NCBI GenBank assembly: GCA_963832165.1
Contig: CAWHTE010000001.1
Coordinates: 416,001 to 480,000 of the forward strand
Source: an uncultured delta proteobacterium
Lineage (GTDB): Bacteria; Myxococcota_A; UBA9160; SMWR01
Length of the DNA stretch: 64,000 nucleotides
Reading direction: 5' to 3'
Part shown: in pieces, positions 1 to 64,000 of the stretch
Layout of the letters: each line of letters begins with the position of its first letter
Position numbering within the stretch: position 1 is the stretch's first letter
Program-made: the position numbers and the translations under genes
The notes under the pieces: model-generated
Told to the model about the DNA's origin: nothing
The model's input: only the letters and a program-made list of their open reading frames with translations
Databases searched by the model: none

Positions 1-646
1 GGGCGCTGCCGTGCTCGTGGTGGGCGTGCTGGCCTGGTGGCTCCAGACCCGACCCGCACTGGTCGTCGATCCCTCGCCGCTCGCGACGCTTCCGCGCGAC
101 GTCGGCTCGTGGCGGAGCGTCGACCTGCCGCTCGACTCGGCCGTGGAATCGATCCTGCGCGCCGACTTCAACCTCCAGCGGGCCTATCTCCCCGACCCGG
201 TAGCCGAGCCCGGCGGCACGCCTGTCTGGCTCTACGTCGGCTACTACGGCACCGAACGCGGCGGCCGGCCCGAGCACACGCCGCGCGGCTGCTACACGGG
301 CGCGGGCTGGGACATCGAGTCCGCCCGGGTCGTCGACGCGGGAAACGGCTCCGAGAGGCGCATCAACGAGTATCTGGTCGAGCAGGCGGACCAGCGTCAG
401 CTCGTGCACTTCTGGTACCGGTCGTCGCGGCGCTCGGGCATGGTCGGAGGGGTCGACCAGCGACTCGATCAGATCTTGGGGCGCCTCTCGGACGGCAGGG
501 CCGACGGCGCGCTGATTCGACTCAGCACGGTCCTGGACCCCGGTGGCGAGTCCGAGGCCCGCGCGCGTCTGCTCGCGCTCGGGAACCAGCTGGATCACCA
601 GCTCGCGCAGTATTGGCCCATCGAGCGACCCCGGCGCGACCGCTAG
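1..646 (+). CDS. epsI: EpsI-family exosortase-associated domain (5' partial, may be the C-terminus of an exosortase-EpsI fusion)
   Basis: TM segment, then LPRDVGSW, VWLYVGYY, HTPRGCYTGAGW, VHFWY and DGALIRLS, all typical of EpsI; adjacent to EPS genes. Confidence 0.8.
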   Translation, partial: GAAVLVVGVLAWWLQTRPALVVDPSPLATLPRDVGSWRSVDLPLDSAVESILRADFNLQRAYLPDPVAEPGGTPVWLYVGYYGTERGGRPEHTPRGCYTGAGWDIESARVVDAGNGSERRINEYLVEQADQRQLVHFWYRSSRRSGMVGGVDQRLDQILGRLSDGRADGALIRLSTVLDPGGESEARARLLALGNQLDHQLAQYWPIERPRRDR

Positions 647-658
647 GATCGTCCGCCG

Positions 659-1852
659 ATGCTTGGCCCTGCGACGGCGCCCCAGCTCGCGGCACGCGGT
701 GTCGTGGCGTTCGCAGATGTCGACTGGCAGGGGACCTGGTACTCGCGGCACCAGATCCTCTCGCGGCTGGCGCGGATCTGTCCGGTGGTGATCGTCGACC
801 ACCCCGCAGAGGCCCGTGACGTCCTCGCGGGCAGGGCGGCGCGCAGGCGTCCCATCCTCGCCGAGATCGCGGCGAATATCTGGAGCTACCGACCGCCGCG
901 CTGGCTGCCGCGCGTCTGGCGGCCCGCTGCGGCGGGACGGCTGATCGACGCGCTTCGCGCTCGTCATCTGCGCGCGAGCGTGCAGCGGCTCGGCCTGACC
1001 GATCCGGTCTGGTACGCCTGGGATCCGCAGTACGCCGGCGAGCTCGCTCGGCTCCCCGAGCGCTTCACCGTCTTTCACTGCTACGACAAGTACGACGCCT
1101 ATCACGAAGCGTCGGTTGCTGCGGTCCAGGCGCTCGAACGCCAGCTGGTGGCGCGATCGAACCTCGTATTCGCGTCGTCGCGCATCCTCGCGAGCGACAT
1201 CCAGGAGCGCACCGGGCATCCGGTCCGCTATCTGCCGCACGGGGTCGACTTCGCCTACTTCCGCGAGCGCGCCGAGCGCGATCCCGTGCCCGCGGACCTC
1301 GCTGCACTGCCTCGGCCGCGGATCGGCTACGTCGCGCGGCTCGACGAGCGCATCGACGAAGAGGCGCTGCGCGAGATCGCGACGCAGCGCCCCGACTGGT
1401 CGCTCGTGATCATCGGCGGCGAGGCCTTCCAGTCGCAGGACGGACGCGCGCGCTTCCAGTCGCTGTGCGCGCTGCCCAACGTCCACGCGCTCGGGCAGAA
1501 GCCGCGCGCCGCGATCCCCGCCTACACGGCGGGATTGGACGTGTGCCTGCTCTGCTACCGCACCGACAACTGGGGCCGGTGGGTGCAGCCACTCAAGGCT
1601 TACGAATATCTCGCGTGCGGGCGGCCCGTGGTGTCGGCACCGATCGACGCGGCACTCGATTTCGGCGACCTCGTGAGCGTCGTGTCCGAGCGCAAGGGCT
1701 GGATCGCCGCGATCGACGCGGCGCTGGCCGCAGACGGCCCGGAACTCCGCGCGCGCCGGATCGAGTTCGCGCGCGCCAACAACTGGGATCAGCGCGTCGC
1801 GGACCTGGCGGCCCAGATCGAAGCGGGGCTCACGCGCGACCGCTCGCGCTGA
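659..1852 (+). CDS. Glycosyltransferase family 4 (TuaH-like)
   Basis: YLPHGVD, RPRIGYV and PLKAYEYLACGRPVVS motifs. Confidence 0.85.
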   Translation: MLGPATAPQLAARGVVAFADVDWQGTWYSRHQILSRLARICPVVIVDHPAEARDVLAGRAARRRPILAEIAANIWSYRPPRWLPRVWRPAAAGRLIDALRARHLRASVQRLGLTDPVWYAWDPQYAGELARLPERFTVFHCYDKYDAYHEASVAAVQALERQLVARSNLVFASSRILASDIQERTGHPVRYLPHGVDFAYFRERAERDPVPADLAALPRPRIGYVARLDERIDEEALREIATQRPDWSLVIIGGEAFQSQDGRARFQSLCALPNVHALGQKPRAAIPAYTAGLDVCLLCYRTDNWGRWVQPLKAYEYLACGRPVVSAPIDAALDFGDLVSVVSERKGWIAAIDAALAADGPELRARRIEFARANNWDQRVADLAAQIEAGLTRDRSR

Positions 1853-3038
1853 CGAGCTCTTCCCACACGGCGGTGATTCGTTCGACCGTGAGCCGTACGT
1901 CGAAGGCCATCGCGCGCTGCCGGCCGCGACGTCCGAGCTCCGCGCGCCGCGCCGGCGACGCGATCAGCTCCGCGAGTCGCGCAGCGAGCTCGCGGGGATC
2001 CGCCGGATCGAAGAGCAGCCCGTCGCCCGCGCCCACGATCTCTGCGGGCCCGCCCAACCGGGCCGCTACGACCGCCTTGCCGAGCGCCAGGCCTTCCACC
2101 ACGACGAGTCCGAACGGCTCGGGGGTCGTAGAGGCGTGAAGCACGACGTCGGCGGCGCCCATCAGCTGCGGGACGTCTGAACGGAAACCCAGGAACGAGA
2201 CCACCCCGTCGAGCCCGCGCTCACTCGCAAAACGGTGCAGCTCGTCGGCATAGCGGCGGTCGCTCTGCGGTGCCTCACCGACGATCCAGAGCCGAATGCG
2301 GCTGCGGAGCTCGGGCGCGAGCGCGTCGATCGCGCGCAGCGCCACATCCTGACCCTTCCACGAGCGCAGCAGCCCGACCAACACCACGAGCAGCGCCGAC
2401 TCGGGAACGCCGCGCTCGGCACGCAGCCGCCCTCCTTCGCCCTCGGGTCGCGGTGTCCAGCGCGAGAGATCGATGCCGTCGTAGACCTGGCGGATGGATT
2501 CCCGAGCCAGCCCTGCGCTCTCGAGGCTGTTCGCGACGTAGCGACTGATCGCGACGACGGCGTCGAAACGGCGCGTGAGCCAGCGCGAGGTCGCACCGCC
2601 CGGGTCCACGAACAGTCCCCGCGCGTGCGTGGCGATCGGCCGGCCCACGATCCGCGCTGCGGGGAGCCAGGTGTCGAATCCGACGCACGGCGAGTTGTTG
2701 AGGTGCACGAGATCGATGCGCTCACGGCGCAGGAAGCTCGCGCGGCGCAGGACCGCGCCCGGCATCTTTCCCGCGGTCGAGAGCTTGCCGAGCCAACCCC
2801 GAGTGAGCCGGCGCGCGCGTTCCGTCCGCCGCTGCTCTTCCCAAACGTGCGTGGAGATGCCCTCAGCGCGCAGCAGATCGACGAATCGGTTCTGCTGGTA
2901 GAACAGCGCCACGGGCTCCCAGCACCGCCGATCGAGACGGGTCGCCAGGTCGTAGAGGCACTGGTGCGATCCCCCGACCGTTCCGTCTTCGTTGATCTCC
3001 ACGAGGAGAACGCGTCGAGGTCGTCCGAGTTCTTGCAT
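1830..3038 (-). CDS. Glycosyltransferase family 4
   Basis: GGSHQCL, KGQDV and EPFGLVVVEGLALGKAVV motifs; start trimmed to ATG 3038. Confidence 0.85.
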   Translation of the reverse strand: MQELGRPRRVLLVEINEDGTVGGSHQCLYDLATRLDRRCWEPVALFYQQNRFVDLLRAEGISTHVWEEQRRTERARRLTRGWLGKLSTAGKMPGAVLRRASFLRRERIDLVHLNNSPCVGFDTWLPAARIVGRPIATHARGLFVDPGGATSRWLTRRFDAVVAISRYVANSLESAGLARESIRQVYDGIDLSRWTPRPEGEGGRLRAERGVPESALLVVLVGLLRSWKGQDVALRAIDALAPELRSRIRLWIVGEAPQSDRRYADELHRFASERGLDGVVSFLGFRSDVPQLMGAADVVLHASTTPEPFGLVVVEGLALGKAVVAARLGGPAEIVGAGDGLLFDPADPRELAARLAELIASPARRAELGRRGRQRAMAFDVRLTVERITAVWEELVSASGRA

Positions 3039-3159
3039 CACCGTGATTCGGGTGGGCGAGTCTCGCAAAAGGCCGCCTGCCCGCAAAGGACGTTCGAGTG
3101 CGTGCCTGCTACAGCTATGCGTGCGTCGGCCCGATGGATCGCGTTGCGAGGAGCCCACT

Positions 3160-4041
3160 CTGACGCGCAACCCGAAGCTCTCGATCGGCATCCCGGTCTA
3201 CAACGGCGAGCGCTATTTGAGCGAGGCGATCGACGCTCTCCTCGAGCAGAGCTTCGGCGACTTCGAGCTCTTGATCTCGGACAACGCGAGCACCGACGCG
3301 ACCGAGCAGATCGCGCGAGCCGCGGTCTCACGCGATCCGCGCGTGGCGTACTTCAGAAACGCGAAGAACCTGGGTGCCGCGGCGAACTTCACCGCGGTGT
3401 TCCGCCGGGCGACGGCGCCCTATTTCAAGTGGGCCTGCGCCGACGATCGCATGGCTCCCGGTTTTCTCGACGCCGCGCTGCGCGAGCTCGACGCGCATCC
3501 CGAGGCCGTCGCCTGCTACGGCCAGGTCACCCTGATCGACGCCGAGGGTCGCGAGATCGGCCACTTCGAGCAGGGACTCGACCTGCGCTCGCCCGACGTC
3601 CGCGAGCGTTTCCGGCGCGCCCGCGCACACATGGGGCTCTTGAACGTGCTCCAGGGAGTGATGCGCACCCAGGCGGTTGCCCGCTGCGCGCCTCAGGGTG
3701 CCTACCAGGGATCCGATGAGGTGCTGGTCACAGAGCTCTCGCTCCAGGGCAGGATCCACGAGGTCTCCGCGCCGATGCTATTCCGGCGCATGCATCCGCG
3801 CGCGATGAGCGCCGCGAAGGGTTTCGAGCAGAAGCTCGCTCACCTCGATCCGGGCAAGCGCTTTTCGACCTACTACTGGAGCCATTCGATCGAATCCCTG
3901 CGCGCGATCGCGCGCGCGCCGCTCGCGGCGCACACCAAGCTGCAGCTCGCGGCGGGTGAGCTGCGCGCGATGATCACGCTCCGGTATCAACTGTTGCGCG
4001 AGCTGCGCGATGCAGCGGGGCAGCTCAGGCCCCGAATCTGA
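3160..4041 (+). CDS. Glycosyltransferase family 2
   Basis: LSIGIPVYNGERYL, ISDNASTD and WACADD; probable CTG start at 3160 behind GAGGAG (start uncertain). Confidence 0.85.
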   Translation: MTRNPKLSIGIPVYNGERYLSEAIDALLEQSFGDFELLISDNASTDATEQIARAAVSRDPRVAYFRNAKNLGAAANFTAVFRRATAPYFKWACADDRMAPGFLDAALRELDAHPEAVACYGQVTLIDAEGREIGHFEQGLDLRSPDVRERFRRARAHMGLLNVLQGVMRTQAVARCAPQGAYQGSDEVLVTELSLQGRIHEVSAPMLFRRMHPRAMSAAKGFEQKLAHLDPGKRFSTYYWSHSIESLRAIARAPLAAHTKLQLAAGELRAMITLRYQLLRELRDAAGQLRPRI

Positions 4042-5512
4042 GCCGCGCGGGAAGCAGTCGGAACAGGTCTGCGAGCGCCTCCGGGCGCAGCACCCAGATC
4101 AGCGCGGCGTAGACGGCGACTCCGAGCGGCACACACGAGAGCAGGAGCGCCAGATCGCCGGCGCCCGCGGCGCGCATTGTGAGCTCGAGAGCGGCCACGG
4201 CTACGGCCATCACCGCGGACGCCGAGACGGTCTTCGACAGCGTGGTCCACAGCGCGCGCATCGGCAGATCGACCAGGCGCAGCGCGAGCCAGAACGCGGC
4301 GTAGCTGATCGGGACCATCACGGTCGCATAGGCGGTCGCGACGCCGACGATGCCCCAGCGGGCTCCGACCACGTAGCTCGTCACGATGATCGTCGTATAC
4401 GTGACCGCCCACCACAGGCGCAGTGCGGCGTTGCCGGTCGCGAGGAATACCTGACCCGGCGTCGACACGATCGACTGCAGCGCACCCAGCGGCGCGAGGA
4501 TCTGTACGAGCGGGATCACCGCGGTCCATTGCTCGCCGAGCACCACGCGCACGAACGGATCCGCGACCATCGCGAGCCCCGTCATCATCGGGAACGCCGC
4601 CAGCGCGATCGCGCCGTTCGCGCGCAAGAACACTCTGCCGAGCGCAGCGCGGTCGTGCTGCAGACTCGCGAAGGTCGGGAACATCACGCTGATCAGGACG
4701 TTCGTGATCACCTCGAGCGGATACATGTAGAAGCGGTAGGCGTAGTCGTAGAGCCCGAGCTCGACGGTTCCCAATCGGCGTCCGATCACGAGGCGATCCG
4801 CGTTGCGCACGAAGTACTGCAGCCCATTGAAGCCGAGCACGCTGCCGCTGAACCCGAGCACGCTCGCGACTTCGCGCGTATCGAATCCGAGGCGCGGGCG
4901 CCACGGAGACGTCGACAGCAGCAGCAGGCTGCGCAGACCGGTCGCGGCCAGGTTCGGGATCACGAGCGACCAGACCCCGAATCCGTAGAGCGCGAGGCCG
5001 ATCGATCCGAGCGAGCTGACCACGAGGCCCGCCATCTCGATCGAGACCAGCCGCCCGAAGCGCAGCTCTCGCTGGAGGAGGCCCTCCGGCACGGTACCTG
5101 CCGTCGCGAGCGGGAAGATCGCCGCCATCGCGATCACGACACTCCGCACGCCGGGCTCGTCGAAGAAATCCGCGATCGCACCCGACGCGAGCGCCAGCAC
5201 GAGCCACAGCGCGCACCCGATCGCGAGACCGAGCGTGGCGAGGCTCCGCAGCAGGCCCTCCGTGAGCGTGGGGCGCTGGACGATCGCGGGCCCCGCGCCG
5301 AGCGTCGAGAGCAGCGAGCCCACCGCCGTGAACGTACTCGCCATCGTGGCCAGACCGAAGTCGTGTGGCGAGAGCAGATGCGCAAGCGCGATCGATACGC
5401 CCAGTCGCACCGCCTGCGTGAACGCCTGCCCGACGGCGACCCAGCGCACGCTCGAGAACACGCGGCCCGCGTCGGGGGCGCGGGTCGCGGCCGTCTCGTC
5501 GTCAGCACCCAC
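4025..5512 (-). CDS. wzx: Wzx/WzxC-type polysaccharide flippase (copy 1)
   Basis: Multi-TM 495 aa; LAHLLSPHDFG and ADRLVIGRRLGTVELGLYDYAY. Confidence 0.85.
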   Translation of the reverse strand: MGADDETAATRAPDAGRVFSSVRWVAVGQAFTQAVRLGVSIALAHLLSPHDFGLATMASTFTAVGSLLSTLGAGPAIVQRPTLTEGLLRSLATLGLAIGCALWLVLALASGAIADFFDEPGVRSVVIAMAAIFPLATAGTVPEGLLQRELRFGRLVSIEMAGLVVSSLGSIGLALYGFGVWSLVIPNLAATGLRSLLLLSTSPWRPRLGFDTREVASVLGFSGSVLGFNGLQYFVRNADRLVIGRRLGTVELGLYDYAYRFYMYPLEVITNVLISVMFPTFASLQHDRAALGRVFLRANGAIALAAFPMMTGLAMVADPFVRVVLGEQWTAVIPLVQILAPLGALQSIVSTPGQVFLATGNAALRLWWAVTYTTIIVTSYVVGARWGIVGVATAYATVMVPISYAAFWLALRLVDLPMRALWTTLSKTVSASAVMAVAVAALELTMRAAGAGDLALLLSCVPLGVAVYAALIWVLRPEALADLFRLLPARLRFGA

Positions 5513-5520
5513 GGCTGAGC

Positions 5521-7042
5521 CTACGCATCGGGAGTTCGCTCATGGAAGCCTCGCGATTCCCGCTTGGATGCGAAGCGCACGAGACGCAGGATGTCGTCGA
5601 GCGCGGTGGGATGCAGCGCCCAGACGGCGGCCATGTAGACGGCGACCCCGAGCGGCACGCAGACGAGCAACACACCGACGTCATCGACCCCCAGCGACTG
5701 CAGTGTGATCTCCGCGCCGGCCACGGCGGTTGCCATGACGAAGTTGGCGCCGATCGTGCGCGCGAGCGTTCGCCAGAGAGCGCCGAGACCGAGGTCGACG
5801 AGGCGCAGCGCGAGCCAGAATCCGGTCAGCGAGATGGGCACCATCACCGCCGCGTACGCGCTCACGACGCCGAGGACACCCCATTGCACCCCCCAGGAGA
5901 AGGTCGCGACGATGATCACCGTGTAGATCACGGCCCACCAGAGGCGCAGTGCGGCGTTTCCGGTGGCGAGGAAGATCTGTCCCGGCGTGGCGCTGAGCGA
6001 CTGGAGCGCGCCGAGCGGGGCCAGGATCCAGACGAGCGGGATCGCCGCGGTCCACTGCGGTCCGAGCACCACGCGCACGAATGGCGCAGCGACCAGCCCG
6101 AGGCCCGTCATCATCGGAAACGTGATCAGCGCGATCGCGCCGTTCGCGCGCAGGAACACGCGGCCCAGTTCACCGCGGTTCCCCTGCAACCGCGAGAGCG
6201 TCGGAAACATCACGTTGATCAGCACACCCGTGATCACTTCGACCGGATAGGTGTAGAAGCGATAGGCGTAGTCGTAGAGGCCGACTTCCAGGGCACCGAG
6301 CACGCGGCCGATGATCAGGCGGTCCGCATTCTTGGTGAAGTAGATCAACGCGTTGAACCCGAGCACGCTGCCGCTGAACCCCATCACGGTCGACACCGCG
6401 CCCGCATCGAATCCGAGTCGCAGGCGCCATGGCGAGGACAGGACCAGGAGCAGGCTGCGGAGCGCAGCGGCGGCGAGGCTCGGGACCACGAGCGCCCACA
6501 CGCCGTAGCCCGTCATCGCCATGCCGACCGCGCCCGCGGAGCTCAGCGCGAGCGCGGCCACGTCGATCGCGACGAGCCGACCGAATCGCAGCTCGCGCTG
6601 CATCAGCGCTTCGGGCACGAGCCCGAATGCCGGAGATCGCGAAGTTCGCCGCGAGCACCGCGGTCAACGTCGCGACCGCAGGCTCGCCGAAGAAGCGCGC
6701 GATCGCGGTCGAGGCGACCACGAACGCGAGCCACAGACCGAACCCGAGCCCGAGTCCGATCGTGGCGAAGCTGCGCAGCAGACCGTCCGTGATCGTCGGG
6801 CGCTGCACGATCGTCGCGCCCGCACCGAGCGTCGACAGGAGCCCGCCGATCGCCGTGAAGACTCCGGCCATCGTGATGAGCCCGAAGTCGTGGGGCGTGA
6901 GCAGCCGCGCTAGCGCGATCGAGACCAGCAGCCGCCCGCCTTGCGACAGGATCTGCCCCGCAGCGACCCAGCGCACGCTCCAGAAGATCCGGTCGGAATC
7001 GGGCGCGCGCTGCGCCGCGACCGATTCGCCGTCGGGGCTCAA
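5521..7042 (-). pseudogene. wzx: Wzx/WzxC-type flippase (copy 2), single +1 frameshift at about 6632 (possibly a sequencing error)
   Basis: N-terminal half (LARLLTPHDFG) is in the 6170..7297 frame and C-terminal half in 5521..6618; removing one base gives ...ISAFGLVPEALMQRE; TTG start 7042 behind GAGGTGG. Confidence 0.8.
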
Positions 7043-7067
7043 CCGGCCACCTCGCGCGCCCGACCGC

Positions 7068-8198
7068 TCACCCTGCGGCGACCAGCTCTCGCAGGTTCCG
7101 CGCGATCGGTGGAACGAGGCGGTCCCAGGCGAACCGCGCGGCGAGGGCGCGCGCCGCGCTCTCGCGCTCCGCGGGGGCAACCTCGAGAAAGCCCTCGATC
7201 GCCTCGACCATTGCGTGGGCATTCCCGGTTGGGAACACCCGGCCAGCGTTCGGATGGCCGAGCAACAGGTTCGTGAAGAACGGCAGATCCGAAGCAATCA
7301 TGCCCCGCCCGAGGGTTAGCGTCGCCAACGCACTGCCGCTCCCAGTGACCGATCGATACGGGAGCAGCACGAGGTCGCTGGCGCCGACGTAGTCGGCGAA
7401 CTCGTGCGCGGTCAGATGGCGGTCGATGGACCTGGCGTTCGGCAGCCGCTTCACGAGTTCCTTGACCTGCGTGGCGTAGGCCGCGATCGGCGAGTGTCCC
7501 GCGATCAAGAGCGAGATCCGCTCTCCAAGACGGGCCGCCGCCTCACATGCGAGCTCGACGCCCTTGTACGGGCGGATCTGACCGATGAAGAGTACGAGGG
7601 GCTGCGCCGGAGACAGCCCGATCTCACTCAGCACCGCGGTTCGCGGACGCGCGGGAGGATAGACACCGTCGTAGTTCCCGTGCTCCATGATCGACACCTT
7701 CCCGCGCGGCGAGTAGAGCGTCTGGCACCGCTCCGCGGAAGCAGCGTCGTGACAGATCACGAGATCCGCAGCACGGGCGAGCGAGCGGAAGGCGGCGCGC
7801 ACGGGCCAGGTCCGGCCCTCGTGGGGCTCGAGATTGTGACAGGTCCACACGATCAGCTTGCGGGATGCCCGTGCGGCTTCCAGAAACGCGCGGTACTCGT
7901 GGATCTGCAGCAGGGCGAAGGTCGGCTCCAACCGCGAGTGGAGGCGCCAGCCGCCCGGCACGGAGTCGAGGAAGCGCAGCCAATCGGGCGCCGAGCGGAT
8001 GATCCACTCGGGCCAGTGGAAGTGGAGAACGTCGAACGCGTCGCGATTCTCGCGCAGCCAACGACGCGACGGCACGAACGTGCCCGCCAGCTCGACGCCA
8101 TGCTTGCGCAATGCGTCGTAGAAGAGCCGGAAGTACGGATTGACCGCGGTCGCCGGCTCGCTCGACATGATTCTCACTGCGTTGGCGTCGCTCGTCAC
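7068..8198 (-). CDS. Glycosyltransferase family 4
   Basis: NPYFRLFY, HFHWPE, GQIRPYKG and VLLPYRSVTGSG; GTG start 8198 with GGAGA RBS. Confidence 0.85.
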   Translation of the reverse strand: MTSDANAVRIMSSEPATAVNPYFRLFYDALRKHGVELAGTFVPSRRWLRENRDAFDVLHFHWPEWIIRSAPDWLRFLDSVPGGWRLHSRLEPTFALLQIHEYRAFLEAARASRKLIVWTCHNLEPHEGRTWPVRAAFRSLARAADLVICHDAASAERCQTLYSPRGKVSIMEHGNYDGVYPPARPRTAVLSEIGLSPAQPLVLFIGQIRPYKGVELACEAAARLGERISLLIAGHSPIAAYATQVKELVKRLPNARSIDRHLTAHEFADYVGASDLVLLPYRSVTGSGSALATLTLGRGMIASDLPFFTNLLLGHPNAGRVFPTGNAHAMVEAIEGFLEVAPAERESAARALAARFAWDRLVPPIARNLRELVAAG

Positions 8199-8718
8199 CG
8201 CGTCTCCGAACCGATTCGAGCGGCCGTAGGCCTCGTTGCGCAGCGGGATGGAGCTGTGCGCACCAGCAAAGCTCTGTTTGCGCCCGCGAATCGGAACCAC
8301 GAACAATTTCAATCGAGTCCGAGAACTAGCATTCGGTCCAATTGCGCGAGGGGAGCGGCCGATCGATCCGACGAGGTTACCCGTCGCGAAGCGAGATGGG
8401 GTCGCGTCGTCACCGGATCGAGCCGATGAGGAGGCCAGTCGGCGGCCGGGCTGATCGACCGCCCGGCCTGGGTGCTGGCGAACCCCGTCGGAGGAGGGGG
8501 GTCAGGAAATCCAGTATATCCGCGTCCGGGAAAACCGGAGGTCATTTCGGTGATCCAGGTCACAAATCCCGAGATCGAGAAAGAGCGCGCGTTAGAGGCG
8601 CTGATATTACCCGAGGGGGTCCAAGCGGGCTGTACGGTTTCCGACACAGTGTCAGGACGGTCGTTAAGCAACGTTAAAAGTGTCTGTGACTATTTCACCC
8701 GGGGGAGAATGCCGACTG

Positions 8719-8724
8719 TATAAT
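8719..8724 (+). promoter_or_regulatory. Candidate sigma70 -10 box (TATAAT) in an AT-richer divergent intergenic region
   Basis: Perfect TATAAT about 280 bp upstream of the priming transferase; no convincing -35. Confidence 0.35.
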
Positions 8725-9001
8725 GTTTGCCGCCGTACCATTAGCCGAAGGAATAAACGTTACCGACCGAGTGTTCGCGCCCACCCATTGGATGATGGGG
8801 CAATCCGCCTCTGCGAATGACCTGACACCCAGTTGATCACCCGCCGCACCGCACCCATAGGGCCAAAACAATGATCACCCCCCCCGTCCCCGGCGCCTCG
8901 GCGCCGGTTGTGATCCCGGCATCGCTGCGATCGCCAGGAGTTCACACAACGCTCGTTGTTAGGCGCAATTCGCGCCTCGCGGTTCGCACCGGGAGGTCGC
9001 G

Positions 9002-10411
9002 ATGACCTCGATGCGGGGCGTGGTAGAGCGACATCGCGCATCGTACGCCCGCAATCCGTTCGGGGTACGCATCGCGCTCGTGATGGCACTCGACCTGGTG
9101 TGCCTGCTCGTGGCCGCATTCGTGGCCCGCGCGTGGGCCGAGACACCGGTCTCGAACGGGATCTTCGCGGCGGCGACCGCGATCCTCGGGGCGGGAACCT
9201 TCCTCGTGCTGCAGGCGACGGGCGCCTACGACCTCGTCACGATCCGCAGCAGCGCGAAGACCCGCGTCTCGCTGCTCCTGGCGATGGGGATCGGCTTCGC
9301 AGCCACGTTGGTGTTCTACTACGTCGTTCCGCTCCCGCAGAGCAAGGAGGCGCTGCTCCACGCCGCGGCGGTGTTCCTGCCGCTCTTCCTGCTGGAGCGC
9401 AGCGCGTTCCGCGCGGTTTCGAAGAAGATGCGCAACCGCATCGTGCTGGTCGGCCTCAGCGACGTCGCGCTCGCGCTGGTGCGCAGCATCAACGTGCGCA
9501 GCGACCTCGGACTCGAGGTCGTGGGCGCGCTGTCGGGCAACAACGAAGAGGACCTCGCCGACGCGCCGCACATCGACGGCCTCCCGATCCTCGGGACCGT
9601 TCACGCGGTCGAGAAGGTGATCAGCCAGGGCCTCGCCGAATGGGTCGTCGTGACCTCGAAGAGTCGCGAGGAGCAGCTGCCCGACGATCAACTGCTGAGC
9701 TTGAAGCTCCACGGCGTGCCGATCTTCTCGGGGGTCGCCCTCTACGAGAGGATTACGGGCGAGGTCTATCACCGCTCGATGCGCTCGTCCGTGTTGATCT
9801 TCGACGATCGGCTCGGCATGACCCTGTTCGAGCGCTCGACGAAGCGCGCATTCGACGTCGTCGTCTCTCTGGCGGCGCTCGTCGCCATTGCGCCGATCCT
9901 GCTCATCGCCGCGATCGCGATCCGGCTCGATACGAAGGGATCGATCTTCTTCCGGCAGACGCGCGTGGGCCGATTCCACAAGCCGTTCCAGATCGTCAAG
10001 CTCCGCACGATGGTGAGCGATGCCGAGAAGGTCACGGGCGCGGTCTTCGCGAGCCGCGAGGATCTGCGGATCACCCGCGTGGGTCGCTTCCTGCGCCGCA
10101 CGCGCATCGACGAGCTGCCCCAGTTCTGGAACGTCCTCCGGGGAGACATGAGCGTCGTCGGGCCGCGCCCGGAGCGCCCCGAGTTCCTCGACGAGATCTC
10201 CGAGCGCTTCCCGTACTTCCGCGTCCGGTCGGCCTTCAAGCCCGGCGTGACGGGCTGGGCTCAGGTCCGCGAGGGATACGTCGGTGACATCGCGGGCTTC
10301 GACCAGAAGCTCGCGCTCGACCTCTACTACATGCGCAACTGGTCGCTCTCGATGGACGTCTCGATCGTGTGGTCCACGGTGCGGACCGTGTTGTCGCTGA
10401 AGGGCGTCTAG
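9002..10411 (+). CDS. Polyprenyl-phosphate priming glycosyltransferase (exosortase/PEP-CTERM-system-type sugar transferase)
   Basis: N-terminal TMs; KRAFDV, RITRVGRFLRRTRIDELPQFWNVLRGDMSVVGPRPERP and KPGVTGWAQ. Confidence 0.92.
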   Translation: MTSMRGVVERHRASYARNPFGVRIALVMALDLVCLLVAAFVARAWAETPVSNGIFAAATAILGAGTFLVLQATGAYDLVTIRSSAKTRVSLLLAMGIGFAATLVFYYVVPLPQSKEALLHAAAVFLPLFLLERSAFRAVSKKMRNRIVLVGLSDVALALVRSINVRSDLGLEVVGALSGNNEEDLADAPHIDGLPILGTVHAVEKVISQGLAEWVVVTSKSREEQLPDDQLLSLKLHGVPIFSGVALYERITGEVYHRSMRSSVLIFDDRLGMTLFERSTKRAFDVVVSLAALVAIAPILLIAAIAIRLDTKGSIFFRQTRVGRFHKPFQIVKLRTMVSDAEKVTGAVFASREDLRITRVGRFLRRTRIDELPQFWNVLRGDMSVVGPRPERPEFLDEISERFPYFRVRSAFKPGVTGWAQVREGYVGDIAGFDQKLALDLYYMRNWSLSMDVSIVWSTVRTVLSLKGV

Positions 10412-10418
10412 CAGCCGG

Positions 10419-11153
10419 TCAGAGCAGGCCCCCGGCCGGCGCCACTCGCGCGCGCTGGTTGTAGAGCAGCTTCGTCAGGCTCTGGATCTCTTCCTTCGAG
10501 AGCTTCGAGAAGTCGACCGTCATGTCCTTGCCGACGGCCATGCCGCGCTGCACGCCGGGCCGCGCGCCGAGTTCCTCGAACCAGCGCTTGAAGTACGGGA
10601 ACTCCGAGATGTCCTGCCCCTGACCTTCCCAGCCGACCGTCCACGGGTAGGAGATCATGTCCGCGATCGTGTAGGTGTCGCCGGCGAGGTAGCGGCGGTC
10701 GTAGAGGCGGTTGTTCATCACGCCATAGAGCCGGTTCACCTCGTCGGTGAAGCGGCGCACCGCGTACGATTGATCGCCCTGTGAATCCTTGAGCCGGCGG
10801 AAGTGACCGCACTCGCCGGTCTTCGGGCCCTGGTTCGCCATCTGCCAGATCACCCACTGATTCACTTCGTGGCGCCCGCGCAGGTCCTTCGGATAGAACT
10901 GACCGGCCCTCTCGGCGATGTAGATCATGATGGCGCCGGATTCGAACAGCGCGATCGGCGCGCCGCCGTCGGCCGGCGCATGGTCGACAATCGCGGGCAT
11001 GCGGTTGTTCGGGCTGATGCGCAGGAACTCATCCTTGAACTGGTCGCCCTGGCCGATGCTGCACGGGACGATCCGGTACGGGAGCCCGCATTCCTCGAGC
11101 AGGATCGTCACTTTCTTGCCGTTCGGCGTGGGCCAGTAGTGGAGATCGATCAT
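10419..11153 (-). CDS. Glutathione S-transferase (YfcG/YghU-like)
   Basis: MIDLHYWPTPNG, ISPNNRMPAI, LFESGAI and WQMANQGP. Confidence 0.9.
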   Translation of the reverse strand: MIDLHYWPTPNGKKVTILLEECGLPYRIVPCSIGQGDQFKDEFLRISPNNRMPAIVDHAPADGGAPIALFESGAIMIYIAERAGQFYPKDLRGRHEVNQWVIWQMANQGPKTGECGHFRRLKDSQGDQSYAVRRFTDEVNRLYGVMNNRLYDRRYLAGDTYTIADMISYPWTVGWEGQGQDISEFPYFKRWFEELGARPGVQRGMAVGKDMTVDFSKLSKEEIQSLTKLLYNQRARVAPAGGLL

Positions 11154-11289
11154 TCGGAAGTCTCCGAGCGCGCGCAGGAGCCGGGGGGATCCCGATCTGC
11201 GCGTCCAGCATACCCCGGCAGGAGTTCGCCCCGGATCAAGTGCGGAGGCACTTCGTCCGATCCGTCGGGGGTACCGCTCGGAGGGCCCC

Positions 11290-11652
11290 ATGCAGACCGC
11301 CCGCGACGAGATGCGAGACTTCGCGAGCCAGCGCAGCGAGGTCCTGCTCCAGCTCGCGTCGTGCACCGTGGCGGCTGCGGCGCTGTGGGCGGTGGCGGGC
11401 CGGCTCGACGGAGCACTGCCCGAGCTCAAGGCGCTGTTCGTAGCGCTCCTCGTCGCGTTCGGGGTCGGCGTCCAGAACATGGTGCCGCAGCTCATCCCCG
11501 TGCTCGCGTTCCGCTGCCCGCGCTGCACGATGCTCTTCCACGCGGCCACCGCGCGACCGCGCGGCCGCGCGGTGCTGGGACTGCGCGCGTGCGCGCACTG
11601 CGGCCTGCGCGTGCACGGACCCGATTCGCCGCCGTCCCACGCGCACGACTAG
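11290..11652 (+). CDS. Small membrane protein with C-terminal zinc ribbon
   Basis: Two hydrophobic helices, then CPRC...CAHC; GGAGG RBS upstream. Confidence 0.6.
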   Translation: MQTARDEMRDFASQRSEVLLQLASCTVAAAALWAVAGRLDGALPELKALFVALLVAFGVGVQNMVPQLIPVLAFRCPRCTMLFHAATARPRGRAVLGLRACAHCGLRVHGPDSPPSHAHD

Positions 11653-11656
11653 ACTG

Positions 11657-11716
11657 GCCGCAGGCTTCGCGCAGCGAGCCGCAGGCGAGCGAAGACCATA
11701 AGATGGGCGAGCGAAG
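11657..11716. repeat. REP-like intergenic element
   Basis: GCCGCAGGC twice, GGCGAGCGAAG twice, and a CTTCGC...GCGAAG inverted pair. Confidence 0.4.
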
Positions 11717-11725
11717 GCCATCAGG

Positions 11726-12922
11726 ATGTCGAAGCTCGCGATCACGGGGGCGGAGCTCGTCGACCCCGAAGCGGCGCTCGTACGCCGCGGCACGCTGCTC
11801 ATCGAAGACGGGCGGATCGCCGGAAGCGTTGCGCCCGACGAGCCGCTCGGCGCCGATTGGCGCGTGATCGAGCGCCCCGATCGCGCGCTTGCACCGGGCT
11901 TTCTCGATCTGCACTTCCACGGCGAGATCGCGGCGGCTGCGCCGCCGCAGTTCGCGGGTGCGCTCGCGCGCGCCGCGCGGCGGATGCTCGGCGAGGGAAC
12001 GACCGGGTTTCTCGCCACCACGGTGTGTTGGCCACGCGCGCAGCTCGCCGATGCGGTCTCAGCGCTCGCGGCCGCGGCCGACGGGGTGTCTGCGCAGGGT
12101 GCCGCTTGCCTCGGTCTGCATCTCGAGGGGCCGTGGATCAGCGCCGAGGCGCCCGGTGCGATGTCGCGCGACGCGATCCGGCCCTACGACGCGCGCTCGG
12201 ATCGCGAGGTGCTCGCGCGCGCGGGCCAGCACCTGCGCATGGTCACACTGGCGCCCGAGGTCGAGGGAGCCGACGCGCTGCTCGCCGAGCTCGCCGCGCG
12301 CGGCGTGATCGCAGCGCTCGGTCACACGCGCGCACTACCCGCGCGCATTCTCGAGGCTGTCGAGCGCGGTCTGCGCCACGTCACGCATCTCTGGAACGCG
12401 ATGGGCCCGATCCACCATCGCGAGCCCGGCGTGGCCGGCACCGCGCTCGCGGAGGATCGGCTGACGTGTGATCTGATCTGCGACGGCCACCACGTCGATC
12501 CCGCGATGGTGCGCATCGCGGTGCGCGCGCTCGGGGAGCGCCTCATGCTGATCACCGACCGCCTCGATCTCCCGGAAGGAGCCCACGCCTCGGCGCTCGG
12601 CTCGGTCTCGGCGGGAGTCGACGGCGAGCCCTGGCGGCGCGCCGATGGCACGATCGCGGGGAGCCAGCTCGGCCTCGATGCCGCGCTCCGCAACGCGCGC
12701 CGCTTCGCCGGGATCGATCTGCGCGAGGCCGTGGCCGCATGCACGCTGCGGCCCGCGCGGTTGCTCGGCGTGGAGCGCGAGCGCGGCACGCTGCGCCCGG
12801 GTGCACGCGCGGATCTCGCCGTGCTCGACGCGAGCGGCCGCGCGGTCGAGACCTGGATCGCGGGCGAGCCCGTCTGGCGCTGTGAAACTTTCGGTTCAGA
12901 TGGGAATCCCGCGCGCCGATAG
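11726..12922 (+). CDS. nagA: N-acetylglucosamine-6-phosphate deacetylase
   Basis: PGFLDLHFHG, GLHLEGPW, VTLAPE, GHT, THLWNAM and ICDGHHV. Confidence 0.88.
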   Translation: MSKLAITGAELVDPEAALVRRGTLLIEDGRIAGSVAPDEPLGADWRVIERPDRALAPGFLDLHFHGEIAAAAPPQFAGALARAARRMLGEGTTGFLATTVCWPRAQLADAVSALAAAADGVSAQGAACLGLHLEGPWISAEAPGAMSRDAIRPYDARSDREVLARAGQHLRMVTLAPEVEGADALLAELAARGVIAALGHTRALPARILEAVERGLRHVTHLWNAMGPIHHREPGVAGTALAEDRLTCDLICDGHHVDPAMVRIAVRALGERLMLITDRLDLPEGAHASALGSVSAGVDGEPWRRADGTIAGSQLGLDAALRNARRFAGIDLREAVAACTLRPARLLGVERERGTLRPGARADLAVLDASGRAVETWIAGEPVWRCETFGSDGNPARR

Positions 12923-12938
12923 GGGGCGCGGGGGATCC

Positions 12939-13718
12939 GTGAGCCGAGTCCGCATGCGCCGCCGCTCGCTCGACGCGCTGCTCCGCGTGCAGCGCTACGA
13001 GGACTATCACGATCTCGTGTTCCAGGAGGCGCTCGACCCCTACTGCGAGGCCGCGAAGCGCGCGGGGCGCGAGCCCGGCAGCGTGCTCGCGATCGGCGCG
13101 GGCGCGCGCGAGGCCCAGGCGCTCGTCGCGCGGCCGTTTGCGCGGATCGCACTCTCCGGGGTCGCCGAGCCCGACGCGGTGGTGCAGGAGATCGCGGCGC
13201 GCGATCCGCGCGTGGTCTACGAGCTCGCCAACGCCGAAGCGCTGCCGTACGAGAGCCGGACCTTCGACCTCGTCTTGTGCAAGGAGGCGCTGCACCACCT
13301 CGCGCGGCCCGTGCTCGGCCTGTACGAGATGCTGCGCGTGTGCCGCCACCGCGCGGTGCTGATCGAGCCCTGGAGCTGTGGGCTGATCGGTGCCTTCGAT
13401 CGGCTCGGCCTCACCACGCGCTTCGAACGCGATCAGATCGCGAATCTCGCAGCGCGCGACAACCACGTATATCGCTTGAGCCGCGCTTCTCTCGAGGCTC
13501 TGCTCGCGAGCTACTACCTCGAGTCCGGAGCGCGTTGCGACGTGCGCGTGGGATGGCTCTCCACGCGCGTGTTGATGCCGCGATCGGCGCGCGTGCGCAG
13601 CGCGCTCCTCGCCGCGGGATGGGCGGCGAGCCAGCTGCCCGGGGCGGAGGGAAACCTGGCCACGGTTTCGATCGAGCCCGGCAGCGATCTGCCGCCCGAT
13701 CCGCGGCCGATTCCCTGA
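12939..13718 (+). CDS. Class I SAM-dependent methyltransferase
   Basis: VLAIGAG and ANAEALPYESRTFDLVLCKEALHHL. Confidence 0.75.
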   Translation: MSRVRMRRRSLDALLRVQRYEDYHDLVFQEALDPYCEAAKRAGREPGSVLAIGAGAREAQALVARPFARIALSGVAEPDAVVQEIAARDPRVVYELANAEALPYESRTFDLVLCKEALHHLARPVLGLYEMLRVCRHRAVLIEPWSCGLIGAFDRLGLTTRFERDQIANLAARDNHVYRLSRASLEALLASYYLESGARCDVRVGWLSTRVLMPRSARVRSALLAAGWAASQLPGAEGNLATVSIEPGSDLPPDPRPIP

Positions 13719-13721
13719 GCG

Positions 13722-15458
13722 TCAGGACGATTGCGGGCCGCGGATCACGCGGCCCGGAAGCGCGCCCGTGTGCTCGCCGTTGCGCATCGTGACGATGCCC
13801 GACACGATCGTGGCCTCGTAGCCGCGCGCGCGCTGCACGAGTCGGCGCGCGCCCGCGGGCAGATCGTGCACGAGCTCGGGCAGCGCGAGCTCGAGGTGAT
13901 CCCAGTCGATCACGTTGAGATCGCCCTTCCGTCCCGGCGCGACGACGCCGCGGTCGCGCAGGCCGTAGAGCCACGCGGTGTCGCGCGTCATCTTGCGCAC
14001 CACCCATTCGATCGGGAGCTTCGGCCCGCGCGCGCGGTCCCGCGCCCAGTGCGTGAGCAGGAACGTGGTCATGCTCGCGTCGCAGATCGCACCGCAGTGT
14101 GCGCCGCCGTCGCCGAGGCCGAACGCGCTCGCGGGGTGCTCGAGCATCTCGCGCAGCGCCTCGAGATCGCCGTCGCTGTAGGAGAGGATCGCGAGCATCA
14201 GCAGCTGGCGTCCGTCGAGCTCGAGCATGTGGTCGTAGAGCACCTCGTACGGGTCGCGGCCGGTCCGCGCCGCCTCGGCGGCGACGCTGTCCTCGGGCGC
14301 GGGCTCGTAGTTCGGCGGATCTCCGAGCGGGAAGATCTTGCTCATGCCGTTCTCGATCATCGAAACCACTACAGCGATGCGCGGATCCTGCTCGATCGAT
14401 TTCTCACCGAGGATCCGGCGCCGAATCTCGGGATCGCGCAGCCGCGCCACCCGCTCGGCGAGCGGCAGGTGCTCGAGCTCGCGATAGGTGGGCTTGTACG
14501 AGAACGGATTGAAGGTCTGGTGTCCGATCAGGAGCATCGTCGGACGCGAGCCGACCTGCGGCGTGAGCTGTGCGCCGGCCGCGTTGGCCTCGCTGCAGCG
14601 CTCGAGTATCGCCCGGAACTGATCCTTGTCGGCGTCGTGCTGCGAGAGCGCGAAGCTCACGGGCCGACCGATTTCGGCCGAGAGTCGCTGCATCCACGCC
14701 ACTTCCTTCGCGGGTGCCGCGAGGTCCTCGCCCATCACGCCCGCGGGCGCCAGCTCGAACAAGCCGCGGCCCAGCTCGCGCAGCACGCGGCCGATCCCGA
14801 ACAGCTCGTCTTCGGCCGCGAATGTGCCCGGCACCGGCTCACCGTCGATCGCGCGGTGTACGAGCGTGCGCGAGGTCGAGAAGCCGAGTGCACCGGCCTC
14901 GATGCCTTCGCGCACGATCGCCGCCATCGCTGCGATGTCCTCGGGCGTGGCCGGCTCGTTCTTCGCGCCGCGCGCTCCCATCACGTACGCGCGCACCGCG
15001 CCGTGCGGGACCTGGGTGCCGAGGTCGACCGCGTGCGGGACCCGCTCGAGCGCGTCGAGGTATTCGGGGAAGGTCTCCCAGCCCCATTTCATCCCCGCGG
15101 ACAGCGCGGTGCCGGGGATGTCCTCGACACCCTCCATCAGCGCGATCAGGAAATCCTCGTCGCCGGGCCGCACCGGAGCGAAGCCGACTCCGCAATTGCC
15201 CATCACGATCGTCGTCACACCGTGCCAGCACGAGGGCGAGAGCAGCGAGTCCCACGTGGCCTGTCCGTCGTAGTGCGTATGGATGTCGACGATTCCGGGC
15301 AACACGAGCTTGCCCGTCGCATCGAGCGTCTCGCGCGCCGCACCGAGGTCGTGGCCCACCGCGGCGATGCGGCCGCCCGAGAGCGCGACGTCGGCGCTGC
15401 GCGGCGCGGTGCCCGTGCCGTCGACGAGAGTTCCGCCGCGAATGACCAGATCGTGCAC
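13722..15458 (-). CDS. N-acyl-D-amino-acid deacylase family amidohydrolase
   Basis: DLVIRGGTLVDGTG, PGIVDIHTHYD, MGNCGVGFAP and DGGAHC; GTG start with AGGAG. Confidence 0.9.
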   Translation of the reverse strand: MHDLVIRGGTLVDGTGTAPRSADVALSGGRIAAVGHDLGAARETLDATGKLVLPGIVDIHTHYDGQATWDSLLSPSCWHGVTTIVMGNCGVGFAPVRPGDEDFLIALMEGVEDIPGTALSAGMKWGWETFPEYLDALERVPHAVDLGTQVPHGAVRAYVMGARGAKNEPATPEDIAAMAAIVREGIEAGALGFSTSRTLVHRAIDGEPVPGTFAAEDELFGIGRVLRELGRGLFELAPAGVMGEDLAAPAKEVAWMQRLSAEIGRPVSFALSQHDADKDQFRAILERCSEANAAGAQLTPQVGSRPTMLLIGHQTFNPFSYKPTYRELEHLPLAERVARLRDPEIRRRILGEKSIEQDPRIAVVVSMIENGMSKIFPLGDPPNYEPAPEDSVAAEAARTGRDPYEVLYDHMLELDGRQLLMLAILSYSDGDLEALREMLEHPASAFGLGDGGAHCGAICDASMTTFLLTHWARDRARGPKLPIEWVVRKMTRDTAWLYGLRDRGVVAPGRKGDLNVIDWDHLELALPELVHDLPAGARRLVQRARGYEATIVSGIVTMRNGEHTGALPGRVIRGPQSS

Positions 15459-15480
15459 GATGACTCTCCTTGCGCGGCGC

Positions 15481-15792
15481 TCAGGCGCCGAGCGTGATTT
15501 CGATCCGGTCGCCGCTCTCGCGCACCGGAAAGCTCCTGGCGGGTCTGCGGATCGGATGGCGCTGTGGGCTGCCGTCGCGCACGTCGAGTCGCCCGCCGTG
15601 TACCGGGCACTCGAGGACGCAGCCCTGCAGCACGGCCGCGTCGAGTCGCACCATCGCATGCGGGCAGCGGTTCTCGATCGCGTAGAAGCGGCCCTCGGCA
15701 TTGCACACGAGCAGCTCGTGCCCGTCGGCCGACACGGCGCGGGTCTGGCCCGGCGCGAGACCCGCCACGTCGAGCGTCACCGCGAGGCTCAC
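15481..15792 (-). CDS. Rieske-type ferredoxin
   Basis: NRCPHA...LECPVHG; GTGA overlap with the oxygenase stop. Confidence 0.85.
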   Translation of the reverse strand: MSLAVTLDVAGLAPGQTRAVSADGHELLVCNAEGRFYAIENRCPHAMVRLDAAVLQGCVLECPVHGGRLDVRDGSPQRHPIRRPARSFPVRESGDRIEITLGA

Positions 15793-17072
15793 GCTTTGCG
15801 CTCCAGATATTGCTCGAGCGTGCGGTGGAAGTGCCGGATCCGGACCTCCTGCTCGCCGAGGTGCAGGCTGCGGAACGCCGCGGAGCGCATGCCCGCCTGG
15901 ATGCGCGGCAGGTTGTAGAGGTCCTCGTCGAGCAGGTCGCCGCCCTCGCATTTCCCGGCGAGCGTGTCGCCGTCTTCGGTGCGGAAGAAGAGCTTCTGCG
16001 GACGCGGCACCTCCTGCGCAGGCGTGCGAACGAGGCTCCAGAAGTCGAAGTACATCTTGTTCGGATCTTCCGGGTGCGGGCGATGCGTGAAGACCCACAC
16101 GAACAGCGAGTGGATGTTGAACGTGGCGTTCGGGAACACCGTGTAGTGGAAGTCGTCGCACATCTGCGCTTCGTTGAGCTCGGAGAAGTCGCAACCGAGC
16201 GCTGGGCCCATCTTGCGGATCGCGTCGGCGAACGCGGAGCGCGCCTCGGCCGGCCCGCCCGCGAAGTTCGCCACGTCCACGCCCACGCGCGCCAGGAACA
16301 GATCGCGGATGCCGCGCGTCACCGTGCCGGCGCCGGGATGGCGGGGGCTGGCCTGCACCTCGGGGAAGATCATGCGCGTGTGCTTGTCGTAGCAGTCGTA
16401 GAGCGTATTCACGTCGTCGCTGAACTCGAGCGTCCAGGTGTGGGTCGCCGACAGGTGATAGGCCTCGTTGAACGCATCGACCGACGTCTTCCAGTTGCAC
16501 TCGATCTCGATCGTCGCGTCGAACGCGACCTTCCACTCCTCGAAGTGATAGGGATCGAGGTGCTCGGGAATGACGCCGAGGTAGTTGGTCAGAGGCTCGG
16601 CGTCCGGATCCAGGTTGACGAAGACGAACCCGCCCCAGGTCTCGCAGCGCACGGGCCGCAGGTCGAGGTTCTTGCAACCCTGCGGAAACGACCCCGGGTC
16701 GAGCACCGCGAGCAGCTTGCCGTCGATGCCGTAGCGCCAGCCGTGGAACAGGCACGAGAAGCTCTCGGCGTGCCCGCGGCCGGGCTCCCGCAGGCGATTG
16801 CCGCGGTGCATGCAGACGTTGTAGCGGGCGGCGAGGGTGCCATCGGCCTGGCGGATCACGAGCACCGACTCGGGGCCGATCTCGAACGTGAAGTAGTCGC
16901 CCGGATTGGGCGCGTCGGACGCGCGCCCGGCGAGCAGCCACGTGCGCGTCCACATGCGCTCCCACTCGAGCTGCATGAACTCGCGCGAGGTGTAGCGCTC
17001 CTTGGGCACCGGAGCGGTGCCGAGCTGCGGGCGCGGCGCGCGCTCCATCGGAGTCCTCTGCACAGCCGTCAT
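15789..17072 (-). CDS. Rieske aromatic ring-hydroxylating oxygenase alpha subunit
   Basis: NVCMHRG...CLFHGW Rieske motif; NWKTSVDAFNEAYHLSATH mononuclear-iron motif. Confidence 0.92.
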   Translation of the reverse strand: MTAVQRTPMERAPRPQLGTAPVPKERYTSREFMQLEWERMWTRTWLLAGRASDAPNPGDYFTFEIGPESVLVIRQADGTLAARYNVCMHRGNRLREPGRGHAESFSCLFHGWRYGIDGKLLAVLDPGSFPQGCKNLDLRPVRCETWGGFVFVNLDPDAEPLTNYLGVIPEHLDPYHFEEWKVAFDATIEIECNWKTSVDAFNEAYHLSATHTWTLEFSDDVNTLYDCYDKHTRMIFPEVQASPRHPGAGTVTRGIRDLFLARVGVDVANFAGGPAEARSAFADAIRKMGPALGCDFSELNEAQMCDDFHYTVFPNATFNIHSLFVWVFTHRPHPEDPNKMYFDFWSLVRTPAQEVPRPQKLFFRTEDGDTLAGKCEGGDLLDEDLYNLPRIQAGMRSAAFRSLHLGEQEVRIRHFHRTLEQYLERKA

Positions 17073-17701
17073 CGGTTTCTCCCGTGGTGCGAAGTGGGCG
17101 CGCGCAGCCCCGCGACGAGCAACTCGGTCGCTGCGCGCACGTGGCGCTCGCCCGAGACGTCGAGATAGGGCTTGTCGTCGAGCAGGTGCTGCATCATGCC
17201 CACCTGCATCGCGCGCACGACTTCGGCGGTGGTCGGCACGTCGAGATCGGCGCGGAACTCGCCCGACGCGACTCCGCGGCGCAGCAGAGCCTCGAGCTTC
17301 GTGCGCCACTCCTCCATCGCGCGCTCGGCGGCGGAGTCCCAGTCGACGAGCACCGGCGCAGCTTCGGCCGCGACGAGTGCCGTGAGGAGCGGGCGGCGGT
17401 CTTCGGTGAGATTCACGCGCAGCCACGCTGCGAGCGCATCGCTCGCGCTGTGCGCCTCGTCGATCGCGCGATCGACGGCCGACGACCACTCGTCGAGCAT
17501 GTGGTCTCGCACGCAGCGCGCGAGTTCCTCCTTCGAGCCGAAGTGGTTGTAGACGAGCGCGCGCGAGACACCCGCGGCGAGCGCGACCTCTTCGATCCGC
17601 GTGCGCGCAAAACCGCTCTTCGCGAAGCACTGCGCCGCGGCGCCGAGGATCCGCAGGCGGCGCTGCTCGACGGCCGGAGCGCGGGGGGGCTGCGCTTGCA
17701 T
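17069..17701 (-). CDS. TetR/AcrR family transcriptional regulator
   Basis: ILGAAAQCFAKSGF...AGVSRALVYNHFGSKEEL HTH. Confidence 0.9.
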   Translation of the reverse strand: MQAQPPRAPAVEQRRLRILGAAAQCFAKSGFARTRIEEVALAAGVSRALVYNHFGSKEELARCVRDHMLDEWSSAVDRAIDEAHSASDALAAWLRVNLTEDRRPLLTALVAAEAAPVLVDWDSAAERAMEEWRTKLEALLRRGVASGEFRADLDVPTTAEVVRAMQVGMMQHLLDDKPYLDVSGERHVRAATELLVAGLRAPTSHHGRNR

Positions 17702-17707
17702 GTCTAC

Positions 17708-17737
17708 AATCTAGACGAATTAGCCTGGATTCGTCAA
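17708..17737 (-). promoter_or_regulatory. Leaderless sigma70 promoter (TTGACG-N18-TAGATT) overlapped by an inverted-repeat operator GACGAAT-N8-ATTCGTC
   Basis: -10 lies 6 nt before the TetR ATG; inverted repeat at 17714-17735. Confidence 0.65.
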
Positions 17738-17781
17738 TTTCGTATAAAGGACATCGGAGTCAGCGGGTATGCTGCGCGCCG

Positions 17782-18651
17782 ATGCAAGGTTCGCGAAGGC
17801 CATCAGCAGTGTGGCGCTCGTTGCTCCAGTTCGGGCTGCTCGGGGCCGCGCTGTTCGCGGCCGACCGCCTCTGGTGGCGCGCTTCGCCGGACCCCGTGGT
17901 GATTCCGGCCGCACGCGCTGCAGAGGCCGACGACGAGCTGCTCTACCGCGCGGCGCTCGCACGCGGCTACGAACGCGACGACCCGGTGGTCTTTCGCCGC
18001 CTCGTCCAGAATCTGCGCTTCGCGGGCGCGCCCGAGGCGCGCGATGACGGCGCTCTGTTCGACGACGCGCTCGCGCTGCGCATGCACGAGAGCGACCCGG
18101 TCGTGCGGCGCCGGCTGATCCAGCGCATGCGCCAGGATCTCGAAGACGAGGCGTCGAGCGCCGATCCCGAGGAAGCCACCTTGCGCGACTACTACGAGCG
18201 CGACGCGGCGAGCCGGCTGCGCCCCGAGCGCGTCCGGCTCACGCAGATCTATTTCCGCACGGAGCGCGAGCGCGACGCGCGCAAGCTGCTCGCGCGGCTG
18301 CGCGCCGGAACCGAGCCGGAGCGCGTGCCGGGTCTCGGCGATCCGTTCCTGCTCGGCCCCGAGCAGCCGCTCCAGTCGCGCGACGAGCTCGCGAATCGCT
18401 TCGGCGCACCATTCGCGGAGGGCGCGTTCGCGGCGCCGCCGGGGATCTGGTCGGGACCGATTCCCTCGGCTTACGGCGTGCATCTCGTATTCGTCCACGA
18501 GCGCGAGGCCGCGCGCCCCCTCGCGTTCGAGGAGGTGCGCGATGCGCTGCGGCACACAGTGATCGCGGAACGGCGTCAGGCTGCGCTCGAGCGCGGCTTG
18601 CGCGCGCTGCGCGAGCAGATCCCGATCGTGATCGAGCCGCCGGCGCGTTAG
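17782..18651 (+). CDS. PpiC/parvulin-like peptidyl-prolyl isomerase family protein
   Basis: N-terminal TM; DPVVRRRLIQRM, LGDPF, FG...FA and WSGPIPSAYGVHLV. Confidence 0.75.
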   Translation: MQGSRRPSAVWRSLLQFGLLGAALFAADRLWWRASPDPVVIPAARAAEADDELLYRAALARGYERDDPVVFRRLVQNLRFAGAPEARDDGALFDDALALRMHESDPVVRRRLIQRMRQDLEDEASSADPEEATLRDYYERDAASRLRPERVRLTQIYFRTERERDARKLLARLRAGTEPERVPGLGDPFLLGPEQPLQSRDELANRFGAPFAEGAFAAPPGIWSGPIPSAYGVHLVFVHEREAARPLAFEEVRDALRHTVIAERRQAALERGLRALREQIPIVIEPPAR

Positions 18652-18660
18652 GTCACTCCG

Positions 18661-19545
18661 TCACTCGAGCAGGTTCGCGCGCAGCCGCTCGCGCAGCGCG
18701 GCATCGATCCCGAGCGCGTCGTGCAGATAGTTCTCGGTCCCGCCATGCGCTTCGTCGATCGCCGCGAACGCCGAGTCCAGATAGCGTTCGCGCGCCTCGA
18801 ACAGCGGGCGCAGGTCGTCGGGGTGGGCGCGAAACAGCGACATGATCCGGATCACGCGCAGCACCCCGGCCGTCTTCTCCCGGGTGAGCTCGTTCGTGAG
18901 CAGGTAGTCGCGCATCGCCGTCTCGCGCGGGACTTCCAGTGCGAGCAGCACCAGCGCAGCGGCAAAGCCCGTGCGGTCCTTGCCCGCGGTGCAGTGGAAC
19001 AGCGTGGGCACGTTCGCGGGCTCGGCGAGATCGCGCAGGAATTGCGCGTAGACCGGACGGAACTCGTCCACGAACGCGCGGTTGCCCTCGACGAGCCAGC
19101 CTGCGGCCTGCTCGGCGGAGACCTCGCCCGCGAGCAACCGGTCCTGGAGCTGGCTCGGATCGAGTCCGGCCCCGGAGATCGGCTGCCACACCACCTGTAC
19201 GTCCGCGGGCAGGCGGTCGGGATCGCGCTCGCGCTCCGCTGCGGACCGGAAGTCCACCGCGCGGCGGAGCTTGAGCCGCGCGAGATACGCGACGTCCTCG
19301 TCGCTGAGATCGGCGAGCGCGTCGGAGCGGTAGAGCGCGCCCCAGCGCAGGGTCCGGCCATCGCGCGTCGCATAGCCACCCAGGTCGCGCAGGTTCGCGG
19401 CGCCGTCCACGGGCAGGCGACGATGTGCCTCGCGAGCGTCACGCGGCAGCTCGGCCGGGATCGCGCGCTGCGATGCCGGCAGCGAATCGCTGCACGCGAA
19501 CAGGGCGAGCAACGGAAGCGCGAGCGAGATCGAGCGACGGAGCAT
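18661..19545 (-). CDS. Tyrosine/lipid phosphatase (PtpB-like), probable lipoprotein
   Basis: NLRDLGGY, HCTAGKDRTG P-loop and DYLLTN; LFAC lipobox. Confidence 0.88.
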   Translation of the reverse strand: MLRRSISLALPLLALFACSDSLPASQRAIPAELPRDAREAHRRLPVDGAANLRDLGGYATRDGRTLRWGALYRSDALADLSDEDVAYLARLKLRRAVDFRSAAERERDPDRLPADVQVVWQPISGAGLDPSQLQDRLLAGEVSAEQAAGWLVEGNRAFVDEFRPVYAQFLRDLAEPANVPTLFHCTAGKDRTGFAAALVLLALEVPRETAMRDYLLTNELTREKTAGVLRVIRIMSLFRAHPDDLRPLFEARERYLDSAFAAIDEAHGGTENYLHDALGIDAALRERLRANLLE

Positions 19546-19636
19546 GCGCGGCACGTTACCGGAATCCCCCGCGCGGCACTGGCAGGGCCGCGCGCACGAC
19601 CGTAGGCTCGCGAGCGGGACGCGATGGAGGTCTCGG

Positions 19637-20236
19637 ATGCGGATCGCGGGTCTCGCGCTCGTCTCGATCGCAGTTCTCTCGCTCGCGTGCGCGAGCGTGC
19701 GTGTGCGCACGGACTACGACGACGCGATCGATTTCTCGAAGCTGAAGAGCTTCGCCTGGCTCGATCCGCCGCTTCGCGAAGCCTCGCGAGACGAGGGCGG
19801 GCAGGGCGGGGATCCCTTCACGCAGAACACGCTGCTCGACAAGCGCGTGCGAGACGAGGTCGAGGGGTGGCTGCTGTCCCACGGCTACCGCCTGGCCGGC
19901 GAGCGCGAGGAGCCCGACTTCCTGCTGCGCTACGAGTTCACGTCGCGCGAGGTCTACCGCGATTCGCCCGTGACCGTCAGCGGCGGGTTCGGCAGCTATG
20001 GCTCCGGAGTCGGCATCGGATCGGGCGTCGGCTACTCGCCGTCCGGGGGCTCTCAGGAGGGGACGCTGATCCTCGACGTGATCGACCCCGCCACCGAGCA
20101 GCTCTCGTGGCGAGGCTGGGGCACCACGCAGTTGCGCGACAGTCACATCGGGCCCGAGCGGATCCGCGAGACAGTCGGTGCAGTCCTCGAGCGCTTCCCG
20201 CCCAAGCCGAAGCGCGGCGGAAGGTCTGGCGACTAG
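19637..20236 (+). CDS. DUF4136-like lipoprotein
   Basis: LAC lipobox, TDYD...DFSKLKSFAW, EGTLILDVID, WRG and FPP. Confidence 0.8.
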   Translation: MRIAGLALVSIAVLSLACASVRVRTDYDDAIDFSKLKSFAWLDPPLREASRDEGGQGGDPFTQNTLLDKRVRDEVEGWLLSHGYRLAGEREEPDFLLRYEFTSREVYRDSPVTVSGGFGSYGSGVGIGSGVGYSPSGGSQEGTLILDVIDPATEQLSWRGWGTTQLRDSHIGPERIRETVGAVLERFPPKPKRGGRSGD

Positions 20237-20280
20237 CAGCTCCGCGGCGCTGGCGGTCCAGTTCGGGCACAATCCGCCGC

Positions 20281-21048
20281 ATGGGTGAGCAGAGCGCGGC
20301 AGTCGAGACGGTGCGCGGCTGGATCTCCGCCGCGCAGCGGATCGTCGTGTTGACGGGCGCCGGTATCTCCACCGACTCGGGCATCCCGGACTTCCGCGGG
20401 CCGCAGGGGCTGTGGACGAAGAACCCCGAGGCGGAGAAGATGGCCACGATCGGCCACTACATGGCCGATCCCGAGGTGCGCAAGCGCTCCTGGCGCATGC
20501 GCCTCGAGATGGGGATCGACCGCCTCGAGCCCAATCCCGGGCACCGCGCGCTCGCGCTGCTCGAGCAGCGCGGCGTGCTCCACACGCTGATCACGCAGAA
20601 CGTCGACGGGCTGCATCAGAAGGCCGGCCTGTCGCGGGACCGGATGGTCGAGATCCACGGCACGCTCACCGAGGTGATGTGCATGGAGTGCAACGAGCGT
20701 GCGCCGATCGATCGCGCGCTCGCGCGCGTGCGCGCGGGCGAGGAGGATCCCGCTTGCCGCAGCTGCGGCGGGATCCTCAAGTCGGCGACGATCTCGTTCG
20801 GGCAGAGCCTCGTGATGGACGACCTGCGGCGCGCAGAACGCGCGGCCCTCGGCTGCGATCTGCTGCTCGCGGTCGGCACCACGCTCGCCGTCTACCCGAT
20901 CGCGGGCGTCGTCCCGATTGCCAAGCAGGCCGGTGCGCGGATCGTGATCCTGAACGCCGAGCCGACCGAGATGGACGATCTCGCCGACGCGGTGCTGCGC
21001 GGCTCGATCAGCGAGATCCTGCCGCGCCTCGTGGCTCCCGCGAGCTAG
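20281..21048 (+). CDS. cobB: Sir2-family NAD-dependent deacylase
   Basis: TGAGISTDSGIPDFRG, TQNVDGLH, EIHG and CxxC...CxxC. Confidence 0.92.
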   Translation: MGEQSAAVETVRGWISAAQRIVVLTGAGISTDSGIPDFRGPQGLWTKNPEAEKMATIGHYMADPEVRKRSWRMRLEMGIDRLEPNPGHRALALLEQRGVLHTLITQNVDGLHQKAGLSRDRMVEIHGTLTEVMCMECNERAPIDRALARVRAGEEDPACRSCGGILKSATISFGQSLVMDDLRRAERAALGCDLLLAVGTTLAVYPIAGVVPIAKQAGARIVILNAEPTEMDDLADAVLRGSISEILPRLVAPAS

Positions 21049-21130
21049 TCGTCCGAAGAATCGTCCCCGGGACGAGACGGCGCGCTCGTATAATCCTCGG
21101 GCGGGGGAGTGCCGGTGCGGGAGCCAGTCG

Positions 21131-22688
21131 ATGCGCCTCCACGATTTACTCGAGTACTGGGCGCGCACGACGCCCGCCGCCACTTTTGCGGAGTTTCGCG
21201 GCGCGCGGCTCTCCTACGCCGAAGCCGACGCGCGCGCGAACCGGATCGCGCACGCGCTCGCGGCTGCGGGGCTCGAGGTGGGCGAACGCGCGGCGATCCT
21301 CGCCAAGAACAGCCTCGACTACGCGCTGTTCTATTTCGCCGCCTCGAAGGCGGGCGTGGTGCCGGTTCCGCTCAACTACCGCCTCGCGCCGCCCGAGTGG
21401 TCGTTCATCCTCGGCGACGCGGGTGCGAAGGTGCTGATCGCCCAGAGCGAACTCGCCCAAGCGATCGATCCCGTGCGCGGTGAGCTATCGGCACTCAAGC
21501 GCGTGATCGCGATCGGCGCGGCGCCCGCGGGCTGGGAGGAATGGGAGACGTTCCTCGCCGGTCATCCCGAGACGCCGCTCGAACGCGCTGTCGCCGAAGA
21601 CGATGACGTCTACCAGATGTACACGAGCGGAACGACAGGCCGGCCGAAGGGAGCCGTGATCCAGCAGCGCGCGCTATGCGAGAACGCGGCTCAATTCGGA
21701 ACGACGGTCGCGTGCACTCCGGGCGAACGCTCGCTGATCGTCGCGCCCTACTACCACGCAGCCGCGATGATCATCACCACTGTCACCGTGCGCGCGGGTG
21801 GCACCCTCGTGATCCACGAGGACTTCGTCCCGTCCGACGCCGTGCGCGCGCTCTCGGAGGACCGGATCCACGTCGCGCTGCTCGTTCCCGCGATGATCCA
21901 GTTCTGTCTGACGGCGGTACCCGACGTCGCGCAGCGCAGCTACGACGACCTGCGCCTGATCCTCTACGGCGCGTCGCCGATCTCCGAGACCGTGCTGCGG
22001 CGCGCGATCGAGGTGTTCGGCTGCGGCTTCGTGCAGGCGTACGGGATGACCGAGTTCACCGCGATCGCGACCTGCCTCCTGCCCGCTGATCACGAGCGCG
22101 CGCTGCGCGACAAGCCGCGCCTGTTGCTCTCGTGCGGCCGACCTCTCATGGGGGCCCAGGTGCGCGTGGTCGACCGCGACGGTCGCCCGGTTCCGATCGA
22201 CACGATCGGCGAGATCCAGATCCGCGGGGCTTCGCTGATGCGCGGCTACTGGAATCGGCCCGAGGCGAACGCGGAGTCGCTGCGCGGCGGCTGGATGCAC
22301 ACGGGCGACGCGGGGTCGTTCGACGACGAGGGCTACCTCTACGTGCAGGACCGCGTGAAGGACATGATCGTATCGGGTGGCGAGAACGTGTATCCGCGCG
22401 AGATCGAAGACGTTCTGTTCCGCCACCCCGAGATCGCAGACGCGGCGGTGATCGGAGTGCCCGACGAGGAGTGGGGCGAGGTGGTGAAGGCGATCGTGGT
22501 ACCGGCCGCGGGCTGTGCGCCGACCGCCGCGCAGAGTCATCGACTTCTGCCGCGGGCAACTCGCCGGCTACAAACGCCCCCGCTCGGTCGATTTCGTTGC
22601 GGCGCTGCCGCGCAATCCGAGCGGCAAGGTTCTCAAGCGCGAGCTGCGAGCGCCTCATTGGAAGGGTCGCCAGCGCGGAGTGAACTAG
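21131..22688 (+). CDS. Long-chain fatty acid-CoA ligase with a +1 frameshift near 22535
   Basis: [17 protein letters not shown] and [16 protein letters not shown]; the conserved tail [37 protein letters not shown] continues in the next frame to TAG 22688; TATAAT at 21089. Confidence 0.88.
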
Positions 22689-22911
22689 GAAAGCCCGTCT
22701 CGAGCGGGCGACGAGAGAAACGCCTCGCCTGAGCGGCCTCGATTGGGGTACGCTCGTAGGGTCCGCGGCCGAATCGGAGAGCCGCTGCGCGCGCCCGCCT
22801 CGGGCCAACGGCTCCCGGACCGATGCGATCGCTTCCACGCGGTCGACTCCCCGGCTCGCCACGGCAGTCAACCGAACTACCGGAGCAACCGGTGAACAGG
22901 GAGGTGGCTGC

Positions 22912-23460
22912 ATGGATCGCCACGCAGTCGAGGAATATTTCCGGAAGAATCCGCCCAGCAACCGCGTAGACGTGAAGGAGCTGCTCGACCGCTGCGAGCG
23001 CGCGGTGGAACGACATGCACGGGAGGACGCCTGGCTCGCCGCCAAGGCCTATGCCCTCGACCGCGCGAAGCGATGGCAATCGGAATGGAGCCAGCCCGCG
23101 AGCGAGCGCTTCGTGACCAACGAGGTGTGCCACGAGCTGGCCTGGGAGCTCGAGCACCACGAACCCGCCGTCCAACCCGGTGCGGAAGAACACCTGGTCG
23201 GTCGGCTCGTGAAGGAAGCGCTTCCGGACGACGCCTGGGAGGTGATCCGACAGTGGGTGCTCGCGCTCGCTGCTGAAGAGGAGCACCGCGCGTGGCGGGA
23301 GATCGTCGACTTCACCGATCACCGCGCGCGACACATCATCAAGCAAGAGGGCTTCAACCGCGATTCGACCTGGGAGGACGACCACCAGTACACGGCGATC
23401 GCGGCCCACGTGGCCCGGATCCTCGCTCACGAGTACTCGCTGCACGCCCATCCGCGCTGA
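22912..23460 (+). CDS. Hypothetical, probably all-alpha His/Glu-rich protein
   Basis: GGAGG RBS and strong GC3 codon bias; no family recognised. Confidence 0.7.
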   Translation: MDRHAVEEYFRKNPPSNRVDVKELLDRCERAVERHAREDAWLAAKAYALDRAKRWQSEWSQPASERFVTNEVCHELAWELEHHEPAVQPGAEEHLVGRLVKEALPDDAWEVIRQWVLALAAEEEHRAWREIVDFTDHRARHIIKQEGFNRDSTWEDDHQYTAIAAHVARILAHEYSLHAHPR

Positions 23461-23520
23461 TCGGCCGCGCCGCTGCGAGCACTCTTGCGTTTCGCTGCGG
23501 TCGCGGACCAGAATGCGGGG

Positions 23521-23850
23521 ATGCTCGACGATCTCGACGCGAGTCAGCGTCTCCAGCTGATCAAGTTCGTGTGCTCGTTCGCCTGGGCCGATCTCGAGGT
23601 GAGCGCGGAGGAGCGCTCGTTCGTCGCCCGGCTGGTCGAGCGCCTCCAGCTCGACCCGCGCGAGCAGCGCGAGGTTCGCGGCTGGCTCGACCGACCGCCG
23701 CCGCTCGACAGCGTCGATCCGATGACGATCCCGCCCATGCACCGCAAGAGCTTCCTCGCCGCGATCCAGGGCGTGGTCGCTGCGGACGGCGAGATCACCG
23801 CCGAGGAGCGCGAGACCCTCGCTGTGCTCGAAGACCTGCTCTCCGCCTGA
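23521..23850 (+). CDS. TerB-like protein
   Basis: FAWADLEVSAEER...VVAADGEITAEERE duplicated TerB motif. Confidence 0.8.
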   Translation: MLDDLDASQRLQLIKFVCSFAWADLEVSAEERSFVARLVERLQLDPREQREVRGWLDRPPPLDSVDPMTIPPMHRKSFLAAIQGVVAADGEITAEERETLAVLEDLLSA

Positions 23851-23875
23851 GCGGCCAGCGGCTAGAATCGCGCCC

Positions 23876-24244
23876 ATGAAACCCATCCAGATCGTCACCG
23901 ACTTCTGCAACGCCGTGCCGAGCCGCAACGTGGAGGAGCTGGTCGGCTTCTTCAGCGACGACGCGGTCTACCACAACATTCCGATCGCCCCGGTCCAGGG
24001 GCGCGAGGCGATCGCGGCCACGCTCCGCGGCTTCCTCGACCCCGCCACCGAGTGCGCGTTCGAGGTGCTCTCGATCGCGGGCGAAGGGCGCAAGGTGCTC
24101 ACGGAGCGCGTCGACCGCTTCACGATCAACGGCAAGAACATCGCGATCCCCGTGATGGGCACGTTCGAGATCGACGCGCAGGGCAAGATCAGCGCCTGGC
24201 GCGACTACTTCGACCTCGCGCAGTTCACCAAGCAGATGAGCTGA
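23876..24244 (+). CDS. Limonene-1,2-epoxide hydrolase (NTF2-like)
   Basis: AVYHNIP, VLTERVDRF, PVMGTFE and WRDYFD. Confidence 0.9.
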   Translation: MKPIQIVTDFCNAVPSRNVEELVGFFSDDAVYHNIPIAPVQGREAIAATLRGFLDPATECAFEVLSIAGEGRKVLTERVDRFTINGKNIAIPVMGTFEIDAQGKISAWRDYFDLAQFTKQMS

Positions 24245-24246
24245 GT

Positions 24247-25110
24247 ATGAGTGCTCGACTCGTGAACGCGGGCGGCCGCGCCGGACTCTGCATGGGCGAC
24301 CAGATCGTGGACGTCGAGCGCAGCGCCGCGGGTCGCTTCGGCTCCGATCCGATGCAGGTGCTCGCGCGTTGGGACGAGTTCCGCAGCTGGGCGCAGGGGG
24401 TCCGCGCGGGTTCCGGTGATGCGCCGCTCGACGAGGCGTCGCTGGGTCCGTGCGTGCCGCGGCCGACCAAGGTGTTCGGGATCGGGCTCAACTACCGCTC
24501 CCATGCGGCCGAGGCGAAGCTCGAGCTGCCGAAGCAACCGCTCGTGTTCACGAAGTTCCCGAACTGTCTGGTCGGGCCGCGCGCGGACGTCGTGCTGACC
24601 TCCGAGCGCGTCGACTACGAGGTCGAGCTGGTCGTGGTGATCGGCCGCGGCGGACGCCGGATCGACGAGTCGCGCGTGCGCGATCACGTGGCGGGCTACT
24701 GCGTCGGCCAGGACATCTCCGACCGCGCGCTCCAGTTCGCCGACAAGCCGCCGCAGTTCTCGATGGGCAAGTCGGCCGACACGTTCGGCCCGATCGGACC
24801 GGCCGTGGTATCGCTCGACGCGTTTGCCGACCCCGACGACCTGCCGCTCTGGTGCGAAGTCTCGGGGCAGCGGCTCCAGGAGGATCGGACGAGCAACATG
24901 ATCTTCGCGGTCGCCGAGCTCGTCGCCTACCTCTCGCGCTTCTGCACGCTCGAACCCGGCGATCTGATCTTCACGGGGACGCCCGCAGGAGTCGGCAGCG
25001 TGCGGGATCCGCGCCGCTACCTCGCACCCGGCGACGAGATCGTGAGCGGTATCGAAGGCATCGGCCAGCTGCGCAACCGCTGCATCGAAGGCGAGCGAAG
25101 AACAGCCTGA
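24247..25110 (+). CDS. Fumarylacetoacetate hydrolase family protein
   Basis: IGLNYRSH, DYEVEL, GKSADTFGP and GDLIFTGTP. Confidence 0.92.
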   Translation: MSARLVNAGGRAGLCMGDQIVDVERSAAGRFGSDPMQVLARWDEFRSWAQGVRAGSGDAPLDEASLGPCVPRPTKVFGIGLNYRSHAAEAKLELPKQPLVFTKFPNCLVGPRADVVLTSERVDYEVELVVVIGRGGRRIDESRVRDHVAGYCVGQDISDRALQFADKPPQFSMGKSADTFGPIGPAVVSLDAFADPDDLPLWCEVSGQRLQEDRTSNMIFAVAELVAYLSRFCTLEPGDLIFTGTPAGVGSVRDPRRYLAPGDEIVSGIEGIGQLRNRCIEGERRTA

Positions 25111-25739
25111 TGGCGATCGTTCTCGTGCGGCACGGCGAGACCGCGGGCAACGCGCAGCGCGTGCTCCAGCATCCGGAGACGCCACTCTCGGAGCGCGGGC
25201 TCGCCCAGGCGCGCCGGGTGGCGGAGCGCCTCGCGCTCACGCGCGTCGCCGAAATCGTCGCGAGTGACTACGCGCGCGCTCTCACCACCGCCGAGCTGAT
25301 CCGCGACGCGTGCGGTGCGCCGCTCGCGATCGATCCCGAGCTGCGCGAGCGCAACTTCGGCGACCTGCGCGGCCGCGCGTACGCCGAGCTCGGGTTCGAT
25401 CCGTTCGCCCCCGGCTACCACCCGCCCGCCGGCGAGAGCTGGGACGACCTTCACCAGCGCGTCGACCGGATGTGGGAGCGCGTGAGCCCGCGCGCGGCCG
25501 GCCTCGAGGGCGACCTCGTGCTCGTCACGCACGGGCTGGTCTGCCACTCGCTCTTGTCGAGGCGGATCGACGTCGGCGACGCGACGTTCGCTCCGGCCCA
25601 GTTTCCGAACACCTCGGTCACGATCGTCGAGCCGGCTCCGCCGTGGCGGCTGGTGCTGCTCGGCTGCGTCGCGCATCTCGATGCCGAGCTCGCACGCGAC
25701 GCACGCGCGCGATCCGGCCTCGATGCTATTCGCCCGTGA
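25110..25739 (+). CDS. Histidine phosphatase family protein
   Basis: LVRHGET, LRERNFG and LVTHG. Confidence 0.9.
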   Translation: MAIVLVRHGETAGNAQRVLQHPETPLSERGLAQARRVAERLALTRVAEIVASDYARALTTAELIRDACGAPLAIDPELRERNFGDLRGRAYAELGFDPFAPGYHPPAGESWDDLHQRVDRMWERVSPRAAGLEGDLVLVTHGLVCHSLLSRRIDVGDATFAPAQFPNTSVTIVEPAPPWRLVLLGCVAHLDAELARDARARSGLDAIRP

Positions 25740-26061
25740 GGCGAAGGTCGGCTGCGCCGCCGAGGTGCTCCGGGGTGATCACGTAGTCGCCCCCCACGGA
25801 CGTGGTCACCACCGCCATCGCGGCATCGCGGTCGCCCCAGGTCCAGATGAACGACCCGCTGCCGAGCGCGATCCCGCTCGCGGCGTAGAGCAGCTTGAAT
25901 GGGCAATACACCAGGCTGATCAGAGCGGCGGTCGCACCCAGTCCGCCTTCGCGGAGCAGGCTTGGGTTCTCCATGCGCGCTGCCGCGGGAGATCCCGCGA
26001 GCGACGCGGCGACCGCGAGGAGCGCCGATCCACGCCGCAAGGGCGAAGAGCGCTGAGTCAC
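25726..26061 (-). CDS. Hypothetical exported/membrane protein
   Basis: Signal-like N-terminus, hydrophobic SLVYCPFKLLYA segment and GGDYVITPEHL; GGAAGG RBS. Confidence 0.6.
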   Translation of the reverse strand: MTQRSSPLRRGSALLAVAASLAGSPAAARMENPSLLREGGLGATAALISLVYCPFKLLYAASGIALGSGSFIWTWGDRDAAMAVVTTSVGGDYVITPEHLGGAADLRLTGE

Positions 26062-26156
26062 GGTGGCATCCCTTCCGGGGGGGATGACCCGGCGCAGTGT
26101 AGGGCGGCGCTGGACGCCTCGCACCTGCCGGTGCAAACCCGCGAAATCCCCAGCGA

Positions 26157-26756
26157 TTACGCGGGCTCCGGAATCGGCTCGGCGCCGCGGCGGCGCACCC
26201 GCAACGCGGCGAGGCGCAGTGCGGCCGCCCCCCAGGTCAGCGCGGCGAACGGCAGATACACGCGCGAGATCGCGACGCTCGCCGTCCAGTTGAGCGCGAA
26301 GATGAACCAGATCCAGTGCAGCCCGGCGCGGTGGAGCAGCGCCCATCGGCGCGGGCCCAGCCAGCGCGCGGTGCGGTCGAACGAGGTCGCCGCCATCGCC
26401 GCGATGAGCAGGTAGGCCAGCCCTCCACCCGCGATGGTGACCGGGTCGGCCTCGAATGCGTCGCCGAGCAAGAGCGCGAGCAGCGCAATCGCGAGCCCGT
26501 GCAGACCATGCGCCCACGCGAAGCTGACACCGAGGTAGCGCCGATTGCGCAACAACCAGCGAGTGGCAGGCGATGGGTAGAGCCGGCGCAACGGCGCGGC
26601 CGAGTAGACGACGATGAACACCGCGAACGAGACTCGCACGGTGAAGCGCGTGAGCTCGCGCAGCCCGGGCTCGTCGGTGCCGAACCCGAGCACTCCGGCG
26701 CCGAACAGCGCGGTCTCGATCGCCGCGAGCAGCCAGAACACGCGCCAGCCGTTCAT
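26157..26756 (-). CDS. Ferric-reductase-like (MsrQ-like) heme-binding membrane protein
   Basis: NRRYLGVSFAWAHGLH, AATSFD and WALLHRAG. Confidence 0.75.
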   Translation of the reverse strand: MNGWRVFWLLAAIETALFGAGVLGFGTDEPGLRELTRFTVRVSFAVFIVVYSAAPLRRLYPSPATRWLLRNRRYLGVSFAWAHGLHGLAIALLALLLGDAFEADPVTIAGGGLAYLLIAAMAATSFDRTARWLGPRRWALLHRAGLHWIWFIFALNWTASVAISRVYLPFAALTWGAAALRLAALRVRRRGAEPIPEPA

Positions 26757-26763
26757 GTCGAAG

Positions 26764-27489
26764 TCAGCCTTCGCGCAGGTCGAGCACGGCGCCGTTCGGG
26801 AACGTGTCCTTCTGCACGAGCGCCCAGAGATCGCGCGCGGCGTCGGCGGGGTCGCGCAACGCGCCAGCGCGGTGAAGCTCGCGGAAGCGTTCGACGACCG
26901 GAAACGCTTCCTCGGTCATCGCGCGGATCTGCTCCTGCATCGCCGTCTCGATCACACCCGGCGCCACCGCGAGCACGCGGCAGCGCCCGCCGCGGCGCTT
27001 CTGCTCGGCGCCCGCGGTGCGCACCCATTGGTCGACGGCCGCTTTGCCGGCGCCGTACGCAGACCAGCCCTCGTAGACGTTGCTCGCTGCGCCCGAGCTG
27101 ATGAACAGCAGCGTGCAGGGCGTTTCGGTTTCCGATGCGGCGTGCAGGAACGCATCGCCGAGCGCCTGGGGCGCCGCCGAGTTGAGCAGCACCTGGCGCG
27201 CATAGCCCGCCGCATCGACCTCCCCGGCGAAGCCGATCGGGTCGAGCGTTCCCGCGCTGTGCACGAACACCACGCGTTCACCCGCGAATCCCTTCATCTC
27301 GGATGCGAACAGGTTCGCGACGCGGCTCCACTCGGCCGGATCGGCGAGATCGGCGGGGAAGTGCTCGACGCCGGCCGCCCCGCGCCGGCTGATGTCGATC
27401 ACGCGCGCGCCCGCGTACGGCACCGCGCGCGCCATCGCGAGCCCGATTCCGCTCGATGCGCCGGAAATGAAGATCAGATGATCACTCAC
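26764..27489 (-). CDS. Short-chain dehydrogenase/reductase (sepiapterin/benzil reductase-like)
   Basis: ISGASSGIG, ISSGAA, YGAGK and PGVIETAMQ. Confidence 0.88.
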   Translation of the reverse strand: MSDHLIFISGASSGIGLAMARAVPYAGARVIDISRRGAAGVEHFPADLADPAEWSRVANLFASEMKGFAGERVVFVHSAGTLDPIGFAGEVDAAGYARQVLLNSAAPQALGDAFLHAASETETPCTLLFISSGAASNVYEGWSAYGAGKAAVDQWVRTAGAEQKRRGGRCRVLAVAPGVIETAMQEQIRAMTEEAFPVVERFRELHRAGALRDPADAARDLWALVQKDTFPNGAVLDLREG

Positions 27490-27495
27490 GCGCGG

Positions 27496-27505
27496 CAGTA
27501 TACTG
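27496..27505. promoter_or_regulatory. Palindrome CAGTATACTG giving TATACT -10 boxes on both strands (bidirectional promoter)
   Basis: Lies 7 nt before the SDR GTG on the minus strand and upstream of the thiolase AGGAGG RBS on the plus strand. Confidence 0.55.
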
Positions 27506-27538
27506 GCGCCCCCCTGTGTACGAGGAGGAGCACACCCC

Positions 27539-28711
27539 ATGCCCGAGGCCTTCATCGTTGGAGCCGTCCGCACGGCCGGTGGCCGCAAGAACGGCAAGCT
27601 CAAGAACTGGCATCCGATCGACCTCGGGGCCTTCGTGCTCGACGAGCTCGTCGCGCGCACGGGCGCCGACCCGGCGCTGATCGAGGACGTGATCTTCGGC
27701 TGCGTCGACCAGGTGGGCGCGCAGTCGGCCAACATCGCGCGCAATGCGGTGCTCGCCTCGCGCCTCCCCGAGAGCGTGCCCGGCACGACCGTCGACCGGC
27801 AGTGCGGCTCCTCGCAGCAGGCGCTGCACTTCGCCGCGCAGGCCGTGATGAGCGGCGTCCACGACGTGGTGATCGCGGGCGGCGTCGAGGTGATGAGCCT
27901 GGTGCCGATCGGTGGCAACGCGATCGCGGGCCACAAGGCCGGCATGGGCAGCCCGTACGGCCTCGGCATGAAGAAGCGCTACCCGGGTGCGAAGTTCAAC
28001 CAGTTCGCGGGCGCCGAGATGATCGCGGAGCGCTGGGGATTCTCGCGCGAAGACCTCGATCGCTTCGGTCTCACCAGCCACGAGAAGGCGGCGCGCGCGA
28101 CGCGCGAGGGCCGGTTCGCGCGCGAGATCGTGCCCGTCGAGGTGACGCTCGAGGATGGCACGAGCGAGAAGTTCGCGGCCGACGAGGGCATTCGCGCCGA
28201 CGCGAGCCTGGCCGCCATGGCGGCCTTGAAGCCGCTCTCCGAGAAGGCGCTGCTCACGGCCGGAACGTCGAGCCAGATCACCGATGGCGCGGCCGCCGTG
28301 CTCGTCGCGAACGAAGCCGGTCTCGCGAAGCTCGGTGCGACTCCGCGTGCGCGCATCGCCGCAATGGCGCTCGCGGGCGACGACCCCGTGATCATGCTCA
28401 CGGCACCGATCCCGGCGACCGCAAAGCTGCTCCAGCGCGCGGGCATGTCGATCGACCAGATCGATCGCTACGAGGTGAACGAGGCGTTTGCGTCGGTGCC
28501 GCTGGCCTGGCTGCGCGACACGGGCGCGGATCCCGAGAAGCTGAACGTGAACGGCGGAGCCATCGCGCTCGGCCATCCGCTCGGTTGCACGGGCGCGAAG
28601 CTCATGACGACGCTCTTGCACGAGCTCGAGCGCATCGGCGGGCGCTATGGGCTCCAGACGATGTGCGAGGGCGGTGGGCTCGCCAACGCGACGCTGATCG
28701 AGCGCGTCTAG
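27539..28711 (+). CDS. Acetyl-CoA C-acyltransferase (thiolase)
   Basis: DRQCGSS, NEAF, GGAIALGHPLG and MCEGGG. Confidence 0.95.
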   Translation: MPEAFIVGAVRTAGGRKNGKLKNWHPIDLGAFVLDELVARTGADPALIEDVIFGCVDQVGAQSANIARNAVLASRLPESVPGTTVDRQCGSSQQALHFAAQAVMSGVHDVVIAGGVEVMSLVPIGGNAIAGHKAGMGSPYGLGMKKRYPGAKFNQFAGAEMIAERWGFSREDLDRFGLTSHEKAARATREGRFAREIVPVEVTLEDGTSEKFAADEGIRADASLAAMAALKPLSEKALLTAGTSSQITDGAAAVLVANEAGLAKLGATPRARIAAMALAGDDPVIMLTAPIPATAKLLQRAGMSIDQIDRYEVNEAFASVPLAWLRDTGADPEKLNVNGGAIALGHPLGCTGAKLMTTLLHELERIGGRYGLQTMCEGGGLANATLIERV

Positions 28712-30321
28712 AACCGGCCCTCGACCGACAGCCCCGCGGCCCAGAGGAACCCCTCGAACGCGACGGCGCCCGTGATCGGGCGGCCGTCCGGTCGGGCGGC
28801 CGCGAACGGATCGCGATTCGAGGTGAATCCGAGCGTCGCGAAGTTGCCGTCGGCGTCCTGATAGGTTGCGAGCCCGCCGAGGTTCTGGCTGCGCCCCTCG
28901 CCCACGCGTCGCGTCTCGTAGACCGCGGCCTGGAAGCCGGCCACGAGCCGCACGCCGCGCCGATTCCGACCCCCCCAGTGATAGGCGACGCCCGTCGAGG
29001 CCAGATGGCGGTTGGACGAGAAGCTGATCGCGTCGAGGTGGCCCTTCGAGACCACGCTGGGGTCGTACACGTAGCCGACGAGCAGATCGATCGACGAGGT
29101 CGCATTCCACTCGACGCCGGTGCGGACCGCGACGGTGTCGCGCATGTCGTAGTCGAGCACGAGCGAGCGGATCGCGTCACCGGGCGCGGCCCGCGCGGCG
29201 GGATTGATCGGCTGCAGCGCCGGAGCGAGTGCCGCCGGCAGCGCGACGAGCCCCGGCGACAGGCGCACCCGTGCGTCGGAGCCGAGACCGCTCGCCGCGC
29301 TCCACTGCGTCCATTGCAGATCCACCGACCAGGTGACCCGATCCACGACGTCCCATGCGAAGCCGCCCTGGAGGTGTCGCGGCATCTCGAGCACGAGCCG
29401 ATAGCGGGAGCGGCTGTACTCGGGCAGCACACCGAATCCGGCCGACGGGTCGATCCGCAGCGCGACGTCGCCCTCGAAATCGACCGGCGTCTCCTCGCGG
29501 TAGGCGAGGCCGAACGCGAGCCCGTCCAGCAGCCGATAGCGCAGCCCGAGCGTATAGCCCGCGGATCCGAAATCCGATTCGAACTTTCCGACGCCGAGCT
29601 CGGCCGAGTCGTCGCTGCGCAGAGAGAGGGCCCCGTCGTCGCCCCCGTCGATCGTCGCCGCAGCCGGCACCGCCTCTCCGGTGGCGAAGCTCGCGGCCTG
29701 TCCGACGAAGCCGTCGCCCAGGAACGCGTCGATGCGGAGCCTGTCGAACGCCACCCAATCGAGGGTCGCGCCGACCGAGAGCCGCTCGCTGAGCCGGACA
29801 GCCAGCGACGGCGCGAGCTCGAGCACGAACAGCGACTGGTTGCGGCTGTTGAAGCGATGGAAGCCGCGGTCGCTCCAATCGGCCGTGATCGCGAACGGAG
29901 CTCCGAAGCCGATCCCGAACACGACGCGGTCCGAGAACGGCAGCCGCTGCGCGCTGTCGAGAGCCCCGAGCGGAAAATAGGCACCGAGGCTGGGCGCCAC
30001 CGCGACGTCGGAGCCCCCGAGCGTGTGCTCGGTCTCGTGGTCGCCCTCTGCATCGGAGAAGATCAGCGGGCGCGTATCGATCACGCGCACATGGACGCCG
30101 ATCTCCGGCGCTCCCAGATCGCCTGCACCGGCGGGGTTGTAGTACCAGGACGACGGATCGCCGCCGCGCGCGGTGACGGCCCCACCTAGCAGCGCGGACC
30201 GCTCGCCCATCCCGATCGTCTGAATCCAGTCGGCGCGCGCGCCCGCGGCGAGCGCGACCAGCGCGGCGGTGACCCAGCACGCGGGGTGGAGCGATCCACG
30301 GACCCGACTCGCGAATCTCAT
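28708..30321 (-). CDS. FadL/TodX-family outer-membrane channel for hydrophobic compounds
   Basis: Signal peptide, hatch motif YYNPAG, GIGFGAPF, beta-strand pattern and C-terminal Phe. Confidence 0.85.
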   Translation of the reverse strand: MRFASRVRGSLHPACWVTAALVALAAGARADWIQTIGMGERSALLGGAVTARGGDPSSWYYNPAGAGDLGAPEIGVHVRVIDTRPLIFSDAEGDHETEHTLGGSDVAVAPSLGAYFPLGALDSAQRLPFSDRVVFGIGFGAPFAITADWSDRGFHRFNSRNQSLFVLELAPSLAVRLSERLSVGATLDWVAFDRLRIDAFLGDGFVGQAASFATGEAVPAAATIDGGDDGALSLRSDDSAELGVGKFESDFGSAGYTLGLRYRLLDGLAFGLAYREETPVDFEGDVALRIDPSAGFGVLPEYSRSRYRLVLEMPRHLQGGFAWDVVDRVTWSVDLQWTQWSAASGLGSDARVRLSPGLVALPAALAPALQPINPAARAAPGDAIRSLVLDYDMRDTVAVRTGVEWNATSSIDLLVGYVYDPSVVSKGHLDAISFSSNRHLASTGVAYHWGGRNRRGVRLVAGFQAAVYETRRVGEGRSQNLGGLATYQDADGNFATLGFTSNRDPFAAARPDGRPITGAVAFEGFLWAAGLSVEGRF

Positions 30322-30456
30322 TCCGGGCCTCGATATCACAGCCGGTCCCGAAATGCCCCATCGACGGCCGGACCGAGTTGCGTGCTCTGCGTCCTAAAGT
30401 GCGCCGTCGAAACGTCCGAACTAATAGCGCTATCATTTTTCGCGGGGAGGGGAACC

Positions 30457-31648
30457 GTGGTCCTCCAGGAACCCCAGGCCACCCACGACATCGTCCAGCG
30501 GCTGCGCGAGACCGAAGACCGCTTCAAAGTCATGGCGGATTCCTCGCCCGTGATGCTGTGGATGTCCGCGCTCGACTCGAACTGTTACTTCTTCAACAAG
30601 CCGTGGCTCGATTTCACCGGCCGCACCTTGGAGCAGGAGGTCGGATCCGGCTGGTGTGAGGGGGTCTACTTCGAGGACTTCCAGCACTGCATCGATACCT
30701 ATCTCGACCACTTCAACGCGCGCCAGCCGTTTCGGATGCGCTACCGCCTGCGCCGACACGACGGCGAGTATCGCTGGCTCCTCGACACGGGCGTCCCACG
30801 CTACTCACCCGACGGCACCTTCATGGGCTTCGTCGGTTCGTGCATCGACATCCAGGAGATGGTCGAGGCGAGCGAAGCGCTCGCGAACCTGAATGCGACG
30901 CTCGAGCGCCGAGTCGAGGAGCGCACCGCGCAGCTCGCCGACGCGAACCGCGAGCTCGAGAGCTTCGCCTACAGCGTCTCGCACGATCTGCGCGCTCCGC
31001 TGCGCCAGATTGGCGGTTACGCGGAGCTGATCCGAAAGGAGCTCCCGGTCGAGCTCGTGAAGGGAACGCTCGAGCGCTATCTGGGCTTCCTCCAGGAGGG
31101 TGCCGATCGCGCGCAGGCGCTCGTGCGCGACGTGCTCGAGTTCTCGCGGGTGTCTGGGGCCGGGCTCCAGCCTGCAGCGCGTGGCGCTCGCGCCGCTCGT
31201 GGCCGAGCTGCAGCGCATGCTGCCCCCCGAGAGCCGGAAGGCGTCGATCCGGTGGGAGGTCGCGGAGCTGCCCGAGGTGACCGGCGACGCGACGCTCTTG
31301 CGCCTCGTCTTCCAGAACCTGCTCGAGAATGCGCTCAACTTCACCGAGAAGCGACCCGAGACCGTGATACGCGTGTGCCACTCCGAGAAGGACGGCGAGC
31401 ACGTCTTCGGGATATCCGACAACGGGATCGGCTTCGATCCGACGCAGTCGCATCGCCTGTTCAAGCTCTTCCAGCGCCTGCACGCGCAGGAGGAATGCGG
31501 TGGCAGCGGGATCGGACTGGCCAACGTCGCGCGGATCGTGAAGCGCCACGGCGGCCGGGTGTGGGCGGAGGGCAAGACGGGGGAGGGCGCGACGTTCTAC
31601 TTCGCGCTTCCCACCGTATCCGCAGGCGAGTCGGAATCGGCGGATTGA
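30457..31648 (+). CDS. Cytoplasmic PAS sensor histidine kinase with a +1 frameshift at about 31170
   Basis: PAS (FNKPWLDFTG...RRHDGEYRW), H-box YSVSHDLRAPL, then in the next frame NLLENA, DNGIGF and GSGIGL. Confidence 0.88.
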
Positions 31649-31660
31649 AATCGGGACGGA

Positions 31661-33196
31661 TTGGCGATGCTTCCGCGAGACTCGTGGTTGGATCTGGCGC
31701 GCAAGCTCGACTGGACGTACCGCTACGTTCCGGAGTCGGAGCTCTTTCCCGACGCTCCGAGCGGTGTGACGCGGGTGCCGCCGGAAGCGTGGAAGGAATG
31801 GGACGAGCCGTTCAAGACCAGCTACCGCGAGTACGTCGCCGCCCAGAGTGAGAAGGAGCGCGCGGTGCGCGCCGTGCGCGATGCGGTCGGCCGCCCCGAG
31901 CACGCAGCGCGTCTCCCGCTTCCGTGGCTGAACGTCAACAAATTCCACGGCGCCACGCTGCCGCTCGCCGAGTTCGCGGCCACGATCGGCAACCTGCGCG
32001 CGGGCCGCTTCGGGCGCGACAGCGCGTGGCGCACGATGGCGCTGTTCGGCGCGCTGGACGAGTTCCGGCACACCCAGATCCCGCTGCTCGTGTTCCACGA
32101 TCTCGTGAAATGGGATCCGCAGTTCGACTGGGTGCACCGCTTCTATCACACCAACAACTGGGTGGCGATCGCGGCGCGGCACTTGATCGACGAGCTGCTG
32201 CTCGCCGCGAATCCCGTCGAGTTCGCGATCGGCACGAACTTCGTGTTCGAGACCGGCTTCACGAACCTCCAGTTCGTCGCGCTCTCGGCGCTCGCCCGCG
32301 ACGCAGGCGACCCGATGTTCGAGACGATGGTGAAGAGCATCCAGACCGACGAGGCGCGCCACGCCCAGATCGGCCGCGCCGTGCTCGAGATCCTCGTCAA
32401 GAACGATCGCGAGTACGCACAGCACCTCGTCGACAAGTGGTTCTGGCGCAGCTGGCACCTGTTCAGCGTGCTGACCGGATTCAGCATGGACTACCTGACG
32501 CCGCTTTCGGCGCGGCGCGCGTCGTTCAAGGAGTTCATGGAGGAGTGGGTCCTCGACCAGTTCGTCGAGGTGCTCGACGCCTACGGGCTGTCCCGGCCCT
32601 GGTACTGGGAAACCTTCGTGCGTTCGCTCGACCACTACCATCACATGGTGTACGCGAGCGCCTACACCTATCGAGCGACGGTCTGGTTCGACCTGGTGGT
32701 GCCCGGTCCGGAAGAGCGCGCTTGGCTCGCCGAGAAGTACCCCGCCTCGTGGCCCTCGCTCGCTCCGGTCTGGGACCGCGTCGACGCGGGCTGGCGCGAG
32801 AGCGACCCGGATCTCGACTTCGCCGCGCACGGCTCGGCGATCGTCACGTTCTGCGACACCTGCCAGCTCGTGCTCTGCGAGGGAACGCCCACGCGCAACA
32901 GCGCCGAGACGCTCGTGCACGGCGAGCGCAAGTACATCTTCTGCTCGGAGCCGTGCCGCTGGATCTTCGAGCAGGAGCCCGAGCGCTACGCGGGCCACCG
33001 CGACGTGGTCAAGCGCGTGCTCGCGGGCGAGGCGCCCGGAAATCTCGCCGCGATCTTGACCCAGTACTTCGGGCTCACTCACGAGACCTGGGGGCGCGAC
33101 GCCTACCGCGGTCGATACGACTGGCTCGAGCGCCCGGCGAAGCCGACGCCGACGCTTCCCACTGCCGCAGAGGCACCCGACGAGCGCCGGCCATGA
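31661..33196 (+). CDS. tmoA: Soluble di-iron monooxygenase hydroxylase alpha subunit (TmoA/TouA/XamoA-like) with YHS domain
   Basis: N-terminus MAMLPRDSWLDLARKLDW, WDEPFK, LDEFRH, FETGFTN, TDEARH and FCSEPCRWIF. Confidence 0.92.
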   Translation: MAMLPRDSWLDLARKLDWTYRYVPESELFPDAPSGVTRVPPEAWKEWDEPFKTSYREYVAAQSEKERAVRAVRDAVGRPEHAARLPLPWLNVNKFHGATLPLAEFAATIGNLRAGRFGRDSAWRTMALFGALDEFRHTQIPLLVFHDLVKWDPQFDWVHRFYHTNNWVAIAARHLIDELLLAANPVEFAIGTNFVFETGFTNLQFVALSALARDAGDPMFETMVKSIQTDEARHAQIGRAVLEILVKNDREYAQHLVDKWFWRSWHLFSVLTGFSMDYLTPLSARRASFKEFMEEWVLDQFVEVLDAYGLSRPWYWETFVRSLDHYHHMVYASAYTYRATVWFDLVVPGPEERAWLAEKYPASWPSLAPVWDRVDAGWRESDPDLDFAAHGSAIVTFCDTCQLVLCEGTPTRNSAETLVHGERKYIFCSEPCRWIFEQEPERYAGHRDVVKRVLAGEAPGNLAAILTQYFGLTHETWGRDAYRGRYDWLERPAKPTPTLPTAAEAPDERRP

Positions 33197-33456
33197 GCGT
33201 GCTCATCCCGCTGTACGGATTCCTCGAAGGCGACACGATCGGGTTGATCGTGCTCGCGCACGACGACGATCCGATCGCGCGCGTGATCGCGAAGCTCCAG
33301 CACTCCGCGCGCTGGCGCGTGGCGAAGCTCGAGAACGCGCGCGCGTACCACGCCGGCCGAGAGCTCGACTCCGCGCAGACCGTGGCAGAGGCCGGGCTCA
33401 CGCCGCTCGAGCGGATCGACGTGCGCAGGGCGGGGGACGCGGGCGATGCTCCGTGA
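33193..33456 (+). CDS. tmoB: Monooxygenase gamma subunit (TmoB-like)
   Basis: IPLYGFLEGD...TVAEAGLTPLERIDV; ATGA overlap with the alpha subunit. Confidence 0.85.
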   Translation: MSVLIPLYGFLEGDTIGLIVLAHDDDPIARVIAKLQHSARWRVAKLENARAYHAGRELDSAQTVAEAGLTPLERIDVRRAGDAGDAP

Positions 33457-33760
33457 CGCGGCAGCCCTCGACGAGCTCCGGATCGGCGAGATGAAGGGCG
33501 TCGTGCTCGATGGCCGGCCGGTTCTGCTCGTCCGGCTCGACGATGGCGTCCGTGCGTATGCCGACCGCTGCTCGCACCAGGGCGTTCGCCTCTCCGAGGG
33601 GCGGCTCGACGGGACGCACCTCACCTGCCATGCGCACGAGTGGCTCTACGACGCAGCGACGGGCCGCGGCATCAACCCGGCCTCCTGTGCGCTCACGGCG
33701 TATCCGGCCGAGGTACGCGCGGGCCGCATCCTCGTCGACCCCGAGGCCGGCGCGCGATGA
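33446..33760 (+). CDS. tmoC: Rieske ferredoxin (TmoC-like)
   Basis: DRCSHQ...TCHAHEWLYDAATGRGINP. Confidence 0.9.
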   Translation: MLRDAAALDELRIGEMKGVVLDGRPVLLVRLDDGVRAYADRCSHQGVRLSEGRLDGTHLTCHAHEWLYDAATGRGINPASCALTAYPAEVRAGRILVDPEAGAR

Positions 33761-34050
33761 GTCGCGGACGCGCCGGACCCGATCTGCTCGCGGGCACGCT
33801 CGGCCTCGCCGTGATCGACGCGCTGCGCGAGGACAATCCGGCGCTCGAGGTGCGCGATTGGGGGGCCTTTCTGCGCGCCTCCGCGCCCGCGCGCTGCGTG
33901 CTGCGGCGCGCCACGGTCGAGCGGCGGCTCGGCGAGCCGTTCCAGCTCCCGGGCGACCTCGAGCGGATCATGCCCTCGTGTCAGGGGCGGATCTCGTTCG
34001 CAGAGGATGAAGTGGTGTGGGCGGCCGAGTCCCGGGTGCCGGTGAAATGA
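33757..34050 (+). CDS. tmoD: Effector/coupling protein (MmoB/DmpM, TmoD-like)
   Basis: AGPDL...AVIDALREDNP...LERIMPSCQGRI. Confidence 0.85.
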   Translation: MSRGRAGPDLLAGTLGLAVIDALREDNPALEVRDWGAFLRASAPARCVLRRATVERRLGEPFQLPGDLERIMPSCQGRISFAEDEVVWAAESRVPVK

Positions 34051-34959
34051 GCAAGCGCCGCACCTACTGGCATCTCGAGGGCAGCGAGCGCGTGCCGACC
34101 GAGTACGAGATCGCCACGTCGCGCATCCTCTACTACGCGGGTCGCGGTTTCGAGATCGATCTGCCGCTCTCGAGCTGGTACGAGCGCTACCAGCAGGGCT
34201 CCGCGTTCACGTGCGCCAACCCGGAGGGTTGGGAGGCGTTCCGCGATCCGCGCGCTACCACCTATGCGCGCTATGCGATGATCCAGGCCACGAAGGAGGC
34301 GCACGTCGACGCGCTCTTCGATTCGATCGAGCGCAGCGACACCGATCGGAGTCAAAGCGCCGCGTGGCTCGCGGTGCTCGAGCAGGTGCTGCCGCCCGCG
34401 CGATATCTCTTCCACGGCCTCCAGATGGCCAGCCTGCTACGTGGCACAGATGGCGCCGGCGGGGCGGATCGCGATCTGCGCGATGTTCCAGGCCGCCGAC
34501 GAGATGCGGCGCCTGCAGCGCTTCGCCTACCGCATGGCCCTCGTGCGCCGCGCAGTGCCGCGCTTCGGCGACGGCGCGCGGCACCTCTTCGAGGAGCTTC
34601 CCGCGTGGCAGGGCGCGCGCGAAGCACTCGAGCGATTGCTCGCCACCTACGATTGGGGCGAGGCCTTCGTCGCGTTGAACGGTGTTCTGAAGCCGCGCAT
34701 CGACGCGTTCTTCGGCGGGGCGTTCGCGCGCGCAGCTGCCGCCGCGGGCGAGCCGCTGTGGGTCGAGATCCTCGGCTCGCTCGACGAGGACTCCGCGTGG
34801 CATCGCAACTGGAGCAGCGCGCTCCTGGCGTCGTCCGATGCGCGCGCGTCGGTAGACGAGTGGAGACTCAAGTGGGGCGCGCTGGCAGAGCCTGCGATCA
34901 AGGGGCTCGAATCGCTGCTGACGCCGGCCTCGGATGCGCTCGCGGCGGACGCGCGATGA
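34047..34959 (+). CDS. tmoE: Monooxygenase beta subunit (TmoE-like) with a +1 frameshift at about 34433
   Basis: RTYWHL...PTEYEI, WEAFRDP and RYLFHGLQM, then in the next frame YVAQMAP...FQAADEMR, YDWGEAF and LDEDSAWHRNWS. Confidence 0.88.
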
Positions 34960-35336
34960 GCGCGCTGCGGATCCTGCTCGTCGAAGACAGCGTGGCGGAT
35001 GCCGTGCTCACCCAGCGCGCGCTCGAGGTCGGCGGAGCTGGGCAATTCGCGCTCAGCGTCGCGGCTTCGCTCGGGGAGGGCATCGACCGCCTCGCGCAGG
35101 GCTTCGATGCGATCCTGCTCGATCTCACACTGCCCGACAGTGTCGGGCCCGAAACGGTGACGCGGATGCGGGTCGCGGCGCGCGAGCTGCCGATCGTCGT
35201 GCTGTCGGGCGTCGAAGATGCGGAGACGGCCGACCTCTGTCTGCGCGCGGGCGCGGTCGCCTACCGACCGAAGGGGCGCATCGACGCCGTCGAGCTGCGG
35301 CGGATCGTGGAGGGTGCGATCGGGCCCGGGCGATAG
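34956..35336 (+). CDS. Single-domain response regulator (receiver only)
   Basis: ILLVEDS, LLDLTLPDS, VVLSG and YRPKG; ATGA overlap with the beta subunit. Confidence 0.9.
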   Translation: MSALRILLVEDSVADAVLTQRALEVGGAGQFALSVAASLGEGIDRLAQGFDAILLDLTLPDSVGPETVTRMRVAARELPIVVLSGVEDAETADLCLRAGAVAYRPKGRIDAVELRRIVEGAIGPGR

Positions 35337-35354
35337 TAGATCCAGACCGAGAAT

Positions 35355-37796
35355 GTGGCGGAAGCGCCGCAAACCTCTTGGGGGAAGATCGTGGAATTCT
35401 TCAGCGAGTTCATGCCGCACGGGCATTGTTATGCGTGGACGCCCTCGATCTTGTGGGCGTCGGTGCTCTCCGACGTGACCATCGCCATCTCCTATTTCTC
35501 GATCCCGATCGCGCTGCTCTTCTTCATTCGCAGACGCGACGACCTCCCGTTCAGCTGGATCTTCGCGCTGTTCGGCGTCTTCATCCTCGCGTGCGGGACC
35601 GGTCACGTCCTCGAGGTCTGGAACACATGGCACGGCGCCTATGGGGGGCAGGCGATCGTGAAGGTGATCACGGCCGTCGCGTCGATCGGGACCGCGGTGG
35701 CGCTGTGGCCGCTCTTGCCGCGTGCGCTCGCGTTGCCGAGCCCGCGGCAGCTCAGTGAGGCGAACGAGTCGCTGCGCGACGAGATCACGATCCGCGAGCA
35801 GGCCGAGGGTGCGCTGCAAACGCAGGCGCGCGAGCTCGAGGTGGCGCGCGATGCCGCGCAGTCGGCGAGTCGGGCGAAGAGCCAGTTCCTCGCGAACATG
35901 AGTCATGAGATCCGGACGCCGCTCAACGCCGTGATCGGCCTGTCGGAGATCCTGCTCGACACCGATCTGACCGAGGGCCAGCGCGATCATCTGCGAACCG
36001 TGATCGATTCGGGCGACGTGCTGCTCACGGTCGTGAACGACATCCTCGACTACTCCAGGATCGAAGCCGGCAAGATCGAGCTCGAGAGCGTGGTATTCGA
36101 CCTCGACGACGTGGTCGGCGACACGCTGCGCTCGCTCGCGGTCCGCGCCGAGCACAAGGGCATCGAGCTCATGTGTCAGCTCGATGCCGACGTGCCGAGG
36201 GCGCTGCGCGGCGATCCGGGCCGGTTGCGGCAGGTGATCTCGAACCTGGTCTCGAACGCGATCACGTTCACCGAGCGCGGCGAGGTCGAGGTGCACGTGG
36301 CGCGCGAGGCCGAGGGCGTGCTTCGCTTCAGCGTGCGCGATACCGGAATGGGCATCGAACCCGGCGACATCGACCGGTTGTTCGAGTCGTTCGAGCAGGC
36401 CGACAAGTCGTCCTCGCGGCGCTTCGGCGGCACGGGCCTCGGCCTCTCGATCAGCCGCGGTCTCGTCGCGTTGCTGGGAGGGAAGATCAGCGCGGCGAGC
36501 ACGCCGGGCGTGGGCAGCACGTTCACGTTCACGGCGAAGTTCGAAGAGCTGGAGGCCGCGCCGCTCGAACCCGCGCGCCAGGCGATTCCGCTCGCGGGCA
36601 CGCGCGTGCTGATCGTCGACGACAATCCCACCAACCGGGTGATCCTGTTCACGCTCGCTCGGCGCTGGGGGATGGAGCCGGTTCCGTGTTCGTCCGCGGC
36701 CGAGGCTCTGTCGGTGCTCCGGCAGGTCGGGGAGGGCGGCGACCGCGTGCCGCTGCTGCTGCTCGATCTGCACATGCCCGGGACCGATGGCTTCGCGCTC
36801 GCGGCGCGCATCCGCGCCGACGCCGCGCTCGACGATCTCTCGATCGTGCTGCTCACCTCGGCCGGCATGGCCCAGGACCTGCGCCGCTGCGAGGAGCTCC
36901 GGATCGCCGCACGGCTCATGAAGCCCGTGAAGGAGTACGAGCTCTACGACGTGGTGGCGCGCGTGCTCGGCCACCGTTCGGCGAGTGCTCACGCGAACGC
37001 GGCGCGCCGCGCCTCGATGGCGACGGGCGCTCGCGCCTCGGGATCGATCGCGCTCGGCTCGCAGCGGATCCTGCTGGTCGAGGACAGCGTTCCGAACCAG
37101 AAGGTCGCGCTCGCGATCCTGCAGAGCCACGGGCACACCGTGGTGATCGCGAACGACGGCCAGGAGGCGGTCGGATTGTTCACGGCCCAGGAATTCGACG
37201 CGATCCTCATGGACATCCAGATGCCGGGCATGGACGGCTTCGCCTGCACGGCCGCGATTCGCTCCGCGGAGTTCGGCACCAACCGGCACATTCCGATCAT
37301 CGCGATGACGGCGCACGCGCTGGCCGGCGACCGCGAGAAGTGCCTGGCGGCCGGCATGGACGACTACGTTTCGAAGCCGATCCGCCGCGAGGATCTGCTC
37401 GGCGCACTCTCCGCGGCAATCCAGCACACGCGCGGCGTGGTCGACTTCTCGGGGGTCCTGTCCCAGCTCGGCGACGACCGCGAGGCGCTGCGCGACGTCG
37501 TCTCCGCCTACGTCACCGAGACGCGCGAGAACCTGGAGCGCCTGCCCGCGACGATCGCGTCGGGTACGTGGAAAGAGGTGCGCCGGTTGGCCCACACCAC
37601 CAAGAGCGCGATGCGCGTGTTCGGCGCGCACGAAGCGCAGCAGCTCGCCGAGAGCCTCGAGCAGCTGGCTCAGATGGAAGACCGCAGCACTGCCGCCGAT
37701 CTGTACCTGCGCATGAAGAGCGCGGTCGAGGGCGTGGTCGAGGTGTTGGCGCGCTTCGCGAACACGGGGGTGATGGACACGCGCGAGGCGCGTTAG
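35355..37796 (+). CDS. Hybrid sensor kinase: ETR1-type ethylene-binding domain, HisKA, HATPase, REC, REC, HPt
   Basis: [13 protein letters not shown]...[12 protein letters not shown] three-TM domain; [18 protein letters not shown]; two receivers (LDLHMP, MDIQMP); HPt LAHTTKS. Confidence 0.92.
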
Positions 37797-38260
37797 CTCG
37801 CACCCTCTTTCCGGCGCGCGCGGCGCCGCCGGCGCTTCGATTGCAGCATCCGGTGGTCGACGTCGATCAGGAACGGCCCCGCGAGTGCGGCGCGGCCGAG
37901 CAGCATGCGGTGGATCATCTTCGCGCGGTCGACCAGGCCGACCTCGATCGTCTTCTCGACCCCGCCGAGTCGCAGCGTCGTCTCCACGAACAAGCGCTGG
38001 GCGAGCTCGCCGTTGCTCGAGCGCACGCGGGACCGGCGCTTGACGTGGGCGTGCACGTGAACGTGGAGATCGCGTTTCTCGCGGTGCAGCACGACGTCGA
38101 ACCGCACGATGCCGCGCGGCTGCTCGCGGATGTTCTCGACGTGGAGCGCGCTGCTGCGCGCACCGGTGTCCACCTTGGCGAGGAGCCGCCGCACCCCCCA
38201 GTCGGGGAGGTCGACATACTCCGTCCATCCGATCAGTACCGGGGTGCGCCGGGCCTTCAC
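37793..38260 (-). CDS. RimK-associated retropepsin-like putative protease
   Basis: [26 protein letters not shown] and MLLGR. Confidence 0.85.
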
Positions 38261-38331
38261 GGGCGCGATTGTAGTCGTCCCGCGAGCGGCTATCTTGCTT
38301 GGTCGCTCGACTAAGTTGAGACTTTCCCCCT

Positions 38332-39507
38332 ATGCACGTCGACTACACCCCGGAGCAGAAGGCGCTGCGCGCCGAGCTGCGCGCCTACTTCGGCAAGCTC
38401 GTGACACCCGAGCTGCGCTCGAAGCTCCACGGTCTCGAGACGAGCCCGCTTCACAAGCAGGTAATCCGCCAGATGGGCCGAGACGGCTGGCTCGGCGTCG
38501 GCTGGCCCGTCGAGTACGGCGGCCAGGGACGCACCGCGATCGAGCAGATGATCTGGTTCGAGGAGGCGCGCCGTGCGGGGGCGCCGATCCCGTTCGTCAC
38601 GCTGAACACGGTCGGCCCGACCCTGATGGCCACGGGTAGCGAGGCGCAGAAGCAGAAGTTCCTGCGCGCGATCCTCGCGGGCGAGATCCACTTCGCGATC
38701 GGCTACTCCGAGCCCGATGCGGGCACCGACCTCGCTTCGCTGAAGACCAGCGCCGTGCGCGATGGCGACCACTACGTGGTGAACGGCACCAAGATCTTCA
38801 CGAGCGGCGCCGACGCCGCGGACTACGTCTGGCTCGCGGTGCGCACCGATCCCACGGTGCCCAAGCACAAGGGCATCTCGATCCTGATCGTCGACACGAA
38901 GCTGCCCGGGTTCTCCCACGCGCCGATCTACACGCTCGGAGGCGGCCACACCAACATGACCTACTACGAGAACGTGCGCGTTCCGGTGGACATGGTGGTC
39001 GGACAGGAGAATCAGGGCTGGGGCCTGATCACGATGCAGCTCAACCACGAGCGGATCGGTCTCGCGGCGTTCAGCAGCTATGCGCAGCGGCTCTTCGACG
39101 AGACGGTCGAATGGGCGCGCAAGACCGAAGCCGAGGACGGCCGGCCCGTCGGCGAGAAGCCCTGGGTGCAGTCGTGCATCGGCGAGGCACACGCGCGGCT
39201 CGAGGCGATGAAGGTGTTCAACTGGCGGATGGCCTGGGAGCTCGAGCGCGGCAAGCTGAACCCCGCAATGGCCTCGGCGGCGAAGGTGCACAGCACCGAG
39301 GCCGTGATCGAGGTCTATCGGCTGCTGCTCGAGGTCGTCGGAATGCCGGGTGCGATGCGTCCCGGCTCGGCAGGCGAGGTGCTTCGCGGCGAGCTCGAGA
39401 CCGAGTGGCGTCACTGCCAGATCAACACCTTCGGCGGCGGCGTCAACGAGGTCCAGCGCGAGCTGATCGGCATGTTCGGGCTCAGACTGCCGCGCGCGGC
39501 GCGCTAG
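38332..39507 (+). CDS. Acyl-CoA dehydrogenase (ChsE2/FadE29-like)
   Basis: FAIGYSEPDAGTDLASL, QLNHER and INTFGGGVNEVQR. Confidence 0.88.
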   Translation: MHVDYTPEQKALRAELRAYFGKLVTPELRSKLHGLETSPLHKQVIRQMGRDGWLGVGWPVEYGGQGRTAIEQMIWFEEARRAGAPIPFVTLNTVGPTLMATGSEAQKQKFLRAILAGEIHFAIGYSEPDAGTDLASLKTSAVRDGDHYVVNGTKIFTSGADAADYVWLAVRTDPTVPKHKGISILIVDTKLPGFSHAPIYTLGGGHTNMTYYENVRVPVDMVVGQENQGWGLITMQLNHERIGLAAFSSYAQRLFDETVEWARKTEAEDGRPVGEKPWVQSCIGEAHARLEAMKVFNWRMAWELERGKLNPAMASAAKVHSTEAVIEVYRLLLEVVGMPGAMRPGSAGEVLRGELETEWRHCQINTFGGGVNEVQRELIGMFGLRLPRAAR

Positions 39508-39512
39508 ATCGT

Positions 39513-40472
39513 ATGACTCCCGAAGCGCTGCGCGCGGGTCTCGACGCGTGGGTCGGCCGCGAAGGCGAGCCCGCCGCCGCGCGAGACGCGGTGAACCCCG
39601 CGATGATCCGCCACTGGTGCGACGCCGTGGGCGACGACAATCCGGTTTATACCGATCGGGATTTCGCCGCGAAATCCGTGCACGGCGCCATCGTGGCCCC
39701 GCCCACGATGCTCCAGGCCTGGACGATGCGCGGCGTGCGCCCGCCGAAGCCGGCATCGACGCAGAAGGATCCGGTGTCCGAGGTGATGCATCTGCTCGAC
39801 ACGGCCGGCTACACGTCGGTGGTCGCGACCAACTGCCGCCAGGAATACCGCCGCTACCTGCGCGAGGGCGATCAGCTGAGCGTCGGCACGCGTGTGTCCA
39901 AGGTCTCCGACGAGAAGAAGACCGCGCTCGGCGTGGGGCGCTTCGTCGACGAAGAGATGATCTACCGCGATGCCGCGGGCGAGGAAGTCGCCCGGATGAC
40001 CTTCCGCATCCTGAAGTTCAAGCCGCCCGCGGCGAGCCAGGCGGCTCCCGCACCGGCAGCGGATCCGAAGCCGCGCCGTCGACCGCGCCCCGCGCGCTCG
40101 CAGGACAACGCCTTTTTCTGGGAGGGCGTCGCGGCCGGTGAGCTCCGCATCCAGCGTTGCACCGCTTGCCGTGCGCTGCGCCATCCGCCGGGCCCGATGT
40201 GTTCGCGCTGTCAGTCGCTCGACTGGGACTGGAGCGTCGCGAGCGGGCGCGGACACGTGTTCAGCTTCGTGGTGGCCCACCACCCGCCCGTGCCTCCGTT
40301 CACCTATCCGAACGCGATCGCGCTGATCGAGCTCGACGAGGGCACGCGGCTGGTGTCGAACCTCGTCGGGATCGATCCCGCGGACGTCGAGATCGGCACG
40401 CGCGTGCGCGTCGAGTTCACGCGCGTCGACGACGAGCTGGTACTCCCTCTGTTCCGGCCCGATTCCAACTGA
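39513..40472 (+). CDS. MaoC-like dehydratase fused to DUF35 Zn-ribbon/OB-fold (ChsH2-like)
   Basis: VNPAMIRHWCDAVGDDNP, APPTMLQAWTM, FFWEG and CTAC...CSRC. Confidence 0.9.
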   Translation: MTPEALRAGLDAWVGREGEPAAARDAVNPAMIRHWCDAVGDDNPVYTDRDFAAKSVHGAIVAPPTMLQAWTMRGVRPPKPASTQKDPVSEVMHLLDTAGYTSVVATNCRQEYRRYLREGDQLSVGTRVSKVSDEKKTALGVGRFVDEEMIYRDAAGEEVARMTFRILKFKPPAASQAAPAPAADPKPRRRPRPARSQDNAFFWEGVAAGELRIQRCTACRALRHPPGPMCSRCQSLDWDWSVASGRGHVFSFVVAHHPPVPPFTYPNAIALIELDEGTRLVSNLVGIDPADVEIGTRVRVEFTRVDDELVLPLFRPDSN

Positions 40473-40493
40473 AATTCCAATCGGAAGGAAGCC

Positions 40494-41612
40494 ATGGATT
40501 TCTCCCCCTCCGAAGAGCTCGTCGCGCTGCGCGATCTCGCGCGCCAGATCTTCGCCGATCGCGTGACCCACGAGCGCCTGCTCGCGCTCGAGAAGAGCGG
40601 CGAGTGGTTCGACAACGAGCTCTGGAGCGAGCTCGCGCGCGCGGGCCTCACCGCGCTCGCGATTCCCGAGGCGAACGGCGGCGGCGGTCTCGGCGCAGAG
40701 GAGCTCTGTGCGGTCTTCGAAGAGCTGGGCCGCCACACCGCACCGGTGCCGCTGTTCGCGACGGCGGTGCTGGGCGCGCTGCCGATCGCAGAGTTCGGCA
40801 CCGCGGAGCAGCGCGAGCGCTGGCTGCGCCCCGTGGCCGAGAGCGGTGCGGTGCTCTCCGCGGCGCTGCTCGAGTACGCGAGCAGCGAGCCGGGTGCGCC
40901 GCGCACGCGGGCCGTGCAGAGCGGTGGAGTGTGGCGGCTCGACGGCGAGAAGCACTGCGTGCCCGCCGCGGATCGCGCGAGCGCGATCCTGATTCCCGCG
41001 CGCACGCCCGAGGGCGTGACCGTCTTCGTGGTCGATCCGAACGCGGCCGGCGTGTCGCTCGAGGCGCAGGTGGCGACCCATCGCGAGCCGCAGTGGCGCG
41101 TGCAGCTCTCGAGCGCGCCCGCCGAGGAGGTGCTCGGTGCGCCGGGCCAGGGCGAGGCGATCGTCGCGTGGATCGCCGATCGCGCTGCGCTCGCGCTCGC
41201 GGCGATCCAGATCGGTGTCGCCGAGGAGGCCATGCGCCGGACCGCGCTCTACATCACCGAGCGCAAGCAGTTCGGCAAGGCGATCGCGACGTTCCAGGGG
41301 GTCACGCTGCGCGCGGCCGACGCGTGGATCGACGTCGAGGCGATGCGCAGCGTCGTGATGCAGGCGGCCTGGCGCGTGGCCGCGGGTCGGCCCGCCACCG
41401 CTGCGATCGCAACCGCGAAGTGGTGGGCCGCCGTGGCGGGCTCGCGCGTGGTGCACACGGCGCAGCATCTGCACGGCGGAATCGGGTCGGACCTCGAATA
41501 CCCGATCCACCGCTTCTTCCTCTGGTCGAAGCAGAACGAGCTCCTGTTCGGCGGCGCACGCCAGCAGGCGGCTCGACTCGGCGCCCATCTGCTGGGCGCG
41601 AACGCGGCCTAG
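40494..41612 (+). CDS. Acyl-CoA dehydrogenase partner subunit (ChsE1/FadE28-like)
   Basis: RKQFGKAIATFQ and HLHGGIG; lacks the usual SEP FAD motif, as partner subunits do. Confidence 0.85.
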   Translation: MDFSPSEELVALRDLARQIFADRVTHERLLALEKSGEWFDNELWSELARAGLTALAIPEANGGGGLGAEELCAVFEELGRHTAPVPLFATAVLGALPIAEFGTAEQRERWLRPVAESGAVLSAALLEYASSEPGAPRTRAVQSGGVWRLDGEKHCVPAADRASAILIPARTPEGVTVFVVDPNAAGVSLEAQVATHREPQWRVQLSSAPAEEVLGAPGQGEAIVAWIADRAALALAAIQIGVAEEAMRRTALYITERKQFGKAIATFQGVTLRAADAWIDVEAMRSVVMQAAWRVAAGRPATAAIATAKWWAAVAGSRVVHTAQHLHGGIGSDLEYPIHRFFLWSKQNELLFGGARQQAARLGAHLLGANAA

Positions 41613-41614
41613 GC

Positions 41615-42037
41615 GTGAGCGCCGTACACCGCCAGGCGACGCTGCGCTACGACGAGGTCCAGCCCGGCGATGCGCTACCCGCGCTCGAGGTTCCGATCAC
41701 GGCCACGGTGATCGTGTCGGGCGCGATCGCGTCGCGCGACTACCAGGACGTGCACCACGACGCCGAGCTCGCGCGCCAGCGCGGCTCGAAGGACATCTTC
41801 ATGAACATCCTGACCACGAACGGCTTCGTGGGCCGCTACGTCACGGACTGGGCCGGACCCGAAGCGCTGCTGCGCAGCGTGGACATCCGACTCGGCGCTC
41901 CGAACTATCCCGGCGACACGATGGTGTTTTCCGGCACGGTCGCCGCGAAGCGCGACGGCGTCGTGACGATCGCGGTGCGCGGTGCGAATCAGCTCGGCGA
42001 CCACGTGACGGGTCAGGTCGAGATCGCGCTGCCATGA
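41615..42037 (+). CDS. MaoC-family hydratase (ChsH1-like)
   Basis: SRDYQDVHHD, KDIFMNILT and YVTDWAGP. Confidence 0.9.
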   Translation: MSAVHRQATLRYDEVQPGDALPALEVPITATVIVSGAIASRDYQDVHHDAELARQRGSKDIFMNILTTNGFVGRYVTDWAGPEALLRSVDIRLGAPNYPGDTMVFSGTVAAKRDGVVTIAVRGANQLGDHVTGQVEIALP

Positions 42038-43218
42038 AATCGCTCGCGAGCCAGTTGAAGGACAAGGCGGCGATCGCCGGAATCGGTGCCACCGAGTTTT
42101 CGAAGGACTCGGGGCGCAGCGAGCTGCGCCTTGCGGTCGAGGCGGTCCTGGCCGCGCTCTCGGATGCGGGTCTCACACCCGCGGACGTCGACGGGATGGC
42201 GACGTTCACGATGGACAACAACCCCGAGATCGAGGTGAACCGCTACCTCGGCGGCGGCGACCTGCGCTTCTTCTCGCGCACGCACTACGGCGGCGGCGCC
42301 GCGTGCGCGCCGATCCTGCACGCGGCGATGGCCGTGGCCACGGGCGTGTGCGACGTGGTGGTGTGCTACCGCGCGATGAACGAGCGCTCGCAGCAGCGCT
42401 TCGGCATCGGCGTGCAGGACCGCCCGCCGGCTCCGCGGCCCGAGGAGATCCACTTCGGCTGGCATTCGCCCTACGGCCTGCTCACGCCCGCGTCCTGGGT
42501 CGCGATGAACGCGCAGCGCTACATGCACGAGTTCGGCGCCACCACCGAGGACTTCGGCCGCGTGTCGGTCGCCGATCGCAAGCACGCGGCCACGAATCCG
42601 GCCGCGTGGTTCTACGGCAAGCCGATCACGCTCGAAGATCATCAGAGCTCGCGCTGGATCGTCGAGCCGCTGCGCCTGCTCGATTGCTGCCAGGAGAGCG
42701 ACGGCGCGGTCGCGGTGGTGGTGACGAGCCTCGAGCGCGCGCGCGACCTGCGCCAGCCGCCGGTGCGGATCGCCGCGGCGGCACAGGGCGCCACCACCGA
42801 TCAGCAGATGATGACGCGCTACTACTCCGAGCAGATCACGGGGCTGCCCGAGATGGGACTCGTCGCCGGGCAGCTCTACGCCACCGCGGGGATCGGCCCC
42901 GCCGACGTGCAGACGGCGGTGCTCTACGATCACTTCACGCCCTTCGTGCTCCCGCAGCTCGAAGAGTTCGGGTTCTGCGGGCGAGGCGAGGCGAAGGACT
43001 TCGTGCGCGCGGGCGAGATCGAGCTCGGCGGGCGCCTGCCGATCAACACGCACGGCGGCCAGCTCGGCGAGGCCTACATCCACGGCATGAACGGGATCGC
43101 CGAGGGCGTGCGCCAGGTGCGCGGCACCTCGGTGAATCCGGTGCCGAACGTCGAGCACGTGGTCGTGACTGCGGGCACGGGCGTGCCGACGAGCGGGTTG
43201 ATCCTGGGCCGCGTCTAG
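42034..43218 (+). CDS. ltp2: Thiolase-like aldolase / lipid-transfer protein (Ltp2-like)
   Basis: GIGATEFSKDSGRSE, LLDCCQESDG, LYDHF and GGQLGEAYIHG. Confidence 0.88.
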   Translation: MKSLASQLKDKAAIAGIGATEFSKDSGRSELRLAVEAVLAALSDAGLTPADVDGMATFTMDNNPEIEVNRYLGGGDLRFFSRTHYGGGAACAPILHAAMAVATGVCDVVVCYRAMNERSQQRFGIGVQDRPPAPRPEEIHFGWHSPYGLLTPASWVAMNAQRYMHEFGATTEDFGRVSVADRKHAATNPAAWFYGKPITLEDHQSSRWIVEPLRLLDCCQESDGAVAVVVTSLERARDLRQPPVRIAAAAQGATTDQQMMTRYYSEQITGLPEMGLVAGQLYATAGIGPADVQTAVLYDHFTPFVLPQLEEFGFCGRGEAKDFVRAGEIELGGRLPINTHGGQLGEAYIHGMNGIAEGVRQVRGTSVNPVPNVEHVVVTAGTGVPTSGLILGRV

Positions 43219-43219
43219 G

Positions 43220-44170
43220 TCAACGATCGCCTTCGCGCTCGAGCTCTGCGAGAACCGCCAGCCGCAGCAGCGGCAGATTGATCTCGTGGTGACCGATCAA
43301 TTCGATCCCCCGCGCGACGGGTCGACCGATCACGTTCGCTCCCGTGCGGTAGTGGCGCTGCATGTCGAGGTTTGCGGAGACCACGTTGTCGATCCGATGC
43401 CCGTGATTGCGCGCGATCGAGACGAGCTTCAGGAATACCTCGGGCAGAACCACGGCGGAGCCGATGTTGATCCAGACGCCGTCTTCCAGCTCGGTGGTGA
43501 TCCTCGCCGCGATCCGGAAGTCGATGTGAGATGCCTCTCCCACCTCGGCGCCCGAGAGTGAGGGGTGCATGTGAACCGTGTCCGTACCGATCGCGACGTG
43601 GACGGTGATCGGAACGTCGAGGCGGGCGCACGCGGCGAGGATCGAGTGGCGCGCATAGGGGAGCTTCCCTGCGTCGAGCGCTATCGCGCGGCCCAGGCCG
43701 ATTCCCTCGCGAACACCGCGCGCGCAGGCGCGCGCGAATCCCTCGGCGGGTTCGCGCGCCCAGCCGAAGCTCCCGTCGCGGATCGTCTCATCGACGTACT
43801 CGCTCGTACGGCCCACGAGCGCGATCTCATAGTCGTGGATCGCGAACGCGCCGTTCACGACGAGGGCCGTGATGATCCCGCGCTCCATCAGGTCGATCAG
43901 CACAGGCCCGCAGCCGACCTTCACCACGTGTGCCCCCATCGCCGCCACGACGTGGCGGCCGGTGCGATGGCATTTCGCGATGACGGCCGCCAGGTCGAGT
44001 AGGTTTCGGGCACCGAGGAATTCGGGCAGCGACTCGAGCAGCTCGGCCACAGAGGCGCCCGGCGGAGCCGGCTCGCGAAAGCCGTCGACCGTGGTCTTGT
44101 GCGCCCGCTCCCGGATCGAGAGATCGCGGGAAGCGGCCAGATCGAGGGGTTCGGGCAGCTTGCGTTTCAT
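43220..44170 (-). CDS. Deoxyhypusine-synthase-like conserved protein
   Basis: MGAHVVKVG, NGAFAIHD, HVAIGTD, GSAVVLPEVFLK and GHHEI. Confidence 0.7.
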   Translation of the reverse strand: MKRKLPEPLDLAASRDLSIRERAHKTTVDGFREPAPPGASVAELLESLPEFLGARNLLDLAAVIAKCHRTGRHVVAAMGAHVVKVGCGPVLIDLMERGIITALVVNGAFAIHDYEIALVGRTSEYVDETIRDGSFGWAREPAEGFARACARGVREGIGLGRAIALDAGKLPYARHSILAACARLDVPITVHVAIGTDTVHMHPSLSGAEVGEASHIDFRIAARITTELEDGVWINIGSAVVLPEVFLKLVSIARNHGHRIDNVVSANLDMQRHYRTGANVIGRPVARGIELIGHHEINLPLLRLAVLAELEREGDR

Positions 44171-45039
44171 CCGATCGTCCCACCCGAGTATGCGGCAGCG
44201 CGTCCGTGGACCTTCCCAACTTCATCGCGCAGACGCCGAGCGACGTTGTATTTGCTGGTCGGCTTGCGCCCGGTGCTGCGCAGCGAATCGAGTTTGCGAC
44301 CCAGGCGGATCCACGGGCGCGGGTGCCGGAGGAAGACGTCGGGCGCAGCGGCGAGCCGTGCGCGGTTGGGATAGTGCTCCGCAGTTTCAGCGAACAAGCG
44401 GTCACGCACCTCCGGAGGGGACTTGCGCGAGAGATACCAGAGATACTGGATGATTTCGTGGCCGAGATACTCGTCGACGCGCGATCGCGATCGATAGACC
44501 ATCTCGAGGTCGAACCACAGGAACTCGTCGCCCACCACCATGACGTGTCCGAAGTCTCCATTCTCGTGCTGGAGGCGTGGCTCGCGCTCCGAGGACGCGA
44601 TGTCGTGACGGCGACCCCATTCTCCCAGAAACCGGCGGTAGGTGGCGAAGCGTTCCTCGAGCGAGCGGGAAGCATCGAGGAGGTGATCCTCGAGGGTCGG
44701 TGCGTCGACGAAACCGCACACGAGATAGCCCCCGGCGGGACAATTCGGCGCGATCACCTCGACGTCGTCGTGCCAGTCGAAGACGCGAAACCCGTGTCGG
44801 CTCCAGAGCTCGAGGCATTCCCTCTCGATCCTTCGGCGCGTCCTCGGCCGATAGGACGTTTGTCCGAGCAGGACGACGTTGTTGATCTCCTTCTGGAGGC
44901 GCTCCCACGGGCTCCGGCTGTCGTAGTAGACCTTGAGCATTGCCCAGCCGGTGCGGAATGGGATCTTGTACAGATAGTTCCCGTTCCGGTGGAACAGATA
45001 GGGAGCCAGGTCATCGAAGCGCAGGGTCTCTTTCATCAC
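44167..45039 (-). CDS. Atypical protein-kinase-like fold protein (paralog A)
   Basis: LKVY (beta3 Lys), RRRIE (alphaC Glu), HENGDFGHV and FDLE; ATGA overlap with the DHS-like gene. Confidence 0.6.
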   Translation of the reverse strand: MMKETLRFDDLAPYLFHRNGNYLYKIPFRTGWAMLKVYYDSRSPWERLQKEINNVVLLGQTSYRPRTRRRIERECLELWSRHGFRVFDWHDDVEVIAPNCPAGGYLVCGFVDAPTLEDHLLDASRSLEERFATYRRFLGEWGRRHDIASSEREPRLQHENGDFGHVMVVGDEFLWFDLEMVYRSRSRVDEYLGHEIIQYLWYLSRKSPPEVRDRLFAETAEHYPNRARLAAAPDVFLRHPRPWIRLGRKLDSLRSTGRKPTSKYNVARRLRDEVGKVHGRAAAYSGGTIG

Positions 45040-45080
45040 GAGCGCGGATTGATACCAAAGTCGGCGCTCCCGGGTCGGTC

Positions 45081-45911
45081 GTGAAGCCGAGCGGTCTCGT
45101 GATCGCCGACCGGGCGCCTCCGGGTGTTCGCTTGATCAGCGGTCCCGGGCGCTCCCGCTACGAGCGCGGCAACCTGCTGTTCCGCTGTACGGAGGCGGGT
45201 GGCGACGTGCTCTTGAAGGTCTATCGGCGGCGCAAGAGTGCGTGGAGCGACTTCTGGGGGACCGTCGCCGAGCGCTGGATCGAGCACAAACGCGGTGTCA
45301 GCGCGGCGCGACGCAGGGACACGGAGGCAGCCGGACTGGCGGCCTGGACCGCTGCCGGATTCGACGTGCCGCGGCCGCTCGACCGCGAGCGGCCGTCGTG
45401 GCTCGGCGACCATCCCTTCGTCGCGATGGAGTTCGTCGACGGACCGACCTTGCACGGGGTGCTGGAGGATCCGGCGCGCCCGCTCGCCGAGAAACGGGAG
45501 CTGATCGAACGGCTCGCGCGTGATCAATCGCGTCGGCATCGCTGCGCATTCGAGCGCGGAGAAACGCTGCTCATCCACGAGCACGCGATGACTCGACACG
45601 TGCTCGTGTCAGGAGAAGGGCGCCTCGTGACATTCGACCTCGAGCATGCCTACCAGGCGGATTTTCCGCTCCCGGTGGCTGTTGCGTACGAGCTCTCCTC
45701 CACCATACGCTCCCTCGAGCGAGGTGGTGAGACCTTCGTCGAGACTTTCGTCGCAAGCTACGCCGAGCCCGGGATCCTCGTGGACAGCTGTCGATTGTTC
45801 CGCTCGCCGACGATCGGTTGGAGGCTCTATCGTCGCTACGAGGCGCGCCAGCGCGGTGCCGGGTCGAAGACGGCCGCGATGGCGCGGCTCGCCGCCCGGG
45901 TGAAGGCTTAG
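45081..45911 (+). CDS. Atypical protein-kinase-like fold protein (paralog B)
   Basis: LKVY, RRDTE, GFDVPRP, MEFVDGPTL, HEHAMTRHV and FDLE; start uncertain. Confidence 0.6.
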   Translation: MKPSGLVIADRAPPGVRLISGPGRSRYERGNLLFRCTEAGGDVLLKVYRRRKSAWSDFWGTVAERWIEHKRGVSAARRRDTEAAGLAAWTAAGFDVPRPLDRERPSWLGDHPFVAMEFVDGPTLHGVLEDPARPLAEKRELIERLARDQSRRHRCAFERGETLLIHEHAMTRHVLVSGEGRLVTFDLEHAYQADFPLPVAVAYELSSTIRSLERGGETFVETFVASYAEPGILVDSCRLFRSPTIGWRLYRRYEARQRGAGSKTAAMARLAARVKA

Positions 45912-45919
45912 GAGTTCGA

Positions 45920-47233
45920 ATGCTCCGTCGAGGTCGAGCGAAGTGGGTTGCCGCCGTGGTTCTCGGCCTTCCGCTCGCGGCGGCCGCGGACTATCGGTTT
46001 TCTCCCGACGAGGGCGTCGAGTTCGAGGACACGGAGCGCGGTTTTCGAGCTGGCGTGGACGGGTTGTTCGCACTCGATGGCGTGTTCTACGACCGCCGCA
46101 ACGCGCGCGAGTCGGAGATCCGACTGGACCGCGCGCTTCTCGGCGCCACGGCCAGTTGGCGAGAGATCGTCGACTCACGAGTGATGTTCGATCTCACGGG
46201 GACAGACACCCACGACGGCGTCTGGGAAGCTTGGGCATCGGTGCGCAAAGCCCGGATTGCGCGGCTCTCTGCGGGTCTACTCCCGATCGCGCTCGGTGTC
46301 GAGGACAGATTCCAGGAAGGTGCGCGTTCGCTGGTCGGCTACCCGGGCTTCGCCTCGTTCCTCTCCGGCCGCACGGACCTCGCGGTCGAAGTCGACGGCG
46401 AGGTCGCGGAAGGACTGTTCTCCTACGATCTCTCGTACGCGTTCGGCGAGGGATTCGACCGCTTCGGGCAGCGCCGGGGGGATCCGCAGCTCGCAGCGCG
46501 CGCCGTCACCTATCCGTTGCGCTGGACGGACCTGAGCGTCGACGTCGGTCCATATCATCTGCCACTCCTGTCCGGCTTCTTCGTGAGCTACGGCCACGCG
46601 TGGCTGTCCGACTACGACGCTCATCTCGACGTCGCCACGCCGCTGCGCAACAAGCTCTTCGACTCGGGACGGCTGGACGGGCGCCGCGGGGAGACCTGGC
46701 AGCTCGGCTTCGGCGTGGATTTCGGGCCGCTGCGGATCGTCCACGAGACCGTGAAAGCGGGAATCACTGGCCTGCTGCTCCCCTCCGGCATCCGCGAAGA
46801 CATCGAGGACGACGAGATCACCTCCTGGCACGTACTCGTGGCGTGGCGCGTTACGGGTGAGCCGTACGACTCGCGGCCGTTCCGGCAGCGCGACCTGCGC
46901 AGGCCGACGCCACCGCGTCGGCCCATGGACGGCGAAGGCGACGGACGCGGATGGGGCGCTCTCGAGCTCGCGGTCCGCTATGCGAACGCCGACATCGATC
47001 GGGACTTTCAGACATTTGGGCTGATCGTGGCCCACCCCGTCGTGTCGGGGCCCGAGGGCTTCAGCTCGTCGCAGGAGTTCCGCACGCTCACGTTCGGAAT
47101 CAACTGGGATCCGACCGCCTATCTGCGCGTATCCGGCGAAGTCGTGCGGGTGATCGCGGACCAGCACCCTGTGGTGTTCGACTCGCACGGTCGCGACACT
47201 TCAGGGCTCATTCGCGTGCAGTACGCGTTCTGA
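45920..47233 (+). CDS. OprO/OprP-like porin
   Basis: Signal peptide, TGEP...WGALELAVRY, LTFGINW and C-terminal VQYAF. Confidence 0.75.
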   Translation: MLRRGRAKWVAAVVLGLPLAAAADYRFSPDEGVEFEDTERGFRAGVDGLFALDGVFYDRRNARESEIRLDRALLGATASWREIVDSRVMFDLTGTDTHDGVWEAWASVRKARIARLSAGLLPIALGVEDRFQEGARSLVGYPGFASFLSGRTDLAVEVDGEVAEGLFSYDLSYAFGEGFDRFGQRRGDPQLAARAVTYPLRWTDLSVDVGPYHLPLLSGFFVSYGHAWLSDYDAHLDVATPLRNKLFDSGRLDGRRGETWQLGFGVDFGPLRIVHETVKAGITGLLLPSGIREDIEDDEITSWHVLVAWRVTGEPYDSRPFRQRDLRRPTPPRRPMDGEGDGRGWGALELAVRYANADIDRDFQTFGLIVAHPVVSGPEGFSSSQEFRTLTFGINWDPTAYLRVSGEVVRVIADQHPVVFDSHGRDTSGLIRVQYAF

Positions 47234-47243
47234 CGCGCAGCGA

Positions 47244-48224
47244 TCAGAACTTGTAGCCGAGTGAAGCGAATGCGCGCGCGTCCGGCGCGCCGACGCCCCG
47301 GTTGTCCGGGACGCCGATCGATCCGCCGACCAGGATCAGCACGTGGCGATCGAAGCGGATCGCTGCACCGAGCTCGGCCGGCGCCTCGCGCGGCGTGTTG
47401 TAGAGGTTCGTCGCGCGCGTCCAGTGCGTCGCTTCGAAGACGAGCCAGAGATCATCGATGAAGATCTGCTTCGCGGCCCCCACCTTCATGTGAAGCTTGT
47501 CGTCGATCTTGAGCCGCTTCTGCTCGGTTCCCTGCAGGACCCCGCCGAATCCGGGGTCGACGAACCTCACCTCCGAGATGACCACGTCCCCCTCGATCCA
47601 CTCGTAATCGACCTGGGCGCCGATTCGGAAGCCTCCGAAATCCTTCTCGAGGATCAGTCCGCCGCCGCCGCCGAAATGCTCGTCATTGCTCAGAAAGTAT
47701 TTGTCCTCACCGGTGGGAGCCGTGCCCCAGCCGCGAATCGCGATGCCGAGCGGATCCTTCTCGCGATCGAGGAAGGTGATCTTGGTCTCGGCGCGGATGT
47801 CTCCGATCCGGCCGTCCGGAAGCTCGACCGCGGGCGGCGTGACGAACGCCGGATCGGTGGTACCCGGGTCGCGCCCGAATCCGTCCATCTGCAACGCGTA
47901 GGGGACGACGGCACCCAGACTGATTCCCCCGTTGTCCAGGAAGTTGACGATCCCGATCGACGCCACGCCGTGTACGAACGTCATGTCATCGATGTAGCCC
48001 TCGCGGATGTCCCGGAGGTCGAGCGGATTGTTCGACCAATCGATGTAGGCCCCGAAGAACGGATGTCCCGCGCGCAGATGGCGCGCACCGTTCATCGTGA
48101 CGTAGCCGAAGGAGTCGGTCGGCGGCTGGAAGTTCTGCGCGTTGAATCCCTCGTCGACTTGCGCGAGCACCGGCTGCACTATCGAGAGCACCGCCACCAA
48201 CGAGAACAGCGGGATCGGCCGCAT
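47244..48224 (-). CDS. Outer-membrane beta-barrel protein (like the N-terminal barrel of OmpA-type proteins, no peptidoglycan-binding domain)
   Basis: Signal peptide, FNAQNFQP, GDIRAETK, APTG and GVGAPDARAFASLGYKF terminus. Confidence 0.65.
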   Translation of the reverse strand: MRPIPLFSLVAVLSIVQPVLAQVDEGFNAQNFQPPTDSFGYVTMNGARHLRAGHPFFGAYIDWSNNPLDLRDIREGYIDDMTFVHGVASIGIVNFLDNGGISLGAVVPYALQMDGFGRDPGTTDPAFVTPPAVELPDGRIGDIRAETKITFLDREKDPLGIAIRGWGTAPTGEDKYFLSNDEHFGGGGGLILEKDFGGFRIGAQVDYEWIEGDVVISEVRFVDPGFGGVLQGTEQKRLKIDDKLHMKVGAAKQIFIDDLWLVFEATHWTRATNLYNTPREAPAELGAAIRFDRHVLILVGGSIGVPDNRGVGAPDARAFASLGYKF

Positions 48225-48264
48225 GAGACGCTCCTGTCGATTTGAAAGATCGACTTGGGAGCAG

Positions 48265-48280
48265 AGCAATTTCCGGACCA
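48265..48280 (-). promoter_or_regulatory. Candidate sigma54 promoter TGGTCCGGAAATTGCT
   Basis: GG-N10-GC spacing with TTGCT, 40 bp upstream of the beta-barrel ATG. Confidence 0.55.
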
Positions 48281-48376
48281 TCCCGGTCATCGGGGTCGAG
48301 ATTGAACGAACTTCACGAGTTAGCCGGGCCGCTGCACTTTCCAGCGGCGGTCCCGCAGTCGCGCTTTCGCTCGAAT

Positions 48377-49045
48377 CTACAAATTGCCCAGGATCCACTC
48401 TGCGACGCGCGCGCAGAGCTCGTCGAGTGCCTCTGAGTCGGTGCGTCCCGACCGCTTCAACACGTGGAACGAGTGGTCCGCGCCAGCGACGATGTGGAGC
48501 TGCGCGTTTTGGCCGAGCTCCTCGAGAACCGGCTGCAGCTCGCCGAGATCCGCGAGCGGATCGCGCGTGCCCTGGAGAAACAGCATCGGCACGTCCACAC
48601 CGCGCAAGTGGTCCGCGCGCGCGCGGCCTGGCTTGCCCGGCGGGTGCAGCGGAAAGCCGAAGAACGCGATCCCGCGCACGCCCGGAAGCGCGCGCTGCGA
48701 GGCCGCCGTGGAGGTCATGCGGCCGCCGAGCGACTTGCCGCCCGCGAAGAGCGGCAGCTCGGGCGCGGATTTCGCGGCGGTCTCGATCGCAGCGCGCACG
48801 GTGGCGGTGAGCACCGCGGGCGGATCGGGCGCGCGCCGGCCCGCCTCCATGTAGGGAAACTGGTAGCGGAATACGCCGATGCCCGCGGCGACGAGGCGCG
48901 TACTGACCGCCGCCATGAATGCGTGGTGCATTCCGGCGCCGGCTCCGTGCGCGAGTGCGACCAGCGCGCGTGCACCGCGCGGGCGATCGAGCAGTCCAGC
49001 GACCTCGCCGACGCGCTCCCCGACCCGTACGCGGAACTCGGTCAG
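48377..49045 (-). CDS. Alpha/beta hydrolase (KANL3/Tex30-like)
   Basis: LAHGAGAGM, GGKSLGGR, GFPLHPPGK, QGTRD and ADHSF; the N-terminus extends to CTG 49045, overlapping the upstream TGA. Confidence 0.85.
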   Translation of the reverse strand: MTEFRVRVGERVGEVAGLLDRPRGARALVALAHGAGAGMHHAFMAAVSTRLVAAGIGVFRYQFPYMEAGRRAPDPPAVLTATVRAAIETAAKSAPELPLFAGGKSLGGRMTSTAASQRALPGVRGIAFFGFPLHPPGKPGRARADHLRGVDVPMLFLQGTRDPLADLGELQPVLEELGQNAQLHIVAGADHSFHVLKRSGRTDSEALDELCARVAEWILGNL

Positions 49046-49458
49046 CGGATGATTCCGCCGCCGCGCGCACCGCCGCCGGGCGGCGGCGGCATCGCCGAGG
49101 GCACCACGATGCGCGACGCCTCGCGCCGGCGGATCTCACGCGCCTCCTCGAGCAGTCGGTCGACCGCCTCCTGGATCGCGGCCGGGAACTTCGCCGCGGC
49201 CTCCTCGAGCGTCGCGGCCTCGATCGGCGCCTCGACCGGCAGCGGACCCGCCTGGGACATCAGCGTGGTCTGCGCGGAGTAGAGCGCAGGGCGGGAGGGA
49301 TCGGGGCTGCCATCGGGCCGGATCGGCGTGAGCCGGCGGATCGTCGCGATCCGGAGGTCCGTGAATACCTCCTCGCGGTAGAGGTTGTTCACGTCGACCC
49401 TGACCTCGGTGAGGGTCTGGGTCTGGAGCGGCGGATCGTCAGGGTGTTCGCTGCTCAC
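49042..49458 (-). CDS. Conserved hypothetical cytoplasmic protein
   Basis: NLYREEVFTD...IRRLTP, GPLP and ASRIVVP; strong coding bias; AGGAG RBS. Confidence 0.75.
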   Translation of the reverse strand: MSSEHPDDPPLQTQTLTEVRVDVNNLYREEVFTDLRIATIRRLTPIRPDGSPDPSRPALYSAQTTLMSQAGPLPVEAPIEAATLEEAAAKFPAAIQEAVDRLLEEAREIRRREASRIVVPSAMPPPPGGGARGGGIIR

Positions 49459-49574
49459 GGGGGCTCCTGTGCTGCGCGCTATGTGGGACCCGAAAGGCTA
49501 GCGAAGCCGAGCCGGGCCCGCGGCGTGCTAGCGTCACATCCCCTCCTTTTCGCTTCCCCCGACCGGCCTCCGCC

Positions 49575-50675
49575 ATGAACCGCGAAAATCCTCGAGCGAG
49601 CCGCATTCTGATCGTCCGGCTCTCGGCGCTCGGCGACGTCGTTCACGCGTTGCCGATGCTCGACGCGCTGCGCCGTGCGGAACCCGACGCGCACATCGGG
49701 TGGCTCGTGGAGGAGAGGGCGGCGTCGCTGCTCGCGAACCACCCGCAGATCGACCGCCTGTGGGTGGCGCCGCGCGCGCAGGTCGCAGGGCTCCTGCGCC
49801 GCGGGCGCGTGATCGCGGCGCTGCGGCTGCTCACGGGCTTCGTGCGCGAACTCCGCGCGGCGCGCTACGAGCTCGTGATCGACGCCCACAGCAATGCGCG
49901 CTCGAGCCTTCTCGCAATGTGCTCGGGCGCACCGCGCCGGATCGGCTTTGCGCATGGCTATGCGAAGGAGGGCGCGGGCTGGCTCTATACCGATCGCATC
50001 GTGCCTGCGCGGCCGATCCAGCTCAAGGTACAGCGCGCGCTCGACCTGCTGCGCCCGCTCGGAATCGAGACGCGTGGCGCGCGTGCGGTGCTCGGGATTG
50101 CCGACTCGGCGCGCACGTGGGCGCACGCGCAAATACAGGCGCTCGGAGGCCGGCCCGTGGTGGCGATCCATCCCGGTGTATCGGACTTCGGTGCGATCAA
50201 GCAGTGGGATCCGGTGCGCTTCGGCCGCACGGCGATTCGGCTCGCGCGCGAGCGCGGTGCGCGCTGCCTCGTCACCTGGGGACCCGGCGAGCGCGACCTC
50301 GCGCTGCGCGTGGTCGAGGCTTCGGAGGGCTGCGCCGAGCTCGGCCCCGAGACCGGCTCGATCCTCGAGCTCGCCGCGCTCTACGAAGCCTGTGACCTCG
50401 TGATCGGCGTCGACACGGGTCCGCTCCATCTCGCAGCGGCGCTCGGCGTCCCGGTCGTGGGCCTGTACGGGCCCAAGGACCCGGCGATCTACGCGCCCTG
50501 GGATGCGCGCACGGGCGGTGCGGCGCCGGTCGTACGGCGACCCGTCTACTGCAGCCCGTGCAACCGGCGCACGTGCTCGAACATCATCTGCATGCCCGCG
50601 ATCCAGGTGGGCGACGTCGTCGCGGCCGCGCGCGCCTCGCTCGGCGAAGAGCTGCGCGTCGCGAGCGGATCCTGA
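49575..50675 (+). CDS. Glycosyltransferase family 9 (LPS heptosyltransferase-like)
   Basis: RLSALGDVVH, IHPG, KQW and DTGPLHLAAALG. Confidence 0.9.
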   Translation: MNRENPRASRILIVRLSALGDVVHALPMLDALRRAEPDAHIGWLVEERAASLLANHPQIDRLWVAPRAQVAGLLRRGRVIAALRLLTGFVRELRAARYELVIDAHSNARSSLLAMCSGAPRRIGFAHGYAKEGAGWLYTDRIVPARPIQLKVQRALDLLRPLGIETRGARAVLGIADSARTWAHAQIQALGGRPVVAIHPGVSDFGAIKQWDPVRFGRTAIRLARERGARCLVTWGPGERDLALRVVEASEGCAELGPETGSILELAALYEACDLVIGVDTGPLHLAAALGVPVVGLYGPKDPAIYAPWDARTGGAAPVVRRPVYCSPCNRRTCSNIICMPAIQVGDVVAAARASLGEELRVASGS

Positions 50676-51650
50676 TCACGGCTCGATGATCACCTTGCCG
50701 TAGGTCTCGCGGCTCGCGAGTGCCGCGAGCGCGGTCGGGACTTCGTCGAGCTTGTAGCGCCGGTAGATGACGGGCTTGATCTGCCCGCGCGCGTGGAGCC
50801 GGAACAGCGCTTTGAAGCAGTCGGTGACCCGCGCGGGATCCTTCTCTGCGTGCGCGCCCCAGTGCAGGCCCGTCACGGCGATGTTCTTGAGCAGGATCCG
50901 GTTGGCCTTGATCGCGGGAATCTCGCCGCCTGCGAACCCGATGATCACGAGGCGGCCGTTCCACGCGATGCACTTGAGACTCTTGTCGGTGATGTCGCCG
51001 CCGACCGAGTCGTAGATCACGTCGGCGCCGTGGCCGTCCGTGAGCGCGAGGACCCGCTCGGTGAAATCTTCGCTGCGGTAGTCGATCGCGACCTCGGCGC
51101 CCTCGCGCAGCGCGATCTCGCACTTGTCGCGCCCGCCCGCGGTGGCGATCACGCGCGCGCCGAGCGCACGCCCGATCTGGACCGCGGCGACGCCGACGCC
51201 CCCCGCGGCCGCGTGCACGAGCAGAGTCTCCCCCTCGCGCAGATCACCGCGGTAGACGAGGCCCGCGTACGAGGTCGGATAGATCACCGGGAGCGCGGCG
51301 CCCTCGTCGAACGTCATGCTGTCGGGCAGCACGTGCACGCCGCGCGCATCGGCGACGGCGAGCTCGGCGAACCCCCCCGTGTTGCCGGACGAGAGCACGC
51401 GATCACCGGGGCGGATGCCGGTGACGCTTTCGCCGACCTCGCGCACGACGCCCGCGAGCTCGGCGCCCGGAATGAACGGGAACTTCGGCTTCACCTGATA
51501 GCGGCCCTGCACGATCAGTGTGTCGAAGAAGTTGCAGCCCGCGGCGCGGACCTCGATCAGCACGCCGTTCGGCGTCAGGCGAGGCTCGGGGGCCTCGCGT
51601 ACGGTGAGCTCCGAGGGATCCATCCAGCGGTCGACGACGATCGCGCGCAT
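50676..51650 (-). CDS. NADPH:quinone oxidoreductase (MDR family)
   Basis: GRYQVKPKFPFIPGAE, LVHAAAGGVG and IGFAGG. Confidence 0.9.
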   Translation of the reverse strand: MRAIVVDRWMDPSELTVREAPEPRLTPNGVLIEVRAAGCNFFDTLIVQGRYQVKPKFPFIPGAELAGVVREVGESVTGIRPGDRVLSSGNTGGFAELAVADARGVHVLPDSMTFDEGAALPVIYPTSYAGLVYRGDLREGETLLVHAAAGGVGVAAVQIGRALGARVIATAGGRDKCEIALREGAEVAIDYRSEDFTERVLALTDGHGADVIYDSVGGDITDKSLKCIAWNGRLVIIGFAGGEIPAIKANRILLKNIAVTGLHWGAHAEKDPARVTDCFKALFRLHARGQIKPVIYRRYKLDEVPTALAALASRETYGKVIIEP

Positions 51651-51720
51651 TCGGTTTCTCCAAATCGGTCCGCCTACGGTGCCAGCTACAATGGCCTCCC
51701 GCAAAGCCGGAAGGAGCCCC

Positions 51721-52914
51721 ATGGCGAAAGTCCCCGACCTCGAAGCGCGCAAGCAGGAGGTCTGCGACACCGTCGAGCGCATGCGCGGCGATCTGGTGCG
51801 GCTGTCCCGGGAGATCCACGCGCGGCCCGAGCTCGCGTTCGAGGAGCGCTTCGCGAGCGCGCGCCTCGTCGAAGTGCTGCGCGGCGCCGGGCTCGAAGTC
51901 ACGGAGGGCGCCTACGGGCTGTCGACCGCGTTCGCGGCCGAGTTCGGCAGCGTGGGCGGGCCGTGCGTTGCAGTGCTGGCCGAATACGATGCGCTGCCCG
52001 AGATCGGTCATGCCTGCGGGCACAACCTGATCGCCACCGCGGGCATCGGCGCGGGACTCGCGCTCGCGGCGCTCGGCGCGCGCCTGCCCGGGCGCGTGCG
52101 CGTGCTCGGCACTCCGGCCGAGGAGCGCGGCTGTGGCAAGGAGCTGATGGCGCGAGAGGGCGCGCTCGCGGGCGTGGACGCGGCGATCATGATGCACCCC
52201 TCGAGCATCAACCTCGTGAGCATGCCGTGCGTGTGCATGGCGGAGCTCGACGTCGTCTACCGCGGGCAGGCGGCCCACGCGGCGGCGATGCCGGACCGCG
52301 GGATCAACGCGCTCGATGCGCTCGTGCTCGCCTATCAGGGCATCGCGGCGCTGCGCCAGCACATCCGGTCGACCGAGCGGATCCACGGCATCTTCACCGA
52401 CGGCGGTCAGGCGCCGAACGTCGTGCCCGAGCGCGCCGCGGGGCGCTTCTACGTGCGCGCGGCCACGCGTTCCGAGCTCGAAGTGCTCAAGCCGCGCGTC
52501 GAGGGCTGCTTCCGCGCCGGCGCCGCGGCCACGGGCGCCGAGCTCGAGCTGCGCTGGGCCGAGGCCGACTATCTCGATTTCCGCTTCAACGAGCCGCTCG
52601 CGAGCGCGTTCCGGCACAACGCGGAGCGGCTCGGCCGCGAGTTCTTCCCCTACGACAAGCTGCCGACGAGTCTCCAGGGCAGCACCGACATGGGCAACAT
52701 CTCCCAGCGCGTTCCGTCGATCCACCCGATGCTGGCCGCGGCGCCTCCGCACTGCACGATCCACAACTCCGAGTTCACGAAGTGGGCGGGCTCGGAGATG
52801 GGCGATGGCGCCGCGATCGACGGCGCGAAGGCGCTCGCGATGACGGCGCTCGACTTCCTGGGCGACGCCGAGCTGCGCGAACGGACCCGCGCGTCGTTCG
52901 GATCCGCGGGATGA
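51721..52914 (+). CDS. M20 family amidohydrolase (PM20D2-like)
   Basis: EYDALP, GHACGHN, GTPAEE and GSTDMGN. Confidence 0.9.
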   Translation: MAKVPDLEARKQEVCDTVERMRGDLVRLSREIHARPELAFEERFASARLVEVLRGAGLEVTEGAYGLSTAFAAEFGSVGGPCVAVLAEYDALPEIGHACGHNLIATAGIGAGLALAALGARLPGRVRVLGTPAEERGCGKELMAREGALAGVDAAIMMHPSSINLVSMPCVCMAELDVVYRGQAAHAAAMPDRGINALDALVLAYQGIAALRQHIRSTERIHGIFTDGGQAPNVVPERAAGRFYVRAATRSELEVLKPRVEGCFRAGAAATGAELELRWAEADYLDFRFNEPLASAFRHNAERLGREFFPYDKLPTSLQGSTDMGNISQRVPSIHPMLAAAPPHCTIHNSEFTKWAGSEMGDGAAIDGAKALAMTALDFLGDAELRERTRASFGSAG

Positions 52915-53483
52915 ACCTGAACCCGCTCCAGAAGATCGACCCGAGCGCGTGGATCGCCCCCTCGGCCGTGCTCTCTGGCGCAGTGGCGATCGACGCGGGC
53001 GTGTCGGTCTGGCACAACGCGGTGATGCGCGCTGAATGTGAGGAGATCCGGATCGGCCGCATGACCAACATCCAGGACTTCGTGATGATCCACGTCGGCT
53101 TCTCCGCGCCGACGCGGATCGGCGAGTTCTGCTCGATCACGCACCACGCCACCGTGCACGGCTGCACGATCGAAGATCATTGCCTGATCGGGATCAACGC
53201 GGTGGTGATGGACGGCGCGGTGATCGGGCGCGGCTCGATCGTCGCGGGCGGGGCGCTCGTGCCCGAAGGGCGCGAGTATCCGCCGGGGTCCGTGATCGCG
53301 GGGATTCCGGCGAAGGTGATCGCACAGCGCGACAGCGCGCGCGCGAACCGGCTCAACGCCTGGGTGTACCACCGCAACGCCCAGGCCACGCGGCGCGGCG
53401 AGCAACGCGCGTGGACCGGCACGGAATACGAAGTCTGGATCGCCAGGAAGCGCGCCGAGATCGAGCGCGACGCCGATCTGTAG
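52911..53483 (+). CDS. Gamma carbonic anhydrase family (hexapeptide repeat) protein
   Basis: TNIQDFVMIH, ITHHATVHGC and hexapeptide repeats. Confidence 0.9.
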   Translation: MNLNPLQKIDPSAWIAPSAVLSGAVAIDAGVSVWHNAVMRAECEEIRIGRMTNIQDFVMIHVGFSAPTRIGEFCSITHHATVHGCTIEDHCLIGINAVVMDGAVIGRGSIVAGGALVPEGREYPPGSVIAGIPAKVIAQRDSARANRLNAWVYHRNAQATRRGEQRAWTGTEYEVWIARKRAEIERDADL

Positions 53484-53581
53484 GGCGGGAGGAGCGAGCG
53501 AAGCGAGCGGATCCCGCCGGGACCATGGTCGCGTTCGTCGCGAGGGCTGTAACGGCGGGATCGCTTCGCTCTCCCGCCCTA
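53481..53581. repeat. Long imperfect inverted repeat between convergent genes (REP-like or bidirectional terminator)
   Basis: TAGGGCGGGAG..AGCGAAGC..GATCCCGCCG pairs with CGGCGGGATC GCTTCGCT CTCCCGCCCTA. Confidence 0.65.
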
Positions 53582-54214
53582 CGAGCTACCAGAAGGCGAC
53601 AGGCCGCGGAACAAGAGGTCGACCGACTCGTCGACGGCGCGCCGGCACGCGGATTCCGAGAGCAGCCCGTTCGCCCAGCTGATGCGCGCGCCGCTCGCGA
53701 CGTGGAACAGCGCGCGGCCCGCGGCGAGCGCGTCGACGCCCGGCGCGAGGTCGCGGCGACCGGACTGCAGGATCTCCGTGAGCAGGCCGATCGCGCGGTC
53801 CTGCAGCGCGAGCGCACGCCGCGCGACCGGCGCCTCGGGATAGGTGGTGGCGCGCAGCGCGATCACCACGAGGTCGGCGTCCGAGGCGAGCAGCGCGTGC
53901 TGCACCTCGAGGAAGCGCTGCACGCGCACGCGAGTGGGAGCGGACTTGTCGTCGGAGTGCCGGAAGCGCACCCACGCCTCTTCCTGGAGTTCGGCGAGCT
54001 CGAGCACGAGCAGCTCGTGCTTCGATCGCACGTGGCGGTAGATCGAGCTCGCACCCATCCCTGCGCGCTCGCCGATCGCGCGCAGCGTGGTGCCGTCGAA
54101 TCCCCGCTCGTGAAACAGCTCGCGCGCCGCGGCGCGGATGCGCGCGCGGCTGCGCCGGCCGCGAACCAGCCGCCCGTCGTCGGACCGCAGGCGCTCAGTC
54201 GCCGGCGCGCTCAC
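53579..54214 (-). CDS. TetR family transcriptional regulator
   Basis: IRAAARELFHERGFDGTTLRAIGERAGMGASSIYRHVRSK. Confidence 0.88.
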   Translation of the reverse strand: MSAPATERLRSDDGRLVRGRRSRARIRAAARELFHERGFDGTTLRAIGERAGMGASSIYRHVRSKHELLVLELAELQEEAWVRFRHSDDKSAPTRVRVQRFLEVQHALLASDADLVVIALRATTYPEAPVARRALALQDRAIGLLTEILQSGRRDLAPGVDALAAGRALFHVASGARISWANGLLSESACRRAVDESVDLLFRGLSPSGSS

Positions 54215-55040
54215 GCAGCTCCGAAGGGGATGCGAGCAGCAGCTCGGGGCTCTCGAGGTGCACCTTCACGCCGTTCGTATATCCGAACGAGTAGAGGCCG
54301 TCCTCCACGCGCTCGTCCCAGGTCCAGAACACGTTCACGATCCGGCGTCCGGTCGGCCCGGTCTTCACGCGCCCCATCACGCAGAACGCCGAGCACGTGC
54401 CGCGCTCCCAGAGGTGGTGGAAGCCCGCGTCGTGCCCGACCGAGCCCAGGTTCCCGACGAACACGGTGGAATACATCGGGTCGGGCTCGATCATCGCGAG
54501 TGGGAGCAATCCGAACCGGTCGAGCACGTCCGCGCCGCGCACGAGCGCCCCCGTGATCACGTTGGGCAGCCGCAGGAGGAGCCGCGTCTCCTTGTCGCTC
54601 GTCGACTCGACGCCGCGGCGCGCGGGCTGGAGCTTCTCGTAGACGCCGTCGATCATCTCGTCGAGTGATTCGCGCTCGGGGTCGAAGCCGCGCTTGATCG
54701 TGAGCAGGGCGGCCGAGTTGGAGAGCTCGCGCTTGGCGCTGAACGTCAGGTAGATGCCGCGGCGCTGCCAGAGCCGGCCGCCCTTCACGAAGCGGTTGAC
54801 GCGCGGGCGCAGCGCGATGCCCTGCGCGACCGCGCGCAAGAGCAAGTGGAACAACGTCGCGGGGCGATCCGGCGACCGCGTCCGGTTGTGCTTCTCGAGG
54901 AACTCGATCGCGGCCTCCACCTCGATCTCGTCGGGCAGGTAGAAGAGCGAATCGTTCCGCCGCGGCGATACGTGCGGAAGGATCTGCCGCAATGCGGGTG
55001 CACCGCGAACGAGATCGGCGTCGGGTCGGCGTCCGAACAT
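54195..55040 (-). CDS. Stand-alone 2-oxo-acid dehydrogenase E2 catalytic-domain-like protein
   Basis: RPRVNRFV, FVGNLGSVG and TWDERVEDG; no lipoyl domain. Confidence 0.75.
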   Translation of the reverse strand: MFGRRPDADLVRGAPALRQILPHVSPRRNDSLFYLPDEIEVEAAIEFLEKHNRTRSPDRPATLFHLLLRAVAQGIALRPRVNRFVKGGRLWQRRGIYLTFSAKRELSNSAALLTIKRGFDPERESLDEMIDGVYEKLQPARRGVESTSDKETRLLLRLPNVITGALVRGADVLDRFGLLPLAMIEPDPMYSTVFVGNLGSVGHDAGFHHLWERGTCSAFCVMGRVKTGPTGRRIVNVFWTWDERVEDGLYSFGYTNGVKVHLESPELLLASPSELRERAGD

Positions 55041-55093
55041 GGCGGGCTTCCTGACGGGGGGAGGAAGTGGCAGATCCGGGGACTCGATCGGGT

Positions 55094-55639
55094 CTAGGCG
55101 CCTTCGCGCGAAACCGGCGGTGTGGTGCCCGGCTCCGGCAGATTGAGGACTTCGCGCGGGAATGCGTTGACGAGGAAGTTCACCACGTCGCGCACCGAGA
55201 TCACGCACACCGGACGATGCTCGTCGTCGACCACCGGCACGTGCCGGAATCCGCCGACCGACATCTTGTTGAGCACGTACGCGACCGTGGCGCGCGCGGA
55301 GAGATTGTCGGGGTTGGGCGTCATCACTTCGCCGATCGGCAGCGCCGCAGGGTTGCGCCCCTTGTCGACGATCCGGAACAGCACGTCGCGCTCCGTGAAG
55401 ATCCCGATCAACTTGCTGCGCGTGGTGCCGTCGTCGGTCACCAGCACGCATCCGCGGTGCTCGCGCTGCATCGCGCGCATCGCCTCGGTGACGGTCGAGC
55501 TCGGCGAGAGCGTGAGCGGACGCTGGACCGGCATCACTCCGAGCGGCTCGCGCAAGAGGCGCGCGTCGAAGCCGTCGGAGCCGCGTCGCGCCGGCTCGAA
55601 GTAGGGCTCGTCGTCCAGATCATCTCGTACGTCGACCAT
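55094..55639 (-). CDS. CBS domain-pair protein
   Basis: LIGIFTERD, EVMTPNP and GFRHVPVVD...ISVRD. Confidence 0.88.
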   Translation of the reverse strand: MVDVRDDLDDEPYFEPARRGSDGFDARLLREPLGVMPVQRPLTLSPSSTVTEAMRAMQREHRGCVLVTDDGTTRSKLIGIFTERDVLFRIVDKGRNPAALPIGEVMTPNPDNLSARATVAYVLNKMSVGGFRHVPVVDDEHRPVCVISVRDVVNFLVNAFPREVLNLPEPGTTPPVSREGA

Positions 55640-56177
55640 GGGCACCCCTCCGATACGACCCACCCACGCCAGGCGGACGGTGGCCGCGCGGGCTTCACAC
55701 CCTTTTTACCACCGAACCGCGGGACGACCAAACGACCGGCAACTCCACCCAGTAGGTCCCGGACGGAGCGCGCTTTCATCGGCACGTCTCGAGCGTGCGA
55801 CTCGCGCTCCAAACCGCGGGGAAGCCTCGCTTTTTGGTTGATCGGCGGGCGGCGCGGCGCGTATCGTGGGCGCGGTGCTCGTTCCAACGGCCCGGGTCCG
55901 GTGTTCGTGCCGTGGTCGATCGCGCCCTCGGGTGGCGATTCCACGGGTCGGCAGACGGACACCGCTGGGTGTCGTGGCAAGCAAGGTGGAGCCGCGGCAA
56001 CCGTTGGAGCGCCGGCGCCCGGGAGTGGATGACCTCTCCCGGGCGCCATCTCTCTTCGCTCGCCTTCGGCTCGCTGCGCGTCGGCCGACGAAGTCGGCCT
56101 CCTTGCGGGTTTCCTTTCGCGGGTTGAACTCGATGCCGCATCGGCGACCGTCCCCGGATCCAAGCGGGAGACGAGTG

Positions 56178-57194
56178 ATGGCGTCTGCAGTCCTGAACAC
56201 CCTCGACGGGCTCGATCGCGAGCTAGAGACCGTGTTGACGTCGTTCGACACGAGTTATGCGTGGAACTACGGCAGCGTGAAAGAGGGCCTGCGCGATCTC
56301 TACGAGAAGTCGAAGCGCGAGCAGTGGAACGGCACCACGCAGCTCGCATGGGATACGTACGTCGATCCCGAGGCCGAGATCGTCCCGTCGGCAATCAATC
56401 CGCTGCGCGACTATCCGCCGTTCCAGAAGCTCAACGCGAAGGAGCTCGCGCATGCGCGCCACGCGCAGCTCTCGCTCCAGCTCTCGCAGTTCCTGCACGG
56501 CGAGCAGGGCGCGATGATCGTGGCCTCGCAGCTCGTCGGCGGCGTGCCCTGGATCGAGGCGAAGTGGTACGCGAGCTCGCAGACGATGGACGAGGCGCGC
56601 CACGTCGAGGTGTTCAGCCGCTACGTGCGCGAGAAGCTGGAATGGGAGTGGCCGATCACCAAGTCGCTCAAGGAGCTGCTCGACGCCACGATCAGCGACT
56701 CGCGCTGGGACTTCAAATATCTCGGCATGCAGATCCTCATCGAAGGTCTCGCGATGGCCGCGTTCGGGAATCTGTTCCAGATCGCGCAGGAGCCGCTGCT
56801 CAAGGAGCTGCTCAAGTACGTGATGCGCGACGAGTCGCGCCACGTCGCGTTCGGCGTGGTCTCGCTGCGCGACTACTACGACGACATGCCCGCGAACGAG
56901 CTCGCCGATCGCGAGGATTTCATCATCTACGCGTCCGAGCTCATGCGCGACCGCCTGGTCGGCAGCGACTTCGCGCGCGCGATGGGCTGGAACGTCGAGG
57001 AGGTCCAGCAGGTGGTGCTCACCTCCGAGGTGGGCCGGATCTTCCGCAGCATGCTGTTCCAGCGGATCGTCCCGAACCTGAAGAGGCTGAACCTGCTCAC
57101 GCCGAAGGTGCGCGCGGCCTACACGAGGCTCGGCCTGATCCAGTTCGAGGACTTCGATTCGGCTGAGGCCGATCGCCGGCTCGGGTTCCTCTGA
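56178..57194 (+). CDS. Ferritin-like di-iron protein (AurF-like family)
   Basis: QFLHGEQGA, MDEARH, LIEGLA and RDESRH. Confidence 0.82.
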   Translation: MASAVLNTLDGLDRELETVLTSFDTSYAWNYGSVKEGLRDLYEKSKREQWNGTTQLAWDTYVDPEAEIVPSAINPLRDYPPFQKLNAKELAHARHAQLSLQLSQFLHGEQGAMIVASQLVGGVPWIEAKWYASSQTMDEARHVEVFSRYVREKLEWEWPITKSLKELLDATISDSRWDFKYLGMQILIEGLAMAAFGNLFQIAQEPLLKELLKYVMRDESRHVAFGVVSLRDYYDDMPANELADREDFIIYASELMRDRLVGSDFARAMGWNVEEVQQVVLTSEVGRIFRSMLFQRIVPNLKRLNLLTPKVRAAYTRLGLIQFEDFDSAEADRRLGFL

Positions 57195-57306
57195 TCAGAT
57201 CCCGCGCGGGCACTGCCGTCGCGTTGCAGAAATAACAACACCGCGGTGCTTCTTACAGCGTTCGGGAGGCGCGGCGCGCATTCGCTTCATCGTTCGGGTC
57301 TCCCGT

Positions 57307-57322
57307 TGGCCCGGAACTTGCT
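57307..57322 (+). promoter_or_regulatory. Candidate sigma54 promoter TGGCCCGGAACTTGCT
   Basis: TGGC-N7-TTGCT, 36 bp upstream of the GTG; AGGAG RBS follows. Confidence 0.65.
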
Positions 57323-57358
57323 CCTTGCGGAATCTACCCAGCTGCAGAGGTAGGAGAC

Positions 57359-59062
57359 GTGGAGCGGACGGTGGCGAAAGGGCAGAGGTCGAGCCGGCGC
57401 CGGCCATTCGCTGTGCTCTCGGCCTGCGCTCTACTCGCGGCGGCCAGCTGCTCCGACAGCGACGACGACGACGACGTTCCGAACCCGCCCGCAGAGGCGC
57501 CGCCCGGCGCGCGGGAGAGCCGCGCGATCGCGGGCGTATCGATGGGAGGTTACGGGGCGCTGAACATCGGGACCAAACGGACGGATCTGTTCGCGGCGAT
57601 CGGGTCGCTCGGTGGGCCTGTCGATCAGGGCGCGGTGCTCGAAGACATCGAGTTCCAGAATCTCGAGGTGAAGGAGGTGACCGGGATTCCAAGCGGTGTG
57701 GACGGGGATTACACGTTCGACCTGCTGCCGCCCTATCCCGAGCGCGGCACGCGTCTCGAGTTCTTCCACGATCTCTTCCTCGCCTTCGGCAATCCCACGC
57801 TCCATCACCGCGATCCCGCCCGGGCCTACCTCGCGACCGATTCGGAGCCGGCCCTGCTGCGCGTCGACGACCAGTGGGGTCCGTTCACGAGTGCGGCCGA
57901 TTTCTCCGACGGAGGCGACGTCAACGAGGACGGCTTGCGCCAGACGAACGAGCCCCCCGGCGAGGCCGTCCAGGTGCTTCTCGTGGTGCCCGGCTCGCTC
58001 CAGTCCAAGTTCGGAGTCGCGGGGACCGTGCTCGGGGGACGCGCGCTCGCCGACACCAACGCCGACGGAGTCTACGACCTCGGCGATGGAATCGTCGTGA
58101 ACATGCACGAGCCGTTCAGCGACACCAACGGCAACCGGGTGTTCGAACCGCTGCTCGGAGAGACCTATCAAGACTTCGGCCTCGACGGAGTGGCGGGCAG
58201 CAGCGACCGCGGCGAGGGCAACAGCACCTTCGACCGCGATCCCGACATCGACCGCTGGCTCGCCGAGGACCCGCGCACGCGTCTCGAGAGCCGCAGCGCC
58301 AGCGAGATCCAACGCCAGCGCATCTACATGGACGTGGGCGACGAGGACGAGCTCGGCTTCGCGCGCCAATACGCGAACCTCGTGAGCGTGCTCATGGCGA
58401 AGGGGCTCACCGTAGCGGTGCACGACGGTTTCCGCGGCAATTGCGTCCAGATCCCCGACGTCGACACCCCGTACACGCTCGTCATCTACGACGGCGGACA
58501 CATCGGCTTCGACGGCGCGGACTCGATCGACGACGACCTGCGCAATGGCGATATCTGCGGCCCCGCCGCGATCTGGCAGCGCCTGATCCACCTGCTGGTC
58601 GCGATCGACGCCGCGTTTCCGAATCCCGACCGCGGCCTCGGCGGCGCGCGGCCGGTCGGCGACACGCTGACGGTCGACATCGCCTCGCCGGCGCTGGCCG
58701 TGAGCGGAGGCACGGCGCCGATGCGCCGCGTGGTGGTCTATCGCCCGCCCGCGTTCTTCAACACGGACCGCAAATTCCCGATCCTGTACTTCCTGGGCGG
58801 GCATGGACAATCACCCGACGACTTTGAACGAGTGGGCCTCCTGCTCGACCTGCTGATCGCCGCGGACGTGCTTCAGAACATGTACGTCGCGTTCCTGCCC
58901 GGCGAAGGCGGCACCGAGGGATCGTTCTACGTGAACCACGCCGTGTCGGAGGCGCAGGTTCCCGGCCTCGCCGGAGTCACGTCCGGACGCTACGAGGACT
59001 CGATCCTCCAGGACCTGCTGCCAGCGATCGAGATCACGGTGCTCGAACGGCGCGTTCGCTAG
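57359..59062 (+). CDS. Lipoprotein with circularly permuted esterase (alpha/beta hydrolase) fold and acidic Ca-binding-like insert
   Basis: AAASC lipobox; GVSMGG near the N-terminus; MDVGDED; GGH; the normally N-terminal VVYRPP...FPILYFLGGHG...SFYVN...YEDSILQDLLPAIE segment lies at the C-terminus. Confidence 0.75.
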   Translation: MERTVAKGQRSSRRRPFAVLSACALLAAASCSDSDDDDDVPNPPAEAPPGARESRAIAGVSMGGYGALNIGTKRTDLFAAIGSLGGPVDQGAVLEDIEFQNLEVKEVTGIPSGVDGDYTFDLLPPYPERGTRLEFFHDLFLAFGNPTLHHRDPARAYLATDSEPALLRVDDQWGPFTSAADFSDGGDVNEDGLRQTNEPPGEAVQVLLVVPGSLQSKFGVAGTVLGGRALADTNADGVYDLGDGIVVNMHEPFSDTNGNRVFEPLLGETYQDFGLDGVAGSSDRGEGNSTFDRDPDIDRWLAEDPRTRLESRSASEIQRQRIYMDVGDEDELGFARQYANLVSVLMAKGLTVAVHDGFRGNCVQIPDVDTPYTLVIYDGGHIGFDGADSIDDDLRNGDICGPAAIWQRLIHLLVAIDAAFPNPDRGLGGARPVGDTLTVDIASPALAVSGGTAPMRRVVVYRPPAFFNTDRKFPILYFLGGHGQSPDDFERVGLLLDLLIAADVLQNMYVAFLPGEGGTEGSFYVNHAVSEAQVPGLAGVTSGRYEDSILQDLLPAIEITVLERRVR

Positions 59063-60225
59063 CTCCCGACCGGTCCGATCAGCTTCTCCGCGATCAGCTT
59101 GCGCTGATAGGCGCCGTCGCCGTAGAGCGCCTGGTTGTGCAGGCTGCGCTTGAAGTACAGGTGCAGGTCGCACTCCCAGGTGAAGCCGATCCCCCCGTGG
59201 AGCTGCACGGAGCGGTCGGAGATGAACGCGCCCGCATCGCTCGCGGCGCTCTTCGCCATGCGAGCGGCGACCTCGGCGTTCGCGTGGTCCGAGTCGATGC
59301 AGCAGGCAGCGTGGTAGAGCAGGGAGCGCGCGCGGTCGATCTCGATCATCGCGTTCACGAGCGGGTGCTTGACCGCCTGGAAGAAGCCGATCTGGCGCTC
59401 GAACTGCTTGCGCTGCTTCGCGTACTCGACCGTGGTCTGGAGCTGCCACTCGCTCGCACCGCAGAGGTCGGCAGCGACGGTGACGAGCAGCGCGGGCCAG
59501 GCTCGGCGGAGCGCCGCCGCCGCGTCCTGGCTGACTACGTTATCGCGCGGCACGCGCGCGCCGTCGAATCGCAGCGTTGCCTGATCGCGCGTGAGGTCGT
59601 GGATGTGGTTCTGCTCGAGCGAGACGCCCGCGCTCTGGGCGGGCACCGCGCAGAGAACGAGTCCGCGCTCGCCGCGCGCCGAGACCACGAACAGGTCGGC
59701 CTTGAACGCGTCCTGCACGAAGTGCGCGGCGCCCGACAACACGAGGTCGGCCCCGTCCGCGCGCGCGTTCACGCCGCAGTCTTCGGGATTCCAGCTGCCG
59801 CGCTCGTCCGTGATCGCGAGCGAGGCCGCCGCGCCGTCGGCAATCCGCGCGAGGCATGCGTCCGCTTCGGGAGTGCGCGACGCGCGCAGCGCGAACGCCG
59901 CGCACAGCGTCGCGACGAGCGGGGAGGGCAGCGCGTGGCGTCCGACCTCTTCGACCAGCGCCGCGATCCCCACCATCTTGCCGCCGACGCCGCCCGCCGC
60001 CTCGGGCACCGCGAGCCCGGCCCACCCGAGCTCGCCGATCTGCTTCCAGATGCCCTCGTCCCACGCGGGCAGCTCGCCGCGCTGATAGGTGGCCTCGTGA
60101 TCGGCTGCGACCAGCACGCGCAGGCGCTCCACGGGCAGATGCTCGTCGAGGAAGCGATGGGCGAGATCGCGCAGCAGCTGCTCGTCTTCACCGAAACCGA
60201 AATCCCGGGGCGGGGGCGCCGTCAT
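59059..60225 (-). CDS. Acyl-CoA dehydrogenase (partner subunit type)
   Basis: RKQFERQIGFFQAVKH and VQLHGGIGFTWE. Confidence 0.88.
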   Translation of the reverse strand: MTAPPPRDFGFGEDEQLLRDLAHRFLDEHLPVERLRVLVAADHEATYQRGELPAWDEGIWKQIGELGWAGLAVPEAAGGVGGKMVGIAALVEEVGRHALPSPLVATLCAAFALRASRTPEADACLARIADGAAASLAITDERGSWNPEDCGVNARADGADLVLSGAAHFVQDAFKADLFVVSARGERGLVLCAVPAQSAGVSLEQNHIHDLTRDQATLRFDGARVPRDNVVSQDAAAALRRAWPALLVTVAADLCGASEWQLQTTVEYAKQRKQFERQIGFFQAVKHPLVNAMIEIDRARSLLYHAACCIDSDHANAEVAARMAKSAASDAGAFISDRSVQLHGGIGFTWECDLHLYFKRSLHNQALYGDGAYQRKLIAEKLIGPVGS

Positions 60226-60235
60226 CGCGTCGTCC

Positions 60236-61429
60236 TCACTTCGACTTCGGCAGGCCGAGCACGCGCTCGCCGAGGATGTTGCGCTGGATCTCGTTCGTGC
60301 CGGCCGCGATCGTGTGGCCGTAGGAATCGAGATACTCGATCGGCCAGCGCGCCTCGTCGGGCGCCGCTGGGTCGAGCTTGTACAGCGTCGAGTGGGCGCC
60401 CGCGATGTCCATGCCGAGGCGCGCGTTGTCCTGCGAGTACTCGGATCCGGTCACCTTCATCTGGAGCGGCAGCCGCATCGGGTGATCGCAGAGCGCCGGC
60501 ACGCGCGACCGGCGCATGTTCTGCATCATGCCCTCGTGCACGATCGCGCGCTGCACGAGCGCGTCGCGCGTGAACGGGTCGTCGCTCGCTCGTACGCCGT
60601 TGCGGTAGCTCGCGCGTGCGAGCGCGATCAGACGCTCGATGGCGCTCGCGCGATCGCCTCCGCCTCCGCCGGCGCCCTCGGCGGCGCCGCGCTCGTAGGT
60701 GAGAGTGGTCATCGCGACGGTCCAACCCTTGCCGACGGCGTCGAGGCGCAGCGAGTCGGGGATCTCGACGTTCTCGAAGAGCACCTCGTTGAAGCCGCTG
60801 TCGCCCGTCATCTTGATCAACGGCTTCACGGTCACGCCGGGATGCCCCTCGATCGGGCACAGGAAGTAGGTGAGCCCGTCGTACTTGTGATCCTTGCTCG
60901 TGCGCGTGATCAGGATCATCCACTGCGCGATGTGGCCGAGGCTCGTCCACACCTTGTGCCCGTTCACGATCCAGGCGTCGCCCTTGCGCACGGCGCTCGT
61001 CTGCTGATTGGCGAGGTCGGAGCCCGCGCCGGGCTCGGAGAAGCCCTGACACCAGATCTCGTCGCACGCGAGCGCGGGTTTGATGAACCGGCGCTTCTGT
61101 TCCTCGGTGCCGTGCACGAGGATCGTCGGGATCGCCATCGAGAGCGCCACGACATTCAACATGTAGGGCGTGCCGGCCTGGCTCATCTCGCGGTTCGCAA
61201 TGCGCTGGAAGCCCTGGTGGCCGCCGCCTCCGTACTCTTTCGCGATGTCGGCGCCCACGAGCCCGGCTTCGTAGCAGCGGTGCTGCCATTCCTGCAGGTA
61301 GTCGCGCAGCGGTCCGCCGCTGACCTCGATCGGCAGCACGGGCAGGCGCTCGGGCGGCGGCGGCGGCCTGTTCTCGGCGAGCCAGCGGCGTGCGTACTCC
61401 TGGAATTCCCTCTGCTCGGCGTCGCTCAT
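60236..61429 (-). CDS. Acyl-CoA dehydrogenase (catalytic subunit type)
   Basis: WCQGFSEPGAGSDLA, FNEVLF, TLTYER and TIAAGTNEIQRNILGERVLGLP. Confidence 0.9.
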   Translation of the reverse strand: MSDAEQREFQEYARRWLAENRPPPPPERLPVLPIEVSGGPLRDYLQEWQHRCYEAGLVGADIAKEYGGGGHQGFQRIANREMSQAGTPYMLNVVALSMAIPTILVHGTEEQKRRFIKPALACDEIWCQGFSEPGAGSDLANQQTSAVRKGDAWIVNGHKVWTSLGHIAQWMILITRTSKDHKYDGLTYFLCPIEGHPGVTVKPLIKMTGDSGFNEVLFENVEIPDSLRLDAVGKGWTVAMTTLTYERGAAEGAGGGGGDRASAIERLIALARASYRNGVRASDDPFTRDALVQRAIVHEGMMQNMRRSRVPALCDHPMRLPLQMKVTGSEYSQDNARLGMDIAGAHSTLYKLDPAAPDEARWPIEYLDSYGHTIAAGTNEIQRNILGERVLGLPKSK

Positions 61430-62583
61430 CGCGTGCCCCGCATGTGGCGGAAGCACGAGCGGATCTCGTTCACGAACGTCTCGGGCTGCTCGAATGCCGC
61501 GAAGTGGCCACCCTTCTCGAGCTCGCTCCAGTGGACCAGGTCCGTGAAGCGCTTCTCCGCCCAGCGCCGCGAACACCGGAAGATCTCCTTCGGGAAGATG
61601 CTGCATCCGGTCGGCACGGTGACGTTGGGAAGCCCGCCCTGTGACTGGGGGCGGAAGCTCTCCCAGTACAGCCGCGCCGACGATGCGCCGGTCCCGGGAA
61701 GCCAGTAGAGCATGATGTTGTCGAGCAGCTCGTCACGCGTGAGCACGTTCTCAGGGTGGCCGCTGCAGTCGGTCCACTTCCAGAACTTCTCGAGGATCCA
61801 CGCGGCCTGGCCCGCGGGCGAGTCGACGAGGCCATAGCCGAGCGTTTGCGGGCGCGTGCTCTGCTGCTTCGAATAACCCGAATCCCACTCTCCGTATTCG
61901 GCCATGCCTGCGAGCGCCGACTGCTCCGCGGGTGTCAGGTTGCTCATCGTCGCGGGGTCGGGCGCGACGATCGGCATGTTCAGGTGGATGCCCGCGCAAT
62001 GCGCCGTGTCGCGGATCCCGATCGTCGTGGTGACCATCGCGCCCCAGTCGCCGCCCTGCGCGAAATAGCGCGGGTAGCCGAGGCGGATCATGAGAGCGCT
62101 CCAGAGATCCGCGATCCGCTCGACGCCGGTTCCCTTCACGGTCGGCTTGTCCGAGAAGCCGTACCCGGGCAGCGACGGACACACGACATGGAACGCGTCG
62201 GCCGCATCACCGCCGTGCGCGGTCGGATCGGCGAGCGGCGCGATCACCTTCTGGAACTCCACCACCGAGCCCGGCCACCCGTGCGTCATCACGAGCGGCA
62301 GCGCGTTCGGATGCTTCGAGCGCACGTGGTAGAAGTGGATGCCGAGCCCGTCGACATTCGTGCGGAACTGCGGGAGCGCGTTGAGCCTGCGCTCGCGCTC
62401 GCGCCAGTCGTATTTCTCGGCCCAGTACGCACACACGTCCTGGACGTAGGCGAGCGGCGTTCCCTGCGACCAGTCGTCGACACACTCGGCTTCGGGCCAG
62501 CGCGTGGCGCGCAGTCGACGGCGCAGATCTTCGAGTGCGTCGTCGCTCACCTGGATGCGGAAGGGTTCGACCGCGTCGCTCAT
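61426..62583 (-). CDS. Epoxide hydrolase (microsomal type with EHN domain)
   Basis: THGWPGS, PSLPGYGFS, QGGDWG and GGHFAAFEQP. Confidence 0.92.
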   Translation of the reverse strand: MSDAVEPFRIQVSDDALEDLRRRLRATRWPEAECVDDWSQGTPLAYVQDVCAYWAEKYDWRERERRLNALPQFRTNVDGLGIHFYHVRSKHPNALPLVMTHGWPGSVVEFQKVIAPLADPTAHGGDAADAFHVVCPSLPGYGFSDKPTVKGTGVERIADLWSALMIRLGYPRYFAQGGDWGAMVTTTIGIRDTAHCAGIHLNMPIVAPDPATMSNLTPAEQSALAGMAEYGEWDSGYSKQQSTRPQTLGYGLVDSPAGQAAWILEKFWKWTDCSGHPENVLTRDELLDNIMLYWLPGTGASSARLYWESFRPQSQGGLPNVTVPTGCSIFPKEIFRCSRRWAEKRFTDLVHWSELEKGGHFAAFEQPETFVNEIRSCFRHMRGTR

Positions 62584-62611
62584 GGGGGCCTCCAGAGGTG
62601 GAGGCCGCACG

Positions 62612-62776
62612 TTAGCGAACGTACTCGATCATCTCGACGCGGATCCCGTGGGCGCCTCGAGCTCGCCGTCCTGCTCGAGCACGCCGCCCATGCCCTGGCA
62701 CCAGAACGCGATCGAGGCGTGTGTCGGCGACGTAGTCGATAAGATGGCTCGTGGTGAGCGCCGAGTCGGCTGCCAT
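62612..62776 (-). pseudogene. Degenerate VOC/glyoxalase-family remnant
   Basis: SHLI.YVAD, then in the shifted frame ASIAFWCQGMG, then GIRVEMIEY; both VOC ends are present but the middle is missing. Confidence 0.45.
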
Positions 62777-62826
62777 CGCGCAAAGTAACCGTTCGGGTCC
62801 GCGTGGCGCACCCGAACGGGCGCCGC

Positions 62827-63552
62827 TCAACGCGTCTCGCGTGCGGCGCGCTGGGCTGCGGGCTTCGCGCGCTTCGAGCGCGCGAAGTTCGTCGCCGCTT
62901 TGCGATAGCGCGCATCCGCCTCGGGATTTCCCTCGCCCTGGATGTCCAGACCCTCGTCCGCTTCCGGCGCGAGCGTGAGGTTGGTCGCGACGAAGTCCCA
63001 GTTGAGCAGGTGGTCGAGGAAGTTCTCGACGTAGCGCTTCCGTTCGTTGCGGTAGTCCAGATAGTAGGCGTGCTCCCACACGTCGAGCGTCAAGAGCGGC
63101 ACGAGGTCGCGCTGCAGCGGATTCTCGGCATCGTCGCTGCTGCACACGTGCATGCGCCCGCTCACGCCTTTCACGAGCCATGCCCAGCCCGAGCCGAATT
63201 CTTTGATCGCCGCCGCGGCGAACTGCTCACGGAATCCGGTGAACGATCCGAACGATTCGTCGATCCTGTTCGCGAGCTCGCCGGTCGGCTCACCTCCGCC
63301 TCCGGGCTGGAGGCTCATCCAGTAGAAGTTGTGGTTCCAGACCTGGGCGGCATTGTTGAACACCTCGCCGCTCGTGGTGCAGATCAGCTGTTCGAGGCTG
63401 CGTTCCCCTTCGGGCTTGCCGCGCACGAGCTTGTTGAGCTTGTCGAGGTAGCCCTTGTGGTGCTTCTCGTAGTGCAATTCGACGGTTTCGGCGCCGATAT
63501 GCGGTGCCAGCGCGTTCTTGCGATACGGAAGCGGAGGAATTTCGTACTTCAT
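62827..63552 (-). CDS. sodB: Fe-type superoxide dismutase with C-terminal extension of about 45 aa
   Basis: HYEKHH, FNNAAQVWNH (Fe-type AAQ), FGSGW and DVWEHAYY. Confidence 0.92.
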   Translation of the reverse strand: MKYEIPPLPYRKNALAPHIGAETVELHYEKHHKGYLDKLNKLVRGKPEGERSLEQLICTTSGEVFNNAAQVWNHNFYWMSLQPGGGGEPTGELANRIDESFGSFTGFREQFAAAAIKEFGSGWAWLVKGVSGRMHVCSSDDAENPLQRDLVPLLTLDVWEHAYYLDYRNERKRYVENFLDHLLNWDFVATNLTLAPEADEGLDIQGEGNPEADARYRKAATNFARSKRAKPAAQRAARETR

Positions 63553-64000
63553 GATGCTCTCCCGATCTTCTCGACTTGCGCAGCGGCGAGTCGTTGGTCG
63601 CCATCTTCGGTGGAGAGCAGCGGAACGGCGGCCTCGGGTCCGATCAGTTCGGCGCTGAAGCTCTCCTCGAGATAGAGGCGTACTTGTTTGTCGTCGTGAC
63701 TCAGATATCCGATCGCCGCGTCGCGGCCGCACACCAGCTTGAAGTCGCCGCCGCGCAAGCTCACGGCGATCCCGCCCGCGAGCGACGGCGCCCAGACCAC
63801 CGGTCGATCGATCAGTTGCTGGAGGTGCTTCATCACCGGATAGCCGCCGTCGCCCGTCGTGCGCGCCAACCCCGCGAAGGCGGTGGGGCCGAGTGCGACG
63901 GCGTACGGCCCACCGACACCGGCCTGGCGCAGCTGCTCGAGCGCCTCGCTCACGGCATCGGGCAGCGCGACCGGATCGGCCGGCAGCGCGACGCCCGGAT
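63549..64000 (-). CDS. Family 1 encapsulin shell protein (Linocin M18-like), 5' end outside the window
   Basis: GVGGPYAVALG, GYP, VVWAP, SLRGGDF and GRDAAIGYLSHD...LYLEESF...PEAAV. Confidence 0.88.
   Translation of the reverse strand, partial: PGVALPADPVALPDAVSEALEQLRQAGVGGPYAVALGPTAFAGLARTTGDGGYPVMKHLQQLIDRPVVWAPSLAGGIAVSLRGGDFKLVCGRDAAIGYLSHDDKQVRLYLEESFSAELIGPEAAVPLLSTEDGDQRLAAAQVEKIGRAS

Follow-up and report, generated by a model that had tools for sequence, protein, structure and literature searches.

A reductase-less Tmo-type di-iron monooxygenase cluster and its constant PAS partner: a possible enzyme-coupled sensor of soil bacteria

The stretch of DNA considered here (hereafter the window) comprises 64,000 nucleotides of an uncultured delta proteobacterium (assembly GCA_963832165.1, contig CAWHTE010000001.1, positions 416,001 to 480,000), and it holds a tightly spaced run of plus-strand genes that begins with a sensor kinase of the Pfam architecture PAS_3-HisKA-HATPase (30457-31648), its PAS domain (about 30508-30867) being the partner conserved with the monooxygenase that follows. 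This monooxygenase is encoded by tmoA, the TmoA-like alpha subunit of a di-iron hydroxylase with the Pfam domains Phenol_Hydrox and YHS (31661 or 31667 to 33196); tmoB, a TmoB-like gamma subunit (33193-33456, PF06234); tmoC, a TmoC-like Rieske ferredoxin whose Cys/His ligands are invariant in the alignment (33446-33760, PF00355); tmoD, a TmoD-like effector or coupling protein (33757-34050, PF02406); and tmoE, a TmoE-like hydroxylase beta subunit (34047-34959, PF02332, in two frames). A single-domain response regulator (34956-35336, PF00072) and a hybrid kinase that Pfam resolves as ETR1_N-HisKA-HATPase-REC-REC-Hpt (35355-37796) complete the run, and an outer-membrane channel (porin) of the FadL/TodX family (28708-30339, minus strand, PF03349) is divergent from the PAS kinase. 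Pfam and the sequence bear out the gene run, the divergent channel and the junctions as the original prediction had given them: 12 bp to the TTG start of tmoA, four ATGA overlaps, one overlap of 11 bp and an 18-bp gap before the first GTG of the hybrid kinase. The gene caller's choice of 35391 is the more likely start of that kinase, which would make its gap to the receiver gene 54 bp. The spacing of the genes is what suggests that the run would be co-transcribed, and a promoter and terminator scan of the locus gave nothing exceeding shuffles. The single receiver is likely the phospho-acceptor of the PAS kinase, and receivers are found repeatedly beside the monooxygenase cluster in other loci. 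The PAS kinase was named in the original gene list, although it was not singled out there.

Two of these genes are divided between reading frames in the window, the PAS kinase by one extra base near 31173 and tmoE by one extra base near 34429; neither frameshift appears in the original prediction. Both are probably assembly errors, since the two genes are intact in a genome of the same genus (G004), where the PAS kinase orthologue runs uninterrupted for 396 aa with a PAS domain 96% identical to the window copy (tmoE is also intact in locus L096), since three near-identical public contigs over the frameshift sites are each one base shorter than the window, and since another gene, fadD at 21131, has a frameshift as well, close to its end. 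These contigs are short and none spans tmoE to the ETR kinase. Taken at face value the two split genes could mark a decaying, non-functional copy of the cluster, a reading that the same contigs, the unbroken orthologues, the same type of break in an unrelated nearby gene and a GC3 in line with the flanking genes (0.88-0.94) render extremely improbable.

Membership in group 1 of the soluble di-iron monooxygenases (SDIMO), the TMO group, was judged by the carboxylate di-iron ligands and by an alpha-subunit identity to TMO references of 35% or more, a cut-off given in the accessible part of PMC11825192. The window TmoA is 40-44% identical to plasmid-borne group-1 enzymes, matches the solved hydroxylases of toluene 4-monooxygenase (T4MO, TmoABCDEF) and toluene/o-xylene monooxygenase (ToMO, TouABCDEF) at about 41% identity and in fold with a TM of 0.85, and keeps the iron ligands E102, E132, H135, E195, E229 and H232 as well as T199, N200 and Q226, the equivalents of T201, N202 and Q228. 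The gene order of alpha, gamma, ferredoxin, effector (coupling protein) and beta is also that of T4MO and ToMO, so the proposed Tmo-type monooxygenase stands in its group-1 placement by identity, ligands and order, while the sixth gene of the group, the NADH reductase, is missing. A group 4 alkene/ethene monooxygenase (EtnABCD), characterized by the four-gene order beta, coupling, alpha, reductase and an alpha subunit near EtnC, was considered and rejected, as TmoA is 25% identical to EtnC and the order differs. At E<=1e-50 TmoA has relatives in 1,426 protein clusters, and among the matches listed the window protein shares 65-69% identity with the 116 that rank behind the top four; in a tree, the clade forms a branch separate from eight canonical group-1 references. 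All 156 clade TmoA sequences have the six di-iron ligands, and compared to T4MO/ToMO the clade has Leu for I100, Thr for L192 (a pocket position; 149 of 156) and, as its signature, an invariant Pro for Q141 of ToMO (Pro139 in the window), a substitution that may change or impair catalysis. The clade enzyme may oxidise an arene or alkene. Xanthobacter XamoABCDEF and the isobutene/isoprene monooxygenases belong to the same group (about 40% identity) and likewise carry a polar residue in place of L192, which is Thr in XamoA and Asn in ELW1, yet they have a reductase and an Asp at position 141, where the clade has no reductase and Pro, and an epoxide-CoM lyase gene adjoins the Xamo operon. The TMO subgroups A and B of a published review hold uncharacterised group-1 enzymes, Acidobacteria and Planctomycetota being among their sources, and the supplement to that work includes sequences from Labilithrix luteola DSM 27648, Polyangiaceae and Acidobacteria (PMC11825192), taxa that also occur among the loci here. 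In the available portion of that account TMO operons consist of six genes including the reductase and aromatic substrates are guessed, whereas the clade described here is without the reductase, and the word "kinase" is absent from the supplement.

The comparison across genomes uses 160 loci, the best 80 from each of two sets of matches (at least 589 and at least 577 in number) that were ranked by likeness to the window TmoA, and kin among these are not independent. Faint tmoA similarities in relatives (E>1e-5 and some 100 residues long; G047 at 24-30%) were excluded from the cluster counts, and the 2 of 401 genomes returned by a Pfam TmoB search of the phylum were not used as a frequency because this search is insensitive for the clade. 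A six-sequence reductase profile found nothing in any of the 160 loci, 105 of which have at least 1.5 kb beyond tmoE, while a control of eight canonical group-1 loci had a reductase in seven and neither the PAS subtype of the clade nor a kinase in any. Among 50 cluster genomes a full-length MmoC-like reductase exists anywhere in only nine and an FNR-type reductase match of some kind in 30; the window genome carries a PaaE/KshB-like reductase on its contig C8 that could serve the monooxygenase in trans. Unlike T4MO and ToMO, the clade cluster has no degradation pathway linked to it: no conserved catabolic neighbour is present among the 70 largest gene families (the leading unlabelled ones having been Pfam-scanned), epoxide hydrolases lie close to the cluster in four of the 160 loci (L062, L069, L162 and L169), and DmpE, DmpF, DmpH and XecA as queries had no tblastn match in the window genome, which is 89% complete. 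The lack of linked reductase and downstream genes had been recognized in the original prediction, and its suggestion of a signalling role instead of a growth enzyme is consistent with these comparative data.

The slot of the reductase gene in canonical operons is usually occupied in the clade by one PAS_3 subtype, which lies within 2.5 kb of the cluster in 72 of the 73 loci (drawn from the 160) that are flanked by 2.5 kb or more at either end; once loci are dereplicated at 90% identity of TmoA, the figure is 47 of 48. Locus L081 has full flanks and no PAS, and a cognate-like PAS sits on another contig of that genome. The subtype is also present in G405, a genome drawn independently from the phylum through the TmoB Pfam; in the host family it is restricted (E<=1e-20) to the two of 44 genomes with the cluster; at E<=1e-35 it occurs in 49 of 50 cluster genomes, with a single match in 38; and in the cultured Labilithrix luteola DSM 27648 (locus L092) tmoA-E are followed by a PAS-PAS kinase. 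What is attached to the PAS varies (HisKA in 16, HisKA_2 in 10, HisKA_3 in two, a sigma-54 activator in one and one unassigned among 30 partners hand-picked from 114), and the outputs are diverse, with EAL/GGDEF proteins among them. Across 69 loci the mean identity of the PAS equals that of TmoA (both 0.65, against 0.48-0.55 for TmoB-E), and TmoA and PAS distances correlate with a rho of 0.60, or 0.35 without Acidobacteriota, a Mantel correlation that is partly due to shared descent. Among 67 cases with the kinase gene downstream, our own gene calls place its start across the preceding stop codon in 42. A reductase-less cluster found almost always with one sensor domain suggests an enzyme kept for sensing and not for growth. 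The PAS may also sense something generic alone, as 14 unlinked paralogues, mostly from Acidobacteriota, share its conserved Cys/Trp/His residues, including the three conserved cysteines, and a search for a PAS signature exclusive to cluster-linked copies found none. The predicted structure of the PAS kinase (pLDDT 96.7) has a PAS fold that retrieved generic PAS/LOV matches at 13-22% identity in a fold search and generic PAS clusters in the ESM Atlas, and complex prediction for G004 TmoA, TmoE, TmoC and PAS (without TmoD, from 53-row alignments) was neutral, with a median of 0.26 and the mark at 0.32.

The original prediction had joined import by FadL, sensing by the ETR1-type kinase and oxidation by the monooxygenase of ethylene or a similar alkene into one module, which I now regard as very unlikely, although the receptor domain itself holds up. 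It scores 127 bits against a Pfam cut-off of 27, is the sole ETR1_N in the window genome and keeps D25, Y32, I35, P36, I62, C65 and H69 at a constant offset, and all seven are also found in L096 and G006. Y32, I35, P36 and I62 are four of the seven ETR1 binding positions. D25, C65 and H69 are reported as ETR1 binding residues, and the bacterial ethylene-receptor relative AzoEtr1 binds ethylene, according to the part of PMC11819568 available. The window kinase is predicted to bind ethylene in a copper-dependent manner, and it resembles AzoEtr1/SynEtr1 in these positions and in its place beside a receiver, but differs in being a hybrid with two receivers and an Hpt domain and in having a monooxygenase neighbour, which it has only in this lineage. 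There it adjoins the cluster in all three sufficiently long loci (the window, L016 and L096), and Thr at the L192 position is common to the clade and propene-oxidising XamoA; across the wider set, the linkage shrinks to two of the 160 best loci, both 86%-identical kin, and, in a profile search, to none of the 59 that are flanked on either side by 5 kb or more. ETR1_N is above the cut-off in 15 of 50 cluster genomes and sits away from the cluster in 14 of them, the exception being G061 (the same as G004), where the copy that follows tmoE no longer has Y32, I35 or the copper cysteine C65, leaving four of seven positions, and where a second copy is an internally deleted fragment. Conversely, G006, of the same genus and 77% complete, has an orthologue of the kinase (66% identical over 680 aa) within another kinase cluster, and no tmoA was found in it. 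FadL is not conserved either, a 5' remnant in G004 being the sole trace detected across the 160 best loci, and the window FadL is not a close TodX relative, as a TodX-like protein from Marinobacter had no match in the window genome. The ETR1 domain, used as a sequence query against the PDB, returned chance matches only. The ETR1_N kinase is therefore a lineage-restricted neighbour and not a core part, and its intact presence in the lineage hints weakly at ethylene or another small alkene as the ligand.

Could the clade instead be a regulated catabolic or detoxifying monooxygenase in the manner of TmoST/TodST, with a PAS that binds the substrate, a kinase that induces the operon and a reductase encoded elsewhere? 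TodS senses toluene via PAS and TmoS/TmoT controls the T4MO pathway, as stated in the accessible text of PMC4861429, and a PAS-containing kinase together with a toluene oxygenase is common to those systems and the clade. The acidobacterial kinases, mostly divergent from tmoA, of NodV/FixL type and sometimes near LuxR regulators, do look like a plain regulator, and the FNR-type matches in 30 genomes and the four loci with epoxide hydrolases fit as well. However, TmoS/TmoT and TodS/TodT pair a complete enzyme with a multi-domain kinase that has its own DNA-binding regulator, whereas DNA-binding output domains lie within 3 kb of the cluster in only 11 of 52 genome loci (local profiles) and no linked DNA-binding response regulator is present in the window. 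The kinase is also mostly translationally coupled within the operon, its body is exchanged among unrelated classes while the PAS stays constant, catabolic neighbours are not conserved among the 70 largest gene families, and a PDB sequence search with the PAS matched 3mr0 alone and no TodS PAS1 entry, so I consider this explanation unlikely. Still more doubtful is a di-iron protein that senses O2 or redox without an organic substrate, its oxidation state in hydroxylase or ferredoxin being read by the PAS: the missing reductase, the invariant Pro beside the iron site, the diverse outputs and the three PAS cysteines would suit it, but those cysteines also occur in the unlinked paralogues, and the clade has retained its effector, its ferredoxin and the equivalents of T201, N202 and Q228, as one would expect of an enzyme that turns over.

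The best explanation, to which I give a probability of about 0.5, is that TmoABCDE and the PAS_3 subtype form a conserved unit that serves as an enzyme-coupled sensor input. In such a unit a housekeeping reductase or ferredoxin would pass electrons via the Rieske protein, the hydroxylase would turn over only when O2 and a small hydrophobic substrate (an alkene or arene) are both present, and the PAS would read this turnover, whether through binding of the oxidised product or through contact with a component of changed redox or conformational state, and would then switch the kinase or activator fused to it. In the window genome the signal would go to the single receiver and probably onward into the phosphorelay of the ETR1-type hybrid kinase, which would supply a second input. 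The working analogy is the HoxBC/HoxJ/HoxA system, where HoxJ binds the hydrogenase through its PAS domain. There the metalloenzyme HoxBC, a regulatory hydrogenase, acts as a sensor and signals to the histidine kinase HoxJ (PMC6978683, as far as it is accessible); here, too, enzyme and kinase are genetically inseparable and the normal metabolic coupling is missing, and by this analogy the output of the kinase is proposed to depend on the enzyme. The Hox enzyme is unrelated, with a fixed kinase and transcription factor and with an enzyme-kinase contact that is reported there and would be putative in the clade. More tentatively, the clade may be the first soluble di-iron monooxygenase with a sensory role: hydroxylase, ferredoxin, effector and a dedicated PAS would make up a portable detector for hydrocarbon plus O2, with many outputs and a range that would cover soil Myxococcota, Acidobacteriota, Planctomycetota and Proteobacteria. 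A literature search, with subscription papers mostly beyond its reach, found no description of an ETR1-monooxygenase link or of a reductase-less PAS module.

Di-iron monooxygenases are presented, in the portion of PMC11825192 at hand, as first-step catabolic enzymes that work with a reductase, and here a large clade of them appears to be wired into signal transduction and not catabolism. If this is true, it would reveal a new route by which soil bacteria perceive inert volatile hydrocarbons, would explain what an uncharacterised TMO subgroup does, and would mean that tmoA abundance in soil metagenomes is not necessarily a sign of toluene degradation.

The gene run in the window starts with a PAS-histidine kinase (30457-31648), followed on the same plus strand by tmoA-E homologues (31667-34959), a single-domain receiver (34956-35336) and, last, a hybrid kinase that joins ETR1_N, HisKA and HATPase domains to two receivers and an Hpt domain (35355-37796), and a FadL/TodX family gene diverges from it on the minus strand (all Pfam assignments). 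The gene junctions are all present in the sequence as originally predicted; two features had been missed, one extra base in the PAS kinase near 31173 and another in tmoE near 34429, each relative to the intact gene in G004, a genome of the same genus that carries the cluster. Decay of the window copy is hardly credible, and I read both frameshifts as assembly errors in this 5.5 Mb genome (11 contigs, 89% complete), since the G004 genes are intact, public contigs near-identical across both places are one base shorter, and the acyl-CoA ligase gene fadD (21131-22732) is broken alike near its 3' end, probably a third such error.

The ethylene-receptor kinase and the FadL channel had been proposed to form, with the monooxygenase, a dedicated ethylene module. 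I compared 160 tmoA-like loci together with flanking sequence of up to 10 kb. They were selected by likeness to the window TmoA and are mutually related: the 80 best matches in genomes, out of at least 589, and the 80 best in metagenomes, out of at least 577. An ETR1-type domain lies near the cluster in only two of them, L016 (in G004) and L096, both with 86% identical TmoA, and in none of the 59 whose flanks reach 5 kb or more on both sides. Pfam ETR1_N scores above cut-off in 15 of 50 genomes searched (of the 80), at the cluster in G004 only, and in 3 of 44 genomes of the host family, all of the window's genus. G006, another genome of that genus (77% complete) in which tmoA was not found, keeps an intact, orthologous ETR1-type hybrid kinase (66% identity across 680 aa) on contig C118 (L215), where it is surrounded by a cluster of other kinases and an OmpR-like regulator (a label read from sequence); a separate contig, C512 (L216), holds a second, degenerate ETR1-like kinase. 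The window domain retains all seven ETR1 binding positions, and from the G004 copy right after tmoE three of them are gone, Y32, I35 and C65, the last of which is required for the copper cofactor according to the accessible portion of PMC11819568, where the Azospirillum receptor is reported to bind ethylene. The G004 kinase is duplicated (L015:6148-9809) into a full copy, whose copper site is degenerate, and an in-frame fragment, the latter internally deleted so that its first 40 residues join the Hpt end, whether in reality or as an assembly artefact. Of FadL, G004 keeps just a 5' remnant, and none was detected in the other 159 loci. Given the rare linkage, the orthologue without tmoA in G006, the residues lost in G004 and the FadL remnant, receptor and porin are local neighbours, and a dedicated ethylene module is quite improbable.

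The FadL gene may instead serve the lipid context of a nearby run (38332-43218), syntenic in G004, of two acyl-CoA dehydrogenases, two genes that we take from sequence to be MaoC-like and a lipid-transfer thiolase (NF005892 above cut-off), which presumably resembles the igr steroid side-chain cluster. A RimB-like retropepsin aspartic peptidase gene (37793-38260, minus strand), also in G004, is convergent with the ethylene-receptor kinase.

The constant companion of the enzyme is a single PAS_3 subtype: 72 of the 73 loci with sufficient flank have it no more than 2.5 kb from the cluster (47 of 48 after 90% dereplication). In the sole exception, L081, a cognate-like PAS lies on a different contig, and a locus in another genome, G405, which the TmoB Pfam model retrieved independently, has the subtype as well. 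It occurs in 49 of 50 cluster genomes, with exactly one match in 38, and within the host family (44 genomes) only in the two that carry the cluster, between which PAS is 96% identical versus 86% for TmoA. Over 69 genome loci, mean identity is 0.65 for both PAS and TmoA and 0.48-0.55 for TmoB-E. Behind the PAS domain, 30 partners chosen for diversity out of 114 carry HisKA (16), HisKA_2 (10), HisKA_3 (2), a sigma-54 activator (1) or an unassigned domain (1). The gene follows tmoE in most non-acidobacterial loci, with an overlap onto the stop codon before it in 42 of 67 (own gene caller), lies mostly upstream and divergent in Acidobacteriota, and sits directly upstream of the cluster in the window lineage. 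The conserved Cys, Trp and His residues of the subtype are also found in 14 paralogues located away from any monooxygenase, and structure modelling gives a PAS fold with high confidence, its structural neighbours being generic only. L085 has, besides an upstream PAS kinase, a gene immediately following tmoE (13522-15372) in which the same PAS is joined to a sigma-54 activator, and L025 and L038 place the kinase amid the enzyme genes (tmoD-E-PAS kinase-receiver-tmoA-B-C).

The absence of linked reductase, ring-cleavage or epoxide-CoM genes, already remarked in the original prediction, extends across the loci: a profile built from six canonical reductases matched 0 of 160 loci and 7 of 8 canonical group-1 control loci (themselves with a PAS or kinase in 0 of 8), and neither ring-cleavage nor epoxide-CoM genes were among the recurrent neighbours, which otherwise comprise receivers, hybrid kinases and housekeeping genes particular to a lineage. 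Four of the 160 loci have an epoxide hydrolase nearby; in the window, an epoxide-hydrolase-like gene (61426-62610, minus strand; 37% to a Thermomicrobium protein) is separated from the cluster by ~24 kb.

TmoA shares 40-44% identity with plasmid-borne group-1 enzymes and 65-69% with numerous uncultured relatives, and its fold matches the ToMO and T4MO hydroxylases (TM 0.85). In a FastTree tree (79 clade sequences, 8 canonical references, 2 outgroups), clade and references each have a long branch of their own (support 0.78 and 0.99). Across 156 clade sequences the six iron ligands and the equivalents of T201, N202 and Q228 are invariant, and the pocket differs from that of ToMO (numbering from the alignment) at Q141 (Pro in 156), L192 (Thr in 149) and I100 (Leu in 146). 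Four Cys of the C-terminal YHS region (396, 399, 426, 430), which we assume could form a zinc site, are likewise invariant, present in a phenol hydroxylase reference and absent from several canonical TMOs. The gene caller gave apparent fusions of TmoC-TmoD (L029, L035, L039, L108, L109, L111, L136), TmoC-D-E (L062, L069, L162, L163, L169, L173) and TmoA-TmoB (4 loci), some possibly start-calling artefacts, and G047, of the same order, has four distant di-iron alpha subunits (24-30% identity) outside the clade. The accessible text of PMC11825192 describes uncharacterised group-1 subgroups A and B with taxa similar to these loci, includes Labilithrix luteola and has TMO operons ending in a reductase.

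Since the PAS stays with the enzyme while its output is exchanged, and the operon has neither electron source nor pathway, I propose, at a probability of about 0.5, that PAS and reductase-less monooxygenase are one input device in which PAS reads turnover. A housekeeping reductase would feed low-level turnover through the Rieske protein; when O2 and a small hydrocarbon are present, turnover would yield a product or a redox/conformational state for PAS to read, and in the window genome the neighbouring ethylene-receptor kinase may take part in the same phosphorelay. Regulatory hydrogenase HoxBC, which works through HoxJ (PMC6978683, in the part available), is a precedent in principle for such enzyme-coupled sensing. 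A TmoST-like regulated enzyme (compare PMC4861429, likewise in part) with its reductase supplied in trans is a possible but less favored explanation. DNA-binding output domains lie within 3 kb of 11 of 52 genome loci, the best reductase in the window genome is a PaaE/KshB-like protein on another contig, DmpE, DmpF, DmpH and XecA queries found no match in that 89% complete genome, and among 50 cluster genomes, themselves incomplete, an MmoC-like reductase (E<=1e-25) is full-length in 9, partial in 21 and missing in 20. An O2 or redox sensor working without substrate is unlikely. The adjacent ethylene-receptor kinase, a XamoA-like Thr and the occasional epoxide hydrolases hint weakly at alkenes.

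In a literature search, with most subscription papers and bioRxiv supplements outside its reach, neither an ETR1-monooxygenase operon nor a PAS-coupled monooxygenase lacking a reductase turned up; PMC13603553, in the part available, retained complete tmoABCDEF operons only, and PMC8784404, likewise in part, gave nothing further on the subject. The headline ETR1-monooxygenase link is lineage-specific, but the module beneath it is real and widespread, a variant of group-1 monooxygenases that appears not to have been described before.

Follow-up and report, generated by a model that had tools for sequence, protein, structure and literature searches.

The stretch of DNA analysed here (64,000 nucleotides, hereafter the window), from an uncultured delta proteobacterium, encodes a hybrid histidine kinase whose ETR1-type domain is intact, placed in a probable operon, as judged from gene spacing, with a reductase-less di-iron monooxygenase and a PAS kinase. 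The explanation that we consider likely is that this kinase binds Cu(I) together with ethylene or another small alkene and relays the signal to an adjacent receiver, the monooxygenase operon being loosely linked to it. The ETR1-type receptor family is already known, whereas the operon context and the architecture are new, and this is the only case found of an ethylene-type receptor sharing a gene run with a widespread reductase-less monooxygenase module. In the open-access literature, from which most subscription journals are omitted, no paper was found that joins an ethylene receptor to a di-iron monooxygenase, nor any paper on a reductase-less, kinase-linked monooxygenase clade. The monooxygenase operon directly upstream of the kinase had been missed in the initial annotation (Table 1).

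Table 1. Features of the gene run in the window; kinase residues are numbered from GTG 35355.
Feature	Position	Strand	Remarks
PAS-HisKA-HATPase kinase	30457..31648	+	conserved companion of the monooxygenase clade; frame break near 31160-31170
Group-1 (toluene-type) soluble di-iron monooxygenase, alpha subunit	31661..33196	+	E104, E134, H137, E197, E231, H234; T201, N202, Q228 kept
Monooxygenase gamma subunit (TmoB family)	33193..33456	+	Pfam
Monooxygenase Rieske ferredoxin	33446..33760	+	Pfam
Coupling/effector protein (MmoB/DmpM family)	33757..34050	+	Pfam
Monooxygenase beta subunit	34047..34959	+	frame break near 34431; no reductase gene after
Single-domain receiver, no output domain	34956..35336	+	start overlaps beta stop
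ETR1-type hybrid histidine kinase, EBD-HisKA-HATPase-REC-REC-HPt	35391..37796	+	801 aa; 813 aa from alternative GTG 35355
MPHGHCY (residues 20-26), family-wide N-terminal motif	35412..35432	+	its Cys lost with C80 in degenerate paralogs
Ethylene-binding domain ETR1_N, three membrane helices	35448..35735	+	D40, Y47, I50, P51, I77, C80, H84, K103
Conserved downstream gene, flank outside the island	37793..38260	+	overlaps kinase stop; no Pfam or NCBIfam match

In the translation from GTG 35355, the N-terminal region features three hydrophobic segments and the residues D40, Y47, I50, P51, I77, C80 and H84. Pfam recognises ETR1_N over residues 32-127 (127 bits against a cut-off of 27, E 2.8e-37), the sole match of this kind in the host genome, which is 89% complete. 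Among the counterparts of these residues in Arabidopsis ETR1, Y32 is the one which we take to be the seventh required residue. I35, P36 and I62 are named as essential for ethylene binding in PMC6586836, C65 and H69 are named in PMC9603746, and a copper site of D25, C65 and H69 together with a D25-K91 bridge is described across 1,221 sequences (PMC10266040). The domain was compared with AzoEtr1, whose sequence was taken from the Azospirillum brasilense Sp7 plasmid and has the same length, 525 aa, as in PMC11819568. Identity reaches 62/129 positions (48%), and all seven residues match gap-free with a constant difference of +5, D40, C80, H84 and K103 aligning with Azo D35, C75, H79 and K98, and Y47, I50, P51 and I77 with Azo Y42, I45, P46 and I72. 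By way of the equivalence between Azo D35/C75/H79/K98 and ETR1 D25/C65/H69/K91 given in PMC11819568, the offset to ETR1 amounts to +15 for D, C and H, and to +12 for the helix-3 lysine K103, a residue absent from the initial annotation; the Asp25-Lys91 pair of ETR1 is present as D40 and K103. The exact spacing of the seven residues claimed in the initial annotation is thus confirmed, and the alignment holds under the Pfam profile. The accompanying claim of a constant +15 offset stands for D, C and H through AzoEtr1, while Y47, I50, P51 and I77 keep the same +5 to AzoEtr1.

The true start is probably GTG 35391, giving 801 aa, because the called protein (P0001) and its close homologues begin there; in that numbering the residues become D28, Y35, I38, P39, I65, C68, H72 and K91. 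The AlphaFold2 model, built on a 68-sequence alignment, predicts three long helices at 18-48, 55-80 and 84-105 (35391 numbering) with a mean pLDDT of 93.8. A PDB search by sequence and fold returned no match, and no solved receptor domain surfaced for comparison. Relative to the metagenome locus L020, the ethylene domain shows a dN/dS of 0.15. The sequence evidence supports the first proposal, namely that a non-cyanobacterial host carries a complete hybrid kinase with a candidate domain for Cu-dependent ethylene binding; conserved residues alone do not fix the identity of the ligand.

The rest of the chain was also found intact, in agreement with the first reading. Behind ETR1_N, Pfam orders HisKA (174-239), HATPase_c (286-397), two receivers and Hpt (715-791), and the phospho-acceptors H184, D471, D620 and H747 are all present in the 35355 numbering. 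With the H box, the ATP-binding boxes, the receiver Asp and the HPt His in one chain, the protein is an unorthodox His-Asp-His hybrid kinase. Identity with BarA, TorS or ArcB was ruled out, as the kinase scores under all the NCBIfam equivalog cut-offs shown.

The standing of the receptor within its family was judged from a domain search that gave 491 matches among 827 candidates, the figures below referring to the best 120 of these 491. All seven residues are kept in 115 of the 120, so that their integrity, which had been presented as special, is the family norm. The MPHGHCY motif, reported as an additional feature ahead of the first transmembrane helix, does lie at residues 20-26 and yet is no extra: PHGxC occurs in 115/120, [ML]PHGHC[YF] in 95/120 and the exact MPHGHCY in 74/120, and AzoEtr1 carries PHGVC. 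The idea of MPHGHCY as a unique second metal site fails on uniqueness for the same reason. No PAS or GAF domain was matched by Pfam in the kinase, which agrees with the claimed wiring; as a peculiarity the wiring does not hold, since in 51 of the 120 homologues the H box follows within 90 residues of the domain, and 30 of these 51 lie outside the close group P0001-P0021 (with the patterns used, the H box could not be located in 21 homologues and the domain end in 14). The full REC-REC-HPt tail is rarer, an Hpt domain being found in 14 of the 120, 13 of these close relatives.

In agreement with the initial annotation, the host does not look cyanobacterial: a search of the 89%-complete genome for photosynthetic reaction-centre genes found none, and members of the 90% clusters to which two window proteins belong carry the names 'Deltaproteobacteria bacterium' and 'Myxococcota bacterium'. 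Near-identical pieces of the window occur in the soil metagenome runs X1 and X2. Such a host is nothing unusual for this domain, as many proteobacteria as well as cyanobacteria carry it with diverse outputs (PMC7700396), and non-cyanobacterial receptors have been published, one of them, AzoEtr1, having been tested (PMC11819568). Our scan of GTDB contigs with an ethylene domain yielded one cyanobacterial locus only. The window receptor is a sound and expected member of a known family, of lower surprise than first claimed, and by itself adds one more candidate to a family of more than 1,000 aligned members (1,221 in PMC10266040).

The kinase closes a same-strand run of genes (30457-38260 with the downstream flank) whose successive gaps are 12, -4, -11, -4, -4, -4, 18 and -4 nt. 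No plus-strand terminator-like site was detected in 30200-38400, and the promoter scan gave 1 site against 0.5 expected. The single-domain receiver just upstream of the kinase is the likely partner of the kinases, and no DNA-binding regulator is encoded in the island. The gene at 37793..38260 is regarded as flank rather than island because it also occurs in genome G005, which is without the island. Divergently from the PAS kinase, a FadL/TodX-family outer-membrane channel (Pfam Toluene_X) is encoded at 28708-30339 (-). Its role as a dedicated substrate channel was rejected on grounds of conservation: whole in the window, the gene is reduced to a fragment in genome G004 and is absent from L020, which has a small receiver gene in its place. 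Downstream (38332-43218) follow genes for acyl-CoA dehydrogenases, for an OB-fold/hydratase-like protein and for a lipid-transfer/thiolase-like protein whose cluster members bear the names of steroid side-chain degradation enzymes.

The monooxygenase belongs to group 1, with a five-gene order of alpha, gamma, ferredoxin, coupling protein and beta, and all six iron ligands intact. Its alpha subunit shares 40-44% identity with the toluene, the isoprene and the propene enzymes (Py2 39.8%, IsoA 40.9%, aromatic enzymes 43-44%), and the pocket residues are not diagnostic. Group-1 enzymes include oxidisers of propene, isoprene and isobutene (PMC11825192), and the window alpha probably falls among the uncharacterised subgroups A/B that are outlined in the same paper. 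The clade is large, with 1,519 matches at E <=1e-50 among 8,000 scored candidates; some alpha subunits are longer (P0137, P0216 and P0234, 588-683 aa), P0137 being fused to a gamma (TmoB) domain. Three more distant di-iron alpha genes, 24-30% identical to that of the window and belonging to other groups, were noted (L011-L013) in the complete genome G047, which belongs to the same order.

To describe the surroundings of this clade, the best 80 of 393 metagenome loci (ranked by alpha, and including the near-duplicates L023/L024, L082/L083 and L087/L089/L090) were taken together with G004 and G348, 82 loci in all. A locus counted as informative with at least 1000 nt beyond beta; 47 of the 82 were shorter and were left out. 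In all 35 informative loci a kinase with the same PAS adjoins the monooxygenase on the same strand, 31 times after beta and 4 times before alpha. Pfam analysis of 53 flanking ORFs from 17 loci revealed mostly PAS-PAS-HisKA-HATPase proteins, behind which receivers, receiver-kinases, a GGDEF/EAL protein or a sigma-54 regulator often come next. The PAS beside HisKA stays constant; variation lies in the first PAS and in the type of H box. A reductase is the last gene of characterised group-1 operons (PMC11825192) and of the two plasmid group-1 operons compared here, whereas two reductase queries matched neither the window nor any of the 82 loci, the two plasmid operons detecting each other as a control. 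One weak FAD_binding_6 gene lies elsewhere in the host genome. Ten queries for catabolic genes likewise drew no match from the window or the 82 loci, and the 89%-complete host genome gave no match for catechol 2,3-dioxygenase, DmpE/G/H or a close epoxyalkane:CoM transferase.

The ethylene domain and the monooxygenase were seen together at three loci, namely the window (G000), G004 (same genus, alpha 86% identical) and L020 (alpha 86%), in each as one uninterrupted same-strand run, and the pairing is limited to one genus-level lineage. The domain is absent from 23/23 loci with alpha below 75% identity and at least 3 kb downstream, and monooxygenase genes occur in 0/15 other ETR1_N loci (175,386 nt). 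A general linkage of the domain to the monooxygenase clade was consequently dismissed, L020 being the only case among the 80 metagenome loci and G348 having none. In the host's family the domain is found in 3/44 genomes and the monooxygenase in 2/44; in the class, ETR1_N exceeds the cut-off in 14/225 genomes, 12 of these 14 without the monooxygenase, and the monooxygenase occurs in 2/225; and in the phylum sample it occurs in 2/401. Both monooxygenase-bearing genomes of the class have it in one gene run with an ETR1-type kinase, which in G004 comes directly after beta, in the slot occupied by the cognate kinase in 31 of the 35 informative loci. These two observations lean against the loose linkage assumed in the preferred explanation, and functional coupling of receptor and monooxygenase is possible.

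As regards origin, dS is 0.39-0.48 for the island and 0.39-0.47 for the flanking genes, and since the two are equal a single inheritance fits. At G005, without the island, dS is only 0.51-0.59; values may be near saturation at 70% GC, which would make the dating weak. The nearest outside relative of the kinase is found in G006 (same genus, 77% complete), on short contigs and beside a different kinase cluster that is 73.5% identical over 3.6 kb to one upstream of the same thiolase in G005; G006 was left out of the dN/dS table, with only 11 codons aligned and a frame slip. Related receiver/hybrid-kinase clusters are located at L101:1266-5803 (G005, just upstream of the thiolase) and at L015:2334-6961 (G006), and the thiolase region seems to collect signalling modules in the genus. 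Contigs of equal size (P0020 with the Rieske protein P0314; P0004, P0007 and P0248 with the thiolase) suggest further copies of the island. The pairing probably represents one evolutionary event, a single acquisition kept under selection.

One alternative is that the island is a decaying module with the receptor as a passenger. Two single-base frame breaks, in the PAS kinase (near 31170) and in beta (near 34431), would speak for decay, as would the internally deleted remnant of the canonical kinase in G004 and the unrelated genes that G005 (99% complete) holds at the site, between the thiolase and the downstream flank. The breaks are, however, probably assembly errors, because soil contigs near-identical to the window are one base shorter across both (X1 record 2, X2 record 10; X1 record 4 is one base shorter and otherwise no different) and neither the PAS kinase gene nor the beta gene is broken in G004 or L020. 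Moreover, dN/dS across the island genes is 0.08-0.26, indicating purifying selection. Decay is thus largely refuted, and we regard it as highly improbable.

A more ambitious alternative treats the island as a two-channel alkene system, in which the ETR1-type kinase senses the gas, the monooxygenase draws on a housekeeping reductase to oxidise that gas, and the kinases converge on shared receivers; oxidation would either reset the receptor or yield a product read by the PAS kinase. This would accord with the unbroken run in three loci, with the possible further copies, with a clade wired to signalling (a PAS kinase in 35/35 informative loci, no reductase or catabolic match) and with a group of enzymes that includes propene, isoprene and isobutene oxidisers (PMC11825192). 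There is also a precedent for oxidising first and sensing afterwards, as the epoxide, and not ethylene, induces the Mycobacterium etn genes (PMC11197473). Nevertheless, the pairing belongs to one lineage, being seen at neither the 23 distant monooxygenase loci nor the 15 other ETR1_N loci, alpha is no closer to alkene than to aromatic enzymes, and the thiolase region gathers unrelated kinase clusters in the genus. We consider this reading unlikely, and the same goes for its extension, a two-channel sensor of volatile alkenes in a soil Myxococcota lineage, with a plant-type copper ethylene receptor on one transcript with the monooxygenase and a copper-less paralog that tunes or re-targets the signal. 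If true, it would constitute the first ethylene receptor coupled to a ligand-consuming enzyme, and would indicate what a large uncharacterised monooxygenase clade acts on.

The paralog was found in G004, where an 800-aa kinase directly after beta (L014:6178-8613) has the changes C25S, Y47F, I50L and C80L while keeping D40, P51, H84 and K103. It is followed by two receivers and by the remnant of the canonical gene, 134 aa at L014:9405-9809, in which the first helix of the canonical domain is joined to the HPt end; this remnant reflects an internal deletion or an assembly collapse between two paralogs. P0018-P0021 share the paralog changes, except for an Ile at position 50 in P0021. In a quick tree of 124 columns the five paralogs come together as one clade on a long stem (SH-aLRT 100); its sister is the set of canonical island domains, and both lie in a genus-level group supported at 97. 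They are 77-82% identical to each other, and the paralog domain is 57% identical to the canonical one. The occurrence of P0018 and the canonical P0010 on equal-sized contigs suggests that both paralogs can share one contig. Among the best 120 of the 491 homologues, both C25 and C80 are present in 115, neither in 4, and they are split in 1. Their joint loss hints that PHGxC and the copper site are functionally tied; as this loss was probably a single event, it does no more than hint. The paralog may act as a modulator without copper, or may sense another ligand. A second and more eroded ETR1-like domain, without equivalents of D, C, H and K, was observed in G006 (L018:3-863), in a related kinase whose contig ends inside the gene.

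This paralog, conserved in the lineage without C25 and C80, implies that the scaffold signals in other ways too, and so bears on a further alternative, that the domain binds copper while kinase activity is set by a Cu(I) ligand other than ethylene (CO, an isocyanide, a thioether or a larger alkene) or by copper occupancy alone. In line with that, binding data exist for only a few bacterial or fungal receptors (PMC11819568), and a similar Cu site is described in an organosulfur olfactory receptor (PMC10266040). On the other hand, every known ethylene determinant is in place, as is the D-K pair, and the 48%-identical AzoEtr1 binds ethylene, which leaves this alternative with a rather poor chance.

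In the preferred explanation, by analogy with ETR1 and AzoEtr1, Cu(I) would be held by C80 and H84, aided by D40, in a dimeric membrane domain; for AzoEtr1, the first 130 residues bind ethylene (PMC11819568). Ethylene binding would shift helix 3 through the D40-K103 pair, and helix 3 would lead on directly, by way of a coiled coil, into the HisKA helix. A dimer disulfide may be made by C25, as suggested for the single N-terminal Cys of cyanobacterial receptors (PMC6682694). The ligand probably turns the kinase down, following the inverse-agonist model set out in the discussion of PMC11819568 and the analogy with ETR1, SynEtr1 and AzoEtr1. Phosphate would then run from H184 to D471 and D620, to H747 of the HPt domain and on to the small receiver, the presumed partner. 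Since no DNA-binding regulator exists in the island, the output is probably at the protein level (motility, attachment, second messengers) or goes through a regulator encoded elsewhere. Kinase and monooxygenase would represent two separately mobile sensory modules brought together by one ancestral juxtaposition, probably with a shared transcript and shared receivers, and not an obligatory pair.

The pairing may link gas sensing to gas oxidation, and it gives a first guess, C2-C4 alkenes, at the substrate of an enzyme clade without a tested member; should the coupling be mere juxtaposition, the finding is ordinary. The lineage also contains, beside the canonical domain, a paralog of 57% identity that has lost both Cys and kept Asp, His and Lys; this natural pair offers a ready comparison for the roles of copper and of the PHGxC cysteine.

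Among known systems, T4MO/ToMO (TmoABCDEF), the Xanthobacter Py2 alkene monooxygenase and the isoprene monooxygenase resemble the window operon in gene order, iron ligands and about 40-44% alpha identity. They differ in that the window operon has no reductase gene and no catabolic genes nearby, a PAS kinase adjoining instead; in comparison with the Xamo/Etn/Iso alkene-catabolism operons, adjacent epoxide-processing or ring-cleavage genes are also missing. Another example is EtnR1/EtnR2-EtnABCD of Mycobacterium NBB4, likewise a sensor linked to a di-iron monooxygenase operon and a gaseous alkene; there, however, the epoxide is sensed by MEDS/CdaR-type proteins and a growth pathway is activated, with neither an ETR1-type domain nor a histidine kinase involved (PMC11197473).

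Arabidopsis ETR1 and Synechocystis SynEtr1 (slr1212) share with the window protein ETR1_N, the D/C/H copper site, the D-K pair and a kinase output, whereas its loop before helix 3 is shorter by 3 residues than theirs. ETR1 has a GAF domain, and SynEtr1 differs by its GAF light sensor and by signalling to the regulator slr1213. ETR1 signals mainly through a Ser/Thr kinase (PMC11819568), and plant receptors have two N-terminal Cys against one in the window protein (PMC6682694). AzoEtr1/AzoRR-etr1 of A. brasilense Sp7, as described in PMC11819568, is alike in the three-helix domain, the seven residues, the helix-3 Lys, PHGxC and the histidine kinase, and also in having an adjacent single-domain receiver without an output domain (AzoRR-etr1). 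AzoEtr1 contains a PAS domain and neither receiver nor HPt, while the window kinase dispenses with PAS, carries a REC-REC-HPt tail and stands behind a monooxygenase operon.

Follow-up and report, generated by a model that had tools for sequence, protein, structure and literature searches.

The closest described relatives of the locus analysed here are the family 1 encapsulin systems with Flp/EncFtn cargo, known from Rhodospirillum rubrum (Rru_A0973, PDB 5DA5), Haliangium ochraceum (PDB 7OE2/7ODW) and Thermotoga maritima (PDB 3DKT). EncFtn mineralises iron inside the shell (PMC7762939, PMC8346489). Cargo loading in family 1 relies on a GSLxIGSLK-like targeting consensus, whose minimal core in T. 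maritima is LXI (PMC7925596, PMC10960027, PMC11202242); DGSLGIGSLKG is an EncFtn/Flp example (PMC7925596). In Klebsiella pneumoniae the peptide pocket includes Arg34, Asp38, Asp229 and Ile230 (PMC10960027). Non-cargo accessory genes were described by Andreas and Giessen in 2021, and their main text contains neither "superoxide" nor "dismutase" (PMC8346489). The ferredoxins of IMEF operons carry an N-terminal TVGSL motif that is conserved and peptide-like, and were co-purified (PMC8346489). A native superoxide dismutase (SOD) cargo of encapsulins was not found in the titles and abstract openings of the literature on encapsulin and superoxide dismutase.

The window, a stretch of 64,000 nucleotides from genome G000 (C1:416001-480000; C1 coordinate = window coordinate + 416000), ends inside a minus-strand gene cluster with the order EncFtn (just past the window), family 1 encapsulin (287 aa) and Fe-type SOD (241 aa). 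ATGA overlaps occur at both the EncFtn/encapsulin and the encapsulin/SOD junctions. As in the Flp/EncFtn systems, the cargo gene lies directly upstream of the shell gene, belongs to the EncFtn family and ends in a canonical C-terminal peptide. Unlike those systems, the locus has a third gene (Fe-SOD), a sigma-54-type site and a shell extension of 20 residues, and it occurs twice in the genome. Compared with the IMEF-operon ferredoxins, the SOD is likewise an extra operon gene that was proposed to enter the shell, but its motif is not conserved. The features are as follows.

62827..63552, minus strand: SOD gene with fused C-terminal module, 241 aa; PF00081 and PF02777; best PDB match E. coli FeSOD (E 5.5e-74); H27, H74, D157, H161
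62977..63552, minus strand: SOD catalytic core, residues 1-192; pLDDT mostly >90; pooled dN/dS 0.27 (11 genes, synonymous sites partly saturated)
62941..62976, minus strand: SOD linker, residues 193-204, with the L-D-I of the proposed cargo motif; pLDDT <50 at residues 200-208; dN/dS 0.58 (same 11 genes and saturation)
62935-62952, minus strand: GLDIQG, the proposed cargo motif, read from the sequence
62830..62940, minus strand: fused GEGN module, SOD residues 205-241, with predicted helices at 210-225 and 229-240; invariant columns in 10 tails, 86 short homologs, 1697 clusters; dN/dS 0.28 (same 11 genes and saturation)
63557..63563, minus strand: SOD ribosome-binding site GGGAGAG, within the last encapsulin codons, read from the sequence; GGAGA is shared by the second copy and G005
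63549..63552, minus strand: ATGA stop/start overlap from encapsulin to SOD, read from the sequence
63552..63611, minus strand: encapsulin C-terminal extension, residues 268-287, from comparison with relatives
63549..64000, minus strand: encapsulin gene, 3' half in the window (whole gene G000:C1:479549-480412); NF041155, PF04454
C1:480409-480789, minus strand: EncFtn gene, outside the window, same operon; 126 aa from a conserved GTG; TIGR04535, PF22277
C1:480803-480817, outside the window, upstream of EncFtn: sigma-54-type -24/-12 site CGGCACGGTGATTGC, from pattern enrichment
C1:480864-480871, outside the window: palindrome TTGTACAA, candidate activator site, found with only 5 of 71 sigma-54-type sites in G000

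A preliminary description of the window had proposed the SOD as a new encapsulin cargo or partner, and had guessed that a ferritin or DyP gene might lie upstream; inspection of the flanking sequence placed the EncFtn gene directly upstream of the encapsulin. The partner half of the proposal is supported: given this gene and the recurrent adjacency described below, a functional encapsulin-SOD partnership against oxidative stress is plausible. The cargo half, which relied on GLDIQG as a loading peptide, was not supported. The overlap of encapsulin stop and SOD start, correctly read as ATGA, is of an ordinary type in this genome: 527 of 3272 co-directional gene pairs in G000 share 4-nt overlaps, as counted with a crude codon-score gene caller. 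It is missing from the second copy and from G005, where the ribosome site lies in a short spacer. The second three-gene copy of G000 is located at C11:350952-352893 and encodes proteins 74-86% identical to those of the first. In this copy (locus L010, C11:350952-352896) the -24 element has GT in place of GG and the shell extension is interrupted by a TAA, in contrast to its closest relative L012; the copy may be differently regulated or decaying.

The shell gene product is assigned by sequence to family 1 encapsulins (NF041155, 282 bits against a cut-off of 100; PF04454, E 1.4e-82) and is predicted to assemble. The shell sequence is closest to T=1-type entries. Of the peptide-pocket residues, R34, D38 and D231 are kept, and the position of Ile230 is occupied by Ala232. 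The NF041155 match ends at residue 265 of 287, in agreement with the roughly 20 extra C-terminal residues noted earlier. These residues are unlikely to affect loading because the C-terminus of the HK97 fold sits on the shell exterior (PMC11664910). A similar extension is found in L012 and in the encapsulin remnant of L015; it is missing in most relatives and is variable. A recent read-through unique to this copy was considered as its origin and dropped, since the extension also occurs in L012 and the L015 remnant, and the second copy's TAA appears to be derived.

EncFtn matches TIGR04535 (143 bits, cut-off 125) and PF22277 and aligns with solved EncFtns. Its GTG start is kept in 7 loci and gives a protein of 126 aa, whose C-terminal GSLRIGGLR aligns with the targeting peptides of the solved proteins. 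A peptide matrix was built from 20 EncFtn peptides only and scanned over 4817 C-terminal 49-mers of G000. The training peptides scored 18.5-28.4 (self-scores), and the two EncFtns of G000 ranked first and second, the operon protein being rank 2 and itself in the training set. On this sequence evidence EncFtn is the predicted cargo of the cage. The next-best peptide-like scores in the genome, 14.0 near the C-terminus of C3:79280-80323 and 16.0 near the N-terminus of C8:133526-134248, fall below those of true peptides; the two products are possibly distant cargos or chance matches.

The motif L-x-I/L-G-S/G/A-L occurs in 20 of 22 distinct EncFtn C-termini. Both exceptions, in G166 and G157, come from genomes without an encapsulin match and lie directly before a SOD gene, which makes them an internal control and suggests that loss of the shell lets the peptide decay. 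A shell-free use of EncFtn is possible in these genomes. Peptide-less EncFtn was seen directly before a tail-less SOD on G166:C35, C45 and C2 and on G157:C15 (L136, L140), with three matches to EncFtn in G166 and none to encapsulin.

The SOD contains Sod_Fe_N (residues 2-81) and Sod_Fe_C (residues 89-190). It shares the His-His-Asp-His metal ligands of E. coli FeSOD (SodB, PDB 1ISA; NCBIfam PRK10543), with which it aligns over residues 3-193. The alignment ends at 193 and leaves a tail of about 48-49 aa; the preliminary description had quoted the tail sequence correctly and put its length slightly low, at about 45 aa. Residues A69, Q70, W72 and A142 form the Ala/Gln/Trp/Ala pattern that we take to be the Fe-type signature, and the sequence is consistent with iron as the metal. 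PRK10543 was the best of three SOD models, although its score of 267 is below the equivalog cut-off of 348. The SOD thus differs from E. coli FeSOD in its sub-cut-off score, its location in a stress island and its 49-residue tail.

A cage with a ferritin cargo is textbook, and the new item of this locus is the GEGN module that makes up most of the tail. With 60 distinct GEGN-bearing SOD tails collected, a sequencing artefact is excluded. Ten tails share the invariant columns GEG, AD, YR and FA-x-S. A profile of these tails retrieved 86 proteins of 39-81 aa, comprising 81 standalone proteins with the same motif and 5 SOD fragments or look-alikes, and the invariant columns of the tail are common to the standalone proteins. 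With a profile of 52 standalone members, 1697 clusters at 50% identity were found at E <=0.001 and 415 at E <=1e-10. Most members are standalone: among the matches listed, 142 of 143 newly listed representatives have <=140 aa.

Pfam gave nothing meaningful for 10 tails or for 14 standalone members (none of the latter below E 0.03), and NCBIfam gave no match below E 0.1 for the same 14. The module found no sequence match in the PDB, and Foldseek with a standalone model returned nothing at E 0.001. A plasmid search with a standalone member and a literature search with four motif strings found nothing related. In the atlas search the tail alone reached only 0.75-0.76, and a standalone member matched unnamed clusters at 0.93-0.95. 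At 50% identity the family of small proteins comprises about 1700 clusters; it lacks Pfam, NCBIfam and PDB matches and is repeatedly fused to iron- and oxygen-stress enzymes.

AlphaFold predicted two helices; pLDDT is 83-92 for the free protein (residues 21-50) and 58-69 for the tail in its fused form. Hydrophilins are defined by a hydropathy below -1 and a glycine content above 6%. Both values are reached by 65 of the 81 standalone GEGN proteins, and the tail has a mean hydropathy of -1.2. Bacterial hydrophilins (KGG/YciG/GsiB, CsbD) are likewise small, very hydrophilic and glycine-containing, and reside in general-stress islands. GEGN differs from them in its sequence, with no match to the KGG, CsbD or LEA families of Pfam in 10 tails or 14 standalone proteins, and in being predicted helical rather than fully disordered.

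Pooled dN/dS over 11 genes, with synonymous sites partly saturated, was 0.28 for residues 205-241, equal to the 0.27 of the catalytic core, and 0.58 for the linker. With the linker relaxed in this way, the module appears to be kept by selection. For the modules of G207 and G210, neither genome having an encapsulin match, pN was 0.23 and pS 0.69.

The operon is headed by a sigma-54-type site. Sigma-54 promoters have the consensus GG-N10-GC; CGGCACGGTGATTGC ends 14 nt before the conserved GTG of EncFtn, and the element is enriched and positionally conserved, its assignment to sigma-54 being putative. The pattern YGGCAY-N5-TTGC was matched 4 times in the upstream island (20 kb), where 0.10 matches would be expected, and was found before 15 of 25 distinct EncFtn loci compared with 38 of 4806 genes genome-wide in G000. 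It also precedes many unlinked island-type SODs, including those of G006, G032, G040, G138, G158, G121, G176 and G177. Of 13 GEGN loci, 5 carry the site and 9 do so at a relaxed pattern (3.5% background in G000); two more loci did not fit the expression used. No sigma-70 site or intrinsic terminator was found in 2.6 kb, and an Rfam search gave no hit.

The island neighbours encode CsbD, BON, DUF1328, YtxH, holin-like, phospholipase D and sigma-54 activator proteins, a set typical of general stress. The sigma-54-type site heads the operon and also many unlinked SOD and GEGN genes, so the adjacency of encapsulin and SOD can be explained by co-regulation. A single regulon appears to include the shell, cargo, SOD and GEGN genes, which have been reshuffled, fused and lost around one type of promoter. 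Across G000, 71 YGGCAY-N5-TTGC sites were counted, many before small stress-type or secreted proteins and some before genes that presumably encode PII, ammonium-transporter and pilin proteins. These sites outline a candidate sigma-54 general-stress regulon of the lineage. In related loci the motif TT(C/G)TACAA, a candidate activator site, often precedes the -24 element by 50-70 nt.

Taken together, the locus is likely, with some reservation, a sigma-54-driven general-stress operon in which EncFtn is the predicted cage cargo and the SOD stays outside the cage, its tail being a fused small-protein module that acts as a hydrophilin-like helical appendage. Under stress, an enhancer-binding activator encoded in the island would switch on the operon. 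EncFtn would be loaded via GSLRIGGLR and would oxidise and store Fe(II) within the shell, while the Fe-SOD in the cytoplasm would convert superoxide to H2O2 and O2. Removal of free iron would keep the H2O2 made by SOD out of Fenton chemistry, and the partnership of SOD and cage would operate through co-expression, not co-encapsulation. The operon's apparent membership of a sigma-54 general-stress regulon would explain the joint switch-on of iron storage and superoxide removal in this probable Myxococcota lineage, a placement that follows the source label of a close SOD homolog. The tail would have arisen by fusion of the SOD gene with a small GEGN gene belonging to the regulon, and would then have been kept by selection, most likely as an amphipathic helical appendage that protects the SOD or lets it self-associate. 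The hydrophilin-like role is suggested by composition; the invariant Tyr/Ala/Phe face is more reminiscent of a surface for binding.

The arrangement from which such a fusion would start is present in G047, where an encapsulin operon, a free GEGN gene, a catalase gene and a tail-less SOD gene lie unfused within 17 kb. The SOD-GEGN protein P0205, labelled alphaproteobacterial, falls on a long branch outside the Myxococcota SOD clade and retains an internal Met ahead of the module, which fits an independent fusion by read-through. In several fusions an internal Met directly precedes the module, as read-through between neighbouring genes would predict. GEGN function could be assayed cleanly with the SOD fusion, whose activity, stability and localisation are measurable with and without the tail.

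The link of the tail to encapsulin was surveyed in 225 genomes of the class: encapsulin was found in 19 (22 loci), SOD matches in 91 and GEGN in at least 11, with 26 candidates per genome scored for GEGN. Two loci from genomes already counted were counted once. The adjacency survey proposed earlier showed that a SOD gene directly follows the shell gene at 4 of the 22 encapsulin loci (twice in G000, once each in G005 and G209) and lies within 1.5 kb at two more. The main result against the preferred explanation is that the module is present in all 4 of these SODs compared with 3 of the 27 other SOD loci read, the four coming from two genera and being confounded by kinship. Similarly, GEGN and encapsulin occur together in 7 of the 11 GEGN genomes of the class, with encapsulin in 19 of 225 overall, a comparison in which kin are not independent. 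In the other direction, tailed SODs were found in G207, G210 and G132, which have no encapsulin match even at E 1 and are 100, 91 and 98% complete, but fragmented (850, 300 and 90 contigs). With 8 genomes from a 401-genome sample of the phylum added to those of the class, 9 of 19 GEGN-positive genomes have no encapsulin match.

This distribution bears on an alternative in which GEGN is a portable docking tag for SOD, Dps/bacterioferritin-like, DUF2383, hemerythrin and flavin-binding stress proteins, the partner being a standalone GEGN protein, another stress protein or the shell at a place outside the peptide pocket. Besides the presence of the module on every SOD directly behind encapsulin, the conserved Ala/Tyr/Phe/Ala face on the predicted helix pair speaks for it, as does the range of fusion partners. 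Pfam domains were assigned in 29 of 70 homologs of >=143 aa (SOD 9, DUF2383 5, PNPOx-like 4, DUF2934 4, ferritin/Dps 2 and five singletons), some of these fusions being probably chimeric calls; a hemerythrin-GEGN fusion is encoded on G511:C8 (L161), and the P0205 SOD acquired its module independently, it appears. Against this, the fusion partners are the usual residents of stress islands, the internal Met points to read-through, most members are standalone and nearly half of the GEGN genomes lack an encapsulin match, and we consider a docking function of this kind rather unlikely. The narrower version, in which GEGN is the docking tag of the sigma-54 stress regulon and takes the Fe-SOD (elsewhere Dps, bacterioferritin-like, DUF2383 or hemerythrin proteins) to a common site, possibly the shell, is distinctly unlikely. 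If docking were nevertheless true, the locus would encode a SOD-decorated or SOD-loaded iron-storage compartment, and family 1 encapsulins would have a second targeting code, of a non-canonical kind; a module that binds the shell would be a new code of use in nanoreactor design. Two further fusions were noted: on G082:C122 (L088, L095) GEGN is joined, in two copies, to a Cys/His-rich peptide without a Pfam match that we take to resemble metallothionein, and on G071:C104 (L090) it is joined to an unassigned helical domain.

The tail might also be a tolerated passenger of a chance fusion, of no benefit to the SOD. Tailed and tail-less SODs are interleaved in the tree, and the tail has repeatedly been lost, truncated or allowed to decay, as in G006, G004, G121, L015, L016, L018 and L021. 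The SOD of G006, sister to that of G005, is unlinked from encapsulin and tail-less; G004 has lost the shell gene and its SOD tail is frameshifted; in L015 the encapsulin gene is deleted and the SOD tail shortened. L014, on the other hand, kept the full tail after an internal deletion that spared only the first EncFtn codons. A passenger is very unlikely in view of the dN/dS of the module, which equals that of the catalytic core, and of the same positions being conserved in fused and free copies. EncFtn and encapsulin have been lost through three different internal deletions, in L014:4398-4460, L015:3497-3663 and G004:C12 (L120), each of which spares the sigma-54-type site before SOD. The deletion in L015 joins the EncFtn start in frame to the last residues of the shell protein.

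The preferred placement of the SOD outside the cage was weighed against loading through GLDIQG. The operon position and gene overlap are those of a possible secondary cargo, and L-D-I satisfies the minimal LXI consensus given in PMC11202242. In relatives' EncFtn peptides Glu is tolerated at the x position, and some true peptides are followed by about 30 further residues; in the SOD, L-D-I lies in a stretch predicted to be disordered, and about 35 residues that include two predicted helices come after it. As the minimal core is present in predicted disorder, a weak binding may occur. The SOD tail, however, scored -4.4 on the EncFtn-peptide matrix (rank 1498 of 4817), which is chance level, and the top score among the 60 distinct GEGN-bearing SOD tails was -3.5. 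The full consensus L-x-I/V-G-S/T-L is not found in the SOD, which reads L-D-I-Q-G-E and has no G-S/G/A-L after the Ile.

L-x-I/V occurs in 35 of the 60 distinct tails, and in the tree of 46 SOD cores L-D-I appears in a single shallow clade only (99/97 support); the alignment and tree were made without the five rows G121, G138, G211, G166 and G052. The L-x-I core is absent from the encapsulin-adjacent SODs of G005 (DDVHGEGN), G209 (ERVRGEGD) and L018 (PPARGEGN). Among the matches listed, none of 142 further motif-bearing family representatives has L-x-I/V before GEG. In standalone proteins D-V/I-Q is the usual run-in to GEGN, and the linker that holds the motif is under the weakest selection, the conserved part of the tail being a separate module that also occurs in genomes without an encapsulin match. 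The SOD is probably not a cargo, and its loading as a secondary cargo via L-D-I in the normal peptide pocket, with a relay from superoxide to peroxide to iron oxide within the shell, is most improbable.

Three other genes of the window were noted. About 240 nt downstream of SOD lies a gene of the epoxide hydrolase family (PF06441; window 61426-62583, minus strand), and the genes that follow SOD in the second copy and in G005 differ from it. On the plus strand, an ORF at about 56130-57194 with two E-x-x-H motifs resembles, by eye, a ferritin-fold di-iron protein. The plus-strand ORF at 57359-59062 encodes a lipoprotein-like protein of 567 aa with, judged by eye, two apparent esterase-type segments and Asp-rich repeats.
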